Shown: positions 1 to 64,000 of the stretch, piece by piece | How positions within the stretch are numbered: position 1 is the stretch's first letter | Layout of the letters: every line of letters starts with the position of its first letter | The notes under the pieces: generated by a model | What the model was told of the DNA's origin: nothing | The model's database searches: none | The model's input: the letters and a program-made list of their open reading frames with translations, nothing else | Assembly: GCA_002352465.1 (NCBI GenBank) | Contig: DEIN01000008.1 | Location: forward strand, 64,564 to 128,563 | Direction: 5' to 3' | Source: Patescibacteria group bacterium UBA2773 | GTDB lineage: Bacteria > Patescibacteriota > Minisyncoccia > Moranbacterales > DUUL01 | Length of the DNA stretch: 64,000 nucleotides | Position numbers and translations under genes: made by a program

Positions 1-5
1 GTGGC

Positions 6-668
6 TTGATTAAACAAAATCTCAAGAAAAATATTTGGCTTTTATTGGCATTTCTAGTTCCATTTTTATCAGCCGTTTTCATTTGGAATCGTTCCGCTGG
101 TGCTCAATATATTTATTTAGTTCAAACTTTTCAAACTATTATAGTAGCTGCTGGAATTTATTTTATAGCACAAAAAATAACCGAGATTTTTTCTCAAAAA
201 AAATGGTATCAATTTTTCAAAAATAATAATCTTCAAAAAACATTACTGATGGGAGGCTCTATTTTGTATTTATTTTTAATTCTTTATAATTTTAATTATT
301 TTTCTGGACCCAACGGTTTCTATCAAGACAAAACCAAATGGGACCATGCTAATTACAAAGAAGTTTTTACTTATTATTTAAAACATCGAGAAAAAAATGC
401 CTTGTTAATAACGAGAAACTTTAGAAATTATTATTATGCCGATAAAAATATTCCAGTTTTTGATTTTGGTGGTGAACATCAACCAGAGAAAAAATTGGAT
501 TTAAAAAAACTTAAATCGTTAGAATCACAGAACAATTCAATCTGGATTGTTATTAGTGATAATGATTTTGATTATACTAATGGTGAAGTTCGTCATTACA
601 TCAGAGAAACTTATCAGCCGATAGAGACTAAGTATACTAGTAGTTCGATGGAGATTTGGAGGAAATAG
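6..668 (+). CDS. hypothetical membrane protein (N-terminal TM; may begin upstream of window)
   Basis: ORF track; hydrophobic N-terminus; followed by hairpin+T-run terminator at 694-724. Confidence 0.4.
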   Translation: MIKQNLKKNIWLLLAFLVPFLSAVFIWNRSAGAQYIYLVQTFQTIIVAAGIYFIAQKITEIFSQKKWYQFFKNNNLQKTLLMGGSILYLFLILYNFNYFSGPNGFYQDKTKWDHANYKEVFTYYLKHREKNALLITRNFRNYYYADKNIPVFDFGGEHQPEKKLDLKKLKSLESQNNSIWIVISDNDFDYTNGEVRHYIRETYQPIETKYTSSSMEIWRK

Positions 669-693
669 TATTTAGTATGAAGTATAAAGTATG

Positions 694-724
694 AAAAACT
701 CGCCTTCCAGCGAGTTTTTTAATT
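694..724 (+). terminator. Rho-independent terminator (ACTCGC-loop-GCGAGT + T-run)
   Basis: GC stem followed by TTTTTTAATTTT directly after stop of 6..668. Confidence 0.55.
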
Positions 725-807
725 TTAATTTTAAATTTAGATTTCATTTGGAATAATTTGAAACAATTTGGATTTTGAAATAATTTTTTAAAATAGCATC
801 TGCTATT

Positions 808-1884
808 TTAAAGATATTTTTTCCCTCGGACTTCTAGCTCTTTGATAACTTTTTTGATATCTTGAACTTTAGCTTTAGAACAAACCAACAAAGCATCTTC
901 AGTATCAACTATTACAACGTCGTCCAAGCCAACAGTTGCAATCACTTTGCCTTCTTTCCCGTAAATAATAGAATTAGAGGTTGCGATGTTCAATCGCTCT
1001 CCTTGAACTAAATTTCTTTTTTCATCAGTTTTGGTCATTAAATTTTCATGTAAAGTGTCCCAGCCTCCAATATCTTTCCAATCAAAATCACCTTTTATAA
1101 TCAAAACGTTCTCTGGCGACATTTTTTCCATAATAGCGTAGTCAATTGAAATTTTTTCCATTTTGCCATAGATTTTATCAATCTCCACTTTGTCATTTTT
1201 TCTGATGGCCTCTTTAATTTTCATTAAATAAGCGTGCAGTTGGGGTGCATATTTCTTATAAGCTTCTAGAAATAATTTAGGTGTCCACATATAATAATTA
1301 GCGTGCCAAAGATAATGACCAGTCTCTAGGTATTTTTGAGCTGTTTTAAAATCTGGTTTTTCGGTATGACCTTCAAATTGATAAAATTCAACATCATCTT
1401 TTTCTAAGACTTTTTTGCCAACTTTGGTGTAGCCAAGAGCCGTATTAGGACTAGTTGGGTAGATAGAAATATCTAATAATTTTCCAGTTTCATTGATGAC
1501 TTCTTCGGCTTTCTTGATTGCTTTGACGAATTTATCAAGTTGTCCAATATAGTGATCAGAAGGGATAAAAGCGATTGGCTCATTTTCATCTTCCAAGGAA
1601 AGTTTTACTGCCGAATAGCCCATCGCTGGAGCAGTATCTCTTTTGTCTGGTTCAATTATGATATTTTTTTCTGGAAAATCTGGTAGAATTTCTTTCAACG
1701 GTTCAACTAGACTTTCAGTTGTTGCAATATAAATTTTATCAGCAGGCCAATCTTTAAATCTAGCAAGAGTTTCTTCTAGAATAGTTTTATCAGAAGTAAG
1801 TTTGCAAAATTGTTTGGGTTTATTCTTTCTGCTCATTGGCCATAATCTTGTTCCTCCTCCTCCGGCTAAAACTACTATTTTCAT
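808..1884 (-). CDS. manC: mannose-1-phosphate guanylyltransferase (GDP-mannose pyrophosphorylase, nucleotidyltransferase)
   Basis: N-terminal LAGGGGTRLWP nucleotide-binding signature; length 358 aa. Confidence 0.7.
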   Translation of the reverse strand: MKIVVLAGGGGTRLWPMSRKNKPKQFCKLTSDKTILEETLARFKDWPADKIYIATTESLVEPLKEILPDFPEKNIIIEPDKRDTAPAMGYSAVKLSLEDENEPIAFIPSDHYIGQLDKFVKAIKKAEEVINETGKLLDISIYPTSPNTALGYTKVGKKVLEKDDVEFYQFEGHTEKPDFKTAQKYLETGHYLWHANYYMWTPKLFLEAYKKYAPQLHAYLMKIKEAIRKNDKVEIDKIYGKMEKISIDYAIMEKMSPENVLIIKGDFDWKDIGGWDTLHENLMTKTDEKRNLVQGERLNIATSNSIIYGKEGKVIATVGLDDVVIVDTEDALLVCSKAKVQDIKKVIKELEVRGKKYL

Positions 1885-2059
1885 GATGTTAATTCTTAAA
1901 GTTAAAAATCTTAAAATGTGAATAATTATTTTTTTGAGTAAAGTTCGAGGTAAAATTGATAATTTTAGTGAGATGTACTGATATTGATACGACGAACTGG
2001 AATTATTAATTTCAATCTATCTACCAGCAAACAGGCAAAGAAATTTATTAAAAATATAA

Positions 2060-2488
2060 TCATTCTCTTTCGTCCATGGCTTTATTGGCCATTGCATCAG
2101 CTTCCTTGTTTTTTTCTCTGGGAATATGAAAAAACTCAACATTTTTAAAATTAAGCATTAAATTCCAAATTTCAAGAAACATTTGTTGGATATTTTCGTT
2201 GCTGAGTTTGTATTGATGGTTTAACTGTTTGACCATTAACTCAGAATCAGCATAACATTTCAAATTTGCATTTTTTGCCTTTGCTTTTCCAATTAATTGT
2301 TTGATTTTTTTAAGCGCCAAAATTAAAGCTCGATATTCAGCTTCGTTATTGGTAATCTTATCACCTAAAAATTGGCTATATTTTTTAGTTTCATTTTTAA
2401 ATTTTACTACTGCTCCTGCACCTGCTATGCCTGGGTTGCCTCTTGATCCACCATCGGTGAAAACGTTTATGATATAATCTTCTATCAT
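2060..2488 (-). CDS. rnhA: ribonuclease HI
   Basis: DGGSRGNPG motif, NNEAEYRAL and ADSELMV catalytic-residue motifs; 142 aa. Confidence 0.75.
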   Translation of the reverse strand: MIEDYIINVFTDGGSRGNPGIAGAGAVVKFKNETKKYSQFLGDKITNNEAEYRALILALKKIKQLIGKAKAKNANLKCYADSELMVKQLNHQYKLSNENIQQMFLEIWNLMLNFKNVEFFHIPREKNKEADAMANKAMDERE

Positions 2489-2901
2489 TGTTCTTTGATT
2501 ATTGTTTTAAATCCACAAATAGTTTCTGGAATTCTATTCTTTTTATTGATATCTTTTTCGAAAATAATTTCAATTTCAGGAATTTTTTGATTATTGTTGA
2601 GAATTAGTCTAGCTTTAATAAAACCAGTTAACTTTTCAATTGATTTTAAATGGTCTTTTAGTGCATTATTCGCTTTTTCTTGAATTATTTTATTGTTGTC
2701 GCTTTTAGTGTACCGGTTGGAATAGAAACATTTTTGTTTAATTTTGCCTTTTTCCAAAGCGACTGCAAAATCATTATCAACTGCCCAAATAACAGTTAAT
2801 AATAAAATTAAAAACAAGAAAAGTGCTCTGGCTCTAGTATTTACATTTTTTTTAGCAGTTTTTTTTAATTTAAATTCCTTTTCAGGCTCGAAAAATTGCA
2901 T
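2485..2901 (-). CDS. hypothetical membrane-anchored protein
   Basis: ORF track; single TM segment; overlaps rnhA start by 4 nt (operon-like). Confidence 0.4.
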   Translation of the reverse strand: MQFFEPEKEFKLKKTAKKNVNTRARALFLFLILLLTVIWAVDNDFAVALEKGKIKQKCFYSNRYTKSDNNKIIQEKANNALKDHLKSIEKLTGFIKARLILNNNQKIPEIEIIFEKDINKKNRIPETICGFKTIIKEQ

Positions 2902-2909
2902 TATTTTTT

Positions 2910-3863
2910 CTATGAAATTAATTTATTAAATAAATTACCAAACTCTTCTTCTGAATAATAATTTAAAATAAATTTTCCACCTTTCTGCCCTTTTTTTATG
3001 CTGACTTTTGTCCCAAGTGCTTGACTGATTTTATCTTCAAATTCCAATATTTCCGGAGTTTGATTTAAACTATTTTTTTCAACTGAATTTGGATTATTAA
3101 TTTTCTTTACTCTTTTTTCTGTTTCTCGAACGCTAAGTTTGGAATTAATAATCTGATTAACCATCGTTTCCCTTTGATTTCGGTCTTCAAGGCTCAACAA
3201 AACTCGTCCGTGACCTTCACTAATTTCACCCGTTCTGATTTTTCGTTTTATATTAGAAGATAAATCCAAAAGTCTTAAAGTGTTAGCGATGGTTGATCTG
3301 TTTTTCCCTACTTGTTGAGCAATTTCTACTTGAGTATAATTAAAATTATCAGCCAATCTTTGGTAAGCTTTGGCTTCTTCAATAGCATTTAAATCATGTC
3401 TTTGGATATTTTCAATCAAAGCCCATTCTAATTTTTCTTTGTCACTGATTTTTTTAACGATTGCTGGAACTGTGCTCAAACCATTTTTTTGAGAAGCTTT
3501 GAAGCGTCTTTCTCCTGCCACTAAATCAAAACCACCAACAGAATTTTTTGTCACCACTAATGGTTGAATAATTCCATGTTTACGAATAGAAGTAGCTAAT
3601 TCTTCTAATTTATTTTCATCAAAATATTGTCGAGGTTGGAAAGGATTGGCTTTTATTTGACCAACTTCAATTTCTAAAATTGAATTTTTCGAAGATTCAT
3701 CTTTTCCATCTCTAATTAAATCTTTGCTTACTATTTCACTGTCCAAATCGCTAGATGCAAAGTTGGTTTTTTTGGTTTTTTTATTAAGAGCTGGATTATT
3801 ATTTGATTTTCTTTGAGGAATTAATGAAGATAGCCCTTTCCCCAAACCTCCTTCTCTAGACAT
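2910..3863 (-). CDS. parB: chromosome partitioning protein ParB/Spo0J
   Basis: N-terminal GLGKGLSSLIP, ParB box QPRQYFDENKLEELATSIRKHGIIQPLVV, HTH region. Confidence 0.9.
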   Translation of the reverse strand: MSREGGLGKGLSSLIPQRKSNNNPALNKKTKKTNFASSDLDSEIVSKDLIRDGKDESSKNSILEIEVGQIKANPFQPRQYFDENKLEELATSIRKHGIIQPLVVTKNSVGGFDLVAGERRFKASQKNGLSTVPAIVKKISDKEKLEWALIENIQRHDLNAIEEAKAYQRLADNFNYTQVEIAQQVGKNRSTIANTLRLLDLSSNIKRKIRTGEISEGHGRVLLSLEDRNQRETMVNQIINSKLSVRETEKRVKKINNPNSVEKNSLNQTPEILEFEDKISQALGTKVSIKKGQKGGKFILNYYSEEEFGNLFNKLIS

Positions 3864-3961
3864 TTTTATTTTTATTACTTATTACGGAACCGTTTTTATA
3901 AGTTTTTCCGCCATAGGCGGGTTCGCCTATGGCGAAAATTTTATAAACTTTGAAAATGAAT

Positions 3962-4720
3962 TTATCTAGCGATGACTTCATCAGCCAATTGACGATAAGC
4001 CTGAGCACCTTTATTAAATCGGTCAAAATGCAAAATCGACTTTCCAAAGCTTGGGGCCTCTGCCAATCGAACTGTTCGAGGAATTACTGAATCAAAAACA
4101 TTTTCTGGAAAATACTTTTTAACTTCCTTGACGACTTGTCGGGCTAGCCGGTTTCTTTTGTCATACATAGTCAAAACTATCCCAGTGATGACTAATTCGG
4201 GCTTTAGATTTTCTCGGACTAAATCAATGGTGTTGAGTAATTGCCCTAGTCCCTCCAATGCAAAATATTCAGTTTGGACCGGAATTATTACCTCATTAGA
4301 AGCAACCAGTCCATTGATTGTCAAAAGACCCAAACTTGGTGGTGAATCGATGATTATAAAATCATAATCTTTCTCGACTTGTTTTAAAACTTGTTTTAAT
4401 TGGAATTCTCGTTTTTCCACGCCCACTAATTCGACGGCTGCTCCGGAAAGTTCTTGGTTGGAAGGAAGTAAAGCTAATCCCTTAGAATCGACTGTTAAAA
4501 TAATTTCTTTAGGATGGATCTTCGAAACAAGACTGTCATAAAGACTTTTTTTAAGATTTTGAGTATCAGTTCCTAATCCGCTGGAAGCATTACCTTGTGG
4601 ATCCAAGTCAACTAATAATACACTTTTTCCTGCTGAAACCAGATAGGTCGCTAAATTTACAGCAGTAGTAGTTTTACCAACACCACCTTTTTGATTGACC
4701 AATGATATTATTCTTGCCAT
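3962..4720 (-). CDS. parA: chromosome partitioning ATPase ParA/Soj (start adjusted to MARIISL)
   Basis: Deviant Walker A NQKGGVGKTTTAVNLA; ParA family length. Confidence 0.9.
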   Translation of the reverse strand: MARIISLVNQKGGVGKTTTAVNLATYLVSAGKSVLLVDLDPQGNASSGLGTDTQNLKKSLYDSLVSKIHPKEIILTVDSKGLALLPSNQELSGAAVELVGVEKREFQLKQVLKQVEKDYDFIIIDSPPSLGLLTINGLVASNEVIIPVQTEYFALEGLGQLLNTIDLVRENLKPELVITGIVLTMYDKRNRLARQVVKEVKKYFPENVFDSVIPRTVRLAEAPSFGKSILHFDRFNKGAQAYRQLADEVIAR

Positions 4721-4968
4721 AAAAAAATAGTTAGAAATAGTTCTAAAGAGACTGTTTACAGTCATAATTTTGCCTACCTCGTCAAAGCTTTAGTATCGGC
4801 GGGTTGCGAAATTTGTTAATTTTGAGGTAAATTATTTTAAAATTTTTGAGGCATTAGCCGAAGCTAAGTTGAAAGAATTTTTAAAGAATTTAACCAAAAT
4901 TGGAAAATTGCAATAAAAAGAATGATTGAAAATAATTCTTTACTTTAGTATATCAGAATTTTGATTTA

Positions 4969-8858
<3,890 letters not shown>

Positions 8859-8972
8859 TTTATTTTTGTTAGTTATTTGTTAGAATTATAACAAAGTAAG
8901 TATGGATAAACAAGCTTTTATCTCAAGGCGTGTTTAATCTACTAGAATAAACGCTATAGCTAATAAAAATAT

Positions 8973-10433
8973 TTGAAAAATAAAAAAAATAAATTTAAAA
9001 TAATTTGGCCTCATTTTTTATTGAGATTGTTTTTATTGATTATTTTATTTGCTCTAATCTGGGGAGGATGTTTATTTATAAAAATCTATTCTTTTGAGAA
9101 AATTACAATCTTGAGTAATAATCAAGAACAATCTTCTACAATAATTTCTGCTACTAAAAATTTGATTAGTAATAAATCTAAAAAATTAAAAGGTGAAGAG
9201 AGAAAAAGAATTAACATCCTCTTATTGGGAATGGGAGGCGAAGGCCATAAGGGAGCCGATCTTACTGACACTATAATTTTAGCCTCCGTCGACCCTACAA
9301 ATTATGATACATCTTTAATTTCTATTCCAAGAGATTTATATGTTGAAATTTCTGATACTCAGATTTACACAAAGATCAACGCTGTTTACGCTTATGGTAA
9401 AAAAAATCCTAAAAAGAACGAAAATCCTATCGATTCAATTAAGGAAACTGTTGAAAAAATCACCGGTCAACCAATTGATTATTATTTAACTATTAATTTC
9501 GAAGGATTTAAGCAGGTTATTGATGAACTTAACGGAATTATTATTCAAGTCGAGAAAGATATAATCGACACTCATTATCCTGGACAGGGCACTTCTTATG
9601 AAACTTTCAGAATCAACCAAGGAACCCACTTGGTGAATGGTGACGTGGCTTTGAAGTATGCTCGAGTTAGACACGTAGCTGGCGGTGATTTTGCTCGACT
9701 CAAAAGACAACAAGAGATTATTTCATCTGCCAAAAGAAGGGCTTTATCAATTGAAAATTTTGTTAATCCAATTAAATTTACTAGTTTATTAAATATTGCT
9801 GGAGAAAATATTGAAACAAACATTCAGTTAGATGAAATTCCATCTTTCATCAAGCTTTTCAACAATATTAATACTTATGAAATGAATACCAAAGTTTTAG
9901 ATGCTTGGAGTTCAGATTCTTTATTGGCAGTTTCTCATGTTCTTTTGGGTAACGTAAATGCCTTTATTTTAGTTCCTCGAACTGGTAATTATAAAGAAAT
10001 TCAAAAATTGGTTGATAATATTTTTGATTTAGAGAAACAAGAAAAAGAAAAAGTGGAAATTAAGAAAGAAGCAGCTAATATAGTCATAATGTCAGAAAAT
10101 TATCAAAATAAAAATCAAATCAAAAATTTGTTTAAAAAAATGGGCTATGAAGTTACACTTGAAGAAAATCTTGAAATTACTAAAAAATGTCAAAATGAAA
10201 TTAAAATTCTAACTTCAATGAATGATAAATATTACACGTTGAATGATTTAACAAATAAATTTAATGCTAGAATCGAAGATCTTTATAATTTTATTTATCC
10301 AGGAGATATTATTCTTTGTTTTCCTAGTAAAGAATTAGAAAAACTAGAAAAACAAATCGATCAAATTAATGTTGATGAATTTGAAGGTGGACTAATCTTG
10401 GATGATGATGGTAATATACTTTACAACAATTAA
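8973..10433 (+). CDS. LytR-CpsA-Psr (LCP) family protein with C-terminal extension
   Basis: N-terminal TM; LCP core INILLLGMGGEG...ISIPRDLYV; 486 aa. Confidence 0.8.
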   Translation: MKNKKNKFKIIWPHFLLRLFLLIILFALIWGGCLFIKIYSFEKITILSNNQEQSSTIISATKNLISNKSKKLKGEERKRINILLLGMGGEGHKGADLTDTIILASVDPTNYDTSLISIPRDLYVEISDTQIYTKINAVYAYGKKNPKKNENPIDSIKETVEKITGQPIDYYLTINFEGFKQVIDELNGIIIQVEKDIIDTHYPGQGTSYETFRINQGTHLVNGDVALKYARVRHVAGGDFARLKRQQEIISSAKRRALSIENFVNPIKFTSLLNIAGENIETNIQLDEIPSFIKLFNNINTYEMNTKVLDAWSSDSLLAVSHVLLGNVNAFILVPRTGNYKEIQKLVDNIFDLEKQEKEKVEIKKEAANIVIMSENYQNKNQIKNLFKKMGYEVTLEENLEITKKCQNEIKILTSMNDKYYTLNDLTNKFNARIEDLYNFIYPGDIILCFPSKELEKLEKQIDQINVDEFEGGLILDDDGNILYNN

Positions 10434-10436
10434 GGC

Positions 10437-10612
10437 TTGCTTGTTCGACTCATTTCTTTACTTGTCTCGCTGTAGCACTACCTACCAGTAGGCAGGTTCA
10501 GTGAAAGCGGGTCAAATCCTCTATTGCTTTTCAATGTACCAACTAAGTAAATTTCATGCGCTATTCAGATTTTTCTCGAACTGTGTTCAAACATGCAAGC
10601 CTAGGTGTGAAA
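10437..10612 (+). ncRNA. candidate structured small RNA (ends GGCUUGC...GCAAGCC pair; 6S-like size) - unverified
   Basis: Non-coding 220-nt gap upstream of pth; 5' GGCTTGCTTGTTCGA pairs with 3' TCGAAC...CATGCAAGCC; internal CCTACcaGTAGG hairpin; strand not established. Confidence 0.25.
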
Positions 10613-10652
10613 AAAATGAAAAAATTTAATAACAATTAATTTTAATAATTTT

Positions 10653-11168
10653 ATGAAAATTATATTCGGTCTAGGTAATCCTGGCAAAAAATATCAAAAA
10701 ACTCGTCATAATATTGGTTTTATGATTTTAGATTTATTGGCAAAAGAATATTCAGTTCTTTTTAAATCGGATTCTAAAACCAATTCAGAAATAGCCGAGA
10801 TTGTTTATGCTGGAGAAAAAATTCTGCTTTGCAAACCGCAAACTTTTATGAATAATTCTGGACAAGTAGTTAGCAGTTTGACAAATTATTACAAACTTGA
10901 GTCTCAGGATATTTTGATTATTCAAGATGAAATTGATTTACCTTTCGGCCAAATCAAGTTTTCTGAAAATTCTGGTTCGGCTGGACACAAAGGAATTCAA
11001 TCAATTATTGATCATTTAAAAACAAAAGATTTTAAAAGATTACGCTTTGGCATAGAAAAAGAAGAAAATAAATTGGCTACAGAAATATTTGTTTTGAAAA
11101 ATTTTTCTAAAGAAGAATTTAAAATTATCGAAAAAATAAATTTAGAAAAGTTCCTAGTTACACTTTAA
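10653..11168 (+). CDS. pth: peptidyl-tRNA hydrolase
   Basis: MKIIFGLGNPGKKYQKTRHNIGF signature; 171 aa. Confidence 0.9.
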   Translation: MKIIFGLGNPGKKYQKTRHNIGFMILDLLAKEYSVLFKSDSKTNSEIAEIVYAGEKILLCKPQTFMNNSGQVVSSLTNYYKLESQDILIIQDEIDLPFGQIKFSENSGSAGHKGIQSIIDHLKTKDFKRLRFGIEKEENKLATEIFVLKNFSKEEFKIIEKINLEKFLVTL

Positions 11169-11366
11169 TCTTAATTTTTGTTCCATCAGTCAAATCAATT
11201 CATTTGTTCAGTTGACTAAACTTAACAAAAAACAACTTGGAGTCGTTCATAAAATTTAGGTAAAGCTAGGAGGGAAATTGCTTTACACTGAACCTATGAA
11301 CGACACCGAGTTGTTCTTCTAAAATAAATAGTTTATCATTCTACCAGAATATTTATAAAAGTCAAT

Positions 11367-11394
11367 AAAAACAAACCTCAAAAGGTTTGTTTTT
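11367..11394. terminator. bidirectional Rho-independent terminator (AAACAAACC-tcaaaa-GGTTTGTTTTT) between convergent pth and dsbD-like gene
   Basis: A-run/stem/T-run symmetric hairpin. Confidence 0.7.
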
Positions 11395-11452
11395 ATGAAA
11401 AATATTCTTATTGTTTTGTTATTGAACTATTAACGCTAGATTAAAAAAGTGT

Positions 11453-12634
11453 CTATAGCCAATTATTCCAAATTGCAATCGATAGTAAAATTAGGAGAAT
11501 TCCGGCCACTAAGCGCATATATTTTTTTGACTTCTCTCTCCATTCTTCAACTTTTTCAACTTTTTTCCAAACGAAAATAGTTCCAAATACAATTATCAAA
11601 AGAGGCAAAACAAAAAATATATTATACAAAATTAGATAGCCAAAGGCAAAAACTTCCTTAGTGCTTAAAATCGAAACATAAGCCAAGGGAATTCCAGAAG
11701 TGCAAGGTAGTTCAACCAAACTAGAAAGTAAGGCTAGAATTATTGCGCTTAGCACAGTTCCCTTTTTAGTTAATTTTTCCAACAGAGGTTTTGTTTTTTT
11801 AGAAATTTCAAAAGAAAACCATCTTCCATAGAAAAAATAATCTTTAATCATTACTAGCCCTACAAATAAAGCGAATATGGAGATTATAATCCGAACTTCT
11901 CTAGCAATTTGTAAAACAGAAATAATTTTAATTAGACCAAACATAAAAAATAAATAAAACAAAAAAGTGGTAATAACAAAGGCAATTCCAGCTTTTAATG
12001 CTTTTCGACTGGAACCGATTCCCATTAGGTAGACCAACAAAAACATTAAAACTGAGAACATACAAGGATTAACTCCATCCGCCAACCCTAAAACTCCGCC
12101 CAAAAAACAAAGCGATCCATTTTCTTCCAAGCAAATTTCCTTGCCAAAAACCTGAATTGTTTTATGAGAGCTATGATCATCTTTTTCGGTTTGTTTAGAT
12201 TGAAATTTTTCGTTTGAAAATCCACCTACTATCGGTTCTAAACCAAGTTCTTCATCCAAAAATGAAGAACAAGTTTGAGTGGAACATTCTTCAATTCGCT
12301 TTTTAATTTTTCTTCCAATTCCTACCTCATTATTATATCCGACAATTACTTCTCCTCCAATCACAGTGGCTGGAACACCACCAGATAATCCAAATTTATC
12401 AACAACTTTTTCGAAAATAAGATAATTTTCTCTTTTATCTATTAGTAAATCCTTAATCTCTAAACTAGGATAATCGCTTCTAATTTCATTTAAAAACTTA
12501 ATCTCAGCTGCGCAATGAGGACAACCTGACATATGAAAAATATACAATCGAACCTTGTTTAATTCTAATGCTTTAACTTGGGCAGTAAAAAAAATACTAC
12601 TAAAAATTAATATCAAAAAAAATATTTTTTTCAT
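11453..12634 (-). CDS. thiol-disulfide oxidoreductase fusion: signal peptide + thioredoxin-like domain (CPHC) fused to CcdA/DsbD-type transmembrane electron-transfer domain
   Basis: CPHC redox motif at N-terminus; TM domain with NPC (LADGVNPCMF) and PCT (VELPCTSG) cysteines typical of CcdA/DsbD beta domain. Confidence 0.7.
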   Translation of the reverse strand: MKKIFFLILIFSSIFFTAQVKALELNKVRLYIFHMSGCPHCAAEIKFLNEIRSDYPSLEIKDLLIDKRENYLIFEKVVDKFGLSGGVPATVIGGEVIVGYNNEVGIGRKIKKRIEECSTQTCSSFLDEELGLEPIVGGFSNEKFQSKQTEKDDHSSHKTIQVFGKEICLEENGSLCFLGGVLGLADGVNPCMFSVLMFLLVYLMGIGSSRKALKAGIAFVITTFLFYLFFMFGLIKIISVLQIAREVRIIISIFALFVGLVMIKDYFFYGRWFSFEISKKTKPLLEKLTKKGTVLSAIILALLSSLVELPCTSGIPLAYVSILSTKEVFAFGYLILYNIFFVLPLLIIVFGTIFVWKKVEKVEEWREKSKKYMRLVAGILLILLSIAIWNNWL

Positions 12635-12688
12635 TTTTTAAAACTAATTATTTAAATAAAAAGTATTATCGATAATTTCTAAATTTAA

Positions 12689-13798
12689 TCAATAATAATC
12701 TTCCAAAATCATTTTTCTTTTTTTGCTCCAAATATTTTGACACAATCCAAAGCTTATCATGGTTGCAATCAAAAAACTACCTCCGTAACTTAAAAATGGC
12801 AATGAAATTCCAGTAACAGGAACAATCCCAATATTCATTCCTATGTTTATCGCTGTCTGATAAAAAAACATTATTAAAATTCCGCCAACAATCAATTGTC
12901 CAAATCTATCTCGAGCTTTTTTAATAATACAAAAAAGTCGATAAAATAAGAACCAATAAAAACCAATAACCGAAGAAGATCCGATCATTCCAAATTCTTC
13001 ATTAATAGAGGCAAAAATAAAATCGGTATGTCGTTCTGGTAAAAAATTCAACTGACTCTGAGAGCCATTGCCAATTCCTTTACCTGTTATTCCACCTGAG
13101 CCAATTGCAATCATTGATTGAATAACATTATAACCGCTTCCCAGTGGATCTCTATCGGGATTTAAAAAGGTTTGAATTCGTTCTTTTTGATAATCCTTTA
13201 GTACAACATTCCAACTCAAAAAAAATCCAACTATTATCATTAAGAATAATAGAAAAAGATATCGCTTGTCAACACCCGCCAGAAAAGACATTCCTAACCA
13301 AATCACAATTAAAACTGAAGCTGAGCCTAAATCAGGTTGTTTTAACGTCAAAAAAATTGGTAAAAACATTATTAAAAAAGAACCAAAAAATTCTTTAAAT
13401 CCAATTTTTAGATGACCAATTTTCATAAAATAACTAGCCAAAAAAATTATAGAAAAAATTTTCACGAGTTCAACTGGTTGTAGGTTAAAAAAACCTAGTC
13501 TAAACCAGCCTGAAGTTCCACGAATATTACTACCTAAGAAAAGAACTGCTACTAACAAAATAAGACTTAAAAAATACAAGAAATTACTATATTTTTTCCA
13601 GGTTCGATAATCATAAAAACTAAAAAATAGAAAAAATAATGAACCTATCCCCAAGAAAATAATTTGTTTATAAAAAATATTTACTTCTCCTCTTTCAGTT
13701 CCAATAGAACAGGAGTAGACAGTAATTAAACCTGAAATCAAAAGAAAACAAACAGCCCAGATACTTTTCCATTCTAATTTTAGAAATTTCTTTATCAT
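12689..13798 (-). CDS. SEDS family peptidoglycan glycosyltransferase (FtsW/RodA)
   Basis: GSGGITGKGIGNGSQSQLNFLPERHTDFIFASINEEFG signature; 10 TM; 369 aa. Confidence 0.85.
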   Translation of the reverse strand: MIKKFLKLEWKSIWAVCFLLISGLITVYSCSIGTERGEVNIFYKQIIFLGIGSLFFLFFSFYDYRTWKKYSNFLYFLSLILLVAVLFLGSNIRGTSGWFRLGFFNLQPVELVKIFSIIFLASYFMKIGHLKIGFKEFFGSFLIMFLPIFLTLKQPDLGSASVLIVIWLGMSFLAGVDKRYLFLLFLMIIVGFFLSWNVVLKDYQKERIQTFLNPDRDPLGSGYNVIQSMIAIGSGGITGKGIGNGSQSQLNFLPERHTDFIFASINEEFGMIGSSSVIGFYWFLFYRLFCIIKKARDRFGQLIVGGILIMFFYQTAINIGMNIGIVPVTGISLPFLSYGGSFLIATMISFGLCQNIWSKKRKMILEDYY

Positions 13799-14850
13799 AA
13801 ACCATGTTTATATTTATTGATATTATGTTCTTCTAGCGTTTCAGAAAAAACTGTCTCGCCAGTCTTGAAATCACTTAAGAAAAAATAGTAATCAGATTTT
13901 TCAGGCAAAATTGTGGCTTCGATTGATTTTAGTCCTGGGTTGCTAACTGGTCCTGGAGGTAGACCAGTGTTTTGATAGGTGTTGAAAGGTGAATCTATTT
14001 TCGTGTCTTCGATTGTATATTGTTTTTTGTCTTCACCTAAGATATAAGCCAAAGTAGCACAACTTTGCAAAAAATAATCATCATCTACTCGTTTCCAAAA
14101 AATCCCAGCTACAATCTTTTTATCTTGATCAGAACGAACCTCCTTCTCAACTACGGAAGCCATTGTTAAAATTTCGTGCAAAGTTTTATTTTGATTTTTA
14201 ATGGACTTCATCATTGTTGGAGTTACTTTATCTTCAAAATTATTTAAAAATTTATTAAATAATTTGACGGCATTATCTTCCGGATAAACATAATAAGTAT
14301 CTGGAAAAAGATAACCCTCTAAATCAACTCCGGCTGGAATTTCCTTTAAAAAATCATATTTGTTTCTAATCTCCATACAAGCACATTCGACTCCAGTTTG
14401 ACATCGACAATTAATAATTTCTGCAAAATTTTTGGCTAATGACGGATTAAGTTTTTCTATTTCTTGAATAATTTTAGCATTAGTGAATCCTTCGGGAATT
14501 ATTAATTTCTTATAGGCTTCTTTTATTTCCCCCTCTACTATTTTTTTGGTTATTTCCTGAATGGTCATATTCGGACTTAGCTCATAATTTCCAGCTTGAA
14601 TTTTTTGAGCTAAATCTTCTAAACGTAAATAATAATAGAAATAATATTTGCTTTCAATTAGGTTTGCTTCAACTAAATTAAGACCGATTGTTTTGGCGTC
14701 TTCATTCTTTTTTATTTCAAAAATTTGAGCAACATTAGAATCATTGACCTGACTATCCAAGGCTTTTGAACGAAAAATAAGAAAAGAACTCATTCCAATT
14801 AATATCAAAAAAATAGTTACCAATAATCCCGCTTTTAAAACTCTATTCAT
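13795..14850 (-). CDS. mltG: endolytic murein transglycosylase MltG (YceG-like)
   Basis: N-terminal TM; YceG motif LEGYLFPDTYYV; 351 aa. Confidence 0.8.
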   Translation of the reverse strand: MNRVLKAGLLVTIFLILIGMSSFLIFRSKALDSQVNDSNVAQIFEIKKNEDAKTIGLNLVEANLIESKYYFYYYLRLEDLAQKIQAGNYELSPNMTIQEITKKIVEGEIKEAYKKLIIPEGFTNAKIIQEIEKLNPSLAKNFAEIINCRCQTGVECACMEIRNKYDFLKEIPAGVDLEGYLFPDTYYVYPEDNAVKLFNKFLNNFEDKVTPTMMKSIKNQNKTLHEILTMASVVEKEVRSDQDKKIVAGIFWKRVDDDYFLQSCATLAYILGEDKKQYTIEDTKIDSPFNTYQNTGLPPGPVSNPGLKSIEATILPEKSDYYFFLSDFKTGETVFSETLEEHNINKYKHGL

Positions 14851-14879
14851 ACTAAATTTTATTAAATTATATTTTTAAA

Positions 14880-16214
14880 TTAGGATTCGTCTTCAAGATA
14901 AAAAATTTCTTCTCCCTCCCTTAAGCCTTCTAAGATTTCAACAAAGCCATTATCCCCAGCCAGTCCAGTTTTGATTTCCCTCTTACTCAATTCTGCTCTC
15001 TCTGTTGTTTGAACCATAACTATCTCCTTGCCTTCTTCTTCAAAAATAAATTGTTCTGAAATTTTTAACACATTCTCTTTGGCATTCACTAAAATATCAA
15101 TGTCTGCACTCATTCCTTCTTTAAATTTCAAATTAGAATTTTTTATTTTTAATTTAGCTTTATAATAAATAACATCTTGAATTTTTGTTGAAGCTGGTTC
15201 AATTTCAATTATTTTTGCTATAAATTTTTCACTAAAATCAAAGGCATCAAAAGTAATTTCTGCCACTTGACCTAATTTCAATTCTGAGATATCAGATTCA
15301 GGAATATCTGCTTCTAAAATAAAATCATTAGTTATCATTTCTCCAAAAGATTCTCCCAAGCTAGCACTGCCAATTACCTCTCCTGGTTCATAATTGATTT
15401 TAGAAATTATTCCATTTAGTGGAGTCTTGAGAGAGGAATTTTCTAAAGATTCTAAAGCAATTTGATAGTCGGCTTGAGCTGCAATAACGGCAGAATTACG
15501 ACTAGATTCAGCGTAATCAGATTCTATTGTTTCCAAACTTTCTTCCGCAGTATCCAGCGAATTTTCAGCAGCAATAATATTGAGGTCTCGACTTTTTCGA
15601 GCGGTCGTTAAGGCCTCTTCTGCACTTTCCTTAGAATTAGTAGCGGCGGTAAAAGTCAATAATGCGCTCTTGGCTTCTTTACTGTCAACTCCAGAGTCAG
15701 AAGCGACTTGATTGTAATAGCTTTCAGCATCATCTTCATAATTAACCGCATTGTCATAGGCAACTTCGGCTGCATCTACTAACTGATCATAATAATCCTC
15801 TACGGCTTCCAGATAATCTTCTGCATTATCAACTCCTTCCAGTGCTTCTCTGGCTGAATCACTATTCATTTTTTCACTTAAGATTGCTTTATTTAAAGTA
15901 GCCTTAGCTTTTCTGACTTGCTCACTTAAGACATTGTTATCTAGGATTGCCACCACATCACCCTCAATAACTTCGGCTCCGATTTTGACATTAATAAACT
16001 GCACTCTTCCTGCACTTTCAAAATTCAAGGCAATTGGACTTTCGGAAAGTAAAGAACCTGTGACGGAAATAGTTTTTTTCAAATTGCTTTTTTCGACCAC
16101 TTCTTTTTGCAGATCTTTGACTCCATCGTCTTTTCCAAACCAAATAACTACTCCAATAATTATTACTACGCCAATAGTCCCAAAGGATATCCACTTTTTT
16201 GTTTTCGTCATCAT
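14880..16214 (-). CDS. HlyD-family membrane fusion / periplasmic adaptor protein (coiled-coil rich)
   Basis: N-terminal TM, long alpha-helical coiled coil, beta-barrel/lipoyl-like ends; no cognate transporter adjacent. Confidence 0.6.
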   Translation of the reverse strand: MMTKTKKWISFGTIGVVIIIGVVIWFGKDDGVKDLQKEVVEKSNLKKTISVTGSLLSESPIALNFESAGRVQFINVKIGAEVIEGDVVAILDNNVLSEQVRKAKATLNKAILSEKMNSDSAREALEGVDNAEDYLEAVEDYYDQLVDAAEVAYDNAVNYEDDAESYYNQVASDSGVDSKEAKSALLTFTAATNSKESAEEALTTARKSRDLNIIAAENSLDTAEESLETIESDYAESSRNSAVIAAQADYQIALESLENSSLKTPLNGIISKINYEPGEVIGSASLGESFGEMITNDFILEADIPESDISELKLGQVAEITFDAFDFSEKFIAKIIEIEPASTKIQDVIYYKAKLKIKNSNLKFKEGMSADIDILVNAKENVLKISEQFIFEEEGKEIVMVQTTERAELSKREIKTGLAGDNGFVEILEGLREGEEIFYLEDES

Positions 16215-16237
16215 TATTTTTTAAATATTTTTTTGCC

Positions 16238-17092
16238 TTACTTTTTTCTCAGCTTAAATAATTCCAAAGTATTTCTCAATAAAATCGCCACCGTAATTGG
16301 GCCAACTCCTCCTGGAACTGGCGTGTAGAAACTGTCTTTATTGTCAAAATCCTGAGGATTAAAATCTCCTTTTATTTTTTTACCATCCCGAGAAATTCCT
16401 ATATCAATAATTCCAACTGCTTTTTTAAGCATTGATTTTTCGATAAAATGAGGCTTTCCCATTGCTGAAATTAACAAATCAGCTTCAGAAATTTCTTTCA
16501 ATAGATTAGAATTGCCAGAAACGATTCCTTTTACTTTTGCTCCTTTTTGTTCTAAAATATTTTTTAGATTTTTTCCAAAAATTTCAGAGTTATAAATTAT
16601 TAAAACATTTTTCCCTTCAAGTTGATATTCAACTTCGGCTAAAATTTCCAAAACTGCTCCGTGCACTGGAGCGATTATTTTATCAATTTTTCGCTTTTGA
16701 TTAACTGGATGAAAGCAATCAACATCTTTTTTTGGATCGATTGTTTCGATTATTTTGTCAGTATCAAATTTTTGAGCCAATGGTAATTGTATTAAAATAG
16801 CATCTATTTCATCATCTTGATTTAGCATTTCTATCGTCTTGATAATATTCGACTGTTCGTCTTCATCGCAAAAACGATACAAATGAGTGTCGATGCCAAC
16901 CTTTTTAGCTTCCTCGACTTTTTTGCTAACATAGATTTCTGATTCTTCATTAGAACCTATTAGTATCACTGCCAAATTAGGACGCACTTCTGCATTTTGA
17001 ACCTTATTTCTATTCAAAGTTAAGACATTTTCAACGATTTGATCTTTTATCCTTTCGGCAATAATCTTTCCACTAATAATCTTACATTTCAT
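16238..17092 (-). CDS. folD: bifunctional methylenetetrahydrofolate dehydrogenase/cyclohydrolase
   Basis: FolD motifs NLAVILIGSNEESEIYVSKK and PVPGGVGPITVAILL; 284 aa. Confidence 0.9.
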   Translation of the reverse strand: MKCKIISGKIIAERIKDQIVENVLTLNRNKVQNAEVRPNLAVILIGSNEESEIYVSKKVEEAKKVGIDTHLYRFCDEDEQSNIIKTIEMLNQDDEIDAILIQLPLAQKFDTDKIIETIDPKKDVDCFHPVNQKRKIDKIIAPVHGAVLEILAEVEYQLEGKNVLIIYNSEIFGKNLKNILEQKGAKVKGIVSGNSNLLKEISEADLLISAMGKPHFIEKSMLKKAVGIIDIGISRDGKKIKGDFNPQDFDNKDSFYTPVPGGVGPITVAILLRNTLELFKLRKK

Positions 17093-17285
17093 ATTTCATT
17101 CTTTAAACTAGATATTATCCACAAATCAATCTTCATTTTACGGTATTTTATTTTCGATTTCGATACGAAATAATCCTTAAAATTTTTAATATTCATTTTA
17201 TAAACATTCTAACTTTATAGACTCTTTAATTTTGTAACTTTCTAACTTGTTCAAATCCAGCTGAATAAATTGCACATTTAACGAG

Positions 17286-18530
17286 TCAGGCACTTGGAAT
17301 TGGAAAATCCTTAGAAAATTCTTTAACTTCATTTTTAATCTCTTTTAAAGTCTTCTCATTATTCCTATTTTTAATCGCTTTGTCAATCCATTCTACTATT
17401 TTTTTTATTTCCGCTTCTTTCATTCCTCGCGTTGTCACAGCCGGAGTTCCAAATCGAACACCAGAAGGTTTCATTGGTGGATTAGGATCATTTGGAATAG
17501 TGGAACGGCTAACAGAAATGCCACATTTTTCCAAGGCAATTTCAGCCGTTTTACCATCGATTTCTTTACTAGTCATATCAACTACTAACAAATGATTATC
17601 TGTTCCGTTAGAAATCACTCGGTAGTCTTTGGCTTCAAATTCATCTGCCATTGTTTGGGCATTTTTAATGACTTGTTCTCCATATTCAATAAATTCTGGT
17701 CTCAAAGCTTCTCCAAAAGCTACGGCTTTAGCGGCGTTAATATGATCATGCGGACCACCTTGCATTCCAGGAAAAACTGCTCGGTCAACTTGTTTGGCAA
17801 ATTTTTCTTTGCACATTATCATTGCTCCCCGAGGTCCTCTCAAGGTTTTATGAGTGGTCGTTGAAACTACATCAAAAAAAGGCACTGGATTATTCATTTT
17901 TTTAGCGGCAATCAATCCAGCGGTGTGAGCAATATCAGCAAAAGTATAGGCGCCAATTTCATCAGCAATTTCCTTGAATTTATCCCATTCAATCTCTCGA
18001 GAATAAGCACTGTATCCAGCTACAATCATTTTAGGTTTTTCTTTTAACGCCACTTTTCGTACTTCTTCCATATCAATTTTGCCAGTTTTTGAATCAACTT
18101 CATATTGAACAAAATCATATAACATTCCAGAAAAATTTACCGGATGACCATGAGAAAGGTGGCCACCATGATCCAATTTCAAGCCCATTACTTTATCTCC
18201 TGGTTTCAAAAAAGCAAAATAAACTGCTGCATTAGCCGGTGAACCAGAAAGGGGTTGAACGTTGACGTGTTCGGCGTCGAAAAGCTGCTTAGCTCTTTCA
18301 ATGGCCACATTTTCCGCTTTATCAATCATCTGATTTCCACCATAATAGCGATGTCCCGGATAGCCTTCACTATATTTATTCGTCAAAACAGAACCCATTG
18401 CCTCCAAAACAGATTTGGAAACATAGTTCTCCGAAGCAATCAATTCAATTTCATTGATTTGTCGTTCTTTCTCTTGTTCAATAATATCAAAAATAGCTTG
18501 GTCTTCTTTTTTTAAATTTTCGTAATTCAT
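17286..18530 (-). CDS. glyA: serine hydroxymethyltransferase
   Basis: LIASENYVSKSVLEA, PLP-lysine motif TTTHKTLRGPRG; 414 aa. Confidence 0.95.
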   Translation of the reverse strand: MNYENLKKEDQAIFDIIEQEKERQINEIELIASENYVSKSVLEAMGSVLTNKYSEGYPGHRYYGGNQMIDKAENVAIERAKQLFDAEHVNVQPLSGSPANAAVYFAFLKPGDKVMGLKLDHGGHLSHGHPVNFSGMLYDFVQYEVDSKTGKIDMEEVRKVALKEKPKMIVAGYSAYSREIEWDKFKEIADEIGAYTFADIAHTAGLIAAKKMNNPVPFFDVVSTTTHKTLRGPRGAMIMCKEKFAKQVDRAVFPGMQGGPHDHINAAKAVAFGEALRPEFIEYGEQVIKNAQTMADEFEAKDYRVISNGTDNHLLVVDMTSKEIDGKTAEIALEKCGISVSRSTIPNDPNPPMKPSGVRFGTPAVTTRGMKEAEIKKIVEWIDKAIKNRNNEKTLKEIKNEVKEFSKDFPIPSA

Positions 18531-18788
18531 GTTGATATCTTAATGGTTATTTAAGTTTTTCCCTAACATTCCTGTTTTAAGATAAACAAAATTATGTCAT
18601 GATAGTTTAATTTAATTTTAAATCTTAAATTTTGAATCAATTTTGAATGACTGAATCACTTAATGTATAATTTTAGATCACTAGTCATTGGTAATCAGTA
18701 ATCATTGATTGCTGTTCTTGCTTATTGATGACCATTGACTAATTACAGATGATTTATATTTATTCCAATAATTCAAAATCTGCCTCCT

Positions 18789-19244
18789 CTATTTTTCATA
18801 AGATTTAGCAGACGTTACTTCTGGCTTTTCTATCCCAAAAAAATAATGCCACCACCAGTAATAATTTGGTCGATCAATTTTCACTTCTGGTTTCACATTT
18901 TCTTCAACTTGAACGGTTTTTTCAATTTCATCTTTCTTGACAATCACTACTTTTTCTCCTTTTTTAATTAAATTTAATTTTTGCTTGGCTTTCAATTCTT
19001 TAGACTCATCAGTTTTCAAATAATCCGAAAGTTGTTCTAAATTTTTATTCTTTTTTTCAAAGTCATCAATTTGATTTTGTAAATCAAGGACTTCTTGATT
19101 GATTTCTTTTTGTTTATATTTTGTTTGCAAAAAATGATAACCCGAAAAACCGATTAGCGCTAATAAAATTATGACCAAAGATTTAATCTTAATGGACTGC
19201 AAACCGTTCTCTCTGTTTTTAGAATATTTATTTCTATTAAACAA
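18789..19244 (-). CDS. hypothetical TM + coiled-coil protein (FtsB/DivIC-like architecture)
   Basis: ORF track; one TM then coiled coil; no catalytic motif. Confidence 0.35.
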   Translation of the reverse strand: MFNRNKYSKNRENGLQSIKIKSLVIILLALIGFSGYHFLQTKYKQKEINQEVLDLQNQIDDFEKKNKNLEQLSDYLKTDESKELKAKQKLNLIKKGEKVVIVKKDEIEKTVQVEENVKPEVKIDRPNYYWWWHYFFGIEKPEVTSAKSYEK

Positions 19245-19490
19245 TTTTGTTTTTTAAAAAATTAGGCTATTTTTTTTGAAAATCGCTTCTTATCAAATAT
19301 CTTAAATAGCGCTACATTGATTGGAACAATGGAATAATAGTAAAGCCTACCATTCCAATGATCCCTAAAATTCCTACAAAAATCCAAATAATTTTGATTA
19401 TTTTTTTTCTTCTGTTTATTAGCATTTTTATATAAATATAAATTAATTAACTGGTTAAGTCGGGGATAACAAAAATTTTCATCACCCCCT

Positions 19491-19655
19491 TCTCAATGAT
19501 CTTTCTTTATAAATGTTAGAATTGAAGAAAATAAGGAACTTACTATTATTACAAAAATAAAAATAATCACCAAACCAATTGCTAATTCTTGACAAACCAA
19601 TTCAAGAATTCCAATTATTGCTACCATTCCCAATAAAAAAAATAATAGCATAATC
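19491..19655 (-). CDS. unannotated small hydrophobic peptide (54 aa, 2 TM)
   Basis: ATG...TGA frame read from sequence (MIMLLFFLLGMVAIIGILELV...); below ORF-track length cutoff. Confidence 0.25.
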
Positions 19656-20021
19656 ATCCCTCCTTTATAAACGTTTATTCAAAAAATCGAAAAAGAACTA
19701 AACTTTTTTCTTAAATTAATTATATAATAATATTTTATGAAATCAAATAGAAGTTTTTGTCCGTAATTCGTAATTAGCAACTAGTAATTGGTAATTAGCT
19801 TTTGTTTTTTTGACAACGTTCATTAAACATTCTTTTTTTATTTTCCTCTAAATTTAATTCTCTAAATTTTATTTGCGGATCAATAAGTAATCTTTTGTCA
19901 AAACAAAAGCCACTCTTTCAAGTGGTTTTTGCTTATTATAAAACTTCAAATTTAAATTTAAAATCTTAATAATACGGAGGGCTTTTAGAAATTTCTAAAC
20001 CCTCCTACTGTTTTACTTTTA

Positions 20022-20327
20022 TTAACTCCTCATAACTTTTCTGGTTTTGAAATTAAATTGACTTTTATCCCAGAAAATTAATCTATCATCTTTTTTTTCG
20101 GCCGATAAAACATTCTGGTCTAAAAGATAGACTATATTGTCCATCTTTTTAATGTTTAAAATTTCAAACATTTTTAAATGGAATTGAGCTATATTAATTC
20201 TGTTCTTAATTCCAGCAAACTTTACTGCCGTAAATTTTGTTGAAATATCCTTATTTTTCAAAACTTTGGCGAGGACCAAAGTTCTGATTTTTTCAGAAGT
20301 GAACCAATTAAAAATTTTTATTAACAC
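20022..20327 (-). CDS. hypothetical protein
   Basis: ORF track only. Confidence 0.3.
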   Translation of the reverse strand: MLIKIFNWFTSEKIRTLVLAKVLKNKDISTKFTAVKFAGIKNRINIAQFHLKMFEILNIKKMDNIVYLLDQNVLSAEKKDDRLIFWDKSQFNFKTRKVMRS

Positions 20328-20935
20328 TTTTTCTCCTTCTCCTCCTCAACTTTGCCGGTTATTCAATTGGCTTTAGTTTGGTGCGGATAAATTCACGCAT
20401 TAATCCAAAACTTTGAAGTTGATTTAGAAATTTAAAATTAAAATTTAATTACCATTTAAAGTTTTCTAGATTCCCGCCCGCTTCGCCTAAGTTCCAGCAA
20501 AGCGAGCCTCTGCGAGAATGACAAATAAAGCTAAAACCTTAAAAGGTAATTAAATTAAATTTTTGGGGAAAAATTTCTTTATTCAATTTTCAAAGTTCTT
20601 TTGCTCTTTGCGTTTCCAATTTCTGATTTTAATGTTTAAACATAGCATATTTTGTCACTTTTGTCAATAGAATCGATGGAGTGGTTTTTAATAATGCTTC
20701 GAAAAACTTTGTTTTGAGATTTTATTCATGGTTTCCCGAGGTTCGACCGCTGTCCGTATAGCGGTCGAACTTCGGGAAAGAGGATTTTCATAAATTAAAT
20801 CGCTTAATACTTTATACACAGTACTAACATAATATCAGATATTATATTATTGACTATCTTCAAATACTCTGGTAAACTCTCTTTAGTTGTTGAAACGCAA
20901 TCTTTATTTTATTGAATAATTTTTATTTAAATATA

Positions 20936-21073
20936 ATGCCAAAACGAACCTATCAACCTAAGAAAAAAAAACGAGCTCGAACTCATGGTTTCTTGAAACG
21001 AAGTCAAACTGAAGACGGGAAAAACGTGCTTTTGCGACGAAGACGAAAAGGTCGAGCGAAACTAACAGTTTAG
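20936..21073 (+). CDS. rpmH: 50S ribosomal protein L34
   Basis: Translated by hand: [45 protein letters not shown]; canonical position before rnpA. Confidence 0.9.
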
Positions 21074-21113
21074 TTGACTTTTGTTGGAAGATATTTAACA
21101 TTGAAAATTAAAA

Positions 21114-21458
21114 ATGTTAGCTAAAAAATACAAATTAAAAAGCAATTCTGAAATAACTCAAGTCTTCAAAAATGGAAAAACTGTAAAAAGCAGTTTTTTA
21201 TTTTTAAGATATTGTGCCACTCAAGCCGAAAAAACCAAGGTGGCTTTTTCGATTGGTTTGAAATATTCAAAGAAAGCCGTTGACCGAAATCAGGCAAAAA
21301 GAGTGCTTCGACAAACTTTCGTCGAATTTACTGATCAAATAAAGCCAGGTTTCGATTTAGTTTTCTATTTTGATAAAAATTTCCACGAAAGAGCTGGACT
21401 AAAAAATACTCAAGAAAATATGAAAGCTTGTCTTTTGTCAGCAAATTTATTAAGATAA
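21114..21458 (+). CDS. rnpA: ribonuclease P protein component
   Basis: 114 aa basic protein immediately after rpmH; KKAVDRNQAKRVLRQ RNR-like motif. Confidence 0.75.
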   Translation: MLAKKYKLKSNSEITQVFKNGKTVKSSFLFLRYCATQAEKTKVAFSIGLKYSKKAVDRNQAKRVLRQTFVEFTDQIKPGFDLVFYFDKNFHERAGLKNTQENMKACLLSANLLR

Positions 21459-21546
21459 TTGAGTTAGTTAGAAAGTTCTTAAAGTTTATAAAGTTTCCGC
21501 CTATGGCGGAAAAAGTTTGTAAAATTAAAAATTAATAAAGAATGAA

Positions 21547-22296
21547 ATGTCAATGATTACCGCTTTTTTTTCTGCCACAATCTATCAACCGTTATTTAAT
21601 ATTTTAATCGGAATCTATAATTTAATTCCTGATTTAGGCGTTAGTATTATACTAGTGACTGTGCTAATCCGAGTTTTGCTTTTACCACTTTCCAAAAAAT
21701 CAATTGAATCGCAAAAACAAATGCAAGAAATTCAGCCTCAAATTAAGGCTATTCAGGCAAAGTTCAAACATGATAAACAAAAACAAGGTGAAGCGATAAT
21801 GAAATTCTATAAAGAAAAAAAAGTCAATCCAGCCAGTGGATGTTTGCCATTGATTATTCAGCTGATTATATTAATTGCACTTTACCGAGTCTTCTTGGCG
21901 GTTATTGATTATGATTCAGCTACGACCCTTCTTTATAGCTTTGTTCATAACCCAATGGAAATTAAAAATATTTCTTTCGGATTTTTAGACGTCACAGCCA
22001 AAGGCAAAATCAATCTTCCGCTAGCCTTGATTACGGCTGGACTTCAATATTGGCAAGGGAAAATGATGATGCAACGAGTTGAAAAAAATAAACCAGTTGA
22101 AGCAAAAGATCCTAAGAAAGAACCTGAATTTGGTGAAATTATGCAGAAACAGATGCTTTATATGGGTCCAGTCTTGACGCTAGTGATTGGATTGAGCTTC
22201 CCCGCTGGTTTGCTTCTTTATTGGTTTGTGACAACCTTGTTTATGGTAATACAACAATATTGGATTTTAAACAAAGAAAAAATCACGGCCAAATAA
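21547..22296 (+). CDS. yidC: membrane protein insertase YidC (short form)
   Basis: YidC core LLPLSKKSIESQKQMQEIQPQIKAIQAKFK...NPASGCLPLIIQLIIL; 249 aa. Confidence 0.85.
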   Translation: MSMITAFFSATIYQPLFNILIGIYNLIPDLGVSIILVTVLIRVLLLPLSKKSIESQKQMQEIQPQIKAIQAKFKHDKQKQGEAIMKFYKEKKVNPASGCLPLIIQLIILIALYRVFLAVIDYDSATTLLYSFVHNPMEIKNISFGFLDVTAKGKINLPLALITAGLQYWQGKMMMQRVEKNKPVEAKDPKKEPEFGEIMQKQMLYMGPVLTLVIGLSFPAGLLLYWFVTTLFMVIQQYWILNKEKITAK

Positions 22297-22385
22297 GTCC
22301 TTTCTCTTGGCAATTTTTAAGAATTAGTTTAAAATAAGACTACTTTCGAAGTAATTAATTAGTCTGATAAAAATAATCAATTAAT

Positions 22386-22868
22386 TTGAATAAAATGATA
22401 ACTGACGAACAAAAAAAAGTTTTAGAAAAAGTGACAAAGGAAATTCTTGAAAAACTTAATGCAAAAGGCAATGTTTTTATTGTCACTAATGCGATGCCAG
22501 AAGATGATGATTCAGTTTGCGTTCAAATTCAAAGCAAAGATTCAGGCTTTCTGATTGGAAAATCGGGCAATAATCTTTTTGCCCTTCAACATTTAATTCG
22601 AATTATTGTTTCTAAAAGATTAGAGGATAAACTTAATTTCATTGTCGATGTTAATAGCTACATCGAAAATCAACGAGAAGATATCATCGATAAAGCAGCT
22701 AATGTCATTGCTGACGTAGAAAAAACTGGCCAAGCCATTGAACTCAATCCAATGAATAGCTATGAACGAAGGTTGGTACACATGAAAGTTGCTCGAAAAA
22801 ATTTAGTTGAAAGCGAAAGTGTTGGCGAAGGCTTGGAACGTCGAGTACTTATCAAACCTGCAGAATAG
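22386..22868 (+). CDS. jag: Jag/KhpB RNA-binding protein (KH + R3H)
   Basis: C-terminal R3H motif NPMNSYERRLVHMKV; canonical position after yidC. Confidence 0.8.
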   Translation: MNKMITDEQKKVLEKVTKEILEKLNAKGNVFIVTNAMPEDDDSVCVQIQSKDSGFLIGKSGNNLFALQHLIRIIVSKRLEDKLNFIVDVNSYIENQREDIIDKAANVIADVEKTGQAIELNPMNSYERRLVHMKVARKNLVESESVGEGLERRVLIKPAE

Positions 22869-22895
22869 AAAAAATTTCAAAAAATAAAAAAAACA

Positions 22896-24323
22896 ATGTC
22901 AGTTTCAAGAAGAATTACTTATAATGTGATATTTTCTTCCGTCACCAAAGTTTTAAGCACTGCTACAGCCTTGGTTGGAATCGGATTAATCACTAGATAT
23001 CTTGGCCAAGACGGATTCGGACTCTATGCCACTGCCTTGGCTTTTCTACCATTATTTGGAGCATTAGGAGATTGGGGTTTGCCTCAAACGACTGCAATGA
23101 AAATTGCTAAACCTGATGCCAACGAGAAAAAAATCGTAGCCAACGTGGTTGGTCTGCGACTTTTTATTTCCATCGCAATTTTAATTATCACCCCTTTTGT
23201 TGTTCCTTTTCTTCCCTATCCATATGAACTAAAAATCGCCATAGTGATTGTGGCTGCCTCCCATACTCTTTCTTCTCTTTATCAAATATTAATTGGAATG
23301 TTTCAAAAAAGACTGATTATGGATCGAGTGACAGGTGCAGAACTGGTCGGAAAAATAATTCAAGTTGGATTAATTTTCTTAGGCGTTTATTTCAAATGGA
23401 ATTTCTATTTAATTGTCGGAACTCTTTTTGTCAATATGTTATTGAATTTCATCTTTGTTCTGTTGCTTTCTCGAAAATTCATCAAATTCAAACCAGCTTT
23501 TGATTTCAATTATTGGAAAATTATTTTAAGACAATCAATTCCCTTAGGGATGGCAACTGCGTTAACCTTTGTTTATTTTAGATCTAATACAATTTTGCTT
23601 TCAGTCTTACGACCACCAGAAGACGTTGGAATATTCAGCGCCGCTCAAAAAGTCATTGAAAATATTAGTTTTTTTCCAGCAATGATTGTTGGCTTAACAA
23701 TGCCGTTATTTTCCTATTATCTAGCTAAAGACAAGGTTAAATTTAAATTTCTAGTCAATGAAAACTACAAAATATTTTTCATTCTGACCATTCCATTGGT
23801 GATTGGAGGATTATTGCTTTCCGATAAAATGATTGCTTTGATTGCTGGTCCTGATTTTTTTGAATCAATCTTAGTGCTTCAAATCGGATTGTTTACTTTG
23901 GCTTTGATTTTTTTCGGCACTCTTTTTATGAATATCATGATTGCGGCTGGACTTCAAAAATCAATTTTTTGGGCACTTTTGGTTTGTGCTATTTTTAGTG
24001 TTTTAAGTAATCTTTATTTTATTCCTCAGTTTCCCGATAATGCCTATCTAGTCCCGGCTATTGTTTCGGTTATTACTGAAGTTCTAGTCGTTCTTTTGAC
24101 TGGATATTTTATTTGGAAAAAACTGCATTTTTTTCCTCGAGTAGAAAAACTTCCTCAAATATTATCAGCTGGATTTTTAATGGGAGCTGTGATTTATTTC
24201 TTTCAAGAATTAAACTTCTTTATTTTAATTTTAATTGGAATGGTTATTTATACTTCTGGCTTGTTGGTTTTTAAAATAATTTCTCGAAAAGAAATTATGG
24301 AATTACTTAGAAAACCAGCTTAA
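22896..24323 (+). CDS. polysaccharide/oligosaccharide flippase (MOP superfamily, Wzx-like)
   Basis: 12-14 TM, N-terminal VIFSSVTKVLSTATALVGIGLITRYLGQDGFGLY typical of Wzx/polysaccharide biosynthesis proteins. Confidence 0.75.
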   Translation: MSVSRRITYNVIFSSVTKVLSTATALVGIGLITRYLGQDGFGLYATALAFLPLFGALGDWGLPQTTAMKIAKPDANEKKIVANVVGLRLFISIAILIITPFVVPFLPYPYELKIAIVIVAASHTLSSLYQILIGMFQKRLIMDRVTGAELVGKIIQVGLIFLGVYFKWNFYLIVGTLFVNMLLNFIFVLLLSRKFIKFKPAFDFNYWKIILRQSIPLGMATALTFVYFRSNTILLSVLRPPEDVGIFSAAQKVIENISFFPAMIVGLTMPLFSYYLAKDKVKFKFLVNENYKIFFILTIPLVIGGLLLSDKMIALIAGPDFFESILVLQIGLFTLALIFFGTLFMNIMIAAGLQKSIFWALLVCAIFSVLSNLYFIPQFPDNAYLVPAIVSVITEVLVVLLTGYFIWKKLHFFPRVEKLPQILSAGFLMGAVIYFFQELNFFILILIGMVIYTSGLLVFKIISRKEIMELLRKPA

Positions 24324-24559
24324 ACAAAATATTTTATGCTTTTTAATTAAGCTTGAATCGAAGATTGGAAATTGCAAATTAAAAAGGTTTTTATAATTTT
24401 AAATTTCGAATTTTAAATTTCGATTCAATGTTTTAATTTTCTAATTTCTAAACGACAAGCTTCGCTTGCAGTCATTTTAAAAATTAAAACATTAAAATGT
24501 TTTAAATTGAATCGAAATTTATAATGCCCCTTGGGTGTAAAATTGAAGAATATTTCTCA

Positions 24560-25396
24560 ATGAAAACCAAAAAGATTCTTACAATCATAATAATCACTTA
24601 CAACTCTCAAAATTGCATTGAGAGTTGTTTGCAATCGATTAAAGTGCAAAATGTTCCAACGAATATTTTGATTATCGATAATAATTCGACTGATAAGACT
24701 TGGAGGAAACTGCAAACACTTAAAGCCTCTAATATTGATTTGATTAAGAACAAAGTTAATAGTGGATTTGCTCGAGCGGTTAATCAAGGCTTTAAATATT
24801 CTAATAAAAATTTTAAAAATTCTTTATTTTTATTGTTGAATCCTGATGCTGTTCTCGATGATTTTTGTCTAGCCAGGTTGATCGAGGCAATTGATTCAAA
24901 TCCAAAACTAGGACTTTGTTCACCAATCATTAAAAATCCTACAAATAATCAACTTATTTTTCAACAAGGCAAAATTGATTGGTGGCAGATGAGAACTCTC
25001 CATGTTGCCGCTAAAAGTCTCTCCTCGGATTATCTCACCGGTTGTTGTTTATTGATAAAAAAAGCTGTCATTGACAAAATAGATGGCTTTGATGAAAGAT
25101 TTTTTCTTTATTATGAAGACGCTGATTTTTGTTTAAGAGCTCGTCAAAATGGTTTCCAATTAAAAACTGTCTCGAAAGCAATTTGCTTTCACCAAGAATC
25201 TCAATCTTCTGATTCCGATACTAAAACTTATTATCTCGTCAAAAACGGCTTAATCTTTTTCCATAAACATTTTTCGCTACTAACCAAGCTTCTCTACTTC
25301 TGGCCGATTTTCTTCTTGCGTTTAATCTATCATCTGTTGATATCTCGCAAAAAAAACATTGTCCAAGCGTTCAAAGACTTCTATTTTAATAAATAA
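24560..25396 (+). CDS. family 2 glycosyltransferase (start adjusted to MKTKK)
   Basis: ILTIIIITYNSQNCIESCL, DNNSTD (DXD-like), YYEDADFCLRAR motifs of GT2 rhamnosyl/glycosyl transferases. Confidence 0.8.
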   Translation: MKTKKILTIIIITYNSQNCIESCLQSIKVQNVPTNILIIDNNSTDKTWRKLQTLKASNIDLIKNKVNSGFARAVNQGFKYSNKNFKNSLFLLLNPDAVLDDFCLARLIEAIDSNPKLGLCSPIIKNPTNNQLIFQQGKIDWWQMRTLHVAAKSLSSDYLTGCCLLIKKAVIDKIDGFDERFFLYYEDADFCLRARQNGFQLKTVSKAICFHQESQSSDSDTKTYYLVKNGLIFFHKHFSLLTKLLYFWPIFFLRLIYHLLISRKKNIVQAFKDFYFNK

Positions 25397-25411
25397 TTTC
25401 ATTTTTAAACG

Positions 25412-25448
25412 TAAAAAACCGGTGATGTATATCGAATACATCACCGGT
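25412..25448 (-). terminator. Rho-independent terminator (13-bp perfect stem ACCGGTGATGTAT/ATACATCACCGGT, T-run on minus strand)
   Basis: Perfect hairpin followed on the minus strand by TTTTTTACG, directly 3' of minus-strand gene 25457..25708. Confidence 0.65.
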
Positions 25449-25456
25449 GGTTAAAA

Positions 25457-25708
25457 TCAAAAACAAATCAATTCTTCTGATTCGTTTTTCAAAAGTTTCG
25501 ATCCGTCGGAAAATCCAATGGCCATTGAATTTCCTTTCTCGTCCAAAATCCGCCACTTATCTTTAAGCGGCAAAAAATTTAAAAAATCTTCGATTGACAT
25601 TTCGCCAAGATTTTCTTTTCCCTGACGATAGAGAGACTTAACAGCCTCCGCAATATTATTTAATCCTGCTACCTTAGCTATCAATTCTTTCGCAAAATAT
25701 TTTTTCAT
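25457..25708 (-). CDS. hypothetical protein (start adjusted to MKKYF with GGGAGG SD)
   Basis: ORF track; strong SD GGGAGG 6 nt upstream of internal ATG. Confidence 0.45.
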   Translation of the reverse strand: MKKYFAKELIAKVAGLNNIAEAVKSLYRQGKENLGEMSIEDFLNFLPLKDKWRILDEKGNSMAIGFSDGSKLLKNESEELICF

Positions 25709-25956
25709 TTTTCCTCCCAAAAAAATTAAAGTTAAGTGCCATTTGAAACTATTTATATAAATAACTAGACTCAAACGGCAATTAAATTATTTTCAGAAGA
25801 AAAAACAAATTTATAAAGAACTTTTAAGTAATTAAAATTAAAACATAGTTTTTCTATTTTGTCCAAAGCATTTTGATATTTTGGTTTTGTATTGCTTTTT
25901 AAATAAAATAAAAAATTAAAATTATCCAATTTTTTATTATGATAACCCAACAACTT

Positions 25957-26406
25957 TTATCGCATTCGGCGGCTGCCTCGACTTCTGAATTTTTTGGCTA
26001 GTTTAACTCGGGCTGATTGTTTATCAAGTTGAGAAAGCATCATTGCAAATTGATTTTCATCCATTGATTTTCGTTCGGATTGTTTGGCTTCAACTGCTCG
26101 TTTTCGAGCTTTTTCAGCTCGCTCAAGGTTGATTTCTTCGGCTCTTTCCGCGGTGTCAGCCAAAACAGTTAATTGATTAGCATGCAATTCCAAAAAACCT
26201 CCCGAGACCACCATTTCGGTTATTTTTCCTTTTTCTTTGGTAATTTCTAAAACACCTGGTGCTAAAGTCGTAATCAACGGAATATGATCGGGCAAAATTG
26301 TAATTACCCCACTTTCAGTTGGAATAGTAATTTTATCAATCTCCTTTTCCGCCACTAATTTTTCTTGGGTGGCAATCTTCAATTTAATCTTCTTTTGAAT
26401 GCTCAT
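25957..26406 (-). CDS. atpC: F1 ATP synthase epsilon subunit
   Basis: N-terminal beta-sandwich ITIPTESGVITILPDHIPLITTL; 149 aa; separated from atpD by 1.2 kb. Confidence 0.85.
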   Translation of the reverse strand: MSIQKKIKLKIATQEKLVAEKEIDKITIPTESGVITILPDHIPLITTLAPGVLEITKEKGKITEMVVSGGFLELHANQLTVLADTAERAEEINLERAEKARKRAVEAKQSERKSMDENQFAMMLSQLDKQSARVKLAKKFRSRGSRRMR

Positions 26407-26831
26407 ATAAATATATAAATAATATTTTAAGTTTTTTATTTATCTGTGTTCTTCTATTAATTTTCAGATTAAATAAATTTTGAATTTTAAATTTTAAATT
26501 TTAATTCAATGATTTAATTTATTAATTTTTAAACAACAAGCTTTGCTTGTGTTTTTTAAGAATTAAATAATTCAAAATTGATTCAAAATTCAAAATTTAA
26601 AATTCAAAATTAATCCCTCAATCTCACAATCAAAACTTAATGGTTTAAGTTTTGAAGAATGGTATTGATAAATTTTAAAATTTAAACTTTCTGGATTCCC
26701 GCCTCCGCGGGAATAACAAGATTAAATGCAAAATGAAAATCATAAAATATTGACAATCTAATCAAAATGTACTATGGTATAGTTTGAATTAATGAACAGC
26801 ACTTTAATTTAAAATTTAAAAGGAGAACTTC

Positions 26832-27116
26832 ATGGACAAGGTTAAAAAAAATACTGTAATCGAAGAAAAAAAAGCGGATCAAATCAAGAGCTCAAGGAAA
26901 AGATTTAGGATAGGAGTTTTTCTTTTGATTATAGGTCTTGCCTCAATATTCATCGTTTTATTAGGTTTAGGTTTGCACCCGATAAAACCTGAAGAATTCA
27001 CAACATTATTTCAAATAACCTTGTATTTATCAGCTTATATCGCCTCTTTAATCGCTGCTTGTTTATGCGTCTATTTAGGAGTTATTATTATCTCGGAAGA
27101 GATAATAAAGAAATAA
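26832..27116 (+). CDS. small 2-TM membrane protein inserted between atpD and atpC on the opposite strand
   Basis: Own promoter TTGACA-17-TATGGTAT, strong SD AAAAGGAGAA, followed by 13-bp hairpin terminator at 27199-27250. Confidence 0.5.
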   Translation: MDKVKKNTVIEEKKADQIKSSRKRFRIGVFLLIIGLASIFIVLLGLGLHPIKPEEFTTLFQITLYLSAYIASLIAACLCVYLGVIIISEEIIKK

Positions 27117-27198
27117 TTGTTGAAAAGCCTGCAACCGAAACTTGGTTGCACGGCTTTTCTTTTTGTTAAATTTTGAATGTTCAAGATTTTTTTTCGTG

Positions 27199-27250
27199 GT
27201 TTCCCGAGGTTTGACCGCCGTTCCACTGCGGTCGGACCTCTGTTTTTCTG
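27199..27250 (+). terminator. hairpin terminator, member of TTTCCCGAGGTT(C/T)GACCGC repeat family
   Basis: GAGGUUUGACCGC/GCGGUCGGACCUC stem with G-U wobbles valid only on plus-strand RNA, followed by TGTTTTTCTG. Confidence 0.55.
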
Positions 27251-27591
27251 AGTGTTTTTGTTATTACAAATGTATGTACATGTATACTTACTTTTATAAA
27301 TATGATTAATTTTGCACCCCCCCAAGGGCATCTTAAATTTCAAATTTTGAATTTCAATTCAATTTTAAATTATCTATTTTTAATTTCTGGATTCCCGCCA
27401 TACACCGTCGCTAAAGCTATGGCACACACGGCGCGGGAATGACAACACAAACAGAACATCTTTAGAGATTTTATTATTCAGATGCAGTTCGAGGCGAAAT
27501 TAATAATTTCGACGAGATGTATTAAGTTGATACATCGAGTCGGAATTATTGATTTCAACAAAGAAATGCGCTGAATAAAAAATCTCAACGG

Positions 27592-29001
<1,410 letters not shown>

Positions 29002-29163
29002 TTATTTAGAGACTAGTGATCGCCGTCAAGGCGTTAAACAAAATTTTTAATTTTTGAATTTTATAAATAAATTCAAAACCTTAATTTTTAAACATTCTCG
29101 TCCGAAGCGTTTTGAATTTAAAAATTGAGATTTATTTAAAAATTATAAAATTAAAAATTATTT

Positions 29164-30150
29164 CTATTCCTCCATCGTCATCTTCCCCGACGTGATTTCT
29201 GCAATTTCTTGGGTAATTCCCATCTGACGTAGCTGATTATATGAATATTGCAGTTGTTCCATCATATCATTGGCAGTGTCAGTGGCATTTTTCATTGCTA
29301 ACATTCGAGCCGATTCTTTGGAGGCGTTTGATTCCAAAATTGCGTGATATAACTGCATCTCAATCAAACGAGGTAAAATATGGTCAATTACTTGCTTGGG
29401 TTCTGGTTCAATCTTATAATTAATTCCGTGCCATCGACTTTCAAGTTTTTCGATTCGCTCTTTCGGTGTGCCTTTTCTTTGTTCTTCAATTTCTTCAATT
29501 TGCTTTTCAATATCAACACTAGAAACTGGCAATAACTGTCTTAATCGAGGAATTTGCTTGATAGTATTAACATAATCAGTATAAGCCACTACTACTTTGT
29601 CGTATTTGCCCAAAGTGTAATCATCCATCACAATTTTGGCTAAAGACCGGACATTCTCCAAGCTTGGATTATAATTAAATTTTTCAAATAAAGCTGAAAC
29701 TTCATAATCCCTACAATTTAGAAAATCAAATCCTTTTTTTCCAACAGTGATAAATTCAAAATTTAAATCCTTGTTGTTCACTTTGGATGGGATTTTTTTA
29801 TCTTTAATTCGATTGACTTTGATTAAATCAGGATTTTTAACCTGCTCCATTACTTTCTTGATTAGCTGAGAATTAAAACTTCCGCACAGACCTCGATTGG
29901 AAGTAATCATCACCACTAAAATATTTTTGACTTCCCTGACTTCTAATAAACCATGTCGAGACCGTTTCAAACTCTTTGACAAGTTCATCAAAACATTCCA
30001 AGCCGATTGAGCATAGTTTCTGATCGCTAAGACATTAGCAATTTCTTTTTTCATTTTCGCAGCTGACACCATTTCCATTGCTCGAGTGATTTTTCGAGTA
30101 TTATTAATGGATTTGATTCGTCTTTGAATTTCTTTGGTTCCTTTGGCCAT
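29164..30150 (-). CDS. atpG: F1 ATP synthase gamma subunit (with ~40 aa internal expansion)
   Basis: N-terminal MAKGTKEIQRRIKSINNTRKITRAMEMVSAAKM and C-terminal ITQEIAEITSG signatures. Confidence 0.9.
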   Translation of the reverse strand: MAKGTKEIQRRIKSINNTRKITRAMEMVSAAKMKKEIANVLAIRNYAQSAWNVLMNLSKSLKRSRHGLLEVREVKNILVVMITSNRGLCGSFNSQLIKKVMEQVKNPDLIKVNRIKDKKIPSKVNNKDLNFEFITVGKKGFDFLNCRDYEVSALFEKFNYNPSLENVRSLAKIVMDDYTLGKYDKVVVAYTDYVNTIKQIPRLRQLLPVSSVDIEKQIEEIEEQRKGTPKERIEKLESRWHGINYKIEPEPKQVIDHILPRLIEMQLYHAILESNASKESARMLAMKNATDTANDMMEQLQYSYNQLRQMGITQEIAEITSGKMTMEE

Positions 30151-30388
30151 AACAATTACATGTTAAATAAAAAAATTTAAATTAAACGATATTTCTCTTG
30201 TCAATCAAAATTAAAATCATTGAATAATTTCCAAGACACAAGAGACAATATACAAACAAATCTCAAATTATAAATTAAAAATCTCAAGTTTCAAAAGCCG
30301 CAGGCTTTTATTTTTTAATTTAACTTTTTTAATTTTTAATTTGTTTGTTTCTTGCGTCCTTATTTCTTGTATCTTATGCCTTTTCTAA

Positions 30389-31924
30389 CTATTTTTCATC
30401 ACTTTCGGACTCAATTGTTCCTTTAAAGTCTTCTACGATTTTCTTGATTTTCTTTTCTAAGGCTTCATCGAAGTCTTTTTTCTTGGATAATTCTTTCAAA
30501 ATATCGCTACCAACATCTTTGAAATATTTCAACAAATCGGTTTCTATTTTTCGGATACAATTAACTTCAACATTATCGAAATAACCATTATTCAAAGACC
30601 ACATTGAAACTACTTGTTCTTCCATCGATAACGGTGAATATTGATCTTGTTTCAAAATTTCTCGAGTTCTAAAGCCTCGATTGATTTTTTGTTGAGTTTG
30701 TTCGTCCAATTCTGAGCCAAACTTCGTGAATGCTTCAAGCTCCCTGAATTGGGCTAATTCCAATTTGACTTTTCCAGCCACTTTTTTAATCGCTTTGGTT
30801 TGAGCAGATGACCCAACTCGAGAAACTGAAAGCCCCACATTAATGGCTGGTTTAATTCCTTGATAGAAAAGATCGGCTTCCAAAAAGATTTGTCCATCCG
30901 TAATTGAAATCACGTTGGTTGGGATGTAGGCGGAAAGGTCACCAGCTTGAGTTTCAATTATCGGCAAAGCAGTCATTGATCCATTTCCGTAATCCTTATT
31001 TAATTTAGCTGCTCGTTCCAAAAGTCTGGAATGGAGATAGAAAACATCTCCAGGATAGGCTTCTCGTCCTGGCGGTCGTTTCAATAAAAGTGAAATTTGT
31101 CGATAAGAAACCGCGTGTTTTGATAAATCATCGAAAACAATCAGAACGTCTTTGCCTTGATCCATAAAATATTCTCCGATTGTGCATCCCGCATAAGGAG
31201 CAATGAATGAATAAGCCACTGGATCGGAAGCCCCCGCCACAATCACAATAGTGTGTTTCATTGCGTTATGTTCTTCTAATTTTTTCACGATTTGAGCAAT
31301 TTTAGATTTCTTTTGGCCAATTGCCACATAAATACAAATCATATCTTGTCCTTTTTGATTGATAATGGCATCAATTGCAATAGCGGTTTTTCCAGTTTGT
31401 CGATCGCCAATAATCAGCTCTCGTTGTCCTCTCCCGACTGGAATCATAGCATCAAGAGCTTTTATCCCGGTTTGAACTGGTTCATTTACTCCTGCCCTAG
31501 TAATCACTCCTGGAGCAATTTTTTCAATTGGATAGGTTTCAGTAACTTCAAAAGCGTCTTTTCCGTCGATGGCTTCTCCAATTGGATTAATTACTCGTCC
31601 AATCATTTTTTCACTAGCTGGAACTGAAAGCACTTTTCCCAAAGAAACTGCTGTATCGCCTTCTCGAACTTTCTCGATATTTCCAATCACGATTGCTCCG
31701 ACATTGCCTTCTTCTAGATTCATAATCACTCCATAAACATCAGAATCTTTTCCGTCAGTGCTTTCAAATTTAATCATTTCCGACATCATCGCTTCGTCCA
31801 AACCAATGATTTTAGCTACTCCATCGCCAACTTCAATCACTCGACCAATTTTTTTGGTTTCAAGATCAACGTCAGCATTTAAAATTTGTTTTTTTAAATT
31901 TTCAATAATGTAATCTTTATTCAT
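30389..31924 (-). CDS. atpA: F1 ATP synthase alpha subunit (start adjusted to MNKDYII)
   Basis: Walker A GDRQTGKT; alpha-subunit signature; ORF-track start is 19 codons upstream of likely start. Confidence 0.95.
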   Translation of the reverse strand: MNKDYIIENLKKQILNADVDLETKKIGRVIEVGDGVAKIIGLDEAMMSEMIKFESTDGKDSDVYGVIMNLEEGNVGAIVIGNIEKVREGDTAVSLGKVLSVPASEKMIGRVINPIGEAIDGKDAFEVTETYPIEKIAPGVITRAGVNEPVQTGIKALDAMIPVGRGQRELIIGDRQTGKTAIAIDAIINQKGQDMICIYVAIGQKKSKIAQIVKKLEEHNAMKHTIVIVAGASDPVAYSFIAPYAGCTIGEYFMDQGKDVLIVFDDLSKHAVSYRQISLLLKRPPGREAYPGDVFYLHSRLLERAAKLNKDYGNGSMTALPIIETQAGDLSAYIPTNVISITDGQIFLEADLFYQGIKPAINVGLSVSRVGSSAQTKAIKKVAGKVKLELAQFRELEAFTKFGSELDEQTQQKINRGFRTREILKQDQYSPLSMEEQVVSMWSLNNGYFDNVEVNCIRKIETDLLKYFKDVGSDILKELSKKKDFDEALEKKIKKIVEDFKGTIESESDEK

Positions 31925-32455
31925 AGATTTAATTAAAAGCTTAAAGTATAAAGTTAAAAGTTTAGGAATTTTACTACGCAAAATCTTTCTAATCTAGTCT
32001 TATTCAAAACACTCAATGTTAAACTCAATATTTACAAACATTTTGAAAATTATCTTAGGAAAATTGGGGAGAAAAACATTGATTTCTCCTCTTGTTAAAT
32101 TATTTGTTCTTTTTAATGTTCCCAAGGTTTCTTCACTGGAATATAAAAAAGAATAAAGATATAAACCAATGAACCAAATAACCACAATAAAAATAAAACA
32201 TCTTTTATATTTGACCTCCTCTCAAAAATGAAATATTAGCTTTCCTAAAATAATTTTTCAAAAAACTGCTGGAAAATAATCAATCTTCAATATTCAATAT
32301 TCATTCAATAAACAATAAACTAATATTCAATTTACTATTTACTATTTAATGAATGTTTTGAAATTGAAAATTCTATATCAAAGATTAATTTAAACAACTA
32401 CGTTGAATTTATAATTTGTAATTTGTAAACAATTTATAAATTATAAATTTTTGGG

Positions 32456-32863
32456 TTACCCAACAAGCGCTTTTTTAACACGATTAATTCGACTATCCAA
32501 ACTTCCGTCATATATTTCATTCTCAAATTTCACTATAAATCCGCCTTTTAAATTGTCGTCAATTTCATTTTTTAAATTAATTAATTTCTTTGAAACGTCC
32601 TTTTTGACTGCAATCGCTTGTTGAATTTCTTTTAATTCTTTTTCTTCTAATTTCCAAGCGCTACAAATCACGCCTTCCAATTTTCCAGATTCTCTTTTCT
32701 TGATAATTTGATATCGAGCCTCAATGTCTGCCATTTTTGCCGTAGCGCCATTTTGTTTAATCAAAGTAGCAATGCCTTTGATTAAGGCCTTTCGCTCGTT
32801 TTCGCTCGAAGTTTTGAAAGCTTCGTGTAATAATTTGGCATATTGTTCGCTAGTTGCTTTCAT
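32456..32863 (-). CDS. atpH: F1 ATP synthase delta (OSCP) subunit, short form
   Basis: Position between atpF and atpA; alpha-helical 135 aa; weak sequence signature. Confidence 0.55.
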   Translation of the reverse strand: MKATSEQYAKLLHEAFKTSSENERKALIKGIATLIKQNGATAKMADIEARYQIIKKRESGKLEGVICSAWKLEEKELKEIQQAIAVKKDVSKKLINLKNEIDDNLKGGFIVKFENEIYDGSLDSRINRVKKALVG

Positions 32864-33029
32864 ATATATTATATCTCTAGTTAATTTGATTGATTACATT
32901 CCAGTATATAGAAGTTTCTTTTTTTGAGTGCAATTCGAGAAAAACCTGAGCAACGAGCAAGATGTATTAAATGAAACATCGAGCGAGTGGTAGAAGGTTC
33001 GACAAAGGAATGCACCAGAAATGGAAATT

Positions 33030-33533
33030 CTAACTTTTCTTAATTTTGGAGATAGCGTTGTTAATTATTTTTTTGTCGGTTTCCTTGTCTTGCTTTTTAT
33101 CTAAAACTTTTTCCAAAGCCAAGCCAGTTAATTCCCCAATTTCCTGTCTGACTTCTTTAATCATTTTTTCTTTTTCAATTTCAATCGTTTTTTTGGTTTC
33201 AATCATAATGTCATCGGCTTCATGTTTAGCCTTTTCCAGAATAATTGCCTTATTCTTCTCTGCCATTTTTTGCATTTTTTCCAAAATCTCCCGAGCTTCC
33301 TTTTTGGCTTCTTTGATTTTTTCATTTCTAGTTTTTTCGGCTTTTTCCAATTGCTCTTGGGAGGATTGAGCATCCTTCAAACCTTTTTCAATTTTTCCAG
33401 TCCGCTCATTCATCGTTTTCAAAAGTGGTTTATAAACCAATTTATATAGAACAACTAGTACGATAGTGAAATTTATCAACTGAGCAATCAGCAATTTAAT
33501 ATCTAAATGAAAAGCTTCGATTATTCCATCCAT
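33030..33533 (-). CDS. atpF: Fo ATP synthase subunit b
   Basis: Single N-terminal TM then long charged coiled coil (KE-rich); operon position. Confidence 0.75.
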   Translation of the reverse strand: MDGIIEAFHLDIKLLIAQLINFTIVLVVLYKLVYKPLLKTMNERTGKIEKGLKDAQSSQEQLEKAEKTRNEKIKEAKKEAREILEKMQKMAEKNKAIILEKAKHEADDIMIETKKTIEIEKEKMIKEVRQEIGELTGLALEKVLDKKQDKETDKKIINNAISKIKKS

Positions 33534-33750
33534 AACAATTTTTTTAAAAAAATTAATTTTGAATTTTAAATTTTAAATTTTAATTCAATTTAGAATGTTT
33601 TAATTTTTCAATTTTTAAACATTCTCTAATGGAACATTCTAAACTTGAAAATTAGGATTTATTCAAAATTTAAAATTATCAATTCTCTCTAAGCTCTACC
33701 TTTAGAAAAGATAAAGCCTAAGAAAATTCAAATAATTGCCTTACGACAAA

Positions 33751-33996
<246 letters not shown>

Positions 33997-34314
33997 TTAT
34001 TAATTAGTTATTAGTTAGAAAGTCTTTAAAGTTTGTAAAGTTGAAAGTTTTTTAGATTCAAGAACAACTTGCAATTAAAAAACTTTATGAACTTTATAAA
34101 CTTTATGAACCTTTCAACCAAATGACTTATCCTAGATTTCTATTTTTGAGTGCAGTCCGAGGAAAATCTTAAATCATAAATCTTTGGACTTCAGAAATTT
34201 AAAATTTAGTACAATTCAAGGAAAACTTGAGCAACGAGCGAGATGTATTAGATAATACATCGAGCGAGTGGCAGAAAATTTGACGAAGAAATGGGCTGAA
34301 TTTTAAATTCCTGA

Positions 34315-35190
34315 CTAGTGTTCGGCAGTGACGGACATAGAAAGGAAGACGAGAGTAAGTATCGAAAAAACCGCTGCCTGCACCACTCCCACTAGAACTT
34401 CTAAAAAGAAAAATGGGATTGGTAGGATGAACGCAAAAATCATGGCCATCGAGGCCAGCAAAACTTCTCCAGCAAAAATATTTCCAAAAAGTCGTAGCGA
34501 CAGAGACATTATTTTGGCAATCTCACCCACAATTTCCATAAATCCTACAAAAAATTTTACCGGATTGATAAACGCGACATTTTTGTCTTCTTTGAATTTT
34601 CTAGGAATTTCCAAAAGAGTTTCAATGTTGATAAATTTGTTAAAATGTTTCCAAGCGCCAATCGTGAAAACCCCGATAAAGTGGCTAAAAAACACGGCGA
34701 ACAAAGCTAAAGCCAAAGTCATATTCAAATCAGCGGTTCCACCTCTGAAAAATGGAATAAAAGCATTGTGTCCTTCGTGCATTTCATAGAAACCGATTGT
34801 TCCGATTATTGGTAAAAGACCAAACCAATTATTGAGTAAGATAAAAAGAAAAAAGGCCAAAGCAACTGGCAATAATTTTTCAGAAGTTTTTCGGTCTCTG
34901 GTAATGGTATCGGCAAAATTCAAACCACCCTCTAAAATCATTTCAGCAAAATTTTGCAAACCTTTTGGAATTTGTCGTATTTTTTTTCTGACTAAAATAA
35001 AAGCGACAACTAAAAATAGTGTCACTGAAAGACTACTAAAGAACGCATTAGTTATTTTAAAATTCCCTATTTGAAAAATTGGTTCAGCGTAGATAGTTGG
35101 TTCATGAGCAACTTCGGTTTGAGTTTCTTGATGAACGTTTGATGGTTGGGTTTGAGTTTCAACTGCTTGAGTCGTTTTGACTTCTGACAT
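34315..35190 (-). CDS. atpB: Fo ATP synthase subunit a
   Basis: Conserved Arg motif LSLRLFGNIFAGEVLL; 291 aa. Confidence 0.9.
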   Translation of the reverse strand: MSEVKTTQAVETQTQPSNVHQETQTEVAHEPTIYAEPIFQIGNFKITNAFFSSLSVTLFLVVAFILVRKKIRQIPKGLQNFAEMILEGGLNFADTITRDRKTSEKLLPVALAFFLFILLNNWFGLLPIIGTIGFYEMHEGHNAFIPFFRGGTADLNMTLALALFAVFFSHFIGVFTIGAWKHFNKFINIETLLEIPRKFKEDKNVAFINPVKFFVGFMEIVGEIAKIMSLSLRLFGNIFAGEVLLASMAMIFAFILPIPFFFLEVLVGVVQAAVFSILTLVFLSMSVTAEH

Positions 35191-35294
35191 TTTTGTTGAT
35201 TATCTTTATAGGTAATTTAAATTATCCAAACACCAAAAGCAATCCTACTCCCATTTTAGGAAAAAGAAATTAATTAGTATTCGGAAACAATCTT

Positions 35295-35534
35295 TTACTT
35301 TAACTTTTTGATGGCTCCAAGAGCCTCTCTAACTATTCCAACGCAAGTAATTATAAACGCAATTCCTACGGAAGTCAAGACGAAAAAAAAGCCGGTCTGA
35401 AACTTCTCGTCCAGCCAACTTCCAAACAATAAAGCCAAAATAATTGGTCCAACAATCCAACCAGAGACGATGGTGAACATTTTGGTGGCTTTGGCCCAAT
35501 CTTGGGTCAGCTCTTTGTTATTCTTGTCTGGCAT
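35295..35534 (-). CDS. AtpZ/AtpI-like small membrane protein preceding atpB
   Basis: 79 aa, 2 TM, canonical position upstream of atpB. Confidence 0.5.
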   Translation of the reverse strand: MPDKNNKELTQDWAKATKMFTIVSGWIVGPIILALLFGSWLDEKFQTGFFFVLTSVGIAFIITCVGIVREALGAIKKLK

Positions 35535-35676
35535 ATTTTTTTAAATTTTATAATTTTATAATTTTATAAATAATTTTTAATCTCTAATTTTCAAACAACA
35601 AGCTTCGCTTGTATTTTTTAAAAAAATTAAAATTGAGCTCCTGGATTCCCGCCTCCCCGGGAATGACAATGTAAAA

Positions 35677-36273
35677 TTATATTATCTTATTCTCCTCCAA
35701 ACAATTTTTAACTTTTTGGAAAATCTTTTCGTGGCCTTGGGCGTTGGGATGAACTCCATCAAAAAGTTCATTTTTCTTTAATAATCCTTGTATTGGAATA
35801 AAAATTATGTTTTTTTCTTGACAAAAAATTTTTATCGCTGTGTCGTATTTTTTCAATTCCTTATTGTAATAATAAAGATTTTCGTTCCATTCAACTGGGG
35901 TGGAATATTTTTCGTCGACATCCAAACAGCCGAGAAAAACAATTTCGGAAGTGAATTTTTCAGATATTTTAAAAATAGCTTCTATGTTTTTTCTAAAGAT
36001 TTTAATCTCAATCCTAGATTCTCCATTTTCAATTCCAGCATCGTTGACACCAATACTAAAAATTATGACCTTTACTTTTCTTAATTTAACCTCGTTTTCA
36101 ATTCTTTCTAACAAATCAAAGCTGGTATCGCCCGAAATACCTAAATTAAAAATTGGCTTGTCTTCATCTTTTCTCAAAGAAAAAAGATTCAGCCTATTCG
36201 CCCAACCACCTTTTTCGAGGTCATAATATCCTTGAGCGATGCTATCTCCGAAAATACAAATTTTTTTAGACAT
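35677..36273 (-). CDS. SGNH/GDSL-family hydrolase
   Basis: Block I IFGDSIAQG, block III GVNDAG, block V DGVHPNAQGH. Confidence 0.75.
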   Translation of the reverse strand: MSKKICIFGDSIAQGYYDLEKGGWANRLNLFSLRKDEDKPIFNLGISGDTSFDLLERIENEVKLRKVKVIIFSIGVNDAGIENGESRIEIKIFRKNIEAIFKISEKFTSEIVFLGCLDVDEKYSTPVEWNENLYYYNKELKKYDTAIKIFCQEKNIIFIPIQGLLKKNELFDGVHPNAQGHEKIFQKVKNCLEENKII

Positions 36274-36429
36274 ACGAAATTTTATAAATAAAATTTAATT
36301 TTCAATTCGCAATTTTCAATTTACATTGAATTTTCAATGATTTAATTTTCAAACTCAAACAAGCGAAGCTTGTCATTGAAAATTTTTAAATTGAAAATTG
36401 ATTAAAAATTGTAAATTGAAAATTGAAAA

Positions 36430-38328
36430 TTACTTCTTAAGTACTTCCAAAAACGCTTGTTGCGGAATTTCTACTCTTCCTGATTGCTTGGCTCGACTTT
36501 TCCCCTTCTTTTGTTTTTCTAAGAGTTTTCGCTTTCGGGTAATATCGCCTCCATACATTCCAGCCGTGACGTCTTTTCTGAAAGGCCTGATGTTTTCTCT
36601 GGCCAAAATTTTTCCACCAATCGCGGCTTGAATCTTGATTAAAAAATTCTGTCGAGGAATAACGTCTTTTAGTTTTTTGACAATTTTGTTTCCAATCGCC
36701 AAAGTATTATCTCGGTGAATAATTTGAGAGAAAGAATCCACTTTTTCATCAGCTACATAGATGTCTAATTTTACCAAATCAGCTGGTTGATAGTCAACAA
36801 ATTCATAGCTGAACGAAGCATAACCTGAAGTGACAGATTTTAAATTGTCATTAAAATTAACAATAATATCGGCCAAGGACGAATTGAAAGACAAAATTAA
36901 TCTTTCAGCATCCAAATATTCAGTGGCAAGATAGTCCGACCGAGTACTTCGCTGAATCAATTCCATTACATCTCCCAAAAACTTAGAAGGCATTAAAACA
37001 TCCAACTTCACTCTAGGCTCTTTTATTTCTTCTATTTGACTAGGATCAGGCAAATCAGCGGCTGAATAAATTTTGAATGTTTCACCAGTGGTTTTCTCAA
37101 TTTCATACACCACGCTAGGAGTGGTTATGACTGGTTCAAAATTAAATTCTCTTGAAAGTCGTTCTTTAATAATTTCTAAGTGCAAAACTCCCAAAAAACC
37201 GATTCGAAACCCTCGCCCCAAGGCTGGAGAACTTTCTCCCTCGAAAACTAAGGCGGCATCATTCAGTTTTAATTTATCCAAAGCGTCTCGCATTTGGTTA
37301 TAGTCTTCTCCTTCAGTTGGATAGAAACTGGCATACATCATGGGTTCAACTTCTTTGTAGCCGGATAATGGCTCCACTTTGTTTTTTTCAAAATCTGCTT
37401 TCGAAGTGACAGTATCTCCTACTCGACATTCATCAACACTTTTAAGTCCTGTTGCAATATAGCCGATGTCTCCGGCTTTTAAAAATTCAGTCGCTTGCAA
37501 ATCGGGAGAGAATTTTCCGACTTCGATGGAGTGGGCTTTTTTGCTACTTCCGATTAAATAGATATCGTCTTCTCTTTTGGTTTTTCCTTCAAAAATTCGA
37601 ACAAATGCCAAAACTCCTTTATATGAATCATATTTAGAATCAAAAATCAAAGCTTTCAAAGGCGCATTTTCTTTTTCTGCTGGAGCGGGAATTCGTTCGA
37701 TTACCGCTTGCATCAAAGCGTCAACACCTTCTCCAGTTTTTCCGCTGACCGCTAGAATTTCTTCTTTTTTACAACCCAATAAATTTATTATTTCAATTTT
37801 AGTTTTTTCTGGATCGGCGTTGGGTAAATCAATTTTATTTACGACTGGAATAATTTCTAAATCTTGTTCAATGGCTTGATAAAGATTGGCTAAAGTTTGA
37901 GCTTGAACACCTTGAGTGCAATCCACTAACAAAATTGCACCCTCAACGGCTTTTAGAGATCTTGAAACTTCGTAGCCGAAGTCCACGTGACCAGGAGTGT
38001 CGATGAGATTCAAGGTGAACTCATCTTTGATTTTGAATTTTGAATTTCGAATGTTCAAATCATTAGTGATTTGAGATTTTGAATTTTGGTTTTGACTTGG
38101 ATTAATTTGAAATAATTTGGATTTTTGATTTTTATAAACATACTTCATCGTCACAGGTTGGAGTTTGATAGTAATTCCTCGTTCTCGTTCCAAATCCATA
38201 GTATCTAAAAGTTGTTCTTTCATATCTCGACCTTCAATCGTTTTGGTCATTTCCAACATTCTATCGGCCAAGGTTGATTTTCCGTGATCGATGTGAGCGA
38301 TTATACAAAAATTTCTGGTTTTGTTCAT
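36430..38328 (-). CDS. lepA: elongation factor 4 (LepA) with ~30-aa low-complexity insertion in the G domain
   Basis: AHIDHGKST, DTPGHVDF, NKID G-motifs; LepA C-terminal domain; insertion YVYKNQKSKLFQINPSQNQNSKSQITNDLNIRNSKFKIK between switch regions. Confidence 0.95.
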   Translation of the reverse strand: MNKTRNFCIIAHIDHGKSTLADRMLEMTKTIEGRDMKEQLLDTMDLERERGITIKLQPVTMKYVYKNQKSKLFQINPSQNQNSKSQITNDLNIRNSKFKIKDEFTLNLIDTPGHVDFGYEVSRSLKAVEGAILLVDCTQGVQAQTLANLYQAIEQDLEIIPVVNKIDLPNADPEKTKIEIINLLGCKKEEILAVSGKTGEGVDALMQAVIERIPAPAEKENAPLKALIFDSKYDSYKGVLAFVRIFEGKTKREDDIYLIGSSKKAHSIEVGKFSPDLQATEFLKAGDIGYIATGLKSVDECRVGDTVTSKADFEKNKVEPLSGYKEVEPMMYASFYPTEGEDYNQMRDALDKLKLNDAALVFEGESSPALGRGFRIGFLGVLHLEIIKERLSREFNFEPVITTPSVVYEIEKTTGETFKIYSAADLPDPSQIEEIKEPRVKLDVLMPSKFLGDVMELIQRSTRSDYLATEYLDAERLILSFNSSLADIIVNFNDNLKSVTSGYASFSYEFVDYQPADLVKLDIYVADEKVDSFSQIIHRDNTLAIGNKIVKKLKDVIPRQNFLIKIQAAIGGKILARENIRPFRKDVTAGMYGGDITRKRKLLEKQKKGKSRAKQSGRVEIPQQAFLEVLKK

Positions 38329-38538
38329 AAAATTCCTTTCAGTTTTTAACTAAGCTTATTATTTTCTTAATCACTTTACCACAACAAAGGGATTTTTCAA
38401 TGGAAAATTTATTGATTTTGGATTAGTTTTTTATAATTGATATGATAAATTTTCAATTTGTTTTGGAAATTAGTGTATGTTATTATTGAGATGTTTAATG
38501 GAATATTTTAAAAAATTTTATTCAAAGGAGGGTTTACC

Positions 38539-38691
38539 ATGTCCGAAAAGACTGAAGAAGCTAAACGACCTAGAAAGTTAAAGAAAAAACGTTGGAATGA
38601 TAAGCTTTTGTTATTAAATGCAAGTTCTGATCATTCCTCGAAAAACATCGAGGCTTTGAAAAGACGAGATGGAGTTTTAATCAGTAGATAA
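38539..38691 (+). CDS. small basic protein (50 aa) with consensus SD AAAGGAGGG
   Basis: Hand-translated MSEKTEEAKRPRKLKKKRWNDKLLLLNASSDHSSKNIEALKRRDGVLISR; strong RBS 7 nt upstream. Confidence 0.35.
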   Translation: MSEKTEEAKRPRKLKKKRWNDKLLLLNASSDHSSKNIEALKRRDGVLISR

Positions 38692-38709
38692 TGCAAAAAG
38701 GAGGTTGAG

Positions 38710-38880
38710 ATGTCTGAAAACAGAATAGAAATCAATAATCCTTTAAGTATCCAGAAAAAGGAAAAAGCATGGAAGGGGAAAACTTTTAACGAAAGATGCA
38801 AAGATGCAAAAAAAATGGTTGACTCACTTAAGAAAAAACCTATTTCAGAAAGGATATGGAGAATGAAATTTGACATTTAA
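38710..38880 (+). CDS. small protein (56 aa) with consensus SD AAAAGGAGG
   Basis: Hand-translated MSENRIEINNPLSIQKKEKAWKGKTFNERCKDAKKMVDSLKKKPISERIWRMKFDI; followed by terminator 38903-38938. Confidence 0.35.
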   Translation: MSENRIEINNPLSIQKKEKAWKGKTFNERCKDAKKMVDSLKKKPISERIWRMKFDI

Positions 38881-38902
38881 AAAAACAGTTAACCATTCCA
38901 AC

Positions 38903-38938
38903 CGGGGAAACGAACCAGTTTCCCCGCTTGATTAATTT
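38903..38938 (+). terminator. Rho-independent terminator (CGGGGAAAC/GTTTCCCCG)
   Basis: 9-bp GC-rich stem followed by CTTGATTAATTT. Confidence 0.55.
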
Positions 38939-39008
38939 AGTAATGTTTATAAAATATAAATTTAAATTAATTCAAATTTTAATATTATATTTTTATTTAA
39001 AATAGATT

Positions 39009-39257
39009 ATGAAAAACAAAATACTACCTCCAACTTATTTTTGGATTATATTATTAGCGTCGATTATTGTTAATTATATTTTTGAAATTAAAACAATAAT
39101 AAAATTTCCTTATAATTTAATTGGCTTTATTCCAATTATTTTTGGTATTGTTATCAATATAATCACCGATAATATTTTTAAAACTGAAAAAACTACGGTT
39201 AAACCAAACATCCTGAAGAAAAAAATCTTGAAAAAATATTTGGCAAAAAATATTTAG
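39009..39257 (+). CDS. small membrane protein
   Basis: ORF track; 2 TM. Confidence 0.35.
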   Translation: MKNKILPPTYFWIILLASIIVNYIFEIKTIIKFPYNLIGFIPIIFGIVINIITDNIFKTEKTTVKPNILKKKILKKYLAKNI

Positions 39258-39327
39258 ATTATAAAAAATCAAAGAAGATGGTTTTAATTTTTGAAAAGAT
39301 ATAAATATAAAATTTAAAAATATAATT

Positions 39328-39498
39328 ATGATCAATATTATAAATTTATTAAAACAAAAAAAGTCTTTTATCTTTTATTTTTTTGGATCTTTTGTTGTTA
39401 TTTTTTTATTTGGCCAATATTTTTTTAATAGCTTGATTCTTCTTTTGATGGTTTGTCTATTTTTTTTTATGTTTTTCACAATTAGTGCCTTTTTTTAA
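39328..39498 (+). CDS. small membrane protein (56 aa), unannotated
   Basis: Hand-translated MINIINLLKQKKSFIFYFFGSFVVIFLFGQYFFNSLILLLMVCLFFFMFFTISAFF. Confidence 0.3.
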   Translation: MINIINLLKQKKSFIFYFFGSFVVIFLFGQYFFNSLILLLMVCLFFFMFFTISAFF

Positions 39499-39507
39499 AA
39501 ATCTAAT

Positions 39508-40023
39508 TTGACTTTATTGTTTGTATTTTTATTAACAATTATTCCGTTACAATTGCCAAGTGCTTATATTACGAAGAAATACTTATTTTCATATCTTTCA
39601 AATCCATTTTATTATTATCTAGTAAATTGGTTACTAATAATTTCATCAGGAATTTTAATTACGATTTTGTATTTTTTAATAAAAAGAACGATAAAATATA
39701 AAAAAATATTTGCTTCATTGTTTTTCGTTTTAATTATCATTATTAATTTATTTGGTACTTATTTTTATATTGTATTAGCAGGAACATTTTACAGCCCGAA
39801 TTATGACGGATGTGGATCAAAATTCAACAAAGCTTTTCTAGAGGGAGCTGAAAATAATGACAATTATTTTTGCTCAAATCTAGAAATATTGATAAATAAA
39901 ACTGATTACCATTCAACCTGGGGTGGTGGTAAATATTGTCGAACTCCTAATAATATTATTATTGAAAAACACAACAAAGAAAAAAATTGTTTCAAAGCAT
40001 TTTCTATGTTTGAACAAAATTAA
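39508..40023 (+). CDS. membrane protein with Cys-rich extracytoplasmic C-terminal domain
   Basis: ORF track; 3 TM then CGSKF...FCSNLE...YCRTP...NCFKAF cysteines. Confidence 0.4.
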   Translation: MTLLFVFLLTIIPLQLPSAYITKKYLFSYLSNPFYYYLVNWLLIISSGILITILYFLIKRTIKYKKIFASLFFVLIIIINLFGTYFYIVLAGTFYSPNYDGCGSKFNKAFLEGAENNDNYFCSNLEILINKTDYHSTWGGGKYCRTPNNIIIEKHNKEKNCFKAFSMFEQN

Positions 40024-40062
40024 TTTATTTATTTAAAACAAAAAACATACTTTAAAAAACAT

Positions 40063-40099
40063 AAAAACGGGTCGGTGTGTTTGAACCGAACCCGTTTTT
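40063..40099. terminator. bidirectional terminator (ACGGGTCGG...CCGAACCCGT flanked by A-run and T-run)
   Basis: Hairpin between convergent 39508..40023(+) and 40105..40470(-). Confidence 0.6.
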
Positions 40100-40104
40100 A
40101 GAAT

Positions 40105-40470
40105 TTACTTGAAAAAAGAATGAGAAATTCGTAGTGCAAAGCCGAATCCTCCAACGATAAAAGTTAAAATTCCGGCGACTGAAGATATTTTAGAGAAAAT
40201 GTCAGTTGTAAGAGTACAAGTTTTTTCTCCACAAAAATATTTATCTTCTTTTCGATAAATTTTAATCATAAATACACCCATAACCATACCAACGGTATAA
40301 ATAAAAAATTCATCAACGAGAAAATCAAAAAGTTTAATACTACCAAAAACATCAAAAGTAAATTTTTGCCAAAAATTTAGCAACATTATTCCAGCAGAAC
40401 GAATACCCAAGCCAAATACTAAAAGGCCTAAAAATGAAACTGTTAGTTTAAAACGATCGTTCATCGTCAT
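40105..40470 (-). CDS. hypothetical 4-TM membrane protein
   Basis: ORF track. Confidence 0.4.
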   Translation of the reverse strand: MTMNDRFKLTVSFLGLLVFGLGIRSAGIMLLNFWQKFTFDVFGSIKLFDFLVDEFFIYTVGMVMGVFMIKIYRKEDKYFCGEKTCTLTTDIFSKISSVAGILTFIVGGFGFALRISHSFFK

Positions 40471-40657
40471 TGAACCTACTCCTTTCTTTTATTATTTTCA
40501 AATAGCTCAAAATCTAATTATAGCTTTTTTAAATAATTTGTCTAGATTTTAGAACATTAAAAATCTATTGAAAAATTATATCGTTTGTTCTAAATTTAAG
40601 TTGTATTCAAAAAGTATTCTCCTAAAATATAATCATATTCCAAAAAAGGAGCTTAAT

Positions 40658-40858
40658 ATGTCTAATTTTGAAAAAATTTCCGAAATATTAGCCGATAATA
40701 TGAGAAATTTGGAAAATAGTATGGGATTTGCCTGCCATCAATCAACAATAAAAATTATTCGTGTTGTTGACGAATGGGGACGAATAACTTTTGATAAAAT
40801 TACATTAATCAAAAATATTCCAATTTGGAAAGGAAAAGTAAATGATTTCAAAAATTGA
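40658..40858 (+). CDS. small hypothetical protein (66 aa; start adjusted to MSNFEK with AAAAGGAG SD)
   Basis: SD 8 nt upstream of ATG; hairpin GGGACAGC/GCTGTCCC downstream. Confidence 0.35.
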   Translation: MSNFEKISEILADNMRNLENSMGFACHQSTIKIIRVVDEWGRITFDKITLIKNIPIWKGKVNDFKN

Positions 40859-40978
40859 ATCAAATTTTTCAGGGACAGCTATAAATTTCGCTGTCCCTTA
40901 AATTCTGCTTAATTTTGACCTAAAAATTTTCTTAAATTATCGTTAAGACAATTAAATAATTATTAATATTAAAACAAA

Positions 40979-41224
40979 ATGAACAAAAATAAATATTGGT
41001 TTAAACCGAAAAAATATGGTTATGACTTCACTCCGATTTCTTGGGAAAGTTAGATTTTAACTTTAATTTTTGTGACTTTAATTTTTATTTCAGCTTATGC
41101 TAATAATGTTTTTTAGCCTTTCATTAAATTAAAAAACGGTTGTCGATTTTTGTTGGATATAATTATTTTGACTTCTCTGTTTTCTTTGATTTCAAAAAAC
41201 AGATTAAGAAACGGCTTAGCTTGA
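40979..41224 (+). pseudogene. small membrane protein gene (MNKNKYWFKPKKYGY...) interrupted by two in-frame TAG codons
   Basis: Hand translation: MNKNKYWFKPKKYGYDFTPISWES*ILTLIFVTLIFISAYANNVF*PFIKLKNGCRFLLDIIILTSLFSLISKNRLRNGLA*; no frameshift. Confidence 0.4.
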
Positions 41225-41383
41225 AGCTGGGAAAACAAAAAATAAGATTTAATTTTTCTACCATTCTTCAGTAAATAGTAGAAAATAATTTTATTTTATT
41301 TGTCGAAAAAGTGAACAAAAAATATTTTAAAAGCGGACTCATTTTTTACAAGCCCGCTTTTCTTTTGATTTTTTTATCAATTT

Positions 41384-41695
41384 TTATCCAAATTGATTCC
41401 CGATTTCGATGAAATCAACCTCGAGTGCACCAGTTGGAATCTCTAGTCGAGGTTTTTCTCCTTCGGCTATCCAATAACAATCGGCGCTCAATCCACCATT
41501 AACCATAAAAACTGTTTCCAGTAAAATACCGTCTTTGTTATAACGAGTTTTTTCAAAACCCTGCATAATTATAACCGAACGATATACGCCACCATCTTTC
41601 GAAAAAAGCATAAATGGTACTTTACTTTTCAATTCATCTTTATCAAATTGTCCCATTAAAAATGATTGAACTGGATTTATTCCCTTTGTTTCCAT
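41384..41695 (-). CDS. hypothetical small protein, paralog of adjacent gene
   Basis: Shares LLE(T/I)VF...G..AD.YW(I/L).EG..PR core with 41728..42045; strong SD AAAGGAG. Confidence 0.5.
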   Translation of the reverse strand: METKGINPVQSFLMGQFDKDELKSKVPFMLFSKDGGVYRSVIIMQGFEKTRYNKDGILLETVFMVNGGLSADCYWIAEGEKPRLEIPTGALEVDFIEIGNQFG

Positions 41696-41727
41696 AATCT
41701 TACTCCTTTGATTTAAACAATCTTTTT

Positions 41728-42045
41728 TTAACTTAATATATTTTCTTTAATTTTAATCCTATCAATCCATAATGGTTTATAATAAGAACGAAATTTAATT
41801 CGAGGCAATTGACCTTCTGTCAACCAATAAAAATCAGCATCATAAACACCATGAGTTGAAAAAACAATCTCCAGAAGTTCTCCATTTGGTCCTTGCTCAA
41901 ATTTTACCGAATCACTGTTAACGATAACTGAATTATATAAAGCGTGACCAGAAACGATGCTTAAATATGTTGAATAACCAAAATTATTCTTTAGAAAAAT
42001 CTGAGTTAAAACTGCTTGAACTTCATTTGATTTTTTCATAGTCAA
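41728..42045 (-). CDS. hypothetical small protein, tandem paralog
   Basis: Strong SD AAAGGGAGGAA; similarity to 41384..41695. Confidence 0.5.
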   Translation of the reverse strand: MTMKKSNEVQAVLTQIFLKNNFGYSTYLSIVSGHALYNSVIVNSDSVKFEQGPNGELLEIVFSTHGVYDADFYWLTEGQLPRIKFRSYYKPLWIDRIKIKENILS

Positions 42046-42307
42046 TTCCTCCCTTTAAAATTGAAAAAATAGTTATTTTTGTCAAAGTTCTTTAACTTGA
42101 TAAAAAATTCTAGAATTTAAAAATGTTTTTGTCAACTAACTAAATAATTTTTAATTATTCATTCTTTCTGTTATTCTTAATGTAATAATAAAATTTTTAG
42201 ACTTGATTCAATTTTTGAATTAGATTTTATTGAGATCAAAAAAAATAAAATTCTCTATTTTTATCTAATTCTTTGCTTAATAATATTTTTTAATTTTAAA
42301 AAATAAT

Positions 42308-42835
42308 ATGAAAAAAATCATTGTTAGTTCAAAAAATCCAGTTAAATTGGAAGCTTCCAGAAAAGGTTTTGAAAAAATGTTTCCTGAAGATAAATTTGAA
42401 TTTGTCAGCCTAGACTCATCTTCTGAAGTTCCCGACTAACCAATAGGAAATGAATAAACTTTTCAAGGCGCTCAAAATAGAATCAAAAACGCTCAAAGAG
42501 AAATTCCAAACGCTGATTTTTATATTGGAATTGAGGGTGGAATAAATTTAAAAGAAAAAGACACGGAAATTTTTGCTTGGATAATAATTGAATCAAAAAA
42601 TCAAATTGGAAAATCCAGAACTGCGACTTTTTATCTTCCAGAAAAAATGAATAAATTTTTAAAAAAAGGCGAGGAAGTTGGAATTGTGACGGATTTAGTT
42701 TTCAAAACTAATAATTCGAAGCAGAAAGGTGGCGCAGTCGGAATTTTAACCGATGGCATTGTTAATCGAACTAAATGTTATGAAGATTCAGTTGTTTTAG
42801 CCCTGATTCCGTTTAAAAATTCAGATTTATATTAA
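42308..42835 (+). pseudogene. inosine/xanthosine triphosphatase (YjjX/Maf-Ham1-like) with two in-frame TAA codons
   Basis: Hand translation aligns along its length with E. coli YjjX (SSEVPD*PIGNE*TFQGAQNR vs [33 protein letters not shown]); stops replace conserved Q and E codons. Confidence 0.6.
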
Positions 42836-42920
42836 TAGTACCATTTCCAATCATAAACCAAAATATCCAATTCAAATTTACGTAATTAATTACGTAAACG
42901 ATTACGTAATCCAAAAAAAA

Positions 42921-43796
42921 TTATACTTTATTTTTTAAATATTCAGCTAAAGCTTCGGTATAATTTCGAAGTTTTGGAAAACGAGTATTTTGCAAGATTG
43001 AAGACATTGGACGTTTGGCTGGCCGAGGAAATTTGTCACTACCGACTGGATTAACTTTGATTTCAATATTCTGAATCTTGAATAATTCGATAACACTCTC
43101 GTACCAGCTGACAGCTCCATCATTAACAATATGATAAATTCCCGAATTATAGTTTTTCTTTAAAATAGTTTTTGTCGCTTGGGCTAAATCGAAAGTATAA
43201 GTAAAACAACTCCATTCTTCATTGACTACATCCAACTGATCTTTAGTTTTTGCCAAATTCAGCATCACATCAAAAAAGCTTGCTTTAGCAAATTCGCTTT
43301 CGCCTTTTGGTCCAAATAACTTTGAAGTTCTGATGAGGAAATATTTTAAGTTTTTATTCTTTACTTTTATTCGAGCGATTTCTTTTTCTCCAGCATATTT
43401 TGTTTCTCCGTAGCTTTGAATTGGACTAGGGCTATCTTTTTCGTTGTAGAATTTTTGGTCGACCTCTCCGCCAAAAACATAGTCAGTGGAAAAATGAACT
43501 AATTTTGCTTTTATTCCAACGGCAATTTGAGCTAAATTTTTAGGTAAATCTCGATTCAATTTATAAGCTAAATCCAATTCTTTGATATCTTCTTCACAAG
43601 CATCAACATTGTTATAGGCCACTGCATTGATAATAATTTCCGGCTTCTCCGCTCTGATTTTTTTCGCCAATTTTTCAAAATTCAGAAAATCTAGTTCTTC
43701 TCTATCCCAAGCCAAAACTTGATAATTGTTCTGAAAAACTTTTACTAACTGTGTTCCTAAGTTCCCTTTTGCTCCCAAAATTAAAACTTTTTTCAT
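42921..43796 (-). CDS. rmlD: dTDP-4-dehydrorhamnose reductase
   Basis: N-terminal Rossmann VLILGAKGNLG; RmlD length 291 aa; cluster with rmlB/rmlC. Confidence 0.85.
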   Translation of the reverse strand: MKKVLILGAKGNLGTQLVKVFQNNYQVLAWDREELDFLNFEKLAKKIRAEKPEIIINAVAYNNVDACEEDIKELDLAYKLNRDLPKNLAQIAVGIKAKLVHFSTDYVFGGEVDQKFYNEKDSPSPIQSYGETKYAGEKEIARIKVKNKNLKYFLIRTSKLFGPKGESEFAKASFFDVMLNLAKTKDQLDVVNEEWSCFTYTFDLAQATKTILKKNYNSGIYHIVNDGAVSWYESVIELFKIQNIEIKVNPVGSDKFPRPAKRPMSSILQNTRFPKLRNYTEALAEYLKNKV

Positions 43797-43853
43797 ATTA
43801 TTTTATTAAGTTAAAATTATTATTTAATATTTATACTTTAATAAGTATTTTTT

Positions 43854-43881
43854 TAATCCCATTAACTGAACAATGGGATTA
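43854..43881. promoter_or_regulatory. 28-bp palindrome TAATCCCATTAACTGAACAATGGGATTA upstream of rmlD (candidate operator)
   Basis: 10-bp perfect arms; second near-identical copy at 44317-44344. Confidence 0.45.
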
Positions 43882-43890
43882 TAAATATTT

Positions 43891-44307
43891 TTATTTTTTA
43901 AATTTATCTAATAAATTAAAAATAAGGAAATGAGCTGGATATTTCTTCTTTATCGCCTCCCACTCATTAGTAGGAATAACCTTTTTTCTCTTTTTTTGGC
44001 TTTCTGCTTTTTTTAGCTCTTCCATATATCCGCCAAAACCACTATACAACCATTTATTAACATTATTAACCGTGCTAGAACCAACTTTCAATTTTTTCTT
44101 AATATCATCATAACCGAATCCCTCTAACAGCATTTTTGCAATTTCAATTCGATAAGCAATCATGATTGATTCACCTGGAGTCAATAGGTCTTTTAAAAAT
44201 TTTTGAGCATTTTCCTTGTTCTTAATTTGAGATATTATTTGATAAAAATTTCCCAAAAGTTGAGCTCTAATTTTTGGTTCTATTTCATGAAATTTCTTTT
44301 TTGACAT
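43891..44307 (-). CDS. TrpR-like YerC/YecD family DNA-binding protein (start probably at MSKKKF)
   Basis: LLTPGESIMIAYRIEIAKMLLEGFGYDDI...GSSTVNNVNKWL matches YerC/YecD TrpR-like fold; ORF-track ATG lies inside the palindrome. Confidence 0.65.
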   Translation of the reverse strand: MSKKKFHEIEPKIRAQLLGNFYQIISQIKNKENAQKFLKDLLTPGESIMIAYRIEIAKMLLEGFGYDDIKKKLKVGSSTVNNVNKWLYSGFGGYMEELKKAESQKKRKKVIPTNEWEAIKKKYPAHFLIFNLLDKFKK

Positions 44308-44316
44308 TTTTTTTGA

Positions 44317-44344
44317 TAATCCCATTGACTGAACAATGGGATTA
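44317..44344. promoter_or_regulatory. 28-bp palindrome TAATCCCATTGACTGAACAATGGGATTA overlapping yerC-like start region
   Basis: Perfect 10-bp arms, same sequence as 43854-43881. Confidence 0.45.
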
Positions 44345-44422
44345 ATTTTAATTTTTAATTTTGATTCTTTTGTTTTTATTGTTTATTATTTTTTTATTCT
44401 TTATTGTATATCATATCTTTTT

Positions 44423-44986
44423 TTATAAATAATTGTCTAATTTGCCTTGGAAAAATGCCATAGAAAAAGCAGAAATCAAAGGGCTGTCAATCAGCTCGTT
44501 ATTGATAATCATTTTTTTAATTTGATTTATTGAATATTTTTCTACTTCAAAAACATCCTTATCGAGAGGATCTTGTCGAGGATTTTTCGTTTTTTTGACA
44601 TCATACGCAATAAAAACATAGGCTTTGGCTTCCGCTAAGCCATTAGCTTCGTAAAACTCTCCCAACCTTTCCCAATTGCTAGAAATCAAAGAGGCTTCTT
44701 CTTCTAGTTCTCTTTTAGCCGCGAACAAAGGATTTTCTCCATCTAATCCCCCCGAGGGTAATTCTAAAGTAATTTTATCAATGGGATAACGATGTTGTTT
44801 CACCATCCAAATATCACCGTTTTTATCAATCGGGACAACAACTGCAAAAGAAGCTCCTCTTACTACTGAATATTGGCCAGTTTTTCCGCCAGGAGTGACT
44901 ACTTCATCTTTTTCAACTCGGTAATAACCGTTATAATCATGAATTTCAATGGTTTTGACTTTTTTCCATTTTTTCATAATATCCAA
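44423..44986 (-). CDS. NUDIX hydrolase
   Basis: Nudix box GGLDGENPLFAAKRELEEEASL. Confidence 0.8.
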   Translation of the reverse strand: MDIMKKWKKVKTIEIHDYNGYYRVEKDEVVTPGGKTGQYSVVRGASFAVVVPIDKNGDIWMVKQHRYPIDKITLELPSGGLDGENPLFAAKRELEEEASLISSNWERLGEFYEANGLAEAKAYVFIAYDVKKTKNPRQDPLDKDVFEVEKYSINQIKKMIINNELIDSPLISAFSMAFFQGKLDNYL

Positions 44987-44989
44987 TTA

Positions 44990-46006
44990 TTATTGATATT
45001 GTTTTTTATAATATTCTTGGTATTCACCAGATTTTATATTTTTCCACCAAGTTTGATTGTTTTCATACCATTCGATTGTTTTCTTTAGTCCATCTTCAAA
45101 TTCTATTTCTGGTTCCCAGCCTAATTCGTTTTTAATTTTCGAAGCGTTAATTCCATATCGCAAGTCGTGCCCTTTTCGATCAGCTACGTATTCAATTTGA
45201 TCTTCTCCCTTACCCATAAATTCTAAAATTTTTCCAGTAATTTCCAGATTGGTTTTTTCACCGTCTGCTCCTAAACAATAGGTTTCGCCGATTTTTCCCT
45301 TCTCAATAATCATCATTACTCCTCGATTATGATCATCAACATAAATCCAATCTCGAACCGCTTCTCCAGTGCCATAGATTGGAATTTTTTTGCCTTCCAT
45401 TAGATTTGTAGTAAATAATGGAATAATTTTTTCGGGAAATTGATAAGGTCCGTAGTTATTAGAACAATTTGAAATTGTAATTGGTAATTGATGGGTATAG
45501 AAATAAGCTCGCACCAAATGATCAGAGGCAGCTTTAGAAGCACTGTACGGACTGCGAGGATTATAGGAGGTAAGTTCATCGAAAGGCTTATCATTCCCTC
45601 CTAGATGGCCAAATACTTCGTCAGTAGAAACATGATGAAAACGAATTTTTCCATTTTTTAAAGCCACGTCCAAAAGCACTCTCGTGCCTTCAACATTGGT
45701 TTTTATAAAATCCTTACTATCCAAAACTGATCGATCAACATGAGATTCAGCTGCGAAATGAACAATTAAATCAATTTTGTTTTCTTTGACGATTTTATCA
45801 ACCAACGCTTCATTGCAAATATCACCTTGAATAAATTTATAATTTTCATTATTTTCTATTTCTTTCAGATTTTCTAAATTCCCAGCGTAGGTCAAGGCAT
45901 CCAAATTAATAATTTTGGTTTCTGGATATTTTTTGATTATATAATGAATAAAATTTGAACCGATAAAGCCTGCCCCACCGGTCACTAAAATATTTTTATA
46001 TTTCAT
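44990..46006 (-). CDS. rmlB: dTDP-glucose 4,6-dehydratase
   Basis: VTGGAGFIGSNF, catalytic YSASKA motif; 338 aa. Confidence 0.95.
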   Translation of the reverse strand: MKYKNILVTGGAGFIGSNFIHYIIKKYPETKIINLDALTYAGNLENLKEIENNENYKFIQGDICNEALVDKIVKENKIDLIVHFAAESHVDRSVLDSKDFIKTNVEGTRVLLDVALKNGKIRFHHVSTDEVFGHLGGNDKPFDELTSYNPRSPYSASKAASDHLVRAYFYTHQLPITISNCSNNYGPYQFPEKIIPLFTTNLMEGKKIPIYGTGEAVRDWIYVDDHNRGVMMIIEKGKIGETYCLGADGEKTNLEITGKILEFMGKGEDQIEYVADRKGHDLRYGINASKIKNELGWEPEIEFEDGLKKTIEWYENNQTWWKNIKSGEYQEYYKKQYQ

Positions 46007-46007
46007 A

Positions 46008-46553
46008 TTAAAAGTTTAATTTTAAGTCCTTCAATTTTTTAAGCTGGCTGTCTTTCTCTGATAAAATTGGATTTTTAATCGGCCAGTTGATGTTTAATTC
46101 AAGATCATTCCAAATAATTCCAGAGTCACATTCTGGTGCATAAAAATCATCAACCTTATACATAAATTCAGTATTTTCTTCTAAAGTGCAAAAAGCGTGA
46201 GCAAATCCTTGCGGAACAAAAAGCATTAAACCATTTTCTGCACTCAATTCAAAACCTTGCCATTGCTTATAGGTCGAAGAATTTTTTCTTAAATCAACAA
46301 TAATGTCATAAACCTTGCCTTTTGTCACTCGAATTAATTTTGACTGAGAATGTGGCGCTTCTTGAAAATGAAGACCCCTCAAAACCCCTTTTTCAGTTGA
46401 TAATGAATGGTTGTCTTGAACAAATTCAACGTCTATACCGTTTTCTTTAAAAATCTTTTTAGAATAAGATTCCACAAAAAAACCTCTTTCATCTTTAAAA
46501 AATTTTGGTTCAATTAAAATTGCGTCTTGAAGTTTCGTTTTTTTAAATTCCAT
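46008..46553 (-). CDS. rmlC: dTDP-4-dehydrorhamnose 3,5-epimerase
   Basis: Cupin RmlC motifs ERGFFVESY, RGLHFQ; 181 aa. Confidence 0.9.
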   Translation of the reverse strand: MEFKKTKLQDAILIEPKFFKDERGFFVESYSKKIFKENGIDVEFVQDNHSLSTEKGVLRGLHFQEAPHSQSKLIRVTKGKVYDIIVDLRKNSSTYKQWQGFELSAENGLMLFVPQGFAHAFCTLEENTEFMYKVDDFYAPECDSGIIWNDLELNINWPIKNPILSEKDSQLKKLKDLKLNF

Positions 46554-46570
46554 AAATATTTTTATTAAAA

Positions 46571-48247
46571 TTATTTTAAATGATCCAACTCAACGTTTTC
46601 ATATTTAGCTAGTCTTTTGAAGGAAAAAATTTTCTTTTTAAGTAGATTAATAAAATAATCGAGTTCTTTGATTTTAAGAATTCTACTCGCTAGATAAAAC
46701 AGCACAAACCCTGCCATTAATGATAACAAAGTTTGAATCAAAACTCCAATTAAAGTGTACATATTTATCACTTGTCCAAAAACATTAAAGTCAAAAATTT
46801 CAAAGAGAAAAGCTACTAGATATTTAGTGGTTTGAATCCCGATTACCATCGCCACCGAAGCACTCATTACTTTCCAGGTTTTTTCAATTATTGATTTTTC
46901 GTTAAGATTGCCGACTTTTTTTCGAAGTACTATTAATAATAAAAACATATTAACAATGGTCGCAATTGAAAAAGCCCAAACCAAACCGATTATTTCATAT
47001 TTTTGGATTAAAACTAGAGCCAAAAACAGATTAATAGCTTCGGAAAAAAGGCCAATAAAAAACGGGGTTTTGGTGTTGTGAATGGCATAGAAAGACCTGG
47101 TAAGAAGCGGAATTAGAGTTTGAGCAAATAAAGATAAAGAAAAGATCCCTAAGGCTTGAAAAGTTAAGATAGTGTCGTGCCAATCAAAACGGCCAGAACC
47201 AAGAATTATTCGAACTAATTGAGCTCGTAAGGTAATAAAAATTATGGAAGTCGGAATTATAAAAAAAACGATTTTTTCAAAAACGGTTGAGAAATTGTCA
47301 ACAAATTCTTTTTTTCTATTTCTAGCCCAAGCACAAGACAAAGTCGGAAAAGCCACAATTGCAAACGAAACTCCAATCAAACCAAGAGGAACACTTTGAA
47401 TGTTATTGGCCAAACTAAAAATTGCCAAACTTCCCGATTCAAGAGTTGAGGCTAAAATTGTGACGATTAGGAAGTTTACCTGAACGACCGCCAAGCCCAT
47501 TGTTCGAGGAACCATAAGGATTAAAACTTTTTTTAAGTTACTGTCCTTGAAATTAAAGTCCGGTTTAAATCTAAGTCCGCACCTGACTACTTCTGGAATT
47601 TGAATCAAAAGGTGCATCAACGCTCCCAAAATAACACCATATCCCAAACCAGCAATTCCGAACATTTCAACAAAGAAAACCACTCCGATTATTATTCCAA
47701 TATTGTAAAACACTGGAGCTAATGAATAAAAAAAGAATTTTTTATGAGAGTTTAAAATTCCGCCTAAAATGCTTGAAAACCCTAGAAGCAAAGGGCTAAA
47801 TAACATTATTTTCGTTAAGCCTATAACGGCCAATTGTTTTTCAGCGCTAAATCCGAAAGTAATTAAGCTGACAAGAACAGGCACTAAAAAAAACAAAATT
47901 GTTATAACTAGAAATAAAACAATTCCTGCTAAAGATATGAATTTATTGACTAAATCCCAGGCTTCTTTTTTCCTTTTATTAGAAATTAATGAGGTAAAAA
48001 CGGGAATAAAAGCCGCCGAAAGTGCTCCAAGAATTAATAAATTAAAGATTAAATCTGGAATTTTGAAAGCGGCGTAATAAATATCAAGAGTATCTCCTGC
48101 ACCAAATTTAGAAGCTAGTATTCTATCTCTTATTAGTCCTAAAAAACGGCTGACTAGACCAAGACTGGCCACTAAAAAAGCGGCGTTTAAAATAGACTTG
48201 GAAGAATTTTCTCCTTTTTTAAAACATCCAATAATTCTTTTTATCAT
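46571..48247 (-). CDS. murJ: lipid II flippase MurJ (MviN)
   Basis: N-terminal SILNAAFLVASLGLVSRFLGLIRDRILASKFGAG...DIYYAAFKIPD MurJ signature; 14 TM. Confidence 0.85.
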   Translation of the reverse strand: MIKRIIGCFKKGENSSKSILNAAFLVASLGLVSRFLGLIRDRILASKFGAGDTLDIYYAAFKIPDLIFNLLILGALSAAFIPVFTSLISNKRKKEAWDLVNKFISLAGIVLFLVITILFFLVPVLVSLITFGFSAEKQLAVIGLTKIMLFSPLLLGFSSILGGILNSHKKFFFYSLAPVFYNIGIIIGVVFFVEMFGIAGLGYGVILGALMHLLIQIPEVVRCGLRFKPDFNFKDSNLKKVLILMVPRTMGLAVVQVNFLIVTILASTLESGSLAIFSLANNIQSVPLGLIGVSFAIVAFPTLSCAWARNRKKEFVDNFSTVFEKIVFFIIPTSIIFITLRAQLVRIILGSGRFDWHDTILTFQALGIFSLSLFAQTLIPLLTRSFYAIHNTKTPFFIGLFSEAINLFLALVLIQKYEIIGLVWAFSIATIVNMFLLLIVLRKKVGNLNEKSIIEKTWKVMSASVAMVIGIQTTKYLVAFLFEIFDFNVFGQVINMYTLIGVLIQTLLSLMAGFVLFYLASRILKIKELDYFINLLKKKIFSFKRLAKYENVELDHLK

Positions 48248-48396
48248 TTTATTTTTTTGTTATAACGCTAGATGTAAAAAAGTTTTTATTTTTGAGTATA
48301 ATTTGAGGAAAATTTAAGTACCGAGCGAGGCATATTGAATGATACGGTGAGCAAATAACGAAAAATTTGACGAAAAAGTACACCGAAAATGAAGAC

Positions 48397-48717
48397 TTAT
48401 TTAGTCAATTTTTTGCCGTAATCAAGCCACTCAATAGTTCCCATCTCTAGATTAAAAATATTTTTGTATCCCAATTGACTTAATTGCTCTGCGATAAAAT
48501 GGCTTCGGCTTCCACTGCGACAATAAAGAGCGACTTTATCAGTTTTTTTAATTTTTGATTTTTCTAATTCGTCCGAAAAATGAGTTGAAGGAAAGAGCTT
48601 AGCACCTTTGATAAATCCTTGTTGAAACTCAAAAAGCTCCCGAACATCAATGAGATGAACTTTTTTATCTTTTATTAGTTCTTCAAAATCATCAGAAGAT
48701 AATTGCTTAACCGACAT
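48397..48717 (-). CDS. rhodanese-domain sulfurtransferase
   Basis: Active-site loop YCRSGSRS; 106 aa. Confidence 0.8.
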   Translation of the reverse strand: MSVKQLSSDDFEELIKDKKVHLIDVRELFEFQQGFIKGAKLFPSTHFSDELEKSKIKKTDKVALYCRSGSRSHFIAEQLSQLGYKNIFNLEMGTIEWLDYGKKLTK

Positions 48718-48725
48718 TTTAGAAT

Positions 48726-48935
48726 TTATTTCTTAGACACTTTTAAATCTTCTATTAATTTATCCAAATCAATTCCAAATTCCTCAACCACATCAGAAAG
48801 TTTCTCAAATCGAGCAGCCGCACAACCAAGGCAAGGCAAACCATGTTTAACAAAAATCTCAGCAGAAACTGGATAATTTTCAATTGTTTCTAGAATATTT
48901 GAGTCTTTATTTAATTCAAATTTTTTATTAGACAT
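48726..48935 (-). CDS. DUF1858-like redox disulfide small protein
   Basis: HGLPCLGCAAARFEKL motif; 69 aa. Confidence 0.55.
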   Translation of the reverse strand: MSNKKFELNKDSNILETIENYPVSAEIFVKHGLPCLGCAAARFEKLSDVVEEFGIDLDKLIEDLKVSKK

Positions 48936-49109
48936 TTTATTCTATTATTTATTACGACTTCTTTGAATAAGACTTTAATTAAAAATAGTCCCTAAATACA
49001 TTCTAACACAATACTACTATTTTTCACTAAAATAATCAATTATCTATTGAAAAAATCCGCCCAGACTTTTTTTGATAAAATTTCCGGCTTTTGGCTTTGC
49101 TTCTTATTT

Positions 49110-50078
49110 TTATTTCATTAAAGCTTTTATTATAAGTTCGGTAGCTTGGTTTTCATTTAAACCACGGGTCATTAGGGTTTCTAGTTCTTTTTGGTTGATT
49201 TTTCCCACTGAAGCCTCGTGGGTGACGCGAGCTTGATCATTGGTCACCTCAACGATTGGAACGGCTTTAGCAACTGAATTTTTGCCGATTACAATCTCTT
49301 GGCAATCGATATGACCGAAAGCACCAGGAGCTTTGGCAAAAGTTTCTCCTTGCATCCAAACTTGTCCACCATTTTTGGCAGCCGCTCTCATCGTCACGAG
49401 ACTTTTGCTATTTTCTCCTTCCAAATGAATGATGTCGGTTATTCTGACTTCATCTTTTTTGTTAGTTCCAAAAACTTTGGTTCTAATTTCCGCTCTGGCA
49501 TTTTTCTTCAAAAAAGCTTCTAGGACGATTTCGACTTTTCCAACGGTCCCTTTAGTTAAATTAAAATCACTTTCAAATTGCCCGTCTTCGTCAATTTCAA
49601 TTTTCAATTTCGGTGTCACAGTTGCTCCAGATTTTTCACCGTGATAGTGTTGCTCAATATAAGAAAATTTAGCATTTTTTCCAATCTTAAAAACACCTTC
49701 CATATTGTGATGATTGTCTTTGGAATTAGGAAAAGTGCAATGCGAATGAATAACGACTTCAGAATTTTCTTCTAAAATAATTTCTGGATAAATTGCCTGG
49801 GTTTCTTTTCCTCCTTTTAACCCAAAACAAAAAAACAATGGCTCTTTGATTTTTTGATTTTTTTGAACAATAATTTTGGCTTTTACTCCACTCTCAAGTT
49901 CTTCATAAATAGCTTTAATTCCTTTCGAAAATGTTTGAATTAAAACTTCATTTCCTTCTACGAAAAATTTGTTCTTACTTTTTAGAAGCTCTCTCATTCC
50001 GCACATTTTAGCAGTTTTGATGAAAGCTTCTGGCAATTTTTTATTATTCTTTATTTGAGGTTTTTTATTAAAAAACAT
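49110..50078 (-). CDS. SufB/SufD-family Fe-S assembly protein (short, stand-alone)
   Basis: C-terminal beta-helix and THEASVGKINQKELETLMTRGLNENQATELIIKAL SufBD signature; no sufC/sufS nearby. Confidence 0.55.
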   Translation of the reverse strand: MFFNKKPQIKNNKKLPEAFIKTAKMCGMRELLKSKNKFFVEGNEVLIQTFSKGIKAIYEELESGVKAKIIVQKNQKIKEPLFFCFGLKGGKETQAIYPEIILEENSEVVIHSHCTFPNSKDNHHNMEGVFKIGKNAKFSYIEQHYHGEKSGATVTPKLKIEIDEDGQFESDFNLTKGTVGKVEIVLEAFLKKNARAEIRTKVFGTNKKDEVRITDIIHLEGENSKSLVTMRAAAKNGGQVWMQGETFAKAPGAFGHIDCQEIVIGKNSVAKAVPIVEVTNDQARVTHEASVGKINQKELETLMTRGLNENQATELIIKALMK

Positions 50079-53000
50079 TAAATTACAATATTTATTAATT
50101 TTCCTTTAATATAAATCATTTTTTTAATAGTTTGCCCTTTAAGATGTTTTTTAATTTTTTCAGATTCTTGAGCAATTTTTTTGATTTCATCTTCTTCGAC
50201 TCCGATTGAAACTGTTATTTTATTTCGAACTTTTCCATTGATTTGAATCACTAGTTCAAATTGGTCATCTTCCAAATTTTCCTCATTATAAGCTGGCCAT
50301 TTTTCAAGAAAAATTGATTTATCGTTCTTTAATTTGGTCCAAAATTCTTCAGCAATGTGAGGTGCCATTGGAGCTAAAACTAACGCCATTGTTCTTTTGA
50401 TTTTTTGAGTTTGTCCTAAATTAAAGTTCGCAGAATTTTCTCGAATCCAATTAATAAATTCCATATATCGAGCAATGGCCGTGTTGAAAGAAAGTTTTTC
50501 CAAATCCTCTCCAATCGCCTTGATAGTTTTATCAATCATCTGAGTTTTTTCTACGCCTTCTCCTGCCCCCTCTAAATCAAAAAAAGTTTGCCAAAGTTTT
50601 TTCATGAATCTCGCCATTCCGGCTGCTCCATCATCTCGCCAATCGCCACCTTGAGAAAAATCTCCCAAAAATCTGAGATAAAGCCGAACTGCATCCACTC
50701 CATATTTTTCGATCATCTCATCAGGATTAATGACATTACCTTTAGATTTGCTCATCTTGGCACCATCTTTGGTAATCAAACCGTGACCAAAAAATTTCTT
50801 GTAAGGTTCTTCAAAATCGATAAAGCCCAAGTCGTTCAAAACCATTGTGATAAACCGAGAATACAACAGATGTAAAACGGTATGTTCTTTTCCGCCAATA
50901 TAGCTGTCAACCGGCAACCATTTTTTGGCTCGGTCTTTATTGATAGCCTCGTTATCAAACTCGGTTGAAGAATATCTCAAGAAATACCAAGAAGAATCTA
51001 CAAATGGATCAGAAACGTCCGTTTCTCTTTTAGCTGGTTTACCGCAAACAGGACAAACGGTATTCACAAATTCTACGTTTTTAGCCAACGGCCCTTTGCC
51101 TTTTCCTTCTGGCAAAAAATCAATCATATCTGGCAATTCTACTGGCAAATCTTTTTCTGGCACTGGCACCGCTCCACATTTTTCGCAGTGAATGATTGGA
51201 ATTGGAGGTCCCCAATAACGTTGTCTTGAAACACACCAATCCCTGAGTTTATAGTCGATTGATTTTTCGCCTAGTTTTTTCTCTTCCAGCCATTTGATCA
51301 TTTTTTGCTTGGCTTTTTCCGTTTTTAAACCATCTAAAAATTCAGAGTTGATAGATTTTCCAATCATAGAAGAACAAATTTTTCCTTCTTTTAAGTCTTT
51401 TATAAATTCATCATACGCAATACCACTATTTTGACCTTCAAAAATAATTGGTCCACCTATGGGCTCAACAACGCATTTAATTTCAATCCCAAACTTTTTG
51501 GCGAATTCAAAATCGCGTTCGTCGTGGGCGGGAACGGCCATAATGGCGCCAGTTCCGTAGCCAGACAAAACATAGTCAGCTACCCAAATTGGGATTTCCG
51601 CTTGGTTGACTGGGTTAATAGCTTTGATTCCTTTTATTTCAACGCCAGTTTTTTCTTTTTCTTCTTCTTTCCGTTCTTGTTCAGATTTTCCTTTAGCCGT
51701 ATCAATATATTTCTGCACTTCTTCCCAATTTTTTATTTCATCTTTCATTTTTTCAATCAATTTGTGCTCTGGTGCCAAAACCATATAAGTTGCACCAAAA
51801 AGCGTATCCGGCCTGGTCGTAAAAACTTCAATTTGATTTTCTTTTTTCTCTTCCAATATCTCACTAAGAAGCTCCGGAAATTCCTCTGTTTTCATATCTT
51901 GAATAGTAAAATGTCCATGATTTTTTAAATTAATAACCTTAGCAGGAAGCTCTTTTTTGTATTCTTCTGCTCCTTGAATATGCTTTGGTATATCATCATT
52001 GGAAGTAAAAATAACGATTTTATTTTTCACATATAAATCAATATTTTTAATGATTTTACCTCCATAAAAACTAGATAAAACTTCTCTGCTTTGTTTTCCA
52101 GATTTTCCTGGAGAAACTAAAATTAATTTTTTAATTTTAGTTTTTGTTTCATTTAACCAACGAACCAAGAAAGCTCCGCCAGCAGAATGTCCAATTAAAA
52201 TAGAGTCTTCATTGATATCAATTTTGTCAAAAATCTTTTTCCAATCTGAATATTTTGGTGCCCAATCTTTAGGATATATTTCATTAGAAACTTTTATTCC
52301 TTTTTCTTTTAATTTATTATTTAGCCACAATTTCCAATGTCTTAAATTTTCTGGACCGCTCTCCTTATTCTCTGAGCCTTCTTTAGTAGAATTACTTCCA
52401 TGAACAATCACCACATTTGATATTTGATATTTTGAATTTGTTTGTTTCTTGTTTCTTGTTTCTTGTTTCTTGATTGAAATTTCAAATTTCACCCTTGCAC
52501 CTTCAGATTTTCCAATCCAGTTGCGTTGATTGATTTTGACATCTTCTGACCAGTCAATCCACTCAAGGTTTTTTAAAAGTTTTTCAGCGTAGTCAGTGAT
52601 TTTAAAAAACCATTGCTTAAGTTCTTTTTTCTCAACTTGTGACTCACAACGCTCACACTTCCCTTGAATAACTTGTTCATCAGACAAAACTGTTTTACAC
52701 CACGGACACCAATTGACCTTGGCTTTTTTTTGGTAGGCTAGACCCCTTTTAAAAAGTTGCAAAAATAGCCACTGGGTCCATTTGTAGTATTCTGGTTTAT
52801 AAGTCTCCACAGTTCTGGACCAGTCATACATATTTCCAATAGAAGACAATTGTCTATAAAAATTTTTCTCAGTTCGTTCAGAAACTGTTTTGATGTGCTC
52901 TCCGATTTTCATCGCATAATTTTCGCTATGAATTCCAAAACCGTCCAAGCCAATTGGTTCAAAAATATCAAAGCCTTGCATTTTTTTGTATCGGCCATAG

Positions 53001-53197
53001 GTGTCCACTCCAGTGAAAGTGTAAACTCCGCCGATGTGCAATCCTTCGGCGCTAGGATAAGGAAACATCATTAAATTATGAAATGGTTTTTCAGCTTTAT
53101 CTAAATCGGGTTGATAAAGTTTATCCGTTTCCCATTTATCCTTCCATTTTTTTTCGATTTTTTTGAAATTATATTCTGGAATTTTTTGCTCTGGCAT
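50078..53197 (-). CDS. leuS: leucyl-tRNA synthetase with inserted RBBP9/YdeN-type alpha/beta serine hydrolase domain and shortened CP1 editing domain
   Basis: LeuS N-terminus MFPYPSAEGLHIGG (HIGH variant), WIGKSEGARVKFE, TTRPDTLFGATY, GTGAIMAVPAHDERDF, AKMSKSKGN; insertion VVIVHGSNS...HW / IGHSAGG / TSNDDIP / NHGHF between WIGKSEG and TTRPDT. Confidence 0.9.
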   Translation of the reverse strand: MPEQKIPEYNFKKIEKKWKDKWETDKLYQPDLDKAEKPFHNLMMFPYPSAEGLHIGGVYTFTGVDTYGRYKKMQGFDIFEPIGLDGFGIHSENYAMKIGEHIKTVSERTEKNFYRQLSSIGNMYDWSRTVETYKPEYYKWTQWLFLQLFKRGLAYQKKAKVNWCPWCKTVLSDEQVIQGKCERCESQVEKKELKQWFFKITDYAEKLLKNLEWIDWSEDVKINQRNWIGKSEGARVKFEISIKKQETRNKKQTNSKYQISNVVIVHGSNSTKEGSENKESGPENLRHWKLWLNNKLKEKGIKVSNEIYPKDWAPKYSDWKKIFDKIDINEDSILIGHSAGGAFLVRWLNETKTKIKKLILVSPGKSGKQSREVLSSFYGGKIIKNIDLYVKNKIVIFTSNDDIPKHIQGAEEYKKELPAKVINLKNHGHFTIQDMKTEEFPELLSEILEEKKENQIEVFTTRPDTLFGATYMVLAPEHKLIEKMKDEIKNWEEVQKYIDTAKGKSEQERKEEEKEKTGVEIKGIKAINPVNQAEIPIWVADYVLSGYGTGAIMAVPAHDERDFEFAKKFGIEIKCVVEPIGGPIIFEGQNSGIAYDEFIKDLKEGKICSSMIGKSINSEFLDGLKTEKAKQKMIKWLEEKKLGEKSIDYKLRDWCVSRQRYWGPPIPIIHCEKCGAVPVPEKDLPVELPDMIDFLPEGKGKGPLAKNVEFVNTVCPVCGKPAKRETDVSDPFVDSSWYFLRYSSTEFDNEAINKDRAKKWLPVDSYIGGKEHTVLHLLYSRFITMVLNDLGFIDFEEPYKKFFGHGLITKDGAKMSKSKGNVINPDEMIEKYGVDAVRLYLRFLGDFSQGGDWRDDGAAGMARFMKKLWQTFFDLEGAGEGVEKTQMIDKTIKAIGEDLEKLSFNTAIARYMEFINWIRENSANFNLGQTQKIKRTMALVLAPMAPHIAEEFWTKLKNDKSIFLEKWPAYNEENLEDDQFELVIQINGKVRNKITVSIGVEEDEIKKIAQESEKIKKHLKGQTIKKMIYIKGKLINIVI

Positions 53198-53284
53198 AAG
53201 TATTTAAATTAAAATGAAGCTAATTAAACAGATAGCTTGATTTTAGCTCAATAAATATTTTTATTCAAGGTTTTTGTTTTGGCT

Positions 53285-53324
53285 TCAGGAACGTTCAATG
53301 AATGTTCATTGAACGTTCCTGAAA
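53285..53324. promoter_or_regulatory. 40-bp near-perfect palindrome (19-bp arms TTCAGGAACGTTCAATGAA, 2-nt spacer) ~90 bp upstream of leuS
   Basis: Arms are exact reverse complements; no flanking U-run in either orientation, so more likely operator/structured leader than terminator. Confidence 0.4.
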
Positions 53325-53801
53325 AAATACTGAATAAATTGATTTTTTAAAAAATTTTTAATTGACAATTGAAGAAAATTTTACTTGATTAAATGAAATT
53401 AGTGCATGCACCTTCAACATATTAAAAGAGGAGACTCTGAAGGCAAACAAGATTGAAGAATTAAGGAAAGAATGCAAAAAGACAGGGGAAGAAATTTCTA
53501 ATCAGCTAGAACAAAAAAGGATTGAAACGATTAGCTGGTATGTCATTGCCCGAGAAAAATGTCAAAAAAAATTTTCTTTAATGATGATATTACCTTTCGA
53601 TAAAAAAAACAAAAAACACTGCTTGCCCACCACTAGCAAAAAAGGATTCCGGGTCGAATATGAACATGGAAATCAACCCGAAATTGCTTCATTTTAAAAA
53701 TTTTGAAAACACTGTAAAAATAATTCGGCTTTTCAGAACATGAAAAGCCGTTTTTATTTAGAATAAATTAAAAATAAAATCGAAATTATAAAGATTATTA
53801 A

Positions 53802-54368
53802 TTACGACAAACAATCAAGATCTTTAGCATAGCTAGTAGCATAATCAAATTCCCTCCCTCTGTTTTCGGTTGGAAGATATGGACTTAATTCTTTTAAAGC
53901 TTCTTTCGCTAATTTTATCATACTACTATCATCTTCCTTTTCTTTTTTGATAACGTTAATCACAATTGTCATTATGTCTTTTGCATAACTACCCGCATAA
54001 TCAAATGATCTTTCACCTCGACTTTCTGGAAAATATTCACGAAGAGAAAGAAATATTTCTATCATAGACTTAATTTTGTTGAAATCCGCTGAATCTGTCT
54101 TTGCAGTATTAATAGAAAGATCCATAATTTCTTTTGCATAACTACCCGCATAATCAAATGATTCTTCGCCTCTATTTTTTGGTAATTTTTCATTTAGTTG
54201 CAAGAACGCTCCTAATGCCAAATCTACATCCCCTGTCTTAATGGCATTTTCCATTTCTTCTTTTAATAACCCATTTTCTTTTTCGTTTGGAATTTTTTCA
54301 ACCTTATTTTCATTCCTTTCTGAAAGCGAATCATTAGAACCTGATTTTTTAAATTCTTCAAATGACAT
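53802..54368 (-). CDS. hypothetical protein with three ~45-aa tandem repeats (RGE.SFDYAGSYAK.IM)
   Basis: Internal repeats LPKNRGEESFDYAGSYAKEIM / FPESRGERSFDYAGSYAKDIM / LPTENRGREFDYATSYAKDL. Confidence 0.45.
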   Translation of the reverse strand: MSFEEFKKSGSNDSLSERNENKVEKIPNEKENGLLKEEMENAIKTGDVDLALGAFLQLNEKLPKNRGEESFDYAGSYAKEIMDLSINTAKTDSADFNKIKSMIEIFLSLREYFPESRGERSFDYAGSYAKDIMTIVINVIKKEKEDDSSMIKLAKEALKELSPYLPTENRGREFDYATSYAKDLDCLS

Positions 54369-54709
54369 AAATTCTAATATTAATTAGTTAAAAGCATCTC
54401 ACACTATGTTAAAAAAACTTAATTATTTCGCTTGATTAATTTTTATATAATTTTTTAACAAAAATACTGTTTTTATTATGTGAATTTTTAAAATAATTTT
54501 ATTATTAAATTTAATATAGCATAATTTTTAAGTACTGGCAATTATTTAATTGAAAATAGACATACAGGATTGGTCATAAGTATTTTCCCTGACGAAAAAA
54601 TCTTTCGACCCCGCATCGCGGTGTTCGCCTTGGTTCGCTTCGATCACCAAACTCACACAACGCTTTGGCTTTCAAGTCCTGACAGAAGCAAAGCAGTTTG
54701 CTTCTTTCT

Positions 54710-54748
54710 GGTTCGCGAAAATAAAAAATCGCTTTCGCGATTTTTGAT
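54710..54748. terminator. hairpin terminator 3' of tRNA-Ala (AAAATCGC-TTTC-GCGATTTT)
   Basis: Palindrome flanked by A- and T-runs. Confidence 0.5.
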
Positions 54749-54751
54749 TTG

Positions 54752-54824
54752 TGGACCAGACAGGACTTGAACCCGCTACCTCCTCAGTGCAAATGAGGTG
54801 CTCTACCAGGTGAGCTACTGGCCC
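54752..54824 (-). tRNA. tRNA-Ala (anticodon UGC)
   Basis: Hand-folded cloverleaf: acceptor GGGCCAG with G3:U70 wobble, D-arm GCTC/GAGC, anticodon loop TTTGCAC; no encoded CCA. Confidence 0.8.
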
Positions 54825-55019
54825 ATCACAAATTACTGTTAAACTATAAATTTAAGCAATCTTAAACAAGTAAAATTTCTTTACGAAAATTAAAATTTTT
54901 AAGTTAAATTATTTGAAATATTTCCGATACCTATATTCATAGGTTGAGAAAATTTTCAGATAATTTAACTAAAAATTTGAATTTGCAGTAGAAAAAGTGC
55001 TCGACAATAATTCCTCCTG

Positions 55020-55093
55020 TGGGCATATCAAGATTCGAACTTGAGACCTCAACATTATCAGTGTTGCGCTCTAACCAACTGAGCTATATGCCC
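55020..55093 (-). tRNA. tRNA-Ile (anticodon GAU)
   Basis: GGGCATATAGCTCAGTTGGTTAGAGCGCAACACTGATAATGTTGAGGTCTCAAGTTCGAATCTTGATATGCCCA folds as cloverleaf; loop CTGATAA. Confidence 0.85.
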
Positions 55094-55461
55094 TTAAAAA
55101 AATAAAAAAGATATTTGGAATATCTGATTAGAACGCATCTTTAAGCGGAAAATCATGATATCTACAAAAAAACTTATTACTTTACGATAACAAGAGAAAT
55201 TATAACAAAAAACAACTTTTTGTCCAGAGCTTCATTGATTTTTGTTGTTTTTCGCTGTTTTAAAGATATTTTAACACGTCCCTGCTGCTTCTTAAACTAA
55301 CCCTCGGTAGTTTAAATTTTAAAAAATATTTTCCATGATAAATCCTTTAATATTATTGGGCAATGAATTGACAATTTAGTAAATAAAAAATATAATAATG
55401 TCAATATAATAGATTTATTAAAAAGCTTAAATAATTTCGAAAAAATTAAATACAAATCAAA

Positions 55462-55860
55462 ATGAAATTTAAAGTAACCGCTAAGTTAACTCATTCACCC
55501 GAAAATATCCTTAGGAATTGCGGTTATTTTTCAATTTTTGATCCCAAAACTCAAAAAGGAAGTTTTGTTCGAAAAATCACTGGCAATCATTATCCTCGCT
55601 TTCATCTTTATCTTAAAGAAGTAAATAATGAATTAATTTTTGATTTACACTTAGACCAAAGCAAAACGGTCTATGCCAGAGCCAAAGCTCACAATGCTGA
55701 TTATGAAAGCCCCGAAGTCAAGCAAGAATTAGTTCGAATTTTCCAAGAAGTTAAAAAAGCGATTCCGATTCCCAAGGAAGAAAAACCTCTCAACGAAAAT
55801 AACGCCTCTTCAACCGAAACTCACCCCAATTGGCTTTCGAAACTTTTTAAGAAAAACTAA
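55462..55860 (+). CDS. hypothetical protein
   Basis: ORF track only. Confidence 0.35.
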   Translation: MKFKVTAKLTHSPENILRNCGYFSIFDPKTQKGSFVRKITGNHYPRFHLYLKEVNNELIFDLHLDQSKTVYARAKAHNADYESPEVKQELVRIFQEVKKAIPIPKEEKPLNENNASSTETHPNWLSKLFKKN

Positions 55861-55916
55861 ATTTCCAAACTTAAAATAACCGCTAGGTTAGTTATTTATT
55901 TTATGATTCTTTTTGA

Positions 55917-57050
55917 CTACTTTATGGCTCTTGCAATTGCCTTTACAGCCTCTTTGCTAGTCACATTAGGAAGAATTTTATTTTTACTAGATTTTTTAAC
56001 CACATAAGCCAAGGCAATGGCCGCTTTTAATTTCATTTTTTGGGTAACAGTTTTGACTTTATTATCAATGAATCCTTTGAAAATTCCAGGAAAAACCAAG
56101 GCGTTATTAATTTGATTTGGAAAATCAGACCTTCCGGTTCCAACTACTGACGCCCCAGCCTTAAGCGCAATCTCCGGCATTACTTCTGGCACAGGATTGG
56201 CCATTGCAAAAATTATTGGACCAGCACTCATAGATTTAATCATCTTAGCATTCACCAACCCTGGTTTCGAAAGTCCAATAAAAACATCCGCTCCAATCAT
56301 TGCTTCAACCAATCCTCCTTTCAAATTTTGCCGATTGGTTTTCAAGGCAATTTCTTTTTTAAATTTATTCAAACCTTTTCGAGTTCGATAAATCACACCT
56401 TGACTATCCAACAAAACAATATCGCCAACTCCTTGAGCCAATAAAAGTCTGGCCGTGGCAATTCCAGCCGCTCCAGCACCATTGATTACAACTTTCAAAT
56501 CATTCATCGCTTTTCCACTTACTCGACAAGCATTGATCAAACCCGCCAAAACCACAATCGCCGTCCCATCTTGGTCATCGTGAAAAACTGGAATAGAAAG
56601 TTCTTTTTCTAAAACCTCCAAAATCTCAAAACATCGAGGAGCCGAAATATCTTCCAAATTTATTCCGCCAAAACTCGGCTCAATTTGTTTACAAAATTCT
56701 ATAATCTCCTTAGTATCTTGGGTATTAATACAAAGCGGAACAGCATCCACATCAGCAAAAGCTTTAAAAATCGCTGATTTCCCTTCCATCACTGGCATTC
56801 CCGCTTCCGGACCAATATCCCCCAATCCCAAAACCGCCGTTCCGTCACACACAATCGCCACCGAATTTTTCCGATTAGTTAGCTCAAAACTTTTCTTTTT
56901 ATCTTTGGCGATCTCCTGACAAACCGCTCCCACGCCAGGAGTATAAGCCATTGATAAATCATCAATTGTTTTTAAGGGAATTTTCAAACCAATTTCAACT
57001 TTCCCCTTGTGTTTTTTATGCAAAGCAATAGCCTTTTTTGAATAATCCAT
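55917..57050 (-). CDS. NAD(P)-dependent malic enzyme (short form)
   Basis: Malic enzyme signatures YTPGVGAVC, VCDGTAVLGLGDIGPEAGMPVMEGKS, GAGAAGIA Rossmann. Confidence 0.85.
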   Translation of the reverse strand: MDYSKKAIALHKKHKGKVEIGLKIPLKTIDDLSMAYTPGVGAVCQEIAKDKKKSFELTNRKNSVAIVCDGTAVLGLGDIGPEAGMPVMEGKSAIFKAFADVDAVPLCINTQDTKEIIEFCKQIEPSFGGINLEDISAPRCFEILEVLEKELSIPVFHDDQDGTAIVVLAGLINACRVSGKAMNDLKVVINGAGAAGIATARLLLAQGVGDIVLLDSQGVIYRTRKGLNKFKKEIALKTNRQNLKGGLVEAMIGADVFIGLSKPGLVNAKMIKSMSAGPIIFAMANPVPEVMPEIALKAGASVVGTGRSDFPNQINNALVFPGIFKGFIDNKVKTVTQKMKLKAAIALAYVVKKSSKNKILPNVTSKEAVKAIARAIK

Positions 57051-57120
57051 AGATTTATTTTATTAATATTTATATATTTAATTCAATAATTATATCAGTT
57101 TAAGAAAAATAAGCAAAATA

Positions 57121-57150
57121 AAAACCCCAGCCGAAGCGTGGGGTTTTTGT
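57121..57150. terminator. bidirectional terminator (AAAACCCCAGC-CGAA-GCGTGGGGTTTTT)
   Basis: GC-rich hairpin flanked by A-run and T-run between cspA and malic enzyme. Confidence 0.65.
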
Positions 57151-57171
57151 AAACTATGTTCTAAAGCTATA

Positions 57172-57375
57172 TTATTCAGTAACTAAAGTAACATTGGAAG
57201 CATTCAAGCCTCGTGGTGTTTCAGTCAATTCAAATTCAACTTTATCACCTTCATTTAGATCATTGTAATCTACTCCTTCTAAAGAAGTAGCGTGGAAAAA
57301 GATACCTTTTTCGTGATCCTCATGTTTGATAAAACCAAACCCTTTGTCTGTTATTTTTTCAACAATACCTTGCAT
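57172..57375 (-). CDS. cold-shock protein CspA family (start adjusted to MQGIVEK)
   Basis: RNP1 KGFGFI and RNP2-like FFHAT motifs; 67 aa core; ORF-track N-terminal extension unlikely. Confidence 0.85.
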   Translation of the reverse strand: MQGIVEKITDKGFGFIKHEDHEKGIFFHATSLEGVDYNDLNEGDKVEFELTETPRGLNASNVTLVTE

Positions 57376-57795
57376 AACTTTTGCATTATTAAATTTAAAC
57401 AACTCCAACAGAAATCGACTTGAATCCATTAAAAATTGTGAGAACTCATTTTTAAAGCCCATTAGAAACAGACCTTTCCAATAAATTCATTATTAGTATT
57501 GTTGCATACAGACCAATAATTGTCAATAGAATTACTCTTTTATCCCTTTTTAAGCGTTTAAAAAAGCCTCGTAAAGTTTCTTATTCGGCTTTTTTATTTT
57601 TCAAATTAATAAAATAGTTGATTAAATCAAAGACTTAAAACCATTTCCAGTCCCGTTGATTTTTTTTCAAAATTTTATTCGGTTTTTTTTGATTGCGATA
57701 TCTCAGCCAAATCACGACGATCTTTTTGAATTCCTCCCATTGAGCTTCTTTCAGCCCAGCTTCTTCAGCTGCCGCTTCGATCTGACGCCAAATAT

Positions 57796-58155
57796 TCAAA
57801 GTTGATTTTTCAAATCAACTCCTTTCTCAAGAATTCGCATGGCTTTCCCAATCGAGTTTAACGCTTTTATATCTCTTGTAATTTCTAAGATATCAAATTT
57901 CCAGCAAAGAATACCAAAAAAAGGAAATACAAAATGAAGATAGCAATACCAAAAAAAATTGATAAACCAAAAATCTTTAACAACCTTTTCATAGAAATCA
58001 CCATCTAATTTTTTGTTTTTCGCAGCATCTATAAGTATTGCTGAAAATACAAGAAGTTCGGCATATACGAAGAACAACACTCCTCCTGCCATAAAAATAT
58101 TAGAGAAAGTATTGCAAAAAAAAGTATTGAATACCAAAATCAAATTGAAATCCAA
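57796..58155 (-). CDS. hypothetical membrane protein
   Basis: ORF track. Confidence 0.35.
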   Translation of the reverse strand: MDFNLILVFNTFFCNTFSNIFMAGGVLFFVYAELLVFSAILIDAAKNKKLDGDFYEKVVKDFWFINFFWYCYLHFVFPFFGILCWKFDILEITRDIKALNSIGKAMRILEKGVDLKNQL

Positions 58156-58478
58156 CCTATAATCGCTCCCATCAAAACTTCCATGGATACTTTAAACATT
58201 TTTTTCTTTGTCATAACACTTCCCTCCCCAAAAAGTTTACCTTAAATTACCCCTAAATTTTCAAAGAAACTATAGTCTAGCAGATTTCCGCCATAAAATT
58301 AACTCTTTTCTTCCCAAATCACTTTTTTTAAATTTTACTATCATGCGACGTAGTATGGTAGTATTTTATTTTTTCATTGATTGATCTCTATAGTCTTCTA
58401 TTTCAATTTACAGTCGATAATAAATCTTAAAATCTTTTCAATCTTATTTTTTTCAGGTAAGCTATTTAGGAATTACCA

Positions 58479-58549
58479 TCGAGAATCGTCTAATGGTAGG
58501 ACAACAGGTTCTGATCCTGTCAATTGGGGTTCGAATCCCTATTCTCGAA
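58479..58549 (+). tRNA. tRNA-Gln (anticodon CUG)
   Basis: Hand-folded: acceptor TCGAGAA/TTCTCGA with U1:A72, D-arm GTCT/GGAC, anticodon stem ACAGG/CCTGT loop TTCTGAT, T-arm TGGGG-TTCGAAT-CCCTA. Confidence 0.8.
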
Positions 58550-58555
58550 CAAAAC

Positions 58556-58583
58556 AAGCCTGCAAGGGCTTTTCTTTATTTTG
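58556..58583 (+). terminator. Rho-independent terminator after tRNA-Gln
   Basis: AAGCC-TGCAAG-GGCTT followed by TTCTTTATTTTG. Confidence 0.5.
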
Positions 58584-58765
58584 TCTAAAAACCCTTGAAA
58601 AGGGTAAAACTCCCTCAATTTTACCGTAATGGTTAATTTTTATTTTTCATTACTAAATATTGAATAGTTACTTACTTAATGATAACATATCCTTTCAATG
58701 ATAATCCTGTTTTGGGATATTCCAAAATAGGTTTTAAACTAAACTATAATCTATCATTAAAAAAT

Positions 58766-58987
58766 ATGTCAAAAAATATTTATACAAAGGAATATAAGAG
58801 ATTATTAGAGAAATTAAAACAAGCGAGAAAAGATTCTGGATTAACTCAACTAGAAATTTCTCAAAAAATAGACAAGCCTCAATCTTTTATTTCCAAATGT
58901 GAATTAGGCGAAAGAAGAATCGACCCCATTGAATTATCGAAATTTGCAAAAATTTACAAAAAGGATATTAATTTTTTTATTAAATAA
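58766..58987 (+). CDS. XRE-family HTH protein, candidate R-M controller (C) protein (start adjusted to MSKNIY)
   Basis: HTH LTQLEISQKIDKPQSFISKCELGERRIDPIELSKFAKIY; 73 aa; immediately precedes endonuclease gene; TATAAT ~18 nt upstream of ATG. Confidence 0.7.
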   Translation: MSKNIYTKEYKRLLEKLKQARKDSGLTQLEISQKIDKPQSFISKCELGERRIDPIELSKFAKIYKKDINFFIK

Positions 58988-58996
58988 ATTAGAATT

Positions 58997-59560
58997 ATGA
59001 AAATCAAGCAACACAAAGCAAAAGTTTTTAATCAAGATTGTATATTAGAGCTAATGACTTTTAATAAAAGTGACGGCAAAAAATGGAAAAGACTTTTTGA
59101 TATGTGGAAAAAATTAAAATTAAGTTTGCGTGATTATAAGTCTCGAGAGCCAAATTTTCCTGAAGGATTATCAGAAGTGGCTTTTTGTTTGTTTTCTGGA
59201 TCAAAAAGATTCATATCTTTGAAGGGAAAATCAGCAGCTTCTTTTGATACTTTTAACACTGAAACTGGAAAGGCAGAGCAAATTAAAGCTTGTAGTGTAA
59301 AATCTGATCTAACTTCTTTCGGCCCTAATTCAAAATGGAACGATTTATATTTTTTAGATTTCTACAACGAAGGAAAGCTTGATGGGACTTTTAATGTTTA
59401 TAAAATTCCTTCAGAATCAATTTACAACATGAAAGTTAACAAAAAACAGACAATGAAACAGCAACAAAATCAAGGCAAACGACCAAGATTTAGCATTACT
59501 GACAAAATAATAAAAGATAAAAAGCTAAAACCAATCGCAGAAAACGTAAAAGTTTGGTAA
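58997..59560 (+). CDS. putative type II restriction endonuclease (small, PD-(D/E)xK-like; Bsp6I-like size)
   Basis: 187 aa; candidate catalytic block SFDTFNTETGKAEQIK; convergent and 8 bp from a C5-MTase; downstream of C-protein gene. Confidence 0.55.
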   Translation: MKIKQHKAKVFNQDCILELMTFNKSDGKKWKRLFDMWKKLKLSLRDYKSREPNFPEGLSEVAFCLFSGSKRFISLKGKSAASFDTFNTETGKAEQIKACSVKSDLTSFGPNSKWNDLYFLDFYNEGKLDGTFNVYKIPSESIYNMKVNKKQTMKQQQNQGKRPRFSITDKIIKDKKLKPIAENVKVW

Positions 59561-59568
59561 ATAGAAAA

Positions 59569-61143
59569 TTATTCGATTGCCTTTATCATTTTTTTAGCCA
59601 CAGCTTCCAAAACAGTTACTGTCACGGAATTTCCAGCTTGTTTATATAAAGCAGAATCAGAAAGATCTTTCGGCAAGATGAAGCTTTTAGGAAAACCTTG
59701 TATTCTAAAACATTCCAAAGGGGTTAATTTCCTGATGCCTTTGTTGTCTTTTATAATTGGTACATTATGTCCACCCATTCCCATATTAGCCGTTAAGGTT
59801 GGACAAACACATTTTTTATTTTCTCTAACATATTTTCGTCTCCATTGATAAACAGTGTTTTTATCAACAACAAAATCTTTTATTTTTTCATACAAAGGTT
59901 TACCTTCATAATAATATTTTTTATCAATATTCTTTTCTAATAAATCTTGCACGCTTACATTTAGTTTTACTGGATCAGGAAACTCAAAATTTTCTAAATG
60001 TTTTTTGTCTTTGAATCCAACAATGTAAATTCTTTCTCTATTTTGAGGAACATTTCCAAATTCCATACTATTTAAAACTTTGGCATCTGTGTGATAACCA
60101 AGATCTTTAAGTTTTTTCATTATTATTTTAAATGTTTTTCCTCCATCATGACCTTTCAAATTTTTTACATTTTCTAGTAAAAATCCTTTCGGCTCTCTGG
60201 ATTCGATAATTCTAGCAACATCAAAAAACAAATTCCCTCTTCCTTTTTCGTCTTTGAATCCATGTCTGTGACCAGCGATTGAAAATGCTTGACAAGGAAA
60301 TCCGCCCAAAAGAAAATCAAATTCTGGCAAATCATCAATTCCAATTTCTCTTATATCTTCAACGATTAATTTGGATCTTTTAAAATTTAAATCATAAGTT
60401 TTTTTACAATGTTCATCAAAATCATTAGCAAAAACAGTTTTGAATCCAGTTTTTTCAAATCCTAATCTTATTCCGCCCACTCCAGCAAATAAATCAATAG
60501 TTCTTAGTTTTTTTTGATTGGTGGGTTTAATGTCATTTTTAAAGCTTCTAACAATTTTAACTACAACGCCTCTGATTTCAACTTCTTCTCTGTAAAAGGG
60601 CAACATTGTTTGATTGGCTGGTTGTAATCTAAAGCAATTTTTCTCTCGGTAGATTTTTTTTAAAGTTGTTTCATTATCATCTATTATTGCAACAACAGTT
60701 TGACCATTTTCGGCAGATGATTGTTTTTTTATTACCACAATATCACCATCGAATATTCCTTCCTCAATCATACTTTCTCCTTTTACCTGTAAAGCATAAT
60801 ATTCTTGATTTTTTTGAATTTCTTTTTGCAAAATAGGAATTGTTCCTCTTTCAACTTCAATCGCTTCGATTGGTTTTCCGGCCGTAATAATACCAACAAT
60901 AGGAATATTGATTATTTTTTTTATTTTATTTTTTATTACCGGAACAATGCCTCTAGCAGAACTCCCTTCTTTATTTAGAAAACCTTTTTCTGATAAAGTT
61001 TGAATATGCTGATGCACTGTAGAAATAGCAGAAAGTTTAAAATGTTTTTTTATTTCTTCAAAAGTAGGAGATATTTTATTCTTTTTTATGTAACTTTTAA
61101 TGTAGTCCAAAATTTGTTTTTGTCTTTTTGTCAGAGTTGGCAT
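59569..61143 (-). CDS. LexA (wHTH + S24 autopeptidase) fused in-frame to DNA (cytosine-5)-methyltransferase
   Basis: Residues 1-200 align with LexA along its length (LTKRQKQILDYI...SARGI; cleavage-site AG in VGIITAGKP; Ser in KGESM; Lys in TTLKKIYR); residues ~205-524 carry C5-MTase motifs I FAGVGG, IV GFPCQAFS, VI ENV, VIII QNRERIYIVG, X QAGNSV. Confidence 0.85.
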   Translation of the reverse strand: MPTLTKRQKQILDYIKSYIKKNKISPTFEEIKKHFKLSAISTVHQHIQTLSEKGFLNKEGSSARGIVPVIKNKIKKIINIPIVGIITAGKPIEAIEVERGTIPILQKEIQKNQEYYALQVKGESMIEEGIFDGDIVVIKKQSSAENGQTVVAIIDDNETTLKKIYREKNCFRLQPANQTMLPFYREEVEIRGVVVKIVRSFKNDIKPTNQKKLRTIDLFAGVGGIRLGFEKTGFKTVFANDFDEHCKKTYDLNFKRSKLIVEDIREIGIDDLPEFDFLLGGFPCQAFSIAGHRHGFKDEKGRGNLFFDVARIIESREPKGFLLENVKNLKGHDGGKTFKIIMKKLKDLGYHTDAKVLNSMEFGNVPQNRERIYIVGFKDKKHLENFEFPDPVKLNVSVQDLLEKNIDKKYYYEGKPLYEKIKDFVVDKNTVYQWRRKYVRENKKCVCPTLTANMGMGGHNVPIIKDNKGIRKLTPLECFRIQGFPKSFILPKDLSDSALYKQAGNSVTVTVLEAVAKKMIKAIE

Positions 61144-61295
61144 TTTTGTATTTGATTTATTTTTTATTAAGCGTATAATTTCATTATAACCGAAAATTTA
61201 CCGAAGTGCAAATTGAATTTTAACGATTATTAAAAATTAAATAAACTATATGAAAAAAAGTGGTTGTCAAACTTCGAGAAGAATAATTTAAAAAT

Positions 61296-62156
61296 ATGAA
61301 TTATTTACCTCAACCGATAAAAGACTTAGCAACAGCAAAATTATCAAAAGTCGCAGATAAGTTTGTTGATTTTGTTATTTTGAAATACACAGGAAAATCG
61401 ATTAAAGTTTTTGAAGCTGAAAGTGATATTGAGGCTGACAAAGTTAAGTCAAGATGGGAAGTACTAGAAAAGCCTTTTTGGTTACAAGCAGAGGCAACGA
61501 AAATGGGACGACAATATTCTAATTTTGGAAATACTTTATCAAAAAGTTCAAAAATGATTATTACATCAGAAAATAAAATTGCTGATGACAATGATGTTTT
61601 CTGGGGGTTACTAGAACACTCAAAAGAGATTTCAAACGATGAAATGCAGGAATTAATAGCAAAGATTATTGCAGGAGAATATAACGCACCAGGTACTTAT
61701 TCAATGAGCATGCTCCAAATTATTAAAATGCTCGGCAAAAGCGAGCTAGAATTGTTTGAAAAAATTTGTAGCTTATTGATAAATAGCGATCAAATACCAC
61801 AAGATTTATTTTCTTTACCTGAAAATGCTAAAGAATTTATGAATGAACTCGGATTAGATTTTAGGAGCCTTCAGTTACTGCAAAGTCTTGCCTTATTTTT
61901 GCCAAATGATATGACCAGATCAATGAAAAATCATGAGAAGAAAAATTTTAAAATTGTTTATTTTAATAAAAATATTTTATTTTCACCGATTACACCGGGA
62001 GATGTAAATACATTAAAAATTAGCATACCTGGATTCTTTGGACTTTCTCCCGTTGGTAAACAGTTATTAAAACACTTGAATCCCAAGCCTAATGACCATT
62101 ATTTTAATTGGCTGAAGGATAACTATAAAATTTCTAACTATAAAATTCTTGAATAA
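61296..62156 (+). CDS. hypothetical protein in R-M island (possible abortive-infection/defence accessory)
   Basis: ORF track; no confident motif; location divergent from MTase. Confidence 0.35.
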   Translation: MNYLPQPIKDLATAKLSKVADKFVDFVILKYTGKSIKVFEAESDIEADKVKSRWEVLEKPFWLQAEATKMGRQYSNFGNTLSKSSKMIITSENKIADDNDVFWGLLEHSKEISNDEMQELIAKIIAGEYNAPGTYSMSMLQIIKMLGKSELELFEKICSLLINSDQIPQDLFSLPENAKEFMNELGLDFRSLQLLQSLALFLPNDMTRSMKNHEKKNFKIVYFNKNILFSPITPGDVNTLKISIPGFFGLSPVGKQLLKHLNPKPNDHYFNWLKDNYKISNYKILE

Positions 62157-62253
62157 TTACATATGAAGATATTTGATAAATTCTTGTTATTAATAATTTA
62201 AAATATTTTGCAGATAAGATTAAAATACACGAAATAATATGCAATAATAATCC

Positions 62254-62382
62254 CATGAATATATTATGGAAGTTGAATGATTTAAGAAACGATATAAGCC
62301 ACAATCGAATTGATGATCTGAAATATAATGGTCAGAGCTTATTTCCAAAAGAAAAAAAGGGAAAGATTATTGGATTATTTTA
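62254..62382 (+). CDS. short ORF with HEPN-like Rx4H motif (LRNDISHN), possible gene remnant
   Basis: Hand-translated MNILWKLNDLRNDISHNRIDDLKYNGQSLFPKEKKGKIIGLF. Confidence 0.2.
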
Positions 62383-62421
62383 AAGCTCAAGAAATTTACG
62401 AACAAAAAATCAAAGACGCAA

Positions 62422-62919
62422 TTGATAAAATTTAAGAAAAATATTATGGGACGAATAGAAATACTAGAAAAACTAAACATAGAATTAAAAAAAGATATTC
62501 ATACTGAATGTCAGGTGGTTTATATTTTATCTAAGATTAGGAAATGTCTTGAGATCAATAATCAAAAAAGTGAATATAAATATTTAAACTTTTATTGTAA
62601 TTGGGCTTTACATTCAAAAATTAATAGAGCTGAACCAGTGGCAGATATTATAAGAGAATTTATAAACGACAAGGATAATGGAAAATTTTTGCAATTTGAT
62701 TATTTAATAAAAGATTTAAGAAGATTTTTTAAAGATAATTCACTTTCGAAAAAATTATTTGAAACTGAAAATTATTTAAGATTCGCTAATTTATTAGTCG
62801 AAATTTATTCGGATACTCCGCTGGAGATTTACTGTGAAAGAAAAAGAATAATTACAATAAAAAAACCACTCAAAAAGTTAACAGAAAGTGTCTTTTCTAT
62901 TGCCTATGAAATTAAATAG
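62422..62919 (+). CDS. hypothetical protein
   Basis: ORF track. Confidence 0.35.
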   Translation: MIKFKKNIMGRIEILEKLNIELKKDIHTECQVVYILSKIRKCLEINNQKSEYKYLNFYCNWALHSKINRAEPVADIIREFINDKDNGKFLQFDYLIKDLRRFFKDNSLSKKLFETENYLRFANLLVEIYSDTPLEIYCERKRIITIKKPLKKLTESVFSIAYEIK

Positions 62920-63451
62920 TTATGTAAATTTAAAGTTCAATATAAAAACCCGATTGTTAAATTTTGAAAATAATAAAGTCTATGATAAATGAAAAAATAG
63001 AAAAATTTTTAAGAAATTTAATTTTAATAAGCATAAATTTAAAAATCAGGCTTTTTATACAGACGGTAGTCTAGGTTTCAGCGTTAGAAAAGATTCATTT
63101 AATAACGATGGAAACGCCACACAACTATCTGTTTATGTTTATGAAAATGATACAAGCAACAAAGATTCCAATAGAAAACCTCTTGTTATAAATACAACTT
63201 ATGGGATAGTAACTTCGGATGGTGGTATCAGAATTCGCTCCAATCCGAAACTTAGTGATCCTGTTGATTTTGAATCACACGGTTCATATTTCTATGATAT
63301 TAAAACAGAAAAATTTTATAAGAAAAATAAAAAAATTAATGCCGATAAAATCATTGAAGAAATTTATAATAAACATATAAAATCAACCAGATTTTTTGGA
63401 GGTTTTTGGCTTAGATCAAAAATATTTTTTTGGAAATTCTTTCTGCGGTTA

Positions 63452-63904
63452 TTGTTCTGGTCTATATCAAAAATATTTTATTTATTGCTTTATATTATTT
63501 CGGGGGATAAATATTCCTATGAACCATTTTTCGAAGAAGAAACTTTGAATGGAAAAATATTTAAATCTCGACTTAGACCGCCAATTGAAAATGTAAAAAA
63601 TGATGAAAAATTAAAAGAAGATCTAAAGAAAAGCGCAAAAATTAGTTTTTTTAATCATGAAGTTAGACATTGGCCAATAGTATTTTACTCAATATCGCAC
63701 GGATTATTTTATGTACTATTTATGTTAAAAAATTATAAACCTATTATTTTAATAACAGTATTTAAAAACAACTTTTTAACAATAATATACGTAATCTTGT
63801 CACTTTGGCTTGTTGAGACAATTACACCAAAATGTTTAATATTTTTGATTAAAATTTTTTCTAGATTGTCATTTACATCTCAATATAAATCTATAAATAT
63901 TTAG
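63452..63904 (+). CDS. membrane protein; reading frame is open ~440 nt further upstream without canonical start
   Basis: ORF track gives TTG start at 63452; same frame open back to a TGA near 62995 with no ATG/GTG/TTG. Confidence 0.35.
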   Translation: MFWSISKIFYLLLYIISGDKYSYEPFFEEETLNGKIFKSRLRPPIENVKNDEKLKEDLKKSAKISFFNHEVRHWPIVFYSISHGLFYVLFMLKNYKPIILITVFKNNFLTIIYVILSLWLVETITPKCLIFLIKIFSRLSFTSQYKSINI

Positions 63905-64000
63905 TTTTTTATTTTCCTATATTTTCCATTTGAATATAAAAAATACAAAGCTAAATTCGTCTATTGTTGAATTTTAGTTATTCAATATTCATCAACCTCC

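Follow-up and report, generated by a model that had tools for sequence, protein, structure and literature searches.

A probable antisense gene slot with independently arriving NTS-like hairpins between atpD and atpC of a Patescibacteria ATP synthase operon

The spacer between the ATP synthase genes atpD and atpC in the 64-kb stretch of Patescibacteria DNA analyzed here (hereafter, the window) is probably a mosaic of independent elements set around an old antisense gene slot. The slot is occupied by a short cassette whose open reading frame (sORF) is predicted to encode a 94-amino-acid protein with two membrane helices. Two hairpin repeats of the Neisseria NTS/dRS3 type lie near the cassette, and comparison with relatives indicates that this hairpin pair is neither the boundary nor the vehicle of the cassette and that the two arrived independently. 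The gap measures 1185 bp in the window, whereas the median across 76 representative Patescibacteria loci is 32 bp and only 4 of them exceed 300 bp. An initial annotation of this DNA, which described atpC and atpD as lying about 1.2 kb apart in a normally tight operon, is correct on this point, as most CPR genomes do have a tight operon, and each of the features it listed is present in the sequence (Table 1). These include a near-consensus promoter and a strong Shine-Dalgarno (SD) sequence ahead of the sORF, four copies of the hairpin repeat, and an ORF opposite to the atp strand whose two transmembrane segments correspond to hydrophobic stretches at residues 23-52 and 59-93.

Table 1. Features of the atpD-atpC spacer and related elements elsewhere in the window.
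Feature	Position	Strand	Description or evidence
NTS-like copy C	20465-20526	-	33-nt loop insert, one stem mismatch
Second hairpin family, full copy	20732-20789	+	22-bp stem; fold z -7.7
atpC (ATP synthase epsilon subunit)	25957-26406	-	Pfam PF02823, E 3e-24
AT-rich repeat copy	26462-26570		A-tract run (AATTTTAAATTTT...) and hairpin ACAAGCTTTGCTTGT, then T6
Conserved cassette 5' end	26618-26673	-	Hairpin TCAAAACTTAA-loop-TTAAGTTTTGA and motif TTTGATTGTGAGATTGA, read in atp sense
Cassette unit	26618-27167, minus 26674-26753 insertion	ORF on +	Promoter, leader with SD, ORF, intrinsic terminator
Insertion in cassette 5' end (80 bp)	26674-26753	-	74-bp element (26674-26747) and second TATTGA (26748-26753)
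NTS-like copy A core	26691-26720	-	3 mismatches to NTS consensus; fold z -3.4
sORF promoter	26750-26778	+	TTGACA (26750-26755), 17 nt, TATGGT (26773-26778)
5' leader, type II (GAACAGCACTTTAATTTA)	26779-26831	+	Alignment of cassettes
sORF (94-aa orphan, two predicted membrane helices)	26832-27116	+	ORF call, hydrophobicity
Intrinsic terminator of sORF	27123-27167	+	AAAAGCCTGCAACC-GAAAC-TTGGTTGCACGGCTTTTCTTTTT; also a hairpin on the atp-sense strand
Second hairpin family (TGGTTTCCCGAGGTTYGACCGC...), degenerate copy	27199-27250	+	Fold z -3.9
NTS-like copy B	27387-27446	-	33-nt loop insertion
Structured hairpin element (~110 nt) 3' of atpD	27455-27600	-	Gene sense; 3' end overlaps atpD stop
atpD (ATP synthase beta subunit)	27592-28971	-	Pfam ATP-synt_ab on identical product in L001
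NTS-like copy D	35641-35672	-	5 nt past GDSL lipase gene stop

The cassette is oriented so that its transcription would proceed toward the end of atpD and away from atpC. Its promoter agrees with the consensus at 10 of 12 positions. Promoter-like matches of this kind abound in the AT-rich window (15 versus 11.5 expected). An alignment shows that all related cassettes have the same -35 hexamer, the same spacing and a -10 hexamer of the form TATNNT. The SD sequence GGAG (26822-26825) is located 6 nt ahead of the ATG start codon, and an SD-like motif accompanies only 7 of the 57 long ORFs of the window (50 lack one). The conserved 5' end is kept in 10 cassettes (folding z -4.7) and is 86-87% identical to its counterparts in the relatives L005 and L003. 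In uninterrupted cassettes, the hairpin of this region directly abuts the -35 hexamer, and its T.G wobble pairs occur on the atp-sense strand only (L005, L205, L212 and L213).

The terminator begins 7 nt past the sORF stop codon, folds as DNA with -15.9 kcal/mol (z -5.8), and is 87% identical to that of L005, with homologous copies in L003, L212 and L213. The initial annotation overlooked this proximal structure and assigned termination to the hairpin at 27199-27250. The latter is a degenerate member of a second hairpin family that was correctly noted to recur at 20732-20789; this family has three matches in the window versus none expected, and a half copy is located in the sister genome L207 (1192-1210).

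Ten instances of the cassette share the 5' hairpin and the -35 hexamer, and these are found only in the atpG-atpD and atpD-atpC gaps of this clade. The earlier proposal of a modular promoter-sORF-terminator unit, either occupied or empty between atpD and atpC, finds support among close relatives. Each intact cassette carries an SD sequence, a spacer of 5-9 nt, an ATG codon and then a hydrophobic ORF of 36-97 codons, where most encode 51-97 amino acids with two helices. The terminator is homologous across the atpD-atpC instances. Leaders are of two types, and type II is common to the window, L213_GD1 and L212_GD and absent from the other atpD-atpC cassettes. The ORF at this slot differs from relative to relative, and no similarity among the cassette ORFs was detected by BLASTP. 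When the window is compared with L005, the flanks are 87-90% identical, whereas the stretch that begins with the -10 hexamer and ends with the stop codon shows no similarity. Unrelated ORFs could in principle reflect extreme divergence and not replacement. Cassettes are present in three tandem copies in L213, the ORF is frameshifted in L005/L204, and only the cassette ends are left in L212, which appears to hold a deleted remnant.

Orthologous ends bound the atpD-atpC cassettes even in lineages whose AtpC identity is as low as 74%, and the slot is therefore judged to be older than the hairpins of the window. A phage origin was considered and rejected. A pattern representing the cassette 5' end had no matches in IMG/VR, and a 17-nt motif had 55 matches, none of them in a cassette context. 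Because most of these matches look like coding sequence for F-D-C-E/G-I-D and the cassette context is absent, we regard them as chance occurrences.

Antisense promoter-sORF-terminator units are also located beside atpD in eight further, more distant lineages of CPR bacteria. Three of the sORFs, all from Falkowbacteria, are mutually homologous and conserved as proteins, and hhalign detected no similarity between this trio and the sORF of the window. An antisense ORF is found in about 13 of about 35 enlarged atpG-atpD or atpD-atpC gaps, compared with about 9 of about 187 other enlarged same-strand gaps, where the denominators are our own rough tallies.

Because the cassette ends are conserved and the ORFs are not, we considered whether the ORF is incidental, such that the promoter, upstream hairpin and terminator serve to regulate atpD/atpC expression, either through a non-coding antisense RNA or as a divergent promoter. 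The frameshifted ORF of L005/L204 and the ORF-less remnant in L212 are compatible with such an arrangement, as are the better pairing of the upstream hairpin on the atp-sense strand and the presence, in L210 and L213, of a cassette-free copy of the motif TTTGATTGTGRGATTGA upstream of atpD. However, we estimate from base composition that the chance of a 94-codon open frame at 30% GC is approximately 4e-4 per start. Given also the recurrence of a translation start followed by a hydrophobic ORF in every intact cassette, and the protein-level conservation of the Falkowbacteria sORFs, an incidental ORF seems quite improbable. The start signals and hydrophobic segments suggest instead that a membrane protein is made from the sORF.

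No homolog of the sORF other than itself was recovered in a word-index search of 5.8 billion clusters or in an exhaustive phmmer search of 1.84 billion representatives. Likewise, no family in Pfam, PHROG, NCBIfam or PADLOC, toxin families included, was matched above its cut-off, and the sub-threshold matches are of the kind usual for hydrophobic sequence. The 97-amino-acid sORF of L205 is also an orphan in homology searches. It is possible, albeit doubtful, that the product is a small membrane protein, either toxin-like or linked to ATP synthase, and that convergent and antisense transcription couple its expression to transcription of the atp genes.

Type I toxin-antitoxin loci such as ldr/rdl, ibs/sib and hok/sok encode small hydrophobic proteins behind strong translation signals and conserved leaders, undergo tandem multiplication and decay, and have ORFs that are hard to find by homology. 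The cassettes resemble these loci in their small hydrophobic ORFs, strong promoters and SD sequences, conserved leaders, tandem copies and decayed (frameshifted or remnant) members. The cassettes might be modules of this type, wherein either a short antisense RNA or atp mRNA produced by read-through silences a membrane-damaging peptide, and the tandem copies, decay and orphan ORFs would be products of selfish addiction-module dynamics. Over its full length the cassette lies antisense to the atp transcript, and read-through is plausible because the terminator has no good T-run in the atp sense. However, most of the cassette ORFs (51-97 codons, two helices) are longer than those of typical type I toxins, a search for an antitoxin promoter or RNA yielded none, with promoter-like matches at background level, no toxin family was matched, and confinement to atp-operon gaps is atypical for such modules. 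These characteristics make a type I system unlikely.

Read on the opposite strand, the hairpin TGGATTCCCGCC-loop-GCGGGAATGACAA is the NTS/dRS3 repeat known from Neisseria. On the strength of sequence comparison, we conclude that the hairpins of the window are slightly degenerate copies of this REP-like NTS/SRM (dRS3) motif, which is pan-bacterial. With the repeat written as TGGATTCCCGCC-loop-GCGGGAATGACAA, all four copies (A-D) are on the + strand in one orientation, and all are intergenic and single, with no inverted doublets. Each is an inverted repeat that folds as a single-strand DNA hairpin outside genes, as is characteristic of NTS/SRM repeats (20-50 nt), and each departs from the NTS consensus. 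Compared with shuffled sequences, the window is enriched for GGATTCCCGC at up to one mismatch (7 matches versus 1.15 expected) and for GCGGGAATRACAA (10 versus 2.3). Copies A and D match CGTCATTCCCGCGMAVGCGGGAATCYRG (reverse complement) with three mismatches each, where none are expected in shuffles. Copies B and C share both arms, each with its 33-nt loop insert, and copy C is nested in an extended hairpin of 115 nt (approximately 20444-20558; -23.8 kcal/mol, z -5.8).

In Neisseria and Wolbachia, Ssn nucleases of the GIY-YIG type cut NTS/SRM hairpins on single-stranded DNA (PMC11893778), and the same hairpin sequence in Neisseria has been treated as a REPIN (bioRxiv 10.1101/2021.07.10.451892). 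The strict published pattern, HGTCWYN(0-2)YYVSBRHN(0-5)WNVSBRGN(0-2)RNCYNB (PMC11893778), matches nowhere in the window or its close relatives. The reason is the GAG loop, which conflicts with the pattern at one position (H); in addition, copy A reads GTT where GTC is required, and the stem of copy D contains a mismatch. Hairpins of L005 and L205 carry TTGTCATTCCCGCGGAGGCGGGAATCCAG, and L005 has one inverted doublet. Metagenome contigs that carry the hairpin core number at least 120 and span 32-67% GC, and the strict pattern fits 88 of the 120 such loci that were tested. In three unrelated contigs (L090, L095 and L139), ssnA-like GIY-YIG genes adjoin the hairpin. By analogy, an Ssn-like or RAYT-like enzyme may act on the hairpins of the window.

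Several other identities were considered for these repeats. Nothing in the gap reaches an Rfam gathering score, and a weak match to FtrB over the copy A element obtains 29 of the 66 bits needed; a paper on Francisella sRNAs contains the string CGCGGGAATGAC, and thus we attribute this match to the shared hairpin only. Y1_Tnp genes are present near the atp operon in L205 and L213, and their end hairpins are unlike NTS or the cassette ends, so a link to IS200/RAYT elements was rejected.

The initial annotation interpreted the paired hairpins as brackets of a MITE-like cargo unit, and this interpretation is contradicted by the relatives and by the position of copy A. Four lineages (L003/L211, L005/L204, L205 and L213) have a cassette without a hairpin in the atpD-atpC gap, one (L207/L208) has a hairpin without a cassette, and three (L202/L002, L209 and L210) have neither. 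The sequence GAAGAATGGTATTGACAA is unbroken in the nine other cassettes and is interrupted only in the window, by insertion of copy A. Because this insertion splits the cassette 5' end, a conserved part of the cassette (26618-26673) falls beyond the bracket that had been proposed. Relative to the nine uninterrupted cassettes, the 74-bp element is flanked by a 6-bp TATTGA duplication, which is short and AT-rich. The sORF unit as a whole shows no target duplication when compared with the empty site in L202.

In L207/L208, an uninterrupted hairpin occupies the position of copy B, immediately after the element 3' of atpD. L207 is the closest relative of the window on AtpD+G+A, and its single hairpin resembles copy B on the left flank and copy A on the right flank. 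This pattern would be expected had recombination between two direct hairpin copies deleted a cassette, and hairpins may thus contribute on occasion to the loss of cassettes.

The L207 hairpin can also be accommodated by a composite model in which two NTS-like hairpins form the ends of a MITE-like mobile unit carrying the sORF and single hairpins mark empty sites. The sORF does lie between two direct-orientation copies, an NTS hairpin or variant is located beside cassettes in L205 (atpG-atpD gap) and L213, and both NTS-gene-NTS arrangements and an NTS-ssnA-NTS arrangement that resembles an insertion sequence are on record (PMC11893778). We consider this model very unlikely. Seven cassettes lack hairpins on both sides or lack the promoter-side hairpin (those named as hairpin-free are L003, L005, L205 atpD-atpC, L212 atpG-atpD, L213 GD3 and L213 atpD-atpC), copy A interrupts the cassette, the slot predates the hairpins of the window as judged from the orthologous cassette ends, and lone hairpin copies are located at other junctions. 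One of these, the copy D site at the lipase-atpI junction, also has a hairpin in L005, L204 and L205 and carries no cargo.

The initial annotation also stated what would count against its view: relatives with the same sORF at the same place without flanking repeats, or repeats that are uniformly distributed REP elements unrelated to cargo. Much of this is what we observe, since cassette and hairpin occur separately, copy A is internal to the cassette, the motif is pan-bacterial and the lipase-atpI copy is cargo-free. The exception is the ORF, which is not the same in the relatives that carry a cassette without repeats.

Two further repeats contribute to the spacer. The AT-rich repeat (families D1/D2) has other copies at 24381-24489, 33548-33620, 35540-35632 and 36290-36398, and its copy in the gap includes a terminator-like site (26536-26550). 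The structured element 3' of atpD is 82-90% identical to its counterparts in L005, L002 and L202, has further copies at 32915-33020, 34195-34305 and 48283-48390, and exhibits compensatory changes in 17 of 26 base pairs.

These data are consistent with a history in which the cassette would be a self-contained transcription unit, in which a promoter of the sigma-70 type precedes a leader (about 50 nt, with a strong SD sequence), a small membrane-protein ORF and an intrinsic terminator. Its regulatory ends would have been kept while the leader and ORF interior were replaced, tandem-duplicated, frameshifted or deleted many times, perhaps by homologous recombination between the conserved ends. NTS-type hairpins would have entered the permissive spacer separately from the cassette. 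Copy A may have arrived as the 74-bp element with its 6-bp duplication, and copy B probably predates the split from the cassette-free sister L207.

A broader and more speculative proposal, which we advance with considerable doubt, is that the atp operons of CPR bacteria repeatedly host a fast-evolving, independently transcribed antisense gene for a small membrane protein beside atpD. In the clade examined here, this gene would take the form of an exchangeable cassette, sometimes arrayed in tandem, whose promoter/hairpin and terminator stay fixed while leader and ORF are swapped. Recombination upon DNA uptake would be modulated by NTS hairpins and an Ssn-like nuclease encoded elsewhere in the genome, as in Neisseria, and the peptide, together with its antisense relation to atp mRNA, would link a toxin-like or regulatory role to membrane energetics.

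Identification of the hairpins dissolves the apparent mystery of paired repeats around the sORF, and it extends NTS/SRM, a recently characterized nuclease-target motif, to an AT-rich candidate-phyla genome. We found no description of the antisense small-membrane-protein cassette family in the literature searched, and it appears to be undescribed. If real and expressed, the family bears on the expression of an ATP synthase operon split by convergent transcription, on the origin and turnover of orphan small proteins in reduced genomes, and on whether DNA-uptake-dependent CPR bacteria shape recombination with Neisseria-like repeats.

Among known systems, MITEs and REP/BIME mosaics resemble the spacer in that hairpin repeats pile up there, and copy A, with its inverted arms and putative 6-bp target duplication, is MITE-like. 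However, outside the core the copies have no terminal inverted repeats in common, no insertion sequence stands out as their parent, and the hairpins do not mobilize the gene between them. In a REPIN-RAYT system, REP copies are paired in inverted orientation and flank a RAYT (Y1 HUH) gene; this reading was rejected because those of the window stand singly and all point the same way and because the window has no Y1 gene. Integron cassettes, which are promoterless ORFs followed by attC and arrayed next to intI, were also rejected, since the cassettes have their own promoters and terminators and the repeated motif at their ends is not attC-like; no integrase was found among the called genes of L202, L205, L212 and L213.

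The closest match for the hairpins is NTS/dRS3/SRM, with which they share the core GTCATTCCCGCG-loop-CGGGAATCCAG, a GC-rich stem of 8 bp, conserved flanks whose asymmetry orients the repeat, tolerance of loop extensions, and an extragenic location that is sometimes on both sides of membrane-protein genes. They differ in residing in an AT-rich, Moranbacteria-like CPR genome at low density (4 copies per 64 kb, where NTS/SRM repeats number tens to hundreds per genome), in the slight degeneracy of every copy, and in a GAG loop that fails the published strict pattern. Also in contrast to that system, in which a cognate ssnA gene is often flanked by the repeat, no ssnA gene (cd10448 GIY-YIG) was detected in the 64-kb window or in Patescibacteria loci L002-L081 and L202-L210, no Y1 (HUH) transposase was detected in the window, and the DNA examined held no RAYT gene.

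For the cassette, a useful comparison is with the minimal mobile elements and the intergenic mosaic elements (NIMEs) of Neisseria. There, a chromosomal site stays fixed and keeps its borders while the gene it holds varies from one lineage to another without any relation in sequence, dRS3-type hairpins and other short repeats are located around it, and homologous recombination after DNA uptake is the natural route of exchange. Here, the borders are the promoter hairpin and terminator of the cassette and not housekeeping genes, and the cargo is one tiny membrane ORF that is antisense inside the atp operon. In both cases, a slot with conserved borders carries unrelated genes, with dRS3-type hairpins and short repeats nearby.

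The complete F-type ATP synthase operon of the AT-rich window (~30% GC) is encoded on the minus strand, with 1185 bp between atpD and atpC. In 76 Patescibacteria representative loci retrieved with AtpC, these two genes lie a median of 32 bp apart (100 bp or less in 59 of 76, more than 300 bp in 4 of 76), which bears out the view that the operon is normally tight at this junction. The gap carries an antisense 94-aa small ORF (sORF) with a TTGACA-17-TATGGT promoter and a GGAG Shine-Dalgarno (SD) sequence 6 nt 5' of the ATG. Of the 57 long ORFs in the window, only 7 have an SD-like motif at most 20 nt from the start, and the atp genes have none. The initial annotation described this unit as the cargo of a MITE-like cassette bracketed by hairpin repeats. 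The observation is confirmed, including the ORF with its hydrophobic segments, promoter and SD, and the interpretation is supported in part. One correction concerns the sORF terminator, which is not the hairpin at 27199-27250 but an overlooked one closer to the stop codon (see table). The former belongs to a second hairpin family whose two copies exceed chance expectation, and the four repeat copies (A to D) are likewise real and above chance. All six are computed to fold as single strands.

Coordinates of features in the window
Feature	Position	Strand	Remarks
atpC	25957-26406	minus	
atpD	27592-28971	minus	
sORF, 94 aa	26832-27116	plus	two hydrophobic segments
sORF intrinsic terminator	27123-27167		canonical; begins 7 nt past stop codon
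Copy A insertion, 80 bp	26674-26753		74-bp element and second TATTGA copy
Repeat hairpin A	26691-26720		
Repeat hairpin B	27387-27446		
Repeat hairpin C	20465-20526		
Repeat hairpin D	35641-35672		5 nt past lipase stop codon
Second hairpin family	27199-27250, 20732-20789		
Long hairpin element, ~110 nt	27455-27600, 32915-33020, 34195-34305, 48283-48390	minus	directly 3' of atpD, atpF, atpB and the gene at 48397-48717; gene sense
AT-rich intergenic repeat	24381-24489, 26462-26570, 29040-29094, 33548-33620, 35540-35632, 36290-36398		
Apparent paralogue pair	41384-41695, 41728-42045	minus	SD-bearing
Membrane ORF, 121 aa	40105-40470		

Comparison loci from species whose AtpC is 74-85% identical show synteny (lepA, lipase, atpIBEFHAGDC, glycosyltransferase ... 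rnpA, rpmH). A cassette is present in some of their atpD-atpC junctions and absent from others, and the cassette-bearing gaps of L003, L005, L205 and L213 lack any hairpin resembling the Neisseria Transformation Sequence (NTS), the type to which the window repeats belong. The hairpins and the cassette are independent of each other.

State of the atpD-atpC gap in relatives
Loci	Gap	Content	NTS-like hairpin
L202/L002, L209	163-206 bp	no cassette	none
L210	32 bp	no cassette	none
L207/L208	361 bp	no cassette	one
L003/L211	~700 bp	75-aa antisense sORF	none
L005/L204	~780 bp	frameshifted L003-type sORF	none
L205/L206	751 bp	unrelated 97-aa sORF	none
L213	695 bp	51-aa sORF	none
L212	~500 bp	terminator and 5' motif alone, ORF deleted	none

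The cassettes have a common frame. In cassette sense, a TCAATCYCACAATCAAARCT-loop-AGYTTTGAAKAATGGTA hairpin abuts TTGACA, which is followed by 17 nt, TATNNT, a leader of ~50 nt (two types), AAAGGAG, 5-9 nt and ATG, then a hydrophobic ORF of 36-97 aa and an intrinsic terminator. The SD is strong in every intact cassette. A homologous terminator is common to the atpD-atpC cassettes of the window, L003, L005, L212 and L213, indicating that the slot is old. Between the window and L005, three blocks align at 87-90% identity, namely the element 3' of atpD, the terminator and the hairpin that precedes the promoter, with no alignment between the -10 hexamer and the stop codon. The cassette ORFs show no mutual similarity, no protein family matched the window sORF, and searches with the 94-aa window and 97-aa L205 sORFs found no homologues, so that both are orphans. 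The leader of the window cassette shares its type with the L213 and L212 atpG-atpD cassettes and differs from that of the other atpD-atpC cassettes. In L213, a 2.1-kb atpG-atpD gap (913-3000) holds three tandem antisense cassettes whose ORFs are 67, 69 and 56 aa long, the 69-aa one being accompanied by another of 57 aa. They are spaced by copies of the motif TTTGATTGTGRGATTGA (TTTGATTGTGGGATTGA), along with a variant of the NTS, CTGGATTCCTGATCGGGGTCAGGAATGACAG, and further palindromes, AAAATTTCGAAGAAATTTT among them; the same motif follows atpG without a cassette in L213 and L210. This pattern fits cassette interiors that have been repeatedly replaced, duplicated and decayed between conserved ends, a turnover that presumably proceeds by homologous recombination. 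In L005, L205, L212 and L213, T.G wobble pairs of the promoter-proximal hairpin are confined to the atp-sense strand, which suggests that this hairpin has its effect at the level of atp-sense RNA or single-stranded DNA.

The modular promoter-sORF-terminator unit thus stands, whereas the role of the hairpins as its boundaries does not. The copy A insertion interrupts GAAGAATGGTA|TTGACA, a junction uninterrupted in nine other cassettes, and its TATTGA duplication restores the -35 hexamer. Because the conserved 5' end is split, conserved cassette DNA (26618-26673) is found beyond the bracket that the hairpins were taken to form. Copy B comes directly after the structured element 3' of atpD, a position shared by the single hairpin of L207/L208. 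The L207 hairpin has a copy B-like left flank and a copy A-like right flank, and L207 clusters with the window on AtpD, AtpG and AtpA; it is possible that recombination between two direct hairpins deleted a cassette in that lineage. A hairpin at the lipase-atpI junction, where copy D lies, also occurs in L005 (1167-1186), L204 (1194-1213) and L205 (1307-1328, as the variant ATTCCTGCG...CAGGAAT). Copy D is therefore inherited rather than recently mobile, and such repeats can outlast speciation in place, here across three related species.

Read on the minus strand, the repeat is TTGTCATTCCCGCG-loop-CGGGAATCCAG. Its core is present in at least 120 public metagenome contigs of 32 to 67% GC from many environments, and thus is not organism-specific. 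The NTS, CGTCATTCCCGCGMAVGCGGGAATCYRG, extends the dRS3 repeat; it is cut on single-stranded DNA by Ssn GIY-YIG nucleases, tolerates loop extensions during cleavage and is widespread as 'Ssn-related motifs' (SRM) (PMC11893778); the same 21-mer has been handled as a REPIN in Neisseria (bioRxiv 10.1101/2021.07.10.451892). Copies A and D each match the NTS consensus with three mismatches, where 0 such matches are expected by chance, and copies B and C keep both arms. Judged by its sequence, the repeat is an NTS-type member. The strict degenerate SRM pattern of PMC11893778 does not occur in the window or close relatives because their GAG loop violates one position; it does occur in 88 of 120 metagenome loci among the matches listed, and small ssnA-type GIY-YIG genes adjoin the hairpin in three of the listed loci. 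Neither an ssnA gene nor a Y1 transposase was found in the 64-kb window or in Patescibacteria loci L002-L081 and L202-L210. The hairpins are of an already known, REP-like kind (NTS/dRS3/SRM), new in host lineage and slightly divergent loop; the searchable literature yielded no account of REP-type repeats in CPR.

Inserts of 23-35 nt lie exactly in the loop of copies B and C, of an L205 hairpin (16564-16606) and of several metagenome loci. Those of the window, each 33 nt long, are mutually unrelated, and the type GGAGTTTAYCC... recurs across unrelated contigs, suggesting that the loop itself is a target of nested insertions. L005 (11812-11895) and L204 (11827-11910) carry a REPIN-like inverted pair of perfect NTS-like hairpins 33 bp apart, with no counterpart in the window.

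Other repeats and genes occur nearby. The ~110-nt element is conserved 3' of atpD in every close relative, with a duplication in L207 and L205. It has compensatory changes in 17 of 26 predicted pairs (G-U read in gene sense), and no Rfam family passed its gathering score, the best hit having 20.8 bits where 49 are required. The AT-rich repeat, with phased A-tracts (AATTTTAAATTTT...), the hairpin AACAAGCTTCGCTTGT and a T-run, lies between many atp-region genes, and a related copy is in the L003 gap. The stretch at 38300-42900 (25-28% GC), possibly an accessory-gene island, is crowded with small hypothetical ORFs, of which many are membrane ORFs; strong SDs also precede some small genes between 40 and 42 kb. 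In the distant Parcubacteria locus L015, a sense-strand 141-aa ORF (9514-9939) in the atpD-atpC gap, bordered by GGTTAAGAG-type repeat runs, represents another insertion kind at this junction; from its sequence we take it to resemble a four-helix-bundle/23S rRNA intervening-sequence protein. L205 (11319-11744) and L213 (14109-14519) have genes for IS200-like Y1 transposases no more than 10 kb from the atp operon. Their end hairpins are unrelated to both the NTS-like hairpin and the cassette ends, and a Y1/IS200 link was rejected.

Similar units occur more widely. In L046, a distant Paceibacterota locus, the antisense unit between atpD and atpC consists of TTGACA-17-TATAAT, a 67-aa two-helix ORF and a terminator, and antisense units with a promoter match and an intrinsic terminator lie between atpG and atpD in L022, L024, L036, L037, L039, L042 and L053. 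Three Falkowbacteria sORFs are mutually homologous, with no similarity to the window sORF. Antisense hydrophobic ORFs of at least 50 aa occupy ~13 of ~35 enlarged atpG-atpD or atpD-atpC gaps versus ~9 of ~187 other enlarged same-strand gaps (several resembling atpE shadows), a rough control in which denominators were tallied by hand and gap size is partly due to the ORF contained. The searchable literature contained nothing about small antisense genes within the atp operons of CPR.

The sORF would be transcribed from its own promoter, convergent with atpD and divergent from atpC. Its terminator forms a hairpin on either strand and has no good T-run in atp sense, which makes it plausible that atp mRNA reads through, antisense to the sORF. 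A toxin-like or ATP synthase-coupled role for the product is a tentative and rather doubtful proposal. Some traits of the cassette slot are common to type I toxin loci, although it does not fully match their definition. It falls outside the definition of the minimal mobile elements of Neisseria, yet its working resembles theirs, in that they carry alternative genes between conserved borders amid dRS3 repeats.

Follow-up and report, generated by a model that had tools for sequence, protein, structure and literature searches.

The window, by which we mean the whole 64 kb stretch of DNA analysed here, has a GC content of about 30%, and its minus strand encodes an atpBEFHAGDC operon. Between atpF (33030–33533, minus strand) and atpH lies a full palindromic element (c3; 32906–33036) whose consensus strand, the one that folds better, is the plus strand and runs antisense to the genes. 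Its folding energy is −34.7 kcal/mol on the plus strand versus −21.7 kcal/mol on the minus strand, and its outer stem opens with the G of the TAG (33030–33032) that terminates atpF. A sequence-only reading of this DNA had described this element as one of five similar copies following minus-strand genes; all five are real and lie at or near where it placed them, with true extents somewhat larger, and the gene identities that it proposed are backed by Pfam. Like c3, the other four have the plus strand as their consensus strand. Copy c2 (27460–27592; 127 bits with a covariance model) follows atpD (27592–28971, minus strand; stop codon TAG at 27592–27594) and is the best-formed hairpin of the set (−52.4 kcal/mol, z = −11.9), and c4 (34188–34317; 108 bits) lies directly after the TAG stop codon (34315–34317) of atpB (34315–35190, minus strand). 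Copy c5 (48274–48404; 99.9 bits) follows the rhodanese gene (48397–48717, minus strand), with the stop codon TAA (48397–48399) overlapping the outer stem and a structure that is partly decayed. Copy c1 (1916–2069; 73 bits) follows the RNase H gene rnhA (2060–2488, minus strand), whose TGA stop codon (2060–2062) is inside the outer stem, and has a 20-nt secondary insertion in one arm. The coordinates of these genes are those of the open reading frame list, and synteny with annotated loci supports their identities.

An HMM built from the five first-reported copies was searched against the window with nhmmer and recovers all of them at E = 8e-19 to 4e-30, with c3 at 4e-30. It also matches two segments that had not been listed, so that the count of five holds for the copies named but falls one short for the window. 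The first is a sixth, diverged copy (c6; 10434–10608) with a minus-strand match at 10510–10601 (E = 1e-7; covariance model score 62.5 bits at 10472–10608). It follows a plus-strand LytR-family gene (8973–10433; identified from the open reading frame list, Pfam, and the same synteny), and its consensus strand is the minus strand and so again antisense to the flanking gene. Its outer stem (GGCTTGC...GCAAGCC) begins directly after the TAA stop codon (10431–10433), and one arm carries a secondary insertion of ~48 nt. The second is a partial match at 34134–34169 (E = 4e-5) within c4b (about 34125–34197, plus strand), what is left of a second tandem copy after internal deletion, which retains one full arm and a short substitute hairpin; a related genome, L063, has two full tandem copies at the matching junction. 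The covariance model gives 62–127 bits for the six window copies (73–127 for the five first reported, 114 for c3) and no further window match at E < 0.1, and the window thus contains six full copies and one remnant. The element is about 130 nt long (120–155 nt) and is without an open reading frame.

Copies outside the window were sought in five or six related species, across ~250 kb of syntenic sequence reached through homologues of atpG, LytR and MurJ and the contigs that carry them. The loci sampled group as L061/L071/L074, L063/L064/L065, L072/L075, L066/L073/L077, L069/L076, and L024/L055, where L072/L075 is a single contig that is labelled separately from L063 and whose same-species status with it is not established. 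These homologues carry the names Candidatus Moranbacteria, Moraniibacteriota or Patescibacteria, and the host is therefore a member of the CPR. The covariance model finds 18 further distinct copies in this DNA. Exact-pattern scans of genome and metagenome contigs for the apical stem return almost exclusively chance palindromes, the true matches being L024 and L055, which are one organism; the remaining relative copies came through synteny. The L024 record (CAYWJP010000014.1) is titled 'uncultured Bdellovibrionales bacterium'; with atp operon DNA 75–88% identical to the window, this title is probably a mislabel. Density in the sampled regions is apparently about one copy per 10–17 kb.

The sequence-only reading had noted a hairpin with a conserved stem (GATGTAT/ATACATC) and a variable loop, flanked by CGAGC direct repeats. 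The apex is present as described, but it is the entire element, not the apex alone, that forms the hairpin: each copy is a single long imperfect palindrome of about 50 bp. From base to apex on the better-folding strand it consists of an AU-rich outer stem of 12–16 bp with copy-specific sequence, a 4-bp and a 3-bp stem (UUC/GAA) with purine-only internal loops and a 6-bp covarying stem, a middle segment specific to each subfamily, a 2-bp stem, a tandem G·A/A·G motif, and an apical stem of 7–8 bp closed by a loop of 4–7 nt. The CGAGC repeats are real and reflect this tandem-GA architecture inside the hairpin, since (CGAG)n is self-pairing, in the order C-G, G·A, A·G, and G-C. Every copy has complementary ends, whereas the outer 10–15 nt differ among copies and share only a loose RAR-TTTC-T-run pattern.

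The fold is maintained by compensatory change. The covariance model scores the 24 distinct copies at 62–132 bits, with opposite-strand scores about 90 bits lower. Compensatory changes were examined over 35 modelled pairs in these 24 copies (alignment A14, which is itself fitted to the model), and standard pairing occurs in 93.4% of pair cells versus 76% with shuffled partners and 33–45% with slid partners. Changes on both sides are seen in 27 of the 35 pairs, the double-change cells number 176 where 63 are expected, and none of 500 shuffles attains any observed measure of pairing or covariation. Because A14 is fitted to the model it matters that the same covariation picture emerges from 19 copies aligned independently with MAFFT. 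On the consensus strand the well-conserved positions that remain unpaired are invariant or nearly so and are all purines (G59/A60/G83/A84, A34, A45, A48, and A127): A34, A45, A48, A60, A84, and A127 are found in 24/24 copies, and the tandem GA/GA in 21–24 of the 24. It would be a negligible prospect that the family is a chance likeness of AT-rich DNA, or a set of ordinary terminators, even in a genome of about 30% GC that is rich in other AT-rich repeats, and both are refuted by the nhmmer E values (to 1e-30), the covariance model scores (to 132 bits), the 0/500 shuffles, and the lack of a U-tract. The similarity is not low-complexity, and further copies do exist elsewhere, in the 18 from related genomes; the opposite finding on either point had been named beforehand as what would overturn the family.

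Three independent copies (c1 at ~2021–2040, c6 at ~10459–10506, and the L073 copy L073b within 1928–2079) carry secondary insertions of 20–48 nt at the same position of the element, an internal loop beside CTTTG. The c1 and c6 inserts have a CTACCAG...CAGG motif in common, and that of L073b is a GC-rich mini-hairpin, CCCGCCAAAGGCGGG.

The two strands of the element are not equivalent. In 18 of 19 copies the better fold is on the strand antisense to the flanking gene, and the RNAalifold energy is −16.9 kcal/mol for the consensus strand versus −6.7 kcal/mol for the sense strand. On the consensus strand G·U cells outnumber A·C cells by 62:19 in alignment A7 (p about 2e-6) and by 84:19 in A14, ratios that are somewhat inflated as the pair set was derived on that strand. 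Against this, folding the sense strand predicts no pairs beyond these and recovers only some of them. A simple bias toward deamination of the coding strand or the lagging-strand template would be expected to produce the reverse asymmetry. It is thus on the antisense strand of the flanking gene that selection maintains the fold, a property that no described repeat family explains. From the free covariation of the stems, the invariant unpaired purines, and the tolerance of G·U but not A·C, the active form would be a folded single strand antisense to the gene, which in turn would imply recognition by a trans-acting protein.

Elements of this kind could act in cis in the operon mRNA, as a hairpin starting at the stop codon that stabilises the upstream cistron, serves as an RNase III-type processing site, or modulates termination and re-initiation through being melted by the terminating ribosome, resembling REP and ERIC sequences within 15 nt of stop codons. 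That the copies lie within transcription units, immediately past the stop codon at 11 junctions, suits such a role, as does the stability that sense-strand hairpins still have (e.g. −36.9 kcal/mol and z = −8.7 for c2), and the copy after atpD is kept in all six species with compensatory changes and with identity above that of third codon positions. On the mRNA strand, however, the wobbles become A·C mismatches, the internal loops become pyrimidine-only UC/UC, the consensus fold is the weaker of the two, there is no U-tract, and presence of the element varies between close relatives at junctions of essential genes. We regard this reading as unlikely although worth keeping in view. The role in mRNA processing or stability that had been offered as a candidate is accordingly weakened, because the covariation, G·U wobbles, and invariant unpaired purines favor the antisense strand.

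That same evidence fits a second candidate, a small RNA, here in the form of a structured antisense non-coding RNA family transcribed opposite the host gene and acting on the 3′ end of the neighboring mRNA or binding a protein. Covarying stems, a G·U preference, and invariant unpaired purines including tandem sheared-GA pairs are the classical signature of a functional RNA, and orientation is antisense at 11 of 12 junctions. But on the consensus strand sigma-70-like promoter sites occur at shuffle expectation with none at a fixed upstream distance and no positionally conserved −10, and no terminator follows the hairpin. Rfam offers no match: a scan of the window at gathering threshold reports three tRNAs only, and a permissive scan of the elements gives only sub-threshold matches to generic miRNA-precursor hairpins. 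Insertion polymorphism and copy-specific outer stems are more in keeping with a repeat element than with a collection of genes, and one copy (L069c) is co-oriented with its genes. The small-RNA candidate is thus favored by the strand evidence and disfavored by the missing signals, and we consider it improbable.

The sequence-only reading had also concluded that these are not plain intrinsic terminators as no U-run follows the hairpin in the gene direction, and the sequence upholds this. The combination of a GC-rich hairpin and a U-tract is absent from the copies: read along the gene, what comes after the hairpin is an A-run, and on the other strand a T-run precedes the hairpin.

The copies occupy 12 distinct gene junctions, and at 11 of these the consensus strand is antisense to the gene (one-sided binomial p = 0.003), namely after rnhA, manC, the LytR-family gene, atpI, atpB (two tandem copies), atpF, atpH, atpA, atpD, DUF1858, and the rhodanese gene. 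The proposed abutment of stop codons is confirmed, with the stop codon at all 11 ending between 1 nt inside and 8 nt outside (−1 to +8) the first modelled base pair, and in several copies the palindrome extends through the stop codon. Elements otherwise remain outside open reading frames, their overlap being limited to the stop codon. This adjacency is not mere lack of room, because the convergent spacer beyond manC offered the L073b copy at least 140 nt of free intergenic DNA and the copy nonetheless adjoins the stop codon, and longer spacers were also available to the copies after atpH, atpD, and the rhodanese gene. The twelfth junction is the exception, with L069c co-oriented with its genes, 9 nt upstream of a start codon, and beside a TAA that is not a stop codon. 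Gene direction, with L069c as its one exception, predicts orientation slightly better than does a fixed chromosomal strand. An explanation of orientation by replication strand draws no support from the window, where GC skew tracks the gene strand and DnaA boxes are at chance, neither of which indicates a replication direction.

Orthologous junctions both with and without the element are found at atpF|atpH, atpB|atpE, atpA|atpG, rnhA|manC, LytR|pth, and DUF1858|rhodanese, and the empty spacers are mostly 0–20 nt. The atpF|atpH junction is filled in the window only and is empty in L061, L024, L063, and L069 (spacers of 0–18 nt). Following atpB, a copy is present in the window, L061, L063, and L069 and absent from L024, and following atpA only L024/L055 has one, the junction being empty in the other species compared. 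The rnhA copy (c1) is shared by the window and L073 but there is none in L071, the closest relative (18 nt), or in L072 (78-nt spacer); the LytR copy (c6) is present in the window, and the junction is empty in L071 and L072 (18–20 nt). Only L077 contains a copy after DUF1858, inserted exactly between the TAA and an 8–11 nt spacer, with four others empty. Orthologues of c5 are present in L074 (in a short form), L075, and L077, with no copy in L076. An apparent polymorphism between L063 and L064 after atpH was discarded as an N-masked stretch. At the junctions compared it is only ever the element that is gained or lost and never a flanking gene, synteny being conserved. Because presence differs between close relatives at these sites, the element is dispensable there.

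Two pairs of paralogs, L063a/L064c and L073b/L077r, each occupy different junctions of one genome and have cores that are 95.9% identical; the outer stems differ within both pairs, yet each is self-complementary. The third candidate role in the sequence-only reading was a short mobile element, non-autonomous and aimed at sites near stop codons, and this is the best fit of the three offered, because of the filled and empty junctions, the ~96% identical cores of paralogs, and the location of L073b at a stop codon in spite of the free DNA beside it.

The copy after atpD behaves differently from these and is present in all six species examined. Its six orthologues (alignment A9) have double changes in 20 of 44 pairs. 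The 73-nt core is 94.5–98.6% identical among the window, L055, and L063 species, with the window core (c2) 94.5–95.9% identical to those of L055 and L063, whereas the atpD genes of these species are about 83% identical overall and only 60–64% at third codon positions. The L066 and L069 copies represent another conserved variant (88–89% identity), and the spacer adjoining the element is poorly conserved. The after-atpD copy is conserved far above neutral expectation, and simple concerted evolution within a genome does not explain this because the orthologues are more alike than the paralogs. Purifying selection at the locus, gene conversion limited to the core, and repeated re-insertion of a conserved master copy are all options.

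About 1 kb of extra DNA (26407–27459) separates c2 from atpC in the window, where the matching L055 spacer is only ~40 nt. It contains two overlapping open reading frames of 90–94 aa without a significant Pfam match, as well as several repeats. The atpD–atpC spacer ranges from 164 to 778 nt among relatives, and looks like an insertion hot spot.

We looked for the hallmarks of known mobile elements. In the way of a MITE, the element is small, has no coding content, and is polymorphic for presence at orthologous sites, but no autonomous insertion sequence with matching ends is found in ~310 kb (window plus related loci), and the 30 window open reading frames searched with Pfam include no transposase, recombinase, or integrase. 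The sole Y1_Tnp gene is in L066 (14954–15379; also L067 5113–5538), has no window homologue by tblastn, and is flanked by unrelated hairpins. It encodes an IS200-like Y1 transposase of 141 aa just downstream of the atp operon, and the hairpins are CACCAGC..GCTGGTG and CACTAGC..GCTAGTG.

The flanks were checked for target-site duplications, as the sequence-only reading had suggested, and none is demonstrable. TA on both sides is clean in only 5 of 22 copies, with termini such as TA|GAAG, and longer direct repeats at the flanks are not significant (p = 0.05–0.99), including the 9-nt repeat AACAATTAA that flanks c6 (p about 0.12). A YTAR duplication of the IS5 type was rejected, since the flanks are inverted and not direct. 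The elements also do not resemble an IS200/IS605-derived PATE, which has subterminal hairpins but no terminal inverted repeats and inserts 3′ of a fixed tetra- or pentanucleotide, each element here being one palindrome with no fixed flanking tetranucleotide besides the TAA or TAG stop codon.

Several known repeat families offer points of comparison. ERIC or IRU elements of enterobacteria are imperfect palindromes of about 127 bp that are non-coding, located in transcribed intergenic regions, and often touch stop or start codons. The elements described here are like them in size, in forming a single long imperfect hairpin, in having no coding capacity, and in being present or absent at orthologous sites; they differ in unrelated sequence, a CPR host, near-fixed orientation (11/12), the antisense-strand fold, and copy-specific outer stems. 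Correia elements (CREE/NEMIS) of Neisseria are MITE-like palindromes of 100–155 bp that are co-transcribed, have TATAG-like termini, and insert at TA; they have conserved 26-bp inverted repeats, a regular TA duplication, IHF sites, and promoters. The five copies with TA on both flanks are reminiscent of these, but here the termini vary, 17 of 22 copies show no demonstrable TA duplication, and there is no promoter signal. To our knowledge the machinery that mobilises ERIC and Correia elements has not been identified.

REP/REPIN sequences are mobilised by RAYTs (Y1 HUH enzymes) as a hairpin unit of ~100 nt that is recognised as folded single-stranded DNA with strand asymmetry. REPs occupy extragenic DNA, often immediately past a stop codon, and those within 15 nt of a stop codon affect terminating ribosomes. 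Rickettsia palindromic elements (RPE), in common with the present family, are about 100–150 nt, belong to a genome that is AT-rich and reduced, and stay in place at orthologous sites over long spans of time, but are frequently inserted in frame inside open reading frames and then translated, whereas the elements here stay outside them with at most the stop codon shared. The resemblance to REP/REPIN has its limits, as alignment A14 shows no conserved GTAG or CGTC tag of the kind described for REPs (PMC3733652), the arms are not REP palindromes, and no RAYT was found in the sampled loci. We found no description in the literature of repeats like these in CPR bacteria.

It is highly improbable that the copies are attC-like sites, or sites for some other tyrosine or serine recombinase, marking the boundaries of gene cassettes. 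Integron attC sites are imperfect palindromes of 60–140 nt that lie after stop codons in fixed orientation, fold on the strand complementary to the open reading frame, and have conserved unpaired bases for recognition, but the resemblance in palindromy, position, orientation, and folding strand is superficial. The element ends lack RYYYAAC or GTTRRRY core sites, no integrase is present in the scanned open reading frames, and the neighbors are core housekeeping genes (atp operon, rnhA, pth) that show no cassette behavior and whose conserved synteny already refutes this reading in large part.

With tests for a MITE, REPIN, attC, PATE, or terminator having failed or come out incomplete, the elements would constitute a new family outside the named ones. 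The best-supported account, by analogy with ERIC, Correia, and REPIN, is that of a new palindromic repeat family, a non-autonomous ~130-nt repeat, specific to a Moranbacteria-like CPR clade, that has time and again settled within the first few nucleotides past a stop codon and nearly always points the same way, and to this we assign a probability of about 0.5. We infer mobility through the folded single strand: a trans-acting protein that is not encoded nearby would recognise the folded strand of the element, in a manner analogous to RAYT, IS200-type, or integron enzymes on folded single-stranded DNA, and would copy or insert it beside a TAA or TAG. Once inserted within an operon, the element would presumably be co-transcribed, with the mRNA bearing the weaker-folding complement, through which any effect on the host mRNA might arise, and some copies, such as that after atpD, have been retained long-term.

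Several observations sit uneasily with this account. No transposase, recombinase, or autonomous partner is present in the ~310 kb, no target-site duplication is demonstrable, and the terminal 10–15 nt vary, which is unusual for inverted repeats bound by a transposase. The atpD copy, present in six species, looks like the product of host purifying selection or gene conversion and not a decaying selfish insert, and L069c is oriented oppositely relative to its genes. Moreover, if the genes are co-oriented with replication, the favored strand is the template both for the leading strand and for transcription, neither of which is usually exposed as single-stranded DNA.

A bolder interpretation is that the elements represent an undescribed class of structured nucleic acid targeting translation stop sites, either a mobile folded strand with a CPR protein that inserts it directionally at TAA or TAG, or an antisense RNA module that has been domesticated to control genes from their 3′ ends. 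We hold this to be rather doubtful; if true, the private outer stems would ensure folding in cis among copies on one polycistronic transcript. For the palindromic repeat family as we prefer to read it, the interest is more general. CPR or Patescibacteria genomes are seen as streamlined and repeat-poor, and their repertoires of non-coding RNAs and mobile elements are almost unexplored. The family offers a testable handle on how repeats of the ERIC and Correia type choose their site and orientation, and on their domestication at gene ends, and the covariance model is usable for a census of the family and a search for a co-distributed protein.

Other small repeats are present in the same part of the window. 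A second family, GC-rich palindromes of the form CTGGATTCCCGC...GCGGGAAT(G/A)ACA, is located at 26690–26722, 27387–27447, and 35640–35672; all are in spacers of the atp region, one is directly beside c2, and one has a 33-nt loop insertion. AT-rich repeats of families D1–D3 (24397–24489, 26478–26570, 35540–35632, and 36306–36398) end in an ACAAGC-TTCG-GCTTGT hairpin followed by a plus-strand T-run. They look like terminators, and three of the four are among minus-strand genes in or beside the atp operon, with the T-run on the antisense side.

Upstream of rpmH–rnpA–yidC–jag there is a segment of ~1.9 kb (19245–21113) that is nearly free of open reading frames, and parAB is 15 kb distant, which makes the neighborhood origin-like; DnaA-box matches are at chance level, however, and no dnaA gene was seen. 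Adjacent tRNA-Ala(TGC) and tRNA-Ile(GAT) genes are present at 54751–55093, a pair that is the usual content of a 16S–23S spacer, and Rfam reports no rRNA anywhere in the 64-kb window. A class-I aminoacyl-tRNA synthetase gene (50078–53197) has orthologues in L075 (3450–6500), L076 (4244–8152), and L077 (3259–7002), and the products range from 1016 to 1302 aa among relatives. In relatives the synthetase gene contains internal matches to domains of the hydrolase, NUDIX, and GIY-YIG types, which suggest that this variation may reflect either inserted domains or an intein or homing-endonuclease insertion. Finally, a probable restriction-modification cluster spans 58679–61143, and includes genes for an HTH_3 regulator (58679–58987) and a Bsp6I-like restriction endonuclease (58997–59560), followed on the opposite strand by a 524-aa open reading frame (59569–61143).

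Follow-up and report, generated by a model that had tools for sequence, protein, structure and literature searches.

A yjjX-family pseudogene closed by two in-frame TAA codons, and a second broken gene upstream, in a reduced Patescibacteria genome

The yjjX locus at 42308-42835 of the 64-kb window, by which we mean the whole stretch of DNA analysed here, is a pseudogene of the YjjX family and not a working member of it. The uninterrupted reading frame for a YjjX enzyme of about 175 aa is not present: two in-frame TAA codons, each a single base away from the sense codon found in orthologues, close it early. A second gene on the same strand, 1.06 kb upstream, is also broken. Very probably this is gene decay of an ordinary, local kind, in a CPR genome that is reduced and AT-rich, with yjjX as a very young pseudogene made by two point substitutions. 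The phenomenon is a known one, and the sequence-only reading from which this analysis started had observed it correctly. The features of the locus are as follows.

42308 to 42835, + strand: gene of the yjjX family (inosine/xanthosine triphosphatase), now a pseudogene; colinear with intact orthologues and free of indels
42437 to 42439, + strand: in-frame TAA at yjjX codon 44; ancestral CAA (Gln), with T42437 arising by C>T
42455 to 42457, + strand: in-frame TAA at yjjX codon 50; ancestral GAA (Glu), with T42455 arising by G>T

The yjjX frame, its orthologues and its constraint

The interval 42308-42835 translates into 175 codons, two of them TAA, and closes with the gene's own TAA terminator (MKKIIVSSKNPVKLEA...SSEVPD*PIGNE*TFQGAQNR...LALIPFKNSDLY*). 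The central peptide is exactly the one first reported, and the accompanying claim of a full-length colinear match to YjjX was borne out by family searches run on the protein with the two stops turned back into Q and E. The repaired protein matches Pfam PF01931 NTPase_I-T (E = 3e-51, profile positions 2-161 of 162), scores 197.3 bits against the NCBIfam equivalog NF003459 for inosine/xanthosine triphosphatase (cut-off 175), and matches over residues 1-175 the solved structures of VC0702 (1zno, 1e-45) and E. coli YjjX (1u5w, 6e-33). Its closest 18 homologues are 175-176 aa long, apart from one partial record, P0005, of 152 aa, and the alignment with them contains no indels except in one variable loop. 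Relative to the closest 175-aa homologues the window gene has neither frameshifts nor indels, again as had been claimed, and every one of the 40 columns invariant among the 18 is preserved. The residues lost to the stops are themselves conserved: column 44 is Q in 120 of the 120 best homologues and column 50 is E in 118 of them, and both are replaced by TAA in the window. The two stops lie 18 bases, or 6 codons, apart, and translation would end after 43 residues. The next in-frame ATG, GTG or TTG 3' of the second stop is codon 114, and no active YjjX fragment is therefore expected.

Three other ways of accounting for the interruption were considered and dropped. Ribosomal bypass or frameshifting does not fit, since the alignment with the homologues stays in frame across PIGNE, the five codons that separate the stops. 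Mutagenesis of the DGR type does not fit either, as the changes are at C and G and not at A. A search for a repeat or mobile-element boundary around yjjX returned only AT-rich chance repeats. Separately, the 85-bp convergent spacer between yjjX and rmlD contains three copies of a palindromic motif, TTACGTAA (TTTACGTAATTAATTACGTAAACGATTACGTAA), at 42863-42900, which may bind a regulator or act as a terminator in both directions.

The LepA protein encoded in the window is 63-71% identical to proteins of Candidatus Moranbacteria/Moraniibacteriota (Patescibacteria, CPR) and 84-87% identical to those of closer relatives. Four syntenic relatives were compared, namely L001 (a 530-kb JGI contig), L016 (GCA_964643985.1), L017 (ENA ERZ27315536) and L018 (GCA_964458715.1). 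All four share the order murJ, rml genes, NUDIX, rmlD, yjjX, a few small ORFs, lepA and the ATP synthase operon, so that yjjX is flanked by rmlD on one side and, on the other, by the small ORFs next to lepA; in a fifth relative, L014, yjjX adjoins rmlD. The gene is intact in all five, with 175-176 codons. Six orthologues were read at the DNA level, and all 6 have CAA for codon 44 and GAA for codon 50. Each yjjX stop is thus one base away from the orthologous codon, and the lesions are C>T and G>T point substitutions. The orthologue check proposed at the outset therefore found the gene intact wherever it was read, four times at the rmlD-lepA locus, and disabling lesions set against intact orthologues at a syntenic locus mark the window copy as a pseudogene. 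No intact allele from the same species was present among 5.8 billion clustered proteins, where the best match was 75% identical, and no same-species copy was present in GTDB representative genomes or JGI metagenome contigs, which held only distant relatives at 54% identity or less.

The partial homologue P0005 comes from a further record, L013 (GCA_900162855.1, FUWD010438984.1). There, within positions 1-140, an A8 run close to the N-terminal end of the gene contains a +1 frameshift, and the protein is called with 152 aa. A protein identical to P0005 is full-length and intact in L017 and L018, and so the frameshift in L013 looks like a homopolymer sequencing error.

Apart from its stops, the window gene resembles a gene under selection. 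It deviates at 3 strongly conserved columns, against a mean of 1.96 over 120 homologues (33% of which deviate at three or more), and a single residue is unique to it, where the same 120 have 2.5 on average. Against relatives, its pairwise dN/dS of 0.09-0.12 equals that found between intact genes. Lineage-specific codon changes, counted as synonymous/missense, are 27/16 in the window and 27/19 and 26/17 in L016 and L017. Neither excess missense change nor indels, the signature of relaxed selection, are thus found in yjjX. Judged from these comparisons, the gene looks as constrained as its intact relatives and would either have been inactivated very recently or still be under selection; without a signature of relaxed selection, the pseudogene reading fits a very recent hit only. 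The original suggestion of recent inactivation by C>T and G>T hits accords with this, the orthologues being CAA/GAA and intact and the window lineage showing no excess of amino-acid change.

One signal that might have been taken for neutral drift in yjjX was set aside. Changes from GC to AT are in excess in the window lineage of the gene (26:17; the ratio over five control genes is 136:282, Fisher p = 6e-4). The surplus, however, does not alter amino acids, and GC3 is similarly low in 4 of 9 other + strand ORFs measured (8973-10433, 10653-11168 and 40568-40858 among them). The window as a whole is about 30% GC.

We also asked how often stops of this kind should arise. In the reconstructed intact yjjX, a single substitution can turn 73 of the 175 codons into a stop; of random substitutions, 5.7-7.8% would create one, depending on the AT bias assumed. 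Once a first stop is present, each further neutral substitution has a chance of about 6% of giving a second, and two independent nonsense hits would fall 6 or fewer codons apart in about 6% of cases. If the hits were independent, the yjjX pair is mildly improbable, and a single clustered mutation event may explain both nearby TAA codons. Treating all lineage-specific non-synonymous events as neutral draws, the probability of at least two stops in yjjX is 0.37-0.54 and that of at least three in the small upstream gene is 0.17-0.38; when only excess events are counted, p is about 0.03-0.10. The stop counts are not strong enough to demand a special mechanism.

The upstream small membrane-protein gene

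The description of yjjX as interrupted only by two TAA codons holds for the gene itself but not for its surroundings, where 40979-41245 carries three further stops. This second pseudogene is absent from the annotation. It was found by tblastn of all genes called in L001, L016 and L017 against the window.

40979 to 41245, + strand: second pseudogene, an 88-codon gene for a conserved small membrane protein; colinear with its orthologues and free of indels
41051 to 41053, + strand: in-frame TAG at codon 25 of the small gene; ancestral TGG (Trp), changed by G>A; W in 11 of 11 homologues
41114 to 41116, + strand: in-frame TAG at codon 46 of the small gene; a variable column (I/T/S/K in relatives)
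41222 to 41224, + strand: in-frame TGA at codon 82 of the small gene; ancestral TGG (Trp), changed by G>A; W in 11 of 11 homologues

The translation in the window reads MNKNKYWFKPKKYGYDFTPISWES*ILTL...NNVF*PFIK...NGLA*SWENKK. An orthologue is called in L001, L016 and L017 (85-88 aa), always upstream of yjjX and in the same orientation. The family comprises 11 intact homologues of 78-90 aa with the invariant motif YWFKPK.YG.GF.P.SWEGW, and no Pfam family matched the protein. Beyond its stops, the window copy has changed at residues invariant in 11 of 11 homologues (G16D, G24S) and at residues common to L016 and L017 (A27L, Q48F, K79G, G85E). In total it has accumulated about 16 lineage-specific amino-acid changes, compared with 6 and 11 in the relatives. 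The signature of relaxed selection is therefore seen here; all three types of stop occur across the two genes, and the small one, with invariant residues lost, shows real decay. The small gene is a real pseudogene, somewhat older than that of yjjX. The sequence-only reading had allowed that the region might simply be decaying with additional lesions; the small gene comes close to that description, and yjjX itself carries no further lesion.

The damage is confined. Coverage by tblastn extends from 25.9 to 50.1 kb, about 24 kb of synteny with more than 30 genes, of which exactly two, yjjX and the small gene, have in-frame stops. A gene on the opposite strand separates these two, and they are accordingly not an operon. 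Between the two pseudogenes, the window has two intact paralogous ORFs in tandem, each of about 103 aa (41384-41695 and 41728-42045, - strand) and of no known family; relatives have one homologue at the position of the pair (66% identity in L017).

On the preferred reading of local decay, selection would have lapsed in a short stretch, about 40.9-42.9 kb, carrying two same-strand genes. The gene for the small membrane protein would have decayed first. Inactivation of yjjX would have followed very recently, by CAA>TAA at codon 44 and GAA>TAA at codon 50, with the product truncated after 43 residues and YjjX presumably no longer made. The likely cause would be relaxed selection under AT-biased mutation in a reduced genome. 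Set against this reading, neither gene has an indel, yjjX apart from its stops looks fully constrained, and the nearness of its two stops is mildly improbable for independent hits.

Read-through, artefact and selected loss

The preserved constraint on yjjX could also mean that the gene is still expressed, both UAA codons being decoded by near-cognate tRNAs or by an ochre suppressor tRNA whose gene lies in a phage or in another part of the genome, with full-length YjjX made at a low level or conditionally. No loss of constraint besides the two stops is what such read-through would leave, and CAA and GAA, the codons expected at the two sites, are near-cognate. The first stop, moreover, has C at +4; of the 31 real TAA terminators in the window just one shows this TAAC context, which is thus the rarest. 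TAA is nevertheless the dominant terminator. The 49 long ORFs of the window end in TAA 31 times, in TAG 13 times and in TGA 5 times, so that TAA is neither rare nor absent as a terminator. The window uses the standard genetic code, and the early exclusion of a global code change stands. Nor is TAA met with inside the frames of conserved genes at large: of the more than 30 compared, yjjX alone has it, and one other, the small gene, has in-frame TAG and TGA.

ARAGORN and Rfam agree that the window encodes three tRNAs and no others: Ala(TGC), Ile(GAT) and Gln(CTG). No suppressor tRNA was found within the 64 kb of the genome that the search covered, or at the related loci fetched; one could be encoded elsewhere in the genome. 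Stops that are read through by programme are conserved in orthologues, whereas sense codons occupy both positions in all six orthologues here. UAA is recognised by both bacterial release factors, and its basal read-through is roughly 1e-4 to 1e-3 per site; with two such sites in series, the yield of YjjX would be negligible without a dedicated suppressor. To our knowledge, there is no report of a bacterial genome in which the ochre codon (UAA) is reassigned or suppressed. A stimulatory RNA structure was sought in the 120 nt from just 5' of the first yjjX stop and was not found there (the MFE is -15.2 kcal/mol, shuffled sequences average -17.8, and z = +0.78). A survey of recoded phages names clades for TAG and TGA recoding only (10.1101/2021.08.26.457843). 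The neighbouring gene weighs most directly on the question. Five nonsense codons of all three types fall in two adjacent genes, one of which lacks invariant residues; TAA-specific read-through cannot explain this pattern, and no single suppressor accounts for both genes. We regard continued expression of yjjX by read-through as highly improbable, and the context-specific ochre read-through offered by the sequence-only reading is unsupported. A broader form of the idea, in which both genes are still translated through conditional omnipotent stop-codon suppression (supplied, for example, by a phage or under stress), or in which a targeted, substitution-only mutational process silences the strand locally, seems to us scarcely credible.

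Scanning the frames of the window gave other in-frame TAA candidates. At 39295-40023 the TAA (at 39496) lies outside the gene, as homologues begin where the ORF 39508-40023 begins. The candidate at 58664-59560 is two separate genes, for an HTH controller and a Bsp6I-like endonuclease. Those at 38512-38880 and 62993-63904 had no homologues in Pfam.

Several of these places have features of their own. The ORF 39508-40023 (+) encodes a membrane protein of 171 aa. Its only homologues, of 241-348 aa and 29-35% identity, are at least about 90 aa longer at the C-terminal end, and the protein may be truncated or lack a domain. The endonuclease belongs to a restriction-modification module at 58680-61143, with an HTH_3 controller, the Bsp6I-family endonuclease at 58997-59560 and, on the opposite strand at 59569-61143, a 524-aa protein matching LexA DNA-binding, S24 peptidase and DNA methylase domains, an unusual fusion. 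The interval 62993-63904 (+) is a 303-codon open frame in a region of 24% GC with no ATG, GTG or TTG in its first 152 codons; it may be the frameshifted continuation of the ORF 62422-62919 or use a non-canonical start. The tRNA-Ile(GAT) and tRNA-Ala(TGC) genes lie adjacent at 54751-55093 (-), as in a 16S-23S spacer, and Rfam found no rRNA gene in the 64-kb window. The leucyl-tRNA synthetase at 50078-53197 (-) is 1039 aa long with an internal match to a Ser_hydrolase-type domain; its orthologue in L001 has 1302 aa, with further inserted hydrolase and NUDIX matches.

The stops might also not be present in the organism at all, and could reflect sequencing error, damage (C>T by deamination, G>T by oxidation), a consensus artefact or a minority allele picked by the assemblers. 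Changes of C>T and G>T are the two classic signatures of library damage, and the two yjjX substitutions are of precisely these types. The homologue record L013, too, carries an apparent homopolymer error. At least the first yjjX stop nevertheless recurs across assemblies. A Logan assembly of 16,098 bp (L002, SRR5324197) matches the window along its entire length at 100% identity, both TAA codons included, and its contig is recorded from two samples. An ENA assembly of 128,655 bp in the MEGAHIT style (L015) is 100% identical over 12,705 bp elsewhere in the window. Gene calls in the NCBI, JGI/IMG, ENA and Logan copies include the 43-aa fragment closed by the first yjjX TAA, on contigs of 132,122 bp (the longest), 128,655 bp and 16,098 bp.

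Among assemblies of the population, then, both stops are seen in one and at least the first stop in others, and their agreement makes an assembly slip unlikely. All are 100% identical and may derive from the same or sister read sets; they may represent one clonal population or even overlapping reads. Contigs of about 130 kb nevertheless imply good coverage, in which random damage would not enter the consensus, and the roughly 16 lineage-specific amino-acid changes and three stops of the neighbouring gene are evolutionary divergence and not error. Taken together, these points make it very unlikely that the stops are absent from the organism.

Judged from the assemblies, the stop allele of yjjX appears to be fixed in the population, which raises the possibility that the loss itself was selected: YjjX, and the upstream membrane protein if the two are partners, would have become disadvantageous to keep, and a knock-out allele would have swept the population. 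The allele is seemingly fixed in every assembly and an intact one is absent from the records, as a sweep would predict. How the two disrupted genes are placed relative to each other, and their orientation, do not vary among the relatives examined, and this would be compatible with a functional link; within 24 kb no other gene is broken. A sweep or a functional coupling is nonetheless without direct evidence; the small protein is of no known family, and with the opposite-strand gene between them the two genes are not an operon. Drift in small, bottlenecked CPR populations would explain fixation equally well. Selected loss is, in our view, an unlikely explanation.

Implications and comparison with known systems

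Local decay of the two genes would add one more case of ongoing gene loss in a reduced CPR genome, in a lineage able to do without a house-cleaning NTPase of the YjjX type. It also bears on annotation: gene callers have split yjjX into 'proteins' of 43 aa and 62 aa that now stand in public protein databases. The joint decay of yjjX and a conserved 88-aa membrane protein is a weak hint of a functional link between them. Were read-through to be demonstrated, the yjjX case would become important.

Compared with the YjjX/VC0702 family (PF01931, NF003459; PDB 1u5w, 1zno), the window copy is alike in its full length of 175 aa, in its colinearity, in its genomic position, which is that of related CPR genomes, and in keeping all family-invariant residues with the exception of the two stop positions. 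It differs in that its frame is closed at the Q and the E of the conserved DQP...ET motif. Systems of stop-codon reassignment or suppressor tRNAs (codes 4, 15 and 25; recoded phages) resemble the window in having in-frame stops at positions where orthologues have sense codons. In those systems, however, the codon recurs in many genes, is depleted as a terminator and is accompanied by a suppressor tRNA or altered release factors, whereas the window ends its genes mainly with TAA, has in-frame stops of three kinds in just two genes, and yielded no suppressor tRNA. With the nonsense pseudogenes of reduced, AT-rich bacterial genomes the window shares single-base GC>AT stops, intact orthologues, a neighbour that has decayed further and a GC content of about 30%. 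For that class, the window yjjX is unusually fresh, with no detectable missense excess, no indels and its two stops only 6 codons apart.

What the first reader, a model, noticed from the sequence alone, without database searches (positions are those of the whole stretch)
50078..53197. Leucyl-tRNA synthetase with an inserted RBBP9/YdeN-type serine hydrolase domain in place of part of the editing domain
The LeuS ORF is 1039 aa, against a typical ~800-860 aa. An ~190-aa insert sits between the catalytic-core motif WIGKSEGARVKFE and the CP1 entry motif TTRPDTLFGATY. The insert has the hallmarks of the RBBP9/YdeN alpha/beta hydrolase family: VVIVHGSNS...HW, nucleophile elbow IGHSAGG, Asp in TSNDDIP, His in NHGHF. 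The catalytic triad is therefore intact. The canonical CP1 editing domain is shortened (~100 aa between TTRPDT and GTGAIMAVPAHDERDF, versus ~180 in E. coli), so its hydrolytic core may be partly deleted. An ester-hydrolysing serine hydrolase grafted exactly at the editing-domain insertion point suggests a replacement or auxiliary deacylase for mischarged tRNA-Leu, or another tRNA-linked hydrolytic activity. This is inference. The HIGH motif also reads HIGG (LHIGGVYTF), with the second His replaced by Gly, while KMSKS is intact.
Basis: partly seen in the sequence, partly recalled or inferred. Interest (0 to 1): 0.8.

Follow-up and report, generated by a model that had tools for sequence, protein, structure and literature searches.

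The report
Serine hydrolase nested inside leucyl-tRNA synthetase
A leucyl-tRNA synthetase gene of a small-genome (CPR-type) bacterium carries a complete, apparently active small serine hydrolase inserted into a surface hairpin of its intact proofreading domain; this is one case of a widespread LeuRS-hydrolase association in CPR bacteria and DPANN archaea for which I found no published description and whose function is unknown.

Summary
ORF 50078-53197(-) encodes a 1039-aa bacterial-type LeuRS. It carries a ~206-aa insert (aa 244-449), which is a complete RBBP9/YdeN-family alpha/beta hydrolase with Ser338/Asp402/His429 intact.

The CP1 editing domain is neither shortened nor replaced. The hydrolase sits at the tip of the first beta-hairpin of a full-length CP1 whose editing motifs are intact. 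HIGG is a trait of the whole clade and is unrelated to the insert.

Wider context:
- The same hydrolase family is nested in LeuRS at five or more different loops.
- It occurs in CPR bacteria and in many DPANN-labelled archaea.
- It also occurs as a free ~190-aa gene directly next to leuS.
- Near-identical LeuRS genes differ in whether they carry the module.
- The window's module is closer to DPANN copies (63-70% identity) than the host LeuRS cores are to each other (41-50%), so the module moved laterally.
- The hydrolase is also nested, rarely, in UvrB, Der, ValRS and a glycosyltransferase.
- LeuRS relatives carry other nested domains too: NUDIX, GIY-YIG, ASCH and a nucleotidyltransferase.

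Best reading: an add-on enzyme tethered to a normal LeuRS, not an editing replacement. The substrate is unknown. An extra deacylase role is possible but untested. I found no published description.

The parts
50078..53197 (-). leuS ORF, 1039 aa (stop codon 50078-50080); bacterial-type leucyl-tRNA synthetase with a nested hydrolase
   Evidence: ORF. (TIGR00396, 920 bits). (T. thermophilus and E. coli LeuRS structures, E 1e-173 to 6e-210).
52469..53197 (-). LeuRS N-terminal part, aa 1-243: Rossmann-fold first half, Zn-binding CxxC...CxxC insertion, and the first strand of the CP1 hairpin (GARVKFEI)
   Evidence: aligned to Tth residues 3-239. PF09334 and PF00133.
53027..53038 (-). HIGH-motif variant HIGG (aa 54-57)
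   Evidence: This is a clade-wide variant (HxGN or HxGG in about 110 of the 120 closest LeuRS).
52418..52480 (-). N-terminal linker ISIKKQETRNKKQTNSKYQIS (aa 240-260). It is Lys-rich and ends in the 'ISN' junction shared by nested copies.
   Evidence: pLDDT is below 60 in both models.
51851..52417 (-). Nested RBBP9/YdeN-family alpha/beta serine hydrolase domain (aa 261-449). It corresponds to an entire free-standing ~190-aa protein.
   Evidence: PF06821, 47 bits. (aligns end to end with free proteins, 45-69% identity). (pLDDT 89; RBBP9 and YdeN are the best folds)..
52184..52186 (-). Codon of the nucleophile Ser338 (GHSAGG)
   Evidence: Invariant in 113 of 113 free and 39 of 39 LeuRS-embedded copies. 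Aligns to RBBP9 Ser75.
51992..51994 (-). Codon of Asp402 (TSNDD), the triad acid
   Evidence: D or E in nearly all copies. It aligns to the second Asp of RBBP9's 'STDD'. The number Asp138 is from my memory of the human sequence.
51911..51913 (-). Codon of His429 (NHGHF), the triad His
   Evidence: invariant in free copies.
51833..51850 (-). C-terminal linker EKKENQ (aa 450-455)
51278..51832 (-). Remainder of the CP1 editing domain (aa 456 to about 640). It includes the T-rich motif TTRPDT (aa 460-465, nt 51803-51820) and GTGAIMAVPAHDERDF (aa 548-563, nt 51509-51556).
   Evidence: PF13603, profile positions 18-185 of 185.. (motifs conserved across relatives).
51389..51457 (-). Small lineage-specific loop, aa 581-603 (GGPIIFEGQNSGIAYDEFIKDLK), at 'site B'. 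This is the position where relatives carry a NUDIX or hydrolase domain.
   Evidence: Low pLDDT at 585-590.
50081..51277 (-). LeuRS C-terminal half, aa 641-1039: second half of the catalytic core with KMSKS (aa 814-818, nt 50744-50758), anticodon-binding domain and C-terminal domain. There is no leucine-specific domain.
   Evidence: (Tth residues 578-636 have no counterpart)..

Best explanation
This is a complete, presumably functional bacterial-type LeuRS. The synthetic site has KMSKS and a clade-typical HIGG, and the CP1 editing domain is full length.

Inserted at the turn of the first beta-hairpin of CP1 is a self-contained RBBP9/YdeN-family Ser-Asp-His hydrolase. The turn corresponds to T. 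thermophilus residues 237-240, about 7 residues before the T-rich editing peptide. The hydrolase is joined through a ~21-aa Lys-rich linker and a 6-aa linker.

The hydrolase is an addition to the editing domain, not a substitute for it.

The module is a portable unit. It exists as a free ~190-aa gene, often directly next to leuS. It has been nested into LeuRS repeatedly at five or more surface loops in DPANN archaea and CPR bacteria. The copy in this window's lineage came laterally from the DPANN-type pool.

Shown: the anatomy, the intact catalytic residues, the recurrence, and the lateral origin.

Inferred: the domain folds independently on the LeuRS surface and works as an autonomous esterase or amidase made 1:1 with LeuRS. 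Its strong preference for LeuRS as host or neighbour reflects a substrate or task connected with LeuRS, namely an acyl or aminoacyl ester or amide. The precise substrate is not known.
For: ANATOMY
-.
- The insert equals a whole free protein from residue 2-3 to its C-terminus.
- Fold: pLDDT 89, with RBBP9 and YdeN as the top matches.

CATALYTIC RESIDUES
- Ser is kept in 39 of 39 LeuRS-embedded and 113 of 113 free copies. The acid and His are kept wherever they can be aligned.

CP1 INTACT
-.

RECURRENCE
- 70 inserts longer than 50 aa were found in the 120 closest LeuRS, clustering at sites A, B and C.
- In species representatives, 31 of the 80 best hydrolase loci are nested in leuS_bact-type LeuRS: 28 at site A and 3 at site B. 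Of these, 29 carry DPANN or unclassified 'archaeon' labels, including the complete Pacearchaeota chromosome CP061211.1.
- Further sites lie at core-HMM positions ~205 and ~646.

ADJACENCY
- 7 more of those 80 loci have the free gene immediately up- or downstream of leuS on the same strand. So do P0009 and P0002.

LATERAL ORIGIN
- Insert identity is 80% to P0122 and 63-70% to DPANN copies, whose LeuRS cores are only 41-50% identical to this one.
- LeuRS cores 78-92% identical to this one lack the insert or carry a different subtype (38% identity).
- Nested site-A copies share an 'ISN' junction.
- Insert GC3 is 0.18, against 0.30-0.35 for the host core.
- Nested and free copies are interspersed in a distance tree.
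Against: - No activity data of any kind.
- The full-length AF2 model is unreliable in the hydrolase region (pLDDT 34-58 for residues 365-450). The position of Ser338 relative to the editing and synthetic sites is therefore unknown.
- The same hydrolase is also nested in UvrB, Der/EngA, a GT2 glycosyltransferase and ValRS, and is fused to NUDIX or YdjC.
- LeuRS relatives also host unrelated domains: NUDIX, GIY-YIG, ASCH and a nucleotidyltransferase.
- Both facts fit a model in which LeuRS loops are simply permissive and the link to LeuRS function is weak or absent.
- The RBBP9 residues that hold the substrate alpha-amine (Ser76, Tyr99, Glu108) align to Ala, Gly and a variable position. RBBP9's substrate class therefore cannot be transferred.
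Confidence: 0.7

Rival explanations
1. Auxiliary deacylase. The nested hydrolase hydrolyses mischarged aminoacyl-tRNA-Leu, or non-cognate aminoacyl-adenylate, as an extra proofreading site acting in cis. The free homologues next to leuS would act in trans, like AlaX, YbaK or DTD.
For: - Strong, recurrent LeuRS association, with most nested copies in or beside CP1.
- Intact triad.
- Family precedent for aminoacyl substrates. Human RBBP9 forms acyl-enzymes with single amino acids including Leu/Ile and Met, and needs a free alpha-amine (PMC8866121). It is also reported to activate valacyclovir, according to the title of Shenoy et al. 2020 as listed in PMC7730578. That valacyclovir is a valyl ester of a nucleoside analogue is my own knowledge.
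- The insertion point is only ~7 residues from the T-rich editing peptide.
Against: - CP1 is complete with its motifs conserved, so no gap needs filling.
- Attachment sites are scattered, including the anticodon-binding domain and the core after CP1. This argues against a precise geometry.
- The module is also nested in UvrB, Der and GT2.
- The alpha-amine ligands of RBBP9 are not conserved.
- No usable inter-domain model.
Confidence: 0.15
2. Passenger domain with no LeuRS-specific role. The hydrolase, like the NUDIX, GIY-YIG, ASCH and nucleotidyltransferase inserts, is an independent accessory enzyme or semi-selfish module. It is tolerated in permissive loops of large housekeeping proteins in CPR and DPANN genomes, and LeuRS merely tolerates it best.
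For: - Multiple unrelated hosts.
- Many kinds of inserted domains in LeuRS.
- Patchy presence among LeuRS that are 77-92% identical.
- Lateral movement independent of the host.
- Frequent switches between free and nested states.
- The insert has the lowest GC3 in the window.
Against: - LeuRS accounts for 31 of 33 long-ORF hosts in an unbiased scan of species representatives.
- Free genes sit directly beside leuS in at least 9 independent loci. A tolerance model does not predict that.
- The paralogous IleRS was not seen as host, and ValRS only once.
- At least three divergent subtypes of the same Pfam family were each recruited to LeuRS.
Confidence: 0.3
3. Leucine supply. The domain is an aminopeptidase or amino-acid esterase that releases Leu or other hydrophobic residues from scavenged peptides or esters right next to LeuRS. 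This would be useful to auxotrophic CPR and DPANN cells.
For: - RBBP9 is an N-terminal aminopeptidase for hydrophobic and aromatic residues.
- The association is specifically with LeuRS.
- CPR and DPANN organisms are generally amino-acid auxotrophs (my own knowledge).
Against: - The RBBP9 specificity residues are not conserved.
- No channelling geometry is known.
- The non-LeuRS hosts raise the same problem as for the deacylase idea.
Confidence: 0.12
4. Assembly or gene-calling artefact: a chimeric join or a mis-assembled insertion.
For: The composition drops inside the gene: GC 0.28 against 0.36.
Against: - The reading frame is open through both junctions.
- The identical protein is held by three repositories on 2 contigs.
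- The same architecture occurs in dozens of independent MAGs and in a complete chromosome.
Confidence: 0.01

Closest known systems
Bacterial-type LeuRS (T. thermophilus 1H3N/2BYT, E. coli 4AQ7/3ZGZ)
   Same: Same overall architecture: Rossmann core, Zn module, CP1 editing domain with T-rich and GTG..HDxRD motifs, KMSKS, anticodon-binding domain and C-terminal domain. E-values are 6e-210 and 4e-173.
   Different: - A 206-aa hydrolase is nested in the first CP1 hairpin.
- There is no leucine-specific domain.
- HIGH reads HIGG.
- There is a small extra loop at aa 581-603.
Human RBBP9 (2QS9, 7OEX) and B. subtilis YdeN (1UXO); Pfam PF06821 Ser_hydrolase
   Same: - Same minimal ~190-aa alpha/beta-hydrolase fold.
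- Same Ser (GHSxG), Asp and His positions.
   Different: - Only about 20-23% identical.
- RBBP9's alpha-amine-binding Ser76, Tyr99 and Glu108 are not conserved.
- The domain here is nested inside another enzyme.
- This CPR/DPANN subfamily has its own invariant residues: HW, W..P.Y..W, RWL.E and EFPELL.
Bacterial-type LeuRS of archaea with archaeal C-terminal domain (Fang et al. 2014, cited in PMC9437257)
   Same: The DPANN-labelled hosts of the same nested hydrolase are leuS_bact-type. The C-terminus of one of them, L001, matches the archaeal/eukaryote-type model to its end.
   Different: - The nested hydrolase is not described in the texts I could read.
- The window's own LeuRS belongs to a Patescibacteria clade with HxGN or HxGG, not to that archaeal group.
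IleRS with an N-acetyltransferase domain (NCBIfam NF040702 'ileS_w_GNAT')
   Same: Another class Ia synthetase that carries an unrelated small enzyme domain. It is seen here only as a model name.
   Different: The extra domain is a GNAT rather than a hydrolase. I did not examine its position or distribution.
Free-standing and cis-acting aminoacyl-tRNA deacylases (CP1, AlaX, YbaK/ProX, DTD)
   Same: Possible functional analogy. These hydrolyse an aminoacyl ester and occur both as separate genes and fused to synthetases (established knowledge).
   Different: - No sequence or fold relationship. This domain is an alpha/beta hydrolase with a Ser-Asp-His triad.
- Deacylase activity was not tested.
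Inteins and other in-frame insertions in housekeeping genes
   Same: In-frame, patchily distributed, laterally moving insertions in conserved essential proteins such as LeuRS, ValRS, UvrB and Der.
   Different: - No Hint or intein domain was detected.
- The junction residues are Ile-Ser...Gln/Ile, with no Cys/Ser/Thr + Asn splice-site pattern.
- The insert is a metabolic-type enzyme and is expected to stay in the mature protein.

Membership tests
Bacterial-type leucyl-tRNA synthetase (TIGR00396 leuS_bact) | Whole-protein score above the curated cutoff | tested here: met
   919.9 bits against a cutoff of 548.4.
Bacterial-type leucyl-tRNA synthetase (TIGR00396 leuS_bact) | Class I signature motifs HIGH and KMSKS | tested here: inconclusive
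   KMSKS is present (aa 814-818). HIGH reads HIGG. The fourth-position His is replaced by N or G in all motif-bearing members of the 120 closest LeuRS. The change is therefore clade-typical and presumably compatible with activity, but it departs from the canonical motif.
Bacterial-type leucyl-tRNA synthetase (TIGR00396 leuS_bact) | Complete CP1 editing domain with T-rich peptide and conserved Asp (GTG..HDxRD) | tested here: met
   PF13603 at 193.8 bits, with profile positions 18-185 of 185 after the insert and the start before it. TTRPDT is at 460-465 and GTGAIMAVPAHDERDF at 548-563. The spacing equals that in T. thermophilus.
Bacterial-type leucyl-tRNA synthetase (TIGR00396 leuS_bact) | Leucylation of tRNA-Leu and hydrolytic editing | not testable with these tools
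   Needs biochemistry.
RBBP9/YdeN serine hydrolases (Pfam PF06821) | Profile match above the gathering score | tested here: met
   47.0 bits against a cutoff of 22. The family profile matches YdeN at E 3e-17 and RBBP9 at E 2e-15.
RBBP9/YdeN serine hydrolases (Pfam PF06821) | Minimal alpha/beta-hydrolase fold of about 190 aa | tested here: met
   The model has pLDDT 89.1. The best PDB matches are 2QS9, 7OEX and 1UXO, with TM 0.79-0.84 normalised to the target.
RBBP9/YdeN serine hydrolases (Pfam PF06821) | Ser-Asp-His catalytic triad at the family positions | tested here: met
   Ser338, Asp402 and His429 are present. Ser and His are invariant, and the acid is D or E, across 113 free and 39 embedded copies where alignable.
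RBBP9/YdeN serine hydrolases (Pfam PF06821) | RBBP9-type aminopeptidase pocket (alpha-amine ligands Ser76, Tyr99, Glu108) | tested here: not met
   These positions align to Ala, Gly and a variable position in the family profile. RBBP9's substrate specificity cannot be assumed.
RBBP9/YdeN serine hydrolases (Pfam PF06821) | Hydrolase activity | not testable with these tools
   Needs probe labelling and substrate assays.
Aminoacyl-tRNA editing/deacylase domains (CP1, AlaX, YbaK, DTD) | Homology of the insert to a known editing fold | tested here: not met
   Pfam, NCBIfam and PDB searches with the insert return only alpha/beta hydrolases.
Inteins | Hint domain and splice-junction residues | tested here: not met
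   No intein or Hint family appears in the Pfam scan. The junctions read ...FEISIKK... and ...KKENQ|IEVF.

The most novel reading that the evidence does not exclude
The small RBBP9/YdeN-type hydrolase of CPR bacteria and DPANN archaea is a dedicated partner of LeuRS. On this reading it is a previously unrecognised accessory activity of the translation apparatus, for example a third hydrolytic checkpoint acting on aminoacyl-tRNA-Leu or aminoacyl-adenylates, or an enzyme that destroys LeuRS-directed aminoacyl-nucleotide inhibitors. Evolution would have wired it to LeuRS again and again: as an operon neighbour, and as a domain nested at five or more different loops. The module would be exchanged between archaea and bacteria as a cassette. 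The co-occurring NUDIX insert would be a second member of the same accessory system.
Probability: 0.25. Interest if true: 0.85.

Novelty: new variant of a known kind. Interest (0 to 1): 0.65.

Why it matters
Aminoacyl-tRNA synthetases are among the best-studied enzymes. Extra catalytic domains on them (editing domains, GNAT and others) have repeatedly pointed to new biology in translational quality control, antibiotic resistance or signalling.

Here a second, unrelated hydrolytic enzyme sits inside the editing domain of LeuRS. A recent survey of domain insertions reported that the LeuRS editing domain family never acts as a host, with 0 host events against 213 insertion events (PMC13114784).

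The pattern found here has four parts:
- nesting at many sites;
- gene adjacency to leuS;
- several hydrolase subtypes recruited to LeuRS;
- presence in both DPANN archaea and CPR bacteria, with lateral exchange of the module alone.

This is a classic 'Rosetta-stone' signal of functional linkage, and it gives a concrete handle on a hydrolase family with no known prokaryotic function.

If the link is real, it reveals a new accessory activity of translation in the two big radiations of ultra-small organisms. If it is not, it documents an unusually active process of in-frame domain nesting in essential genes of these lineages. That process would matter for annotation (NCBI names several of these proteins only 'class I tRNA ligase family protein') and for understanding protein evolution in reduced genomes.

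Tried and rejected
1. Insert-only word-index search. It listed only free ~190-aa proteins, with neither the query's own protein nor any LeuRS fusion. This was a search quirk and not evidence that fusions are absent. The whole-protein search and the genome scan found them.
2. Mixed alignment A1 of LeuRS plus free hydrolases. The short sequences were scattered along LeuRS, so I discarded it.
3. Full-length AF2 model.
4. The look-up of encoding contigs for the window protein returned 'not on record'. The source sample and organism name were not recovered. I infer the organism to be Patescibacteria/CPR from two things: the LeuRS relatives named Moranbacteria or Patescibacteria, and the bacterial neighbours MurJ, LepA, LexA and F-type ATPase subunits.
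5. Mobile-element signatures. There are no meaningful direct or inverted repeats flanking the insert, no intein or Hint domain, and no phage or defence-system family for the hydrolase.
6. 'HIGG signals an inactive or special synthetic site linked to the insert' is rejected. It is a clade-wide variant.
7. 'CP1 hydrolytic core partly deleted' is rejected.
8. Transferring RBBP9's aminopeptidase specificity is rejected, because the ligand residues are not conserved.
9. Literature. Nine full-text searches found no description of a LeuRS-hydrolase or LeuRS-NUDIX architecture. The 'YdeN' search was swamped by the surname Ydenberg.

Full report
WHAT IS IN THE WINDOW

ORF 50078..53197 on the minus strand is uninterrupted and encodes 1039 aa. 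It is a bacterial-type leucyl-tRNA synthetase: TIGR00396 at 920 bits against a cutoff of 548, and E 6e-210 to T. thermophilus LeuRS 1H3N.

The alignment to 1H3N breaks cleanly. Query residues 8-243 match Tth 3-239, and query 450-809 match Tth 237-578. About 206 residues (aa 244-449) are therefore extra. They sit at the E-G-K-E turn of the hairpin 'AEILFPV-EGKE-VRIPVFTTRPDT', about 7 residues before the T-rich editing peptide.

Pfam places PF06821 Ser_hydrolase in the extra segment (aa 286-433, 47 bits, cutoff 22). It finds the LeuRS editing-domain model PF13603 in two stretches, the better one covering profile positions 18-185 of 185. So the hydrolase lies inside a complete CP1 domain, nested two levels deep: hydrolase within CP1 within the Rossmann fold.

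Compared with T. thermophilus, the protein lacks the leucine-specific domain (Tth 578-636).

- VVIVHGSNS at 262-270
- GHSAGG at 336-341
- TSNDDIP at 398-404
- NHGHF at 426-430
- HIGG at 54-57
- KMSKS at 814-818

The claim that CP1 is shortened is wrong. TTRPDT to GTGAIM spans 88 residues here and 86 in the T. thermophilus alignment.

The HIGG variant is real but unrelated to the insert. Among the 120 closest LeuRS, with and without inserts, none has HxGH: HVGN 63, HIGG 21, HIGN 16, HVGG 9. The editing motifs are conserved almost everywhere.

THE INSERT IS A WHOLE ENZYME

Aligned with 64 free-standing homologues of about 190 aa, the insert corresponds to the entire free protein. It runs from residue 2-3 ('MN-VIIVHG') to the C-terminal 'EFPELLxEIL', at 45-69% identity. 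It is flanked by a 21-aa Lys-rich linker and a 6-aa linker.

An AF2 model of the insert alone has pLDDT 89. Its best structural matches are human RBBP9 (2QS9, and 7OEX with bound Phe) and B. subtilis YdeN (1UXO), with TM 0.79-0.84. The family profile hits YdeN at E 3e-17 and RBBP9 at E 2e-15, with Ser338 aligned to RBBP9 Ser75 and Asp402 to the second Asp of its 'STDD'.

The nucleophile Ser is kept in 113 of 113 free and 39 of 39 LeuRS-embedded copies. The acid (D or E) and the His are kept wherever the alignment reaches them. The domain is evidently maintained as an active hydrolase.

NOT AN ARTEFACT

The identical protein (P0121) is recorded by NCBI, JGI and ENA on two contigs, the longest 132 kb. 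A relative from other samples, P0122, carries the same module at the same junction, with the insert 80% identical.

THE BROADER PATTERN

The close relatives of this LeuRS carry names such as Moranbacteria, Moraniibacteriota and Patescibacteria. They have many inserted domains. Mapping the 120 best hits onto a core LeuRS profile gave 70 inserts longer than 50 aa, clustered at three main positions:
- Site A: the hairpin used here.
- Site B: window aa 580-604, at the end of CP1.
- Site C: window aa 676-700, in the catalytic core after CP1.

A further small insertion lies near window aa 515. Later searches added sites near aa 210 and aa 881.

The inserted domains are of several kinds:
- Three divergent subtypes of PF06821 hydrolase. 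Type 1 is GHSAGG or GHSCG, as here. A 'GHSLGSK' type occurs at site C. A 'GHSMGG...FGEKD' type occurs at site A.
- NUDIX, mostly at site B.
- GIY-YIG.
- ASCH.
- A nucleotidyltransferase.
- A weak Ham1-like segment.

Among LeuRS whose cores are 77-92% identical to this one, every state occurs:
- No insert: P0128, P0130, P0131.
- Type-1 hydrolase at site A: the window.
- NUDIX at site B: P0123, P0129, P0133.
- Both: P0122.
- A different hydrolase subtype at site A: P0127, 38% identical to the window's insert.

ARCHAEA TOO

I scanned one genome per GTDB species with the type-1 profile. This found 399 relatives. Of the best 80:
- 31 are nested in LeuRS: 28 at site A and 3 at site B. Of these, 29 are labelled Woesearchaeota, Pacearchaeota, Nanoarchaeota/Nanoarchaeia or simply 'archaeon', including the complete chromosome CP061211.1.
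- 7 more are free genes lying immediately upstream or downstream of leuS on the same strand.

The same synteny appears for the free proteins P0009 and P0002. Both sit in clearly archaeal neighbourhoods, with tRNA-intron endonuclease in both and ribosomal protein S17e beside P0002. P0011, by contrast, is not near leuS.

These archaeal hosts are bacterial-type LeuRS by NCBIfam (862-918 bits to leuS_bact). They have canonical HMGH or HVGH.

THE MODULE MOVES ON ITS OWN

The window's insert is 63-70% identical to DPANN copies, both nested (L001) and free (P0001). The corresponding LeuRS cores are only 41-50% identical to the window's. LeuRS flanks right up to the junction are typical of the window's own clade.

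Nested site-A copies from both domains of life share the junction 'xISNV(V/I)I(V/I)HG'.

In a distance analysis of 267 type-1 domains, nested copies are interspersed with free ones. A rough parsimony count gives at least 46 state changes.

The insert has GC3 0.18. The LeuRS core has 0.30-0.35, and the long ORFs of the window average 0.25±0.04.

No flanking repeats, intein features, or phage or defence affiliations were found.

Exchange of synthetase genes and domain swapping between CPR and DPANN has precedent for TyrRS and TrpRS (PMC5370408).

NOT EXCLUSIVE TO LeuRS

In an exhaustive search of 1.84 billion cluster representatives, there were 2962 hits at E≤1e-3 and 307 at E≤1e-10. About 30 of the best 150 are LeuRS-nested. 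That ranking is biased in their favour, because the query carried short LeuRS flanks.

The same hydrolase also occurs in other contexts:
- nested in UvrB (P0249);
- nested in the Der/EngA GTPase (P0275);
- nested in a GT2 glycosyltransferase (P0252);
- nested in a ValRS fragment (P0291);
- fused to YdjC (P0353);
- fused to NUDIX (P0276, P0280).

In the unbiased GTDB scan, LeuRS still accounts for 31 of 33 long-ORF hosts.

HOW IT MOST LIKELY WORKS

Shown:
- A complete LeuRS with all synthetic and editing motifs.
- An added, complete hydrolase with an intact triad at a hairpin tip.
- Recurrent, laterally spreading association of this hydrolase family with LeuRS.

Inferred:
- The domain folds independently on flexible linkers and acts as an autonomous Ser-Asp-His esterase or amidase made in a 1:1 ratio with LeuRS.
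- The strong host and neighbour preference for LeuRS reflects a task connected to LeuRS.

The only biochemistry known for the family concerns amino-acid substrates:
- Human RBBP9 removes single hydrophobic or aromatic N-terminal residues. It forms acyl-enzymes with Leu/Ile, Met, Phe, Tyr and Trp, and it requires a free alpha-amine (PMC8866121).
- RBBP9 is also reported to activate valacyclovir (reference title seen).

This keeps an aminoacyl-ester or aminoacyl-amide substrate plausible. However, the RBBP9 residues that bind the alpha-amine are not conserved here, so the analogy is weak.

I rate the readings as follows:
- The architecture and add-on reading is well supported (0.7 for the whole statement).
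- Extra tRNA or adenylate deacylase: about 0.15.
- Leucine supply: about 0.12.
- Passenger with no LeuRS-specific role: about 0.3.

The full-length model is unreliable in the hydrolase region (pLDDT 34-58 for residues 365-450).

NOVELTY

Extra domains on synthetases are a known kind of thing. A serine hydrolase nested in the CP1 hairpin, and the whole LeuRS-hydrolase (and LeuRS-NUDIX) pattern in CPR and DPANN, did not turn up in nine full-text searches. A 2026 survey of domain insertions reports the LeuRS editing-domain family as never hosting another domain.

I therefore class it as a new variant of a known kind. Interest is moderate to high, limited by the unknown function and by the evidence that LeuRS loops accept many kinds of domains.

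Noticed in passing
window 53027-53038 (aa 54-57 of LeuRS): The HIGH motif lacks its second His (HIGG). In the 120 closest LeuRS the motif is HVGN (63), HIGG (21), HIGN (16) or HVGG (9), and never HxGH. The DPANN-labelled LeuRS hosts keep HMGH or HVGH. This is a clade-wide change of a class I signature motif in a Patescibacteria LeuRS lineage.
   Followed up: partly
window 59569-61143 (-): A 524-aa ORF combines a LexA DNA-binding domain (aa 1-65), the LexA-type S24 autopeptidase domain (81-195) and a complete C-5 cytosine DNA methyltransferase (214-521). This is an unusual LexA-Dcm fusion.
   Followed up: no
LeuRS relatives P0122-P0240, mapped to window aa ~515, 580-604 and 676-700: LeuRS of this clade also hosts NUDIX (site B), GIY-YIG (near aa 515), ASCH (site C), an aminoglycoside-2''-adenylyltransferase-like nucleotidyltransferase (site B) and a weak Ham1-like segment. 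Some proteins carry two or three inserts and reach 1442 aa.
   Followed up: partly
proteins P0249, P0275, P0252, P0291, P0353, P0276, P0280: The same type-1 hydrolase is nested in UvrB, in the Der/EngA GTPase (between its two G domains), in a GT2 glycosyltransferase and in a ValRS fragment. It is also fused to YdjC and to NUDIX. The hydrolase-NUDIX pairing recurs both as stand-alone fusions and as two separate inserts in one LeuRS.
   Followed up: partly
loci L034 (aa 259-623 of its LeuRS), L015, and protein P0305: Some LeuRS carry two hydrolase domains in tandem at site A.
   Followed up: no
window 50076-50080: The leuS stop codon and the start codon of the downstream SufBD-family gene (49110-50078) overlap by one base (TAATG). 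This suggests translational coupling.
   Followed up: yes
window 53802-54368 (-): A 188-aa ORF with no Pfam match contains three copies of a ~50-aa repeat ending in 'RGE(E/R)SFDYAGSYAK(E/D)IM'.
   Followed up: no
window 54751-55093 (-): tRNA-Ala(TGC) and tRNA-Ile(GAT) lie side by side, the pair usually found in a bacterial rRNA operon spacer. However, Rfam finds no rRNA anywhere in the 64-kb window.
   Followed up: no
window 51389-51457 (aa 581-603 of LeuRS): The window's LeuRS has its own 23-aa low-confidence loop exactly at site B, where relatives carry NUDIX or hydrolase domains. It may be a remnant or a landing pad.
   Followed up: no
locus L001 (LeuRS ORF 3266-6892): The Woesearchaeota-labelled LeuRS host is bacterial-type over the core. 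Its C-terminal ~350 residues match the archaeal/eukaryote-type LeuRS model to its very end. This is consistent with the known 'bacterial LeuRS with archaeal tRNA-binding domain' type.
   Followed up: no
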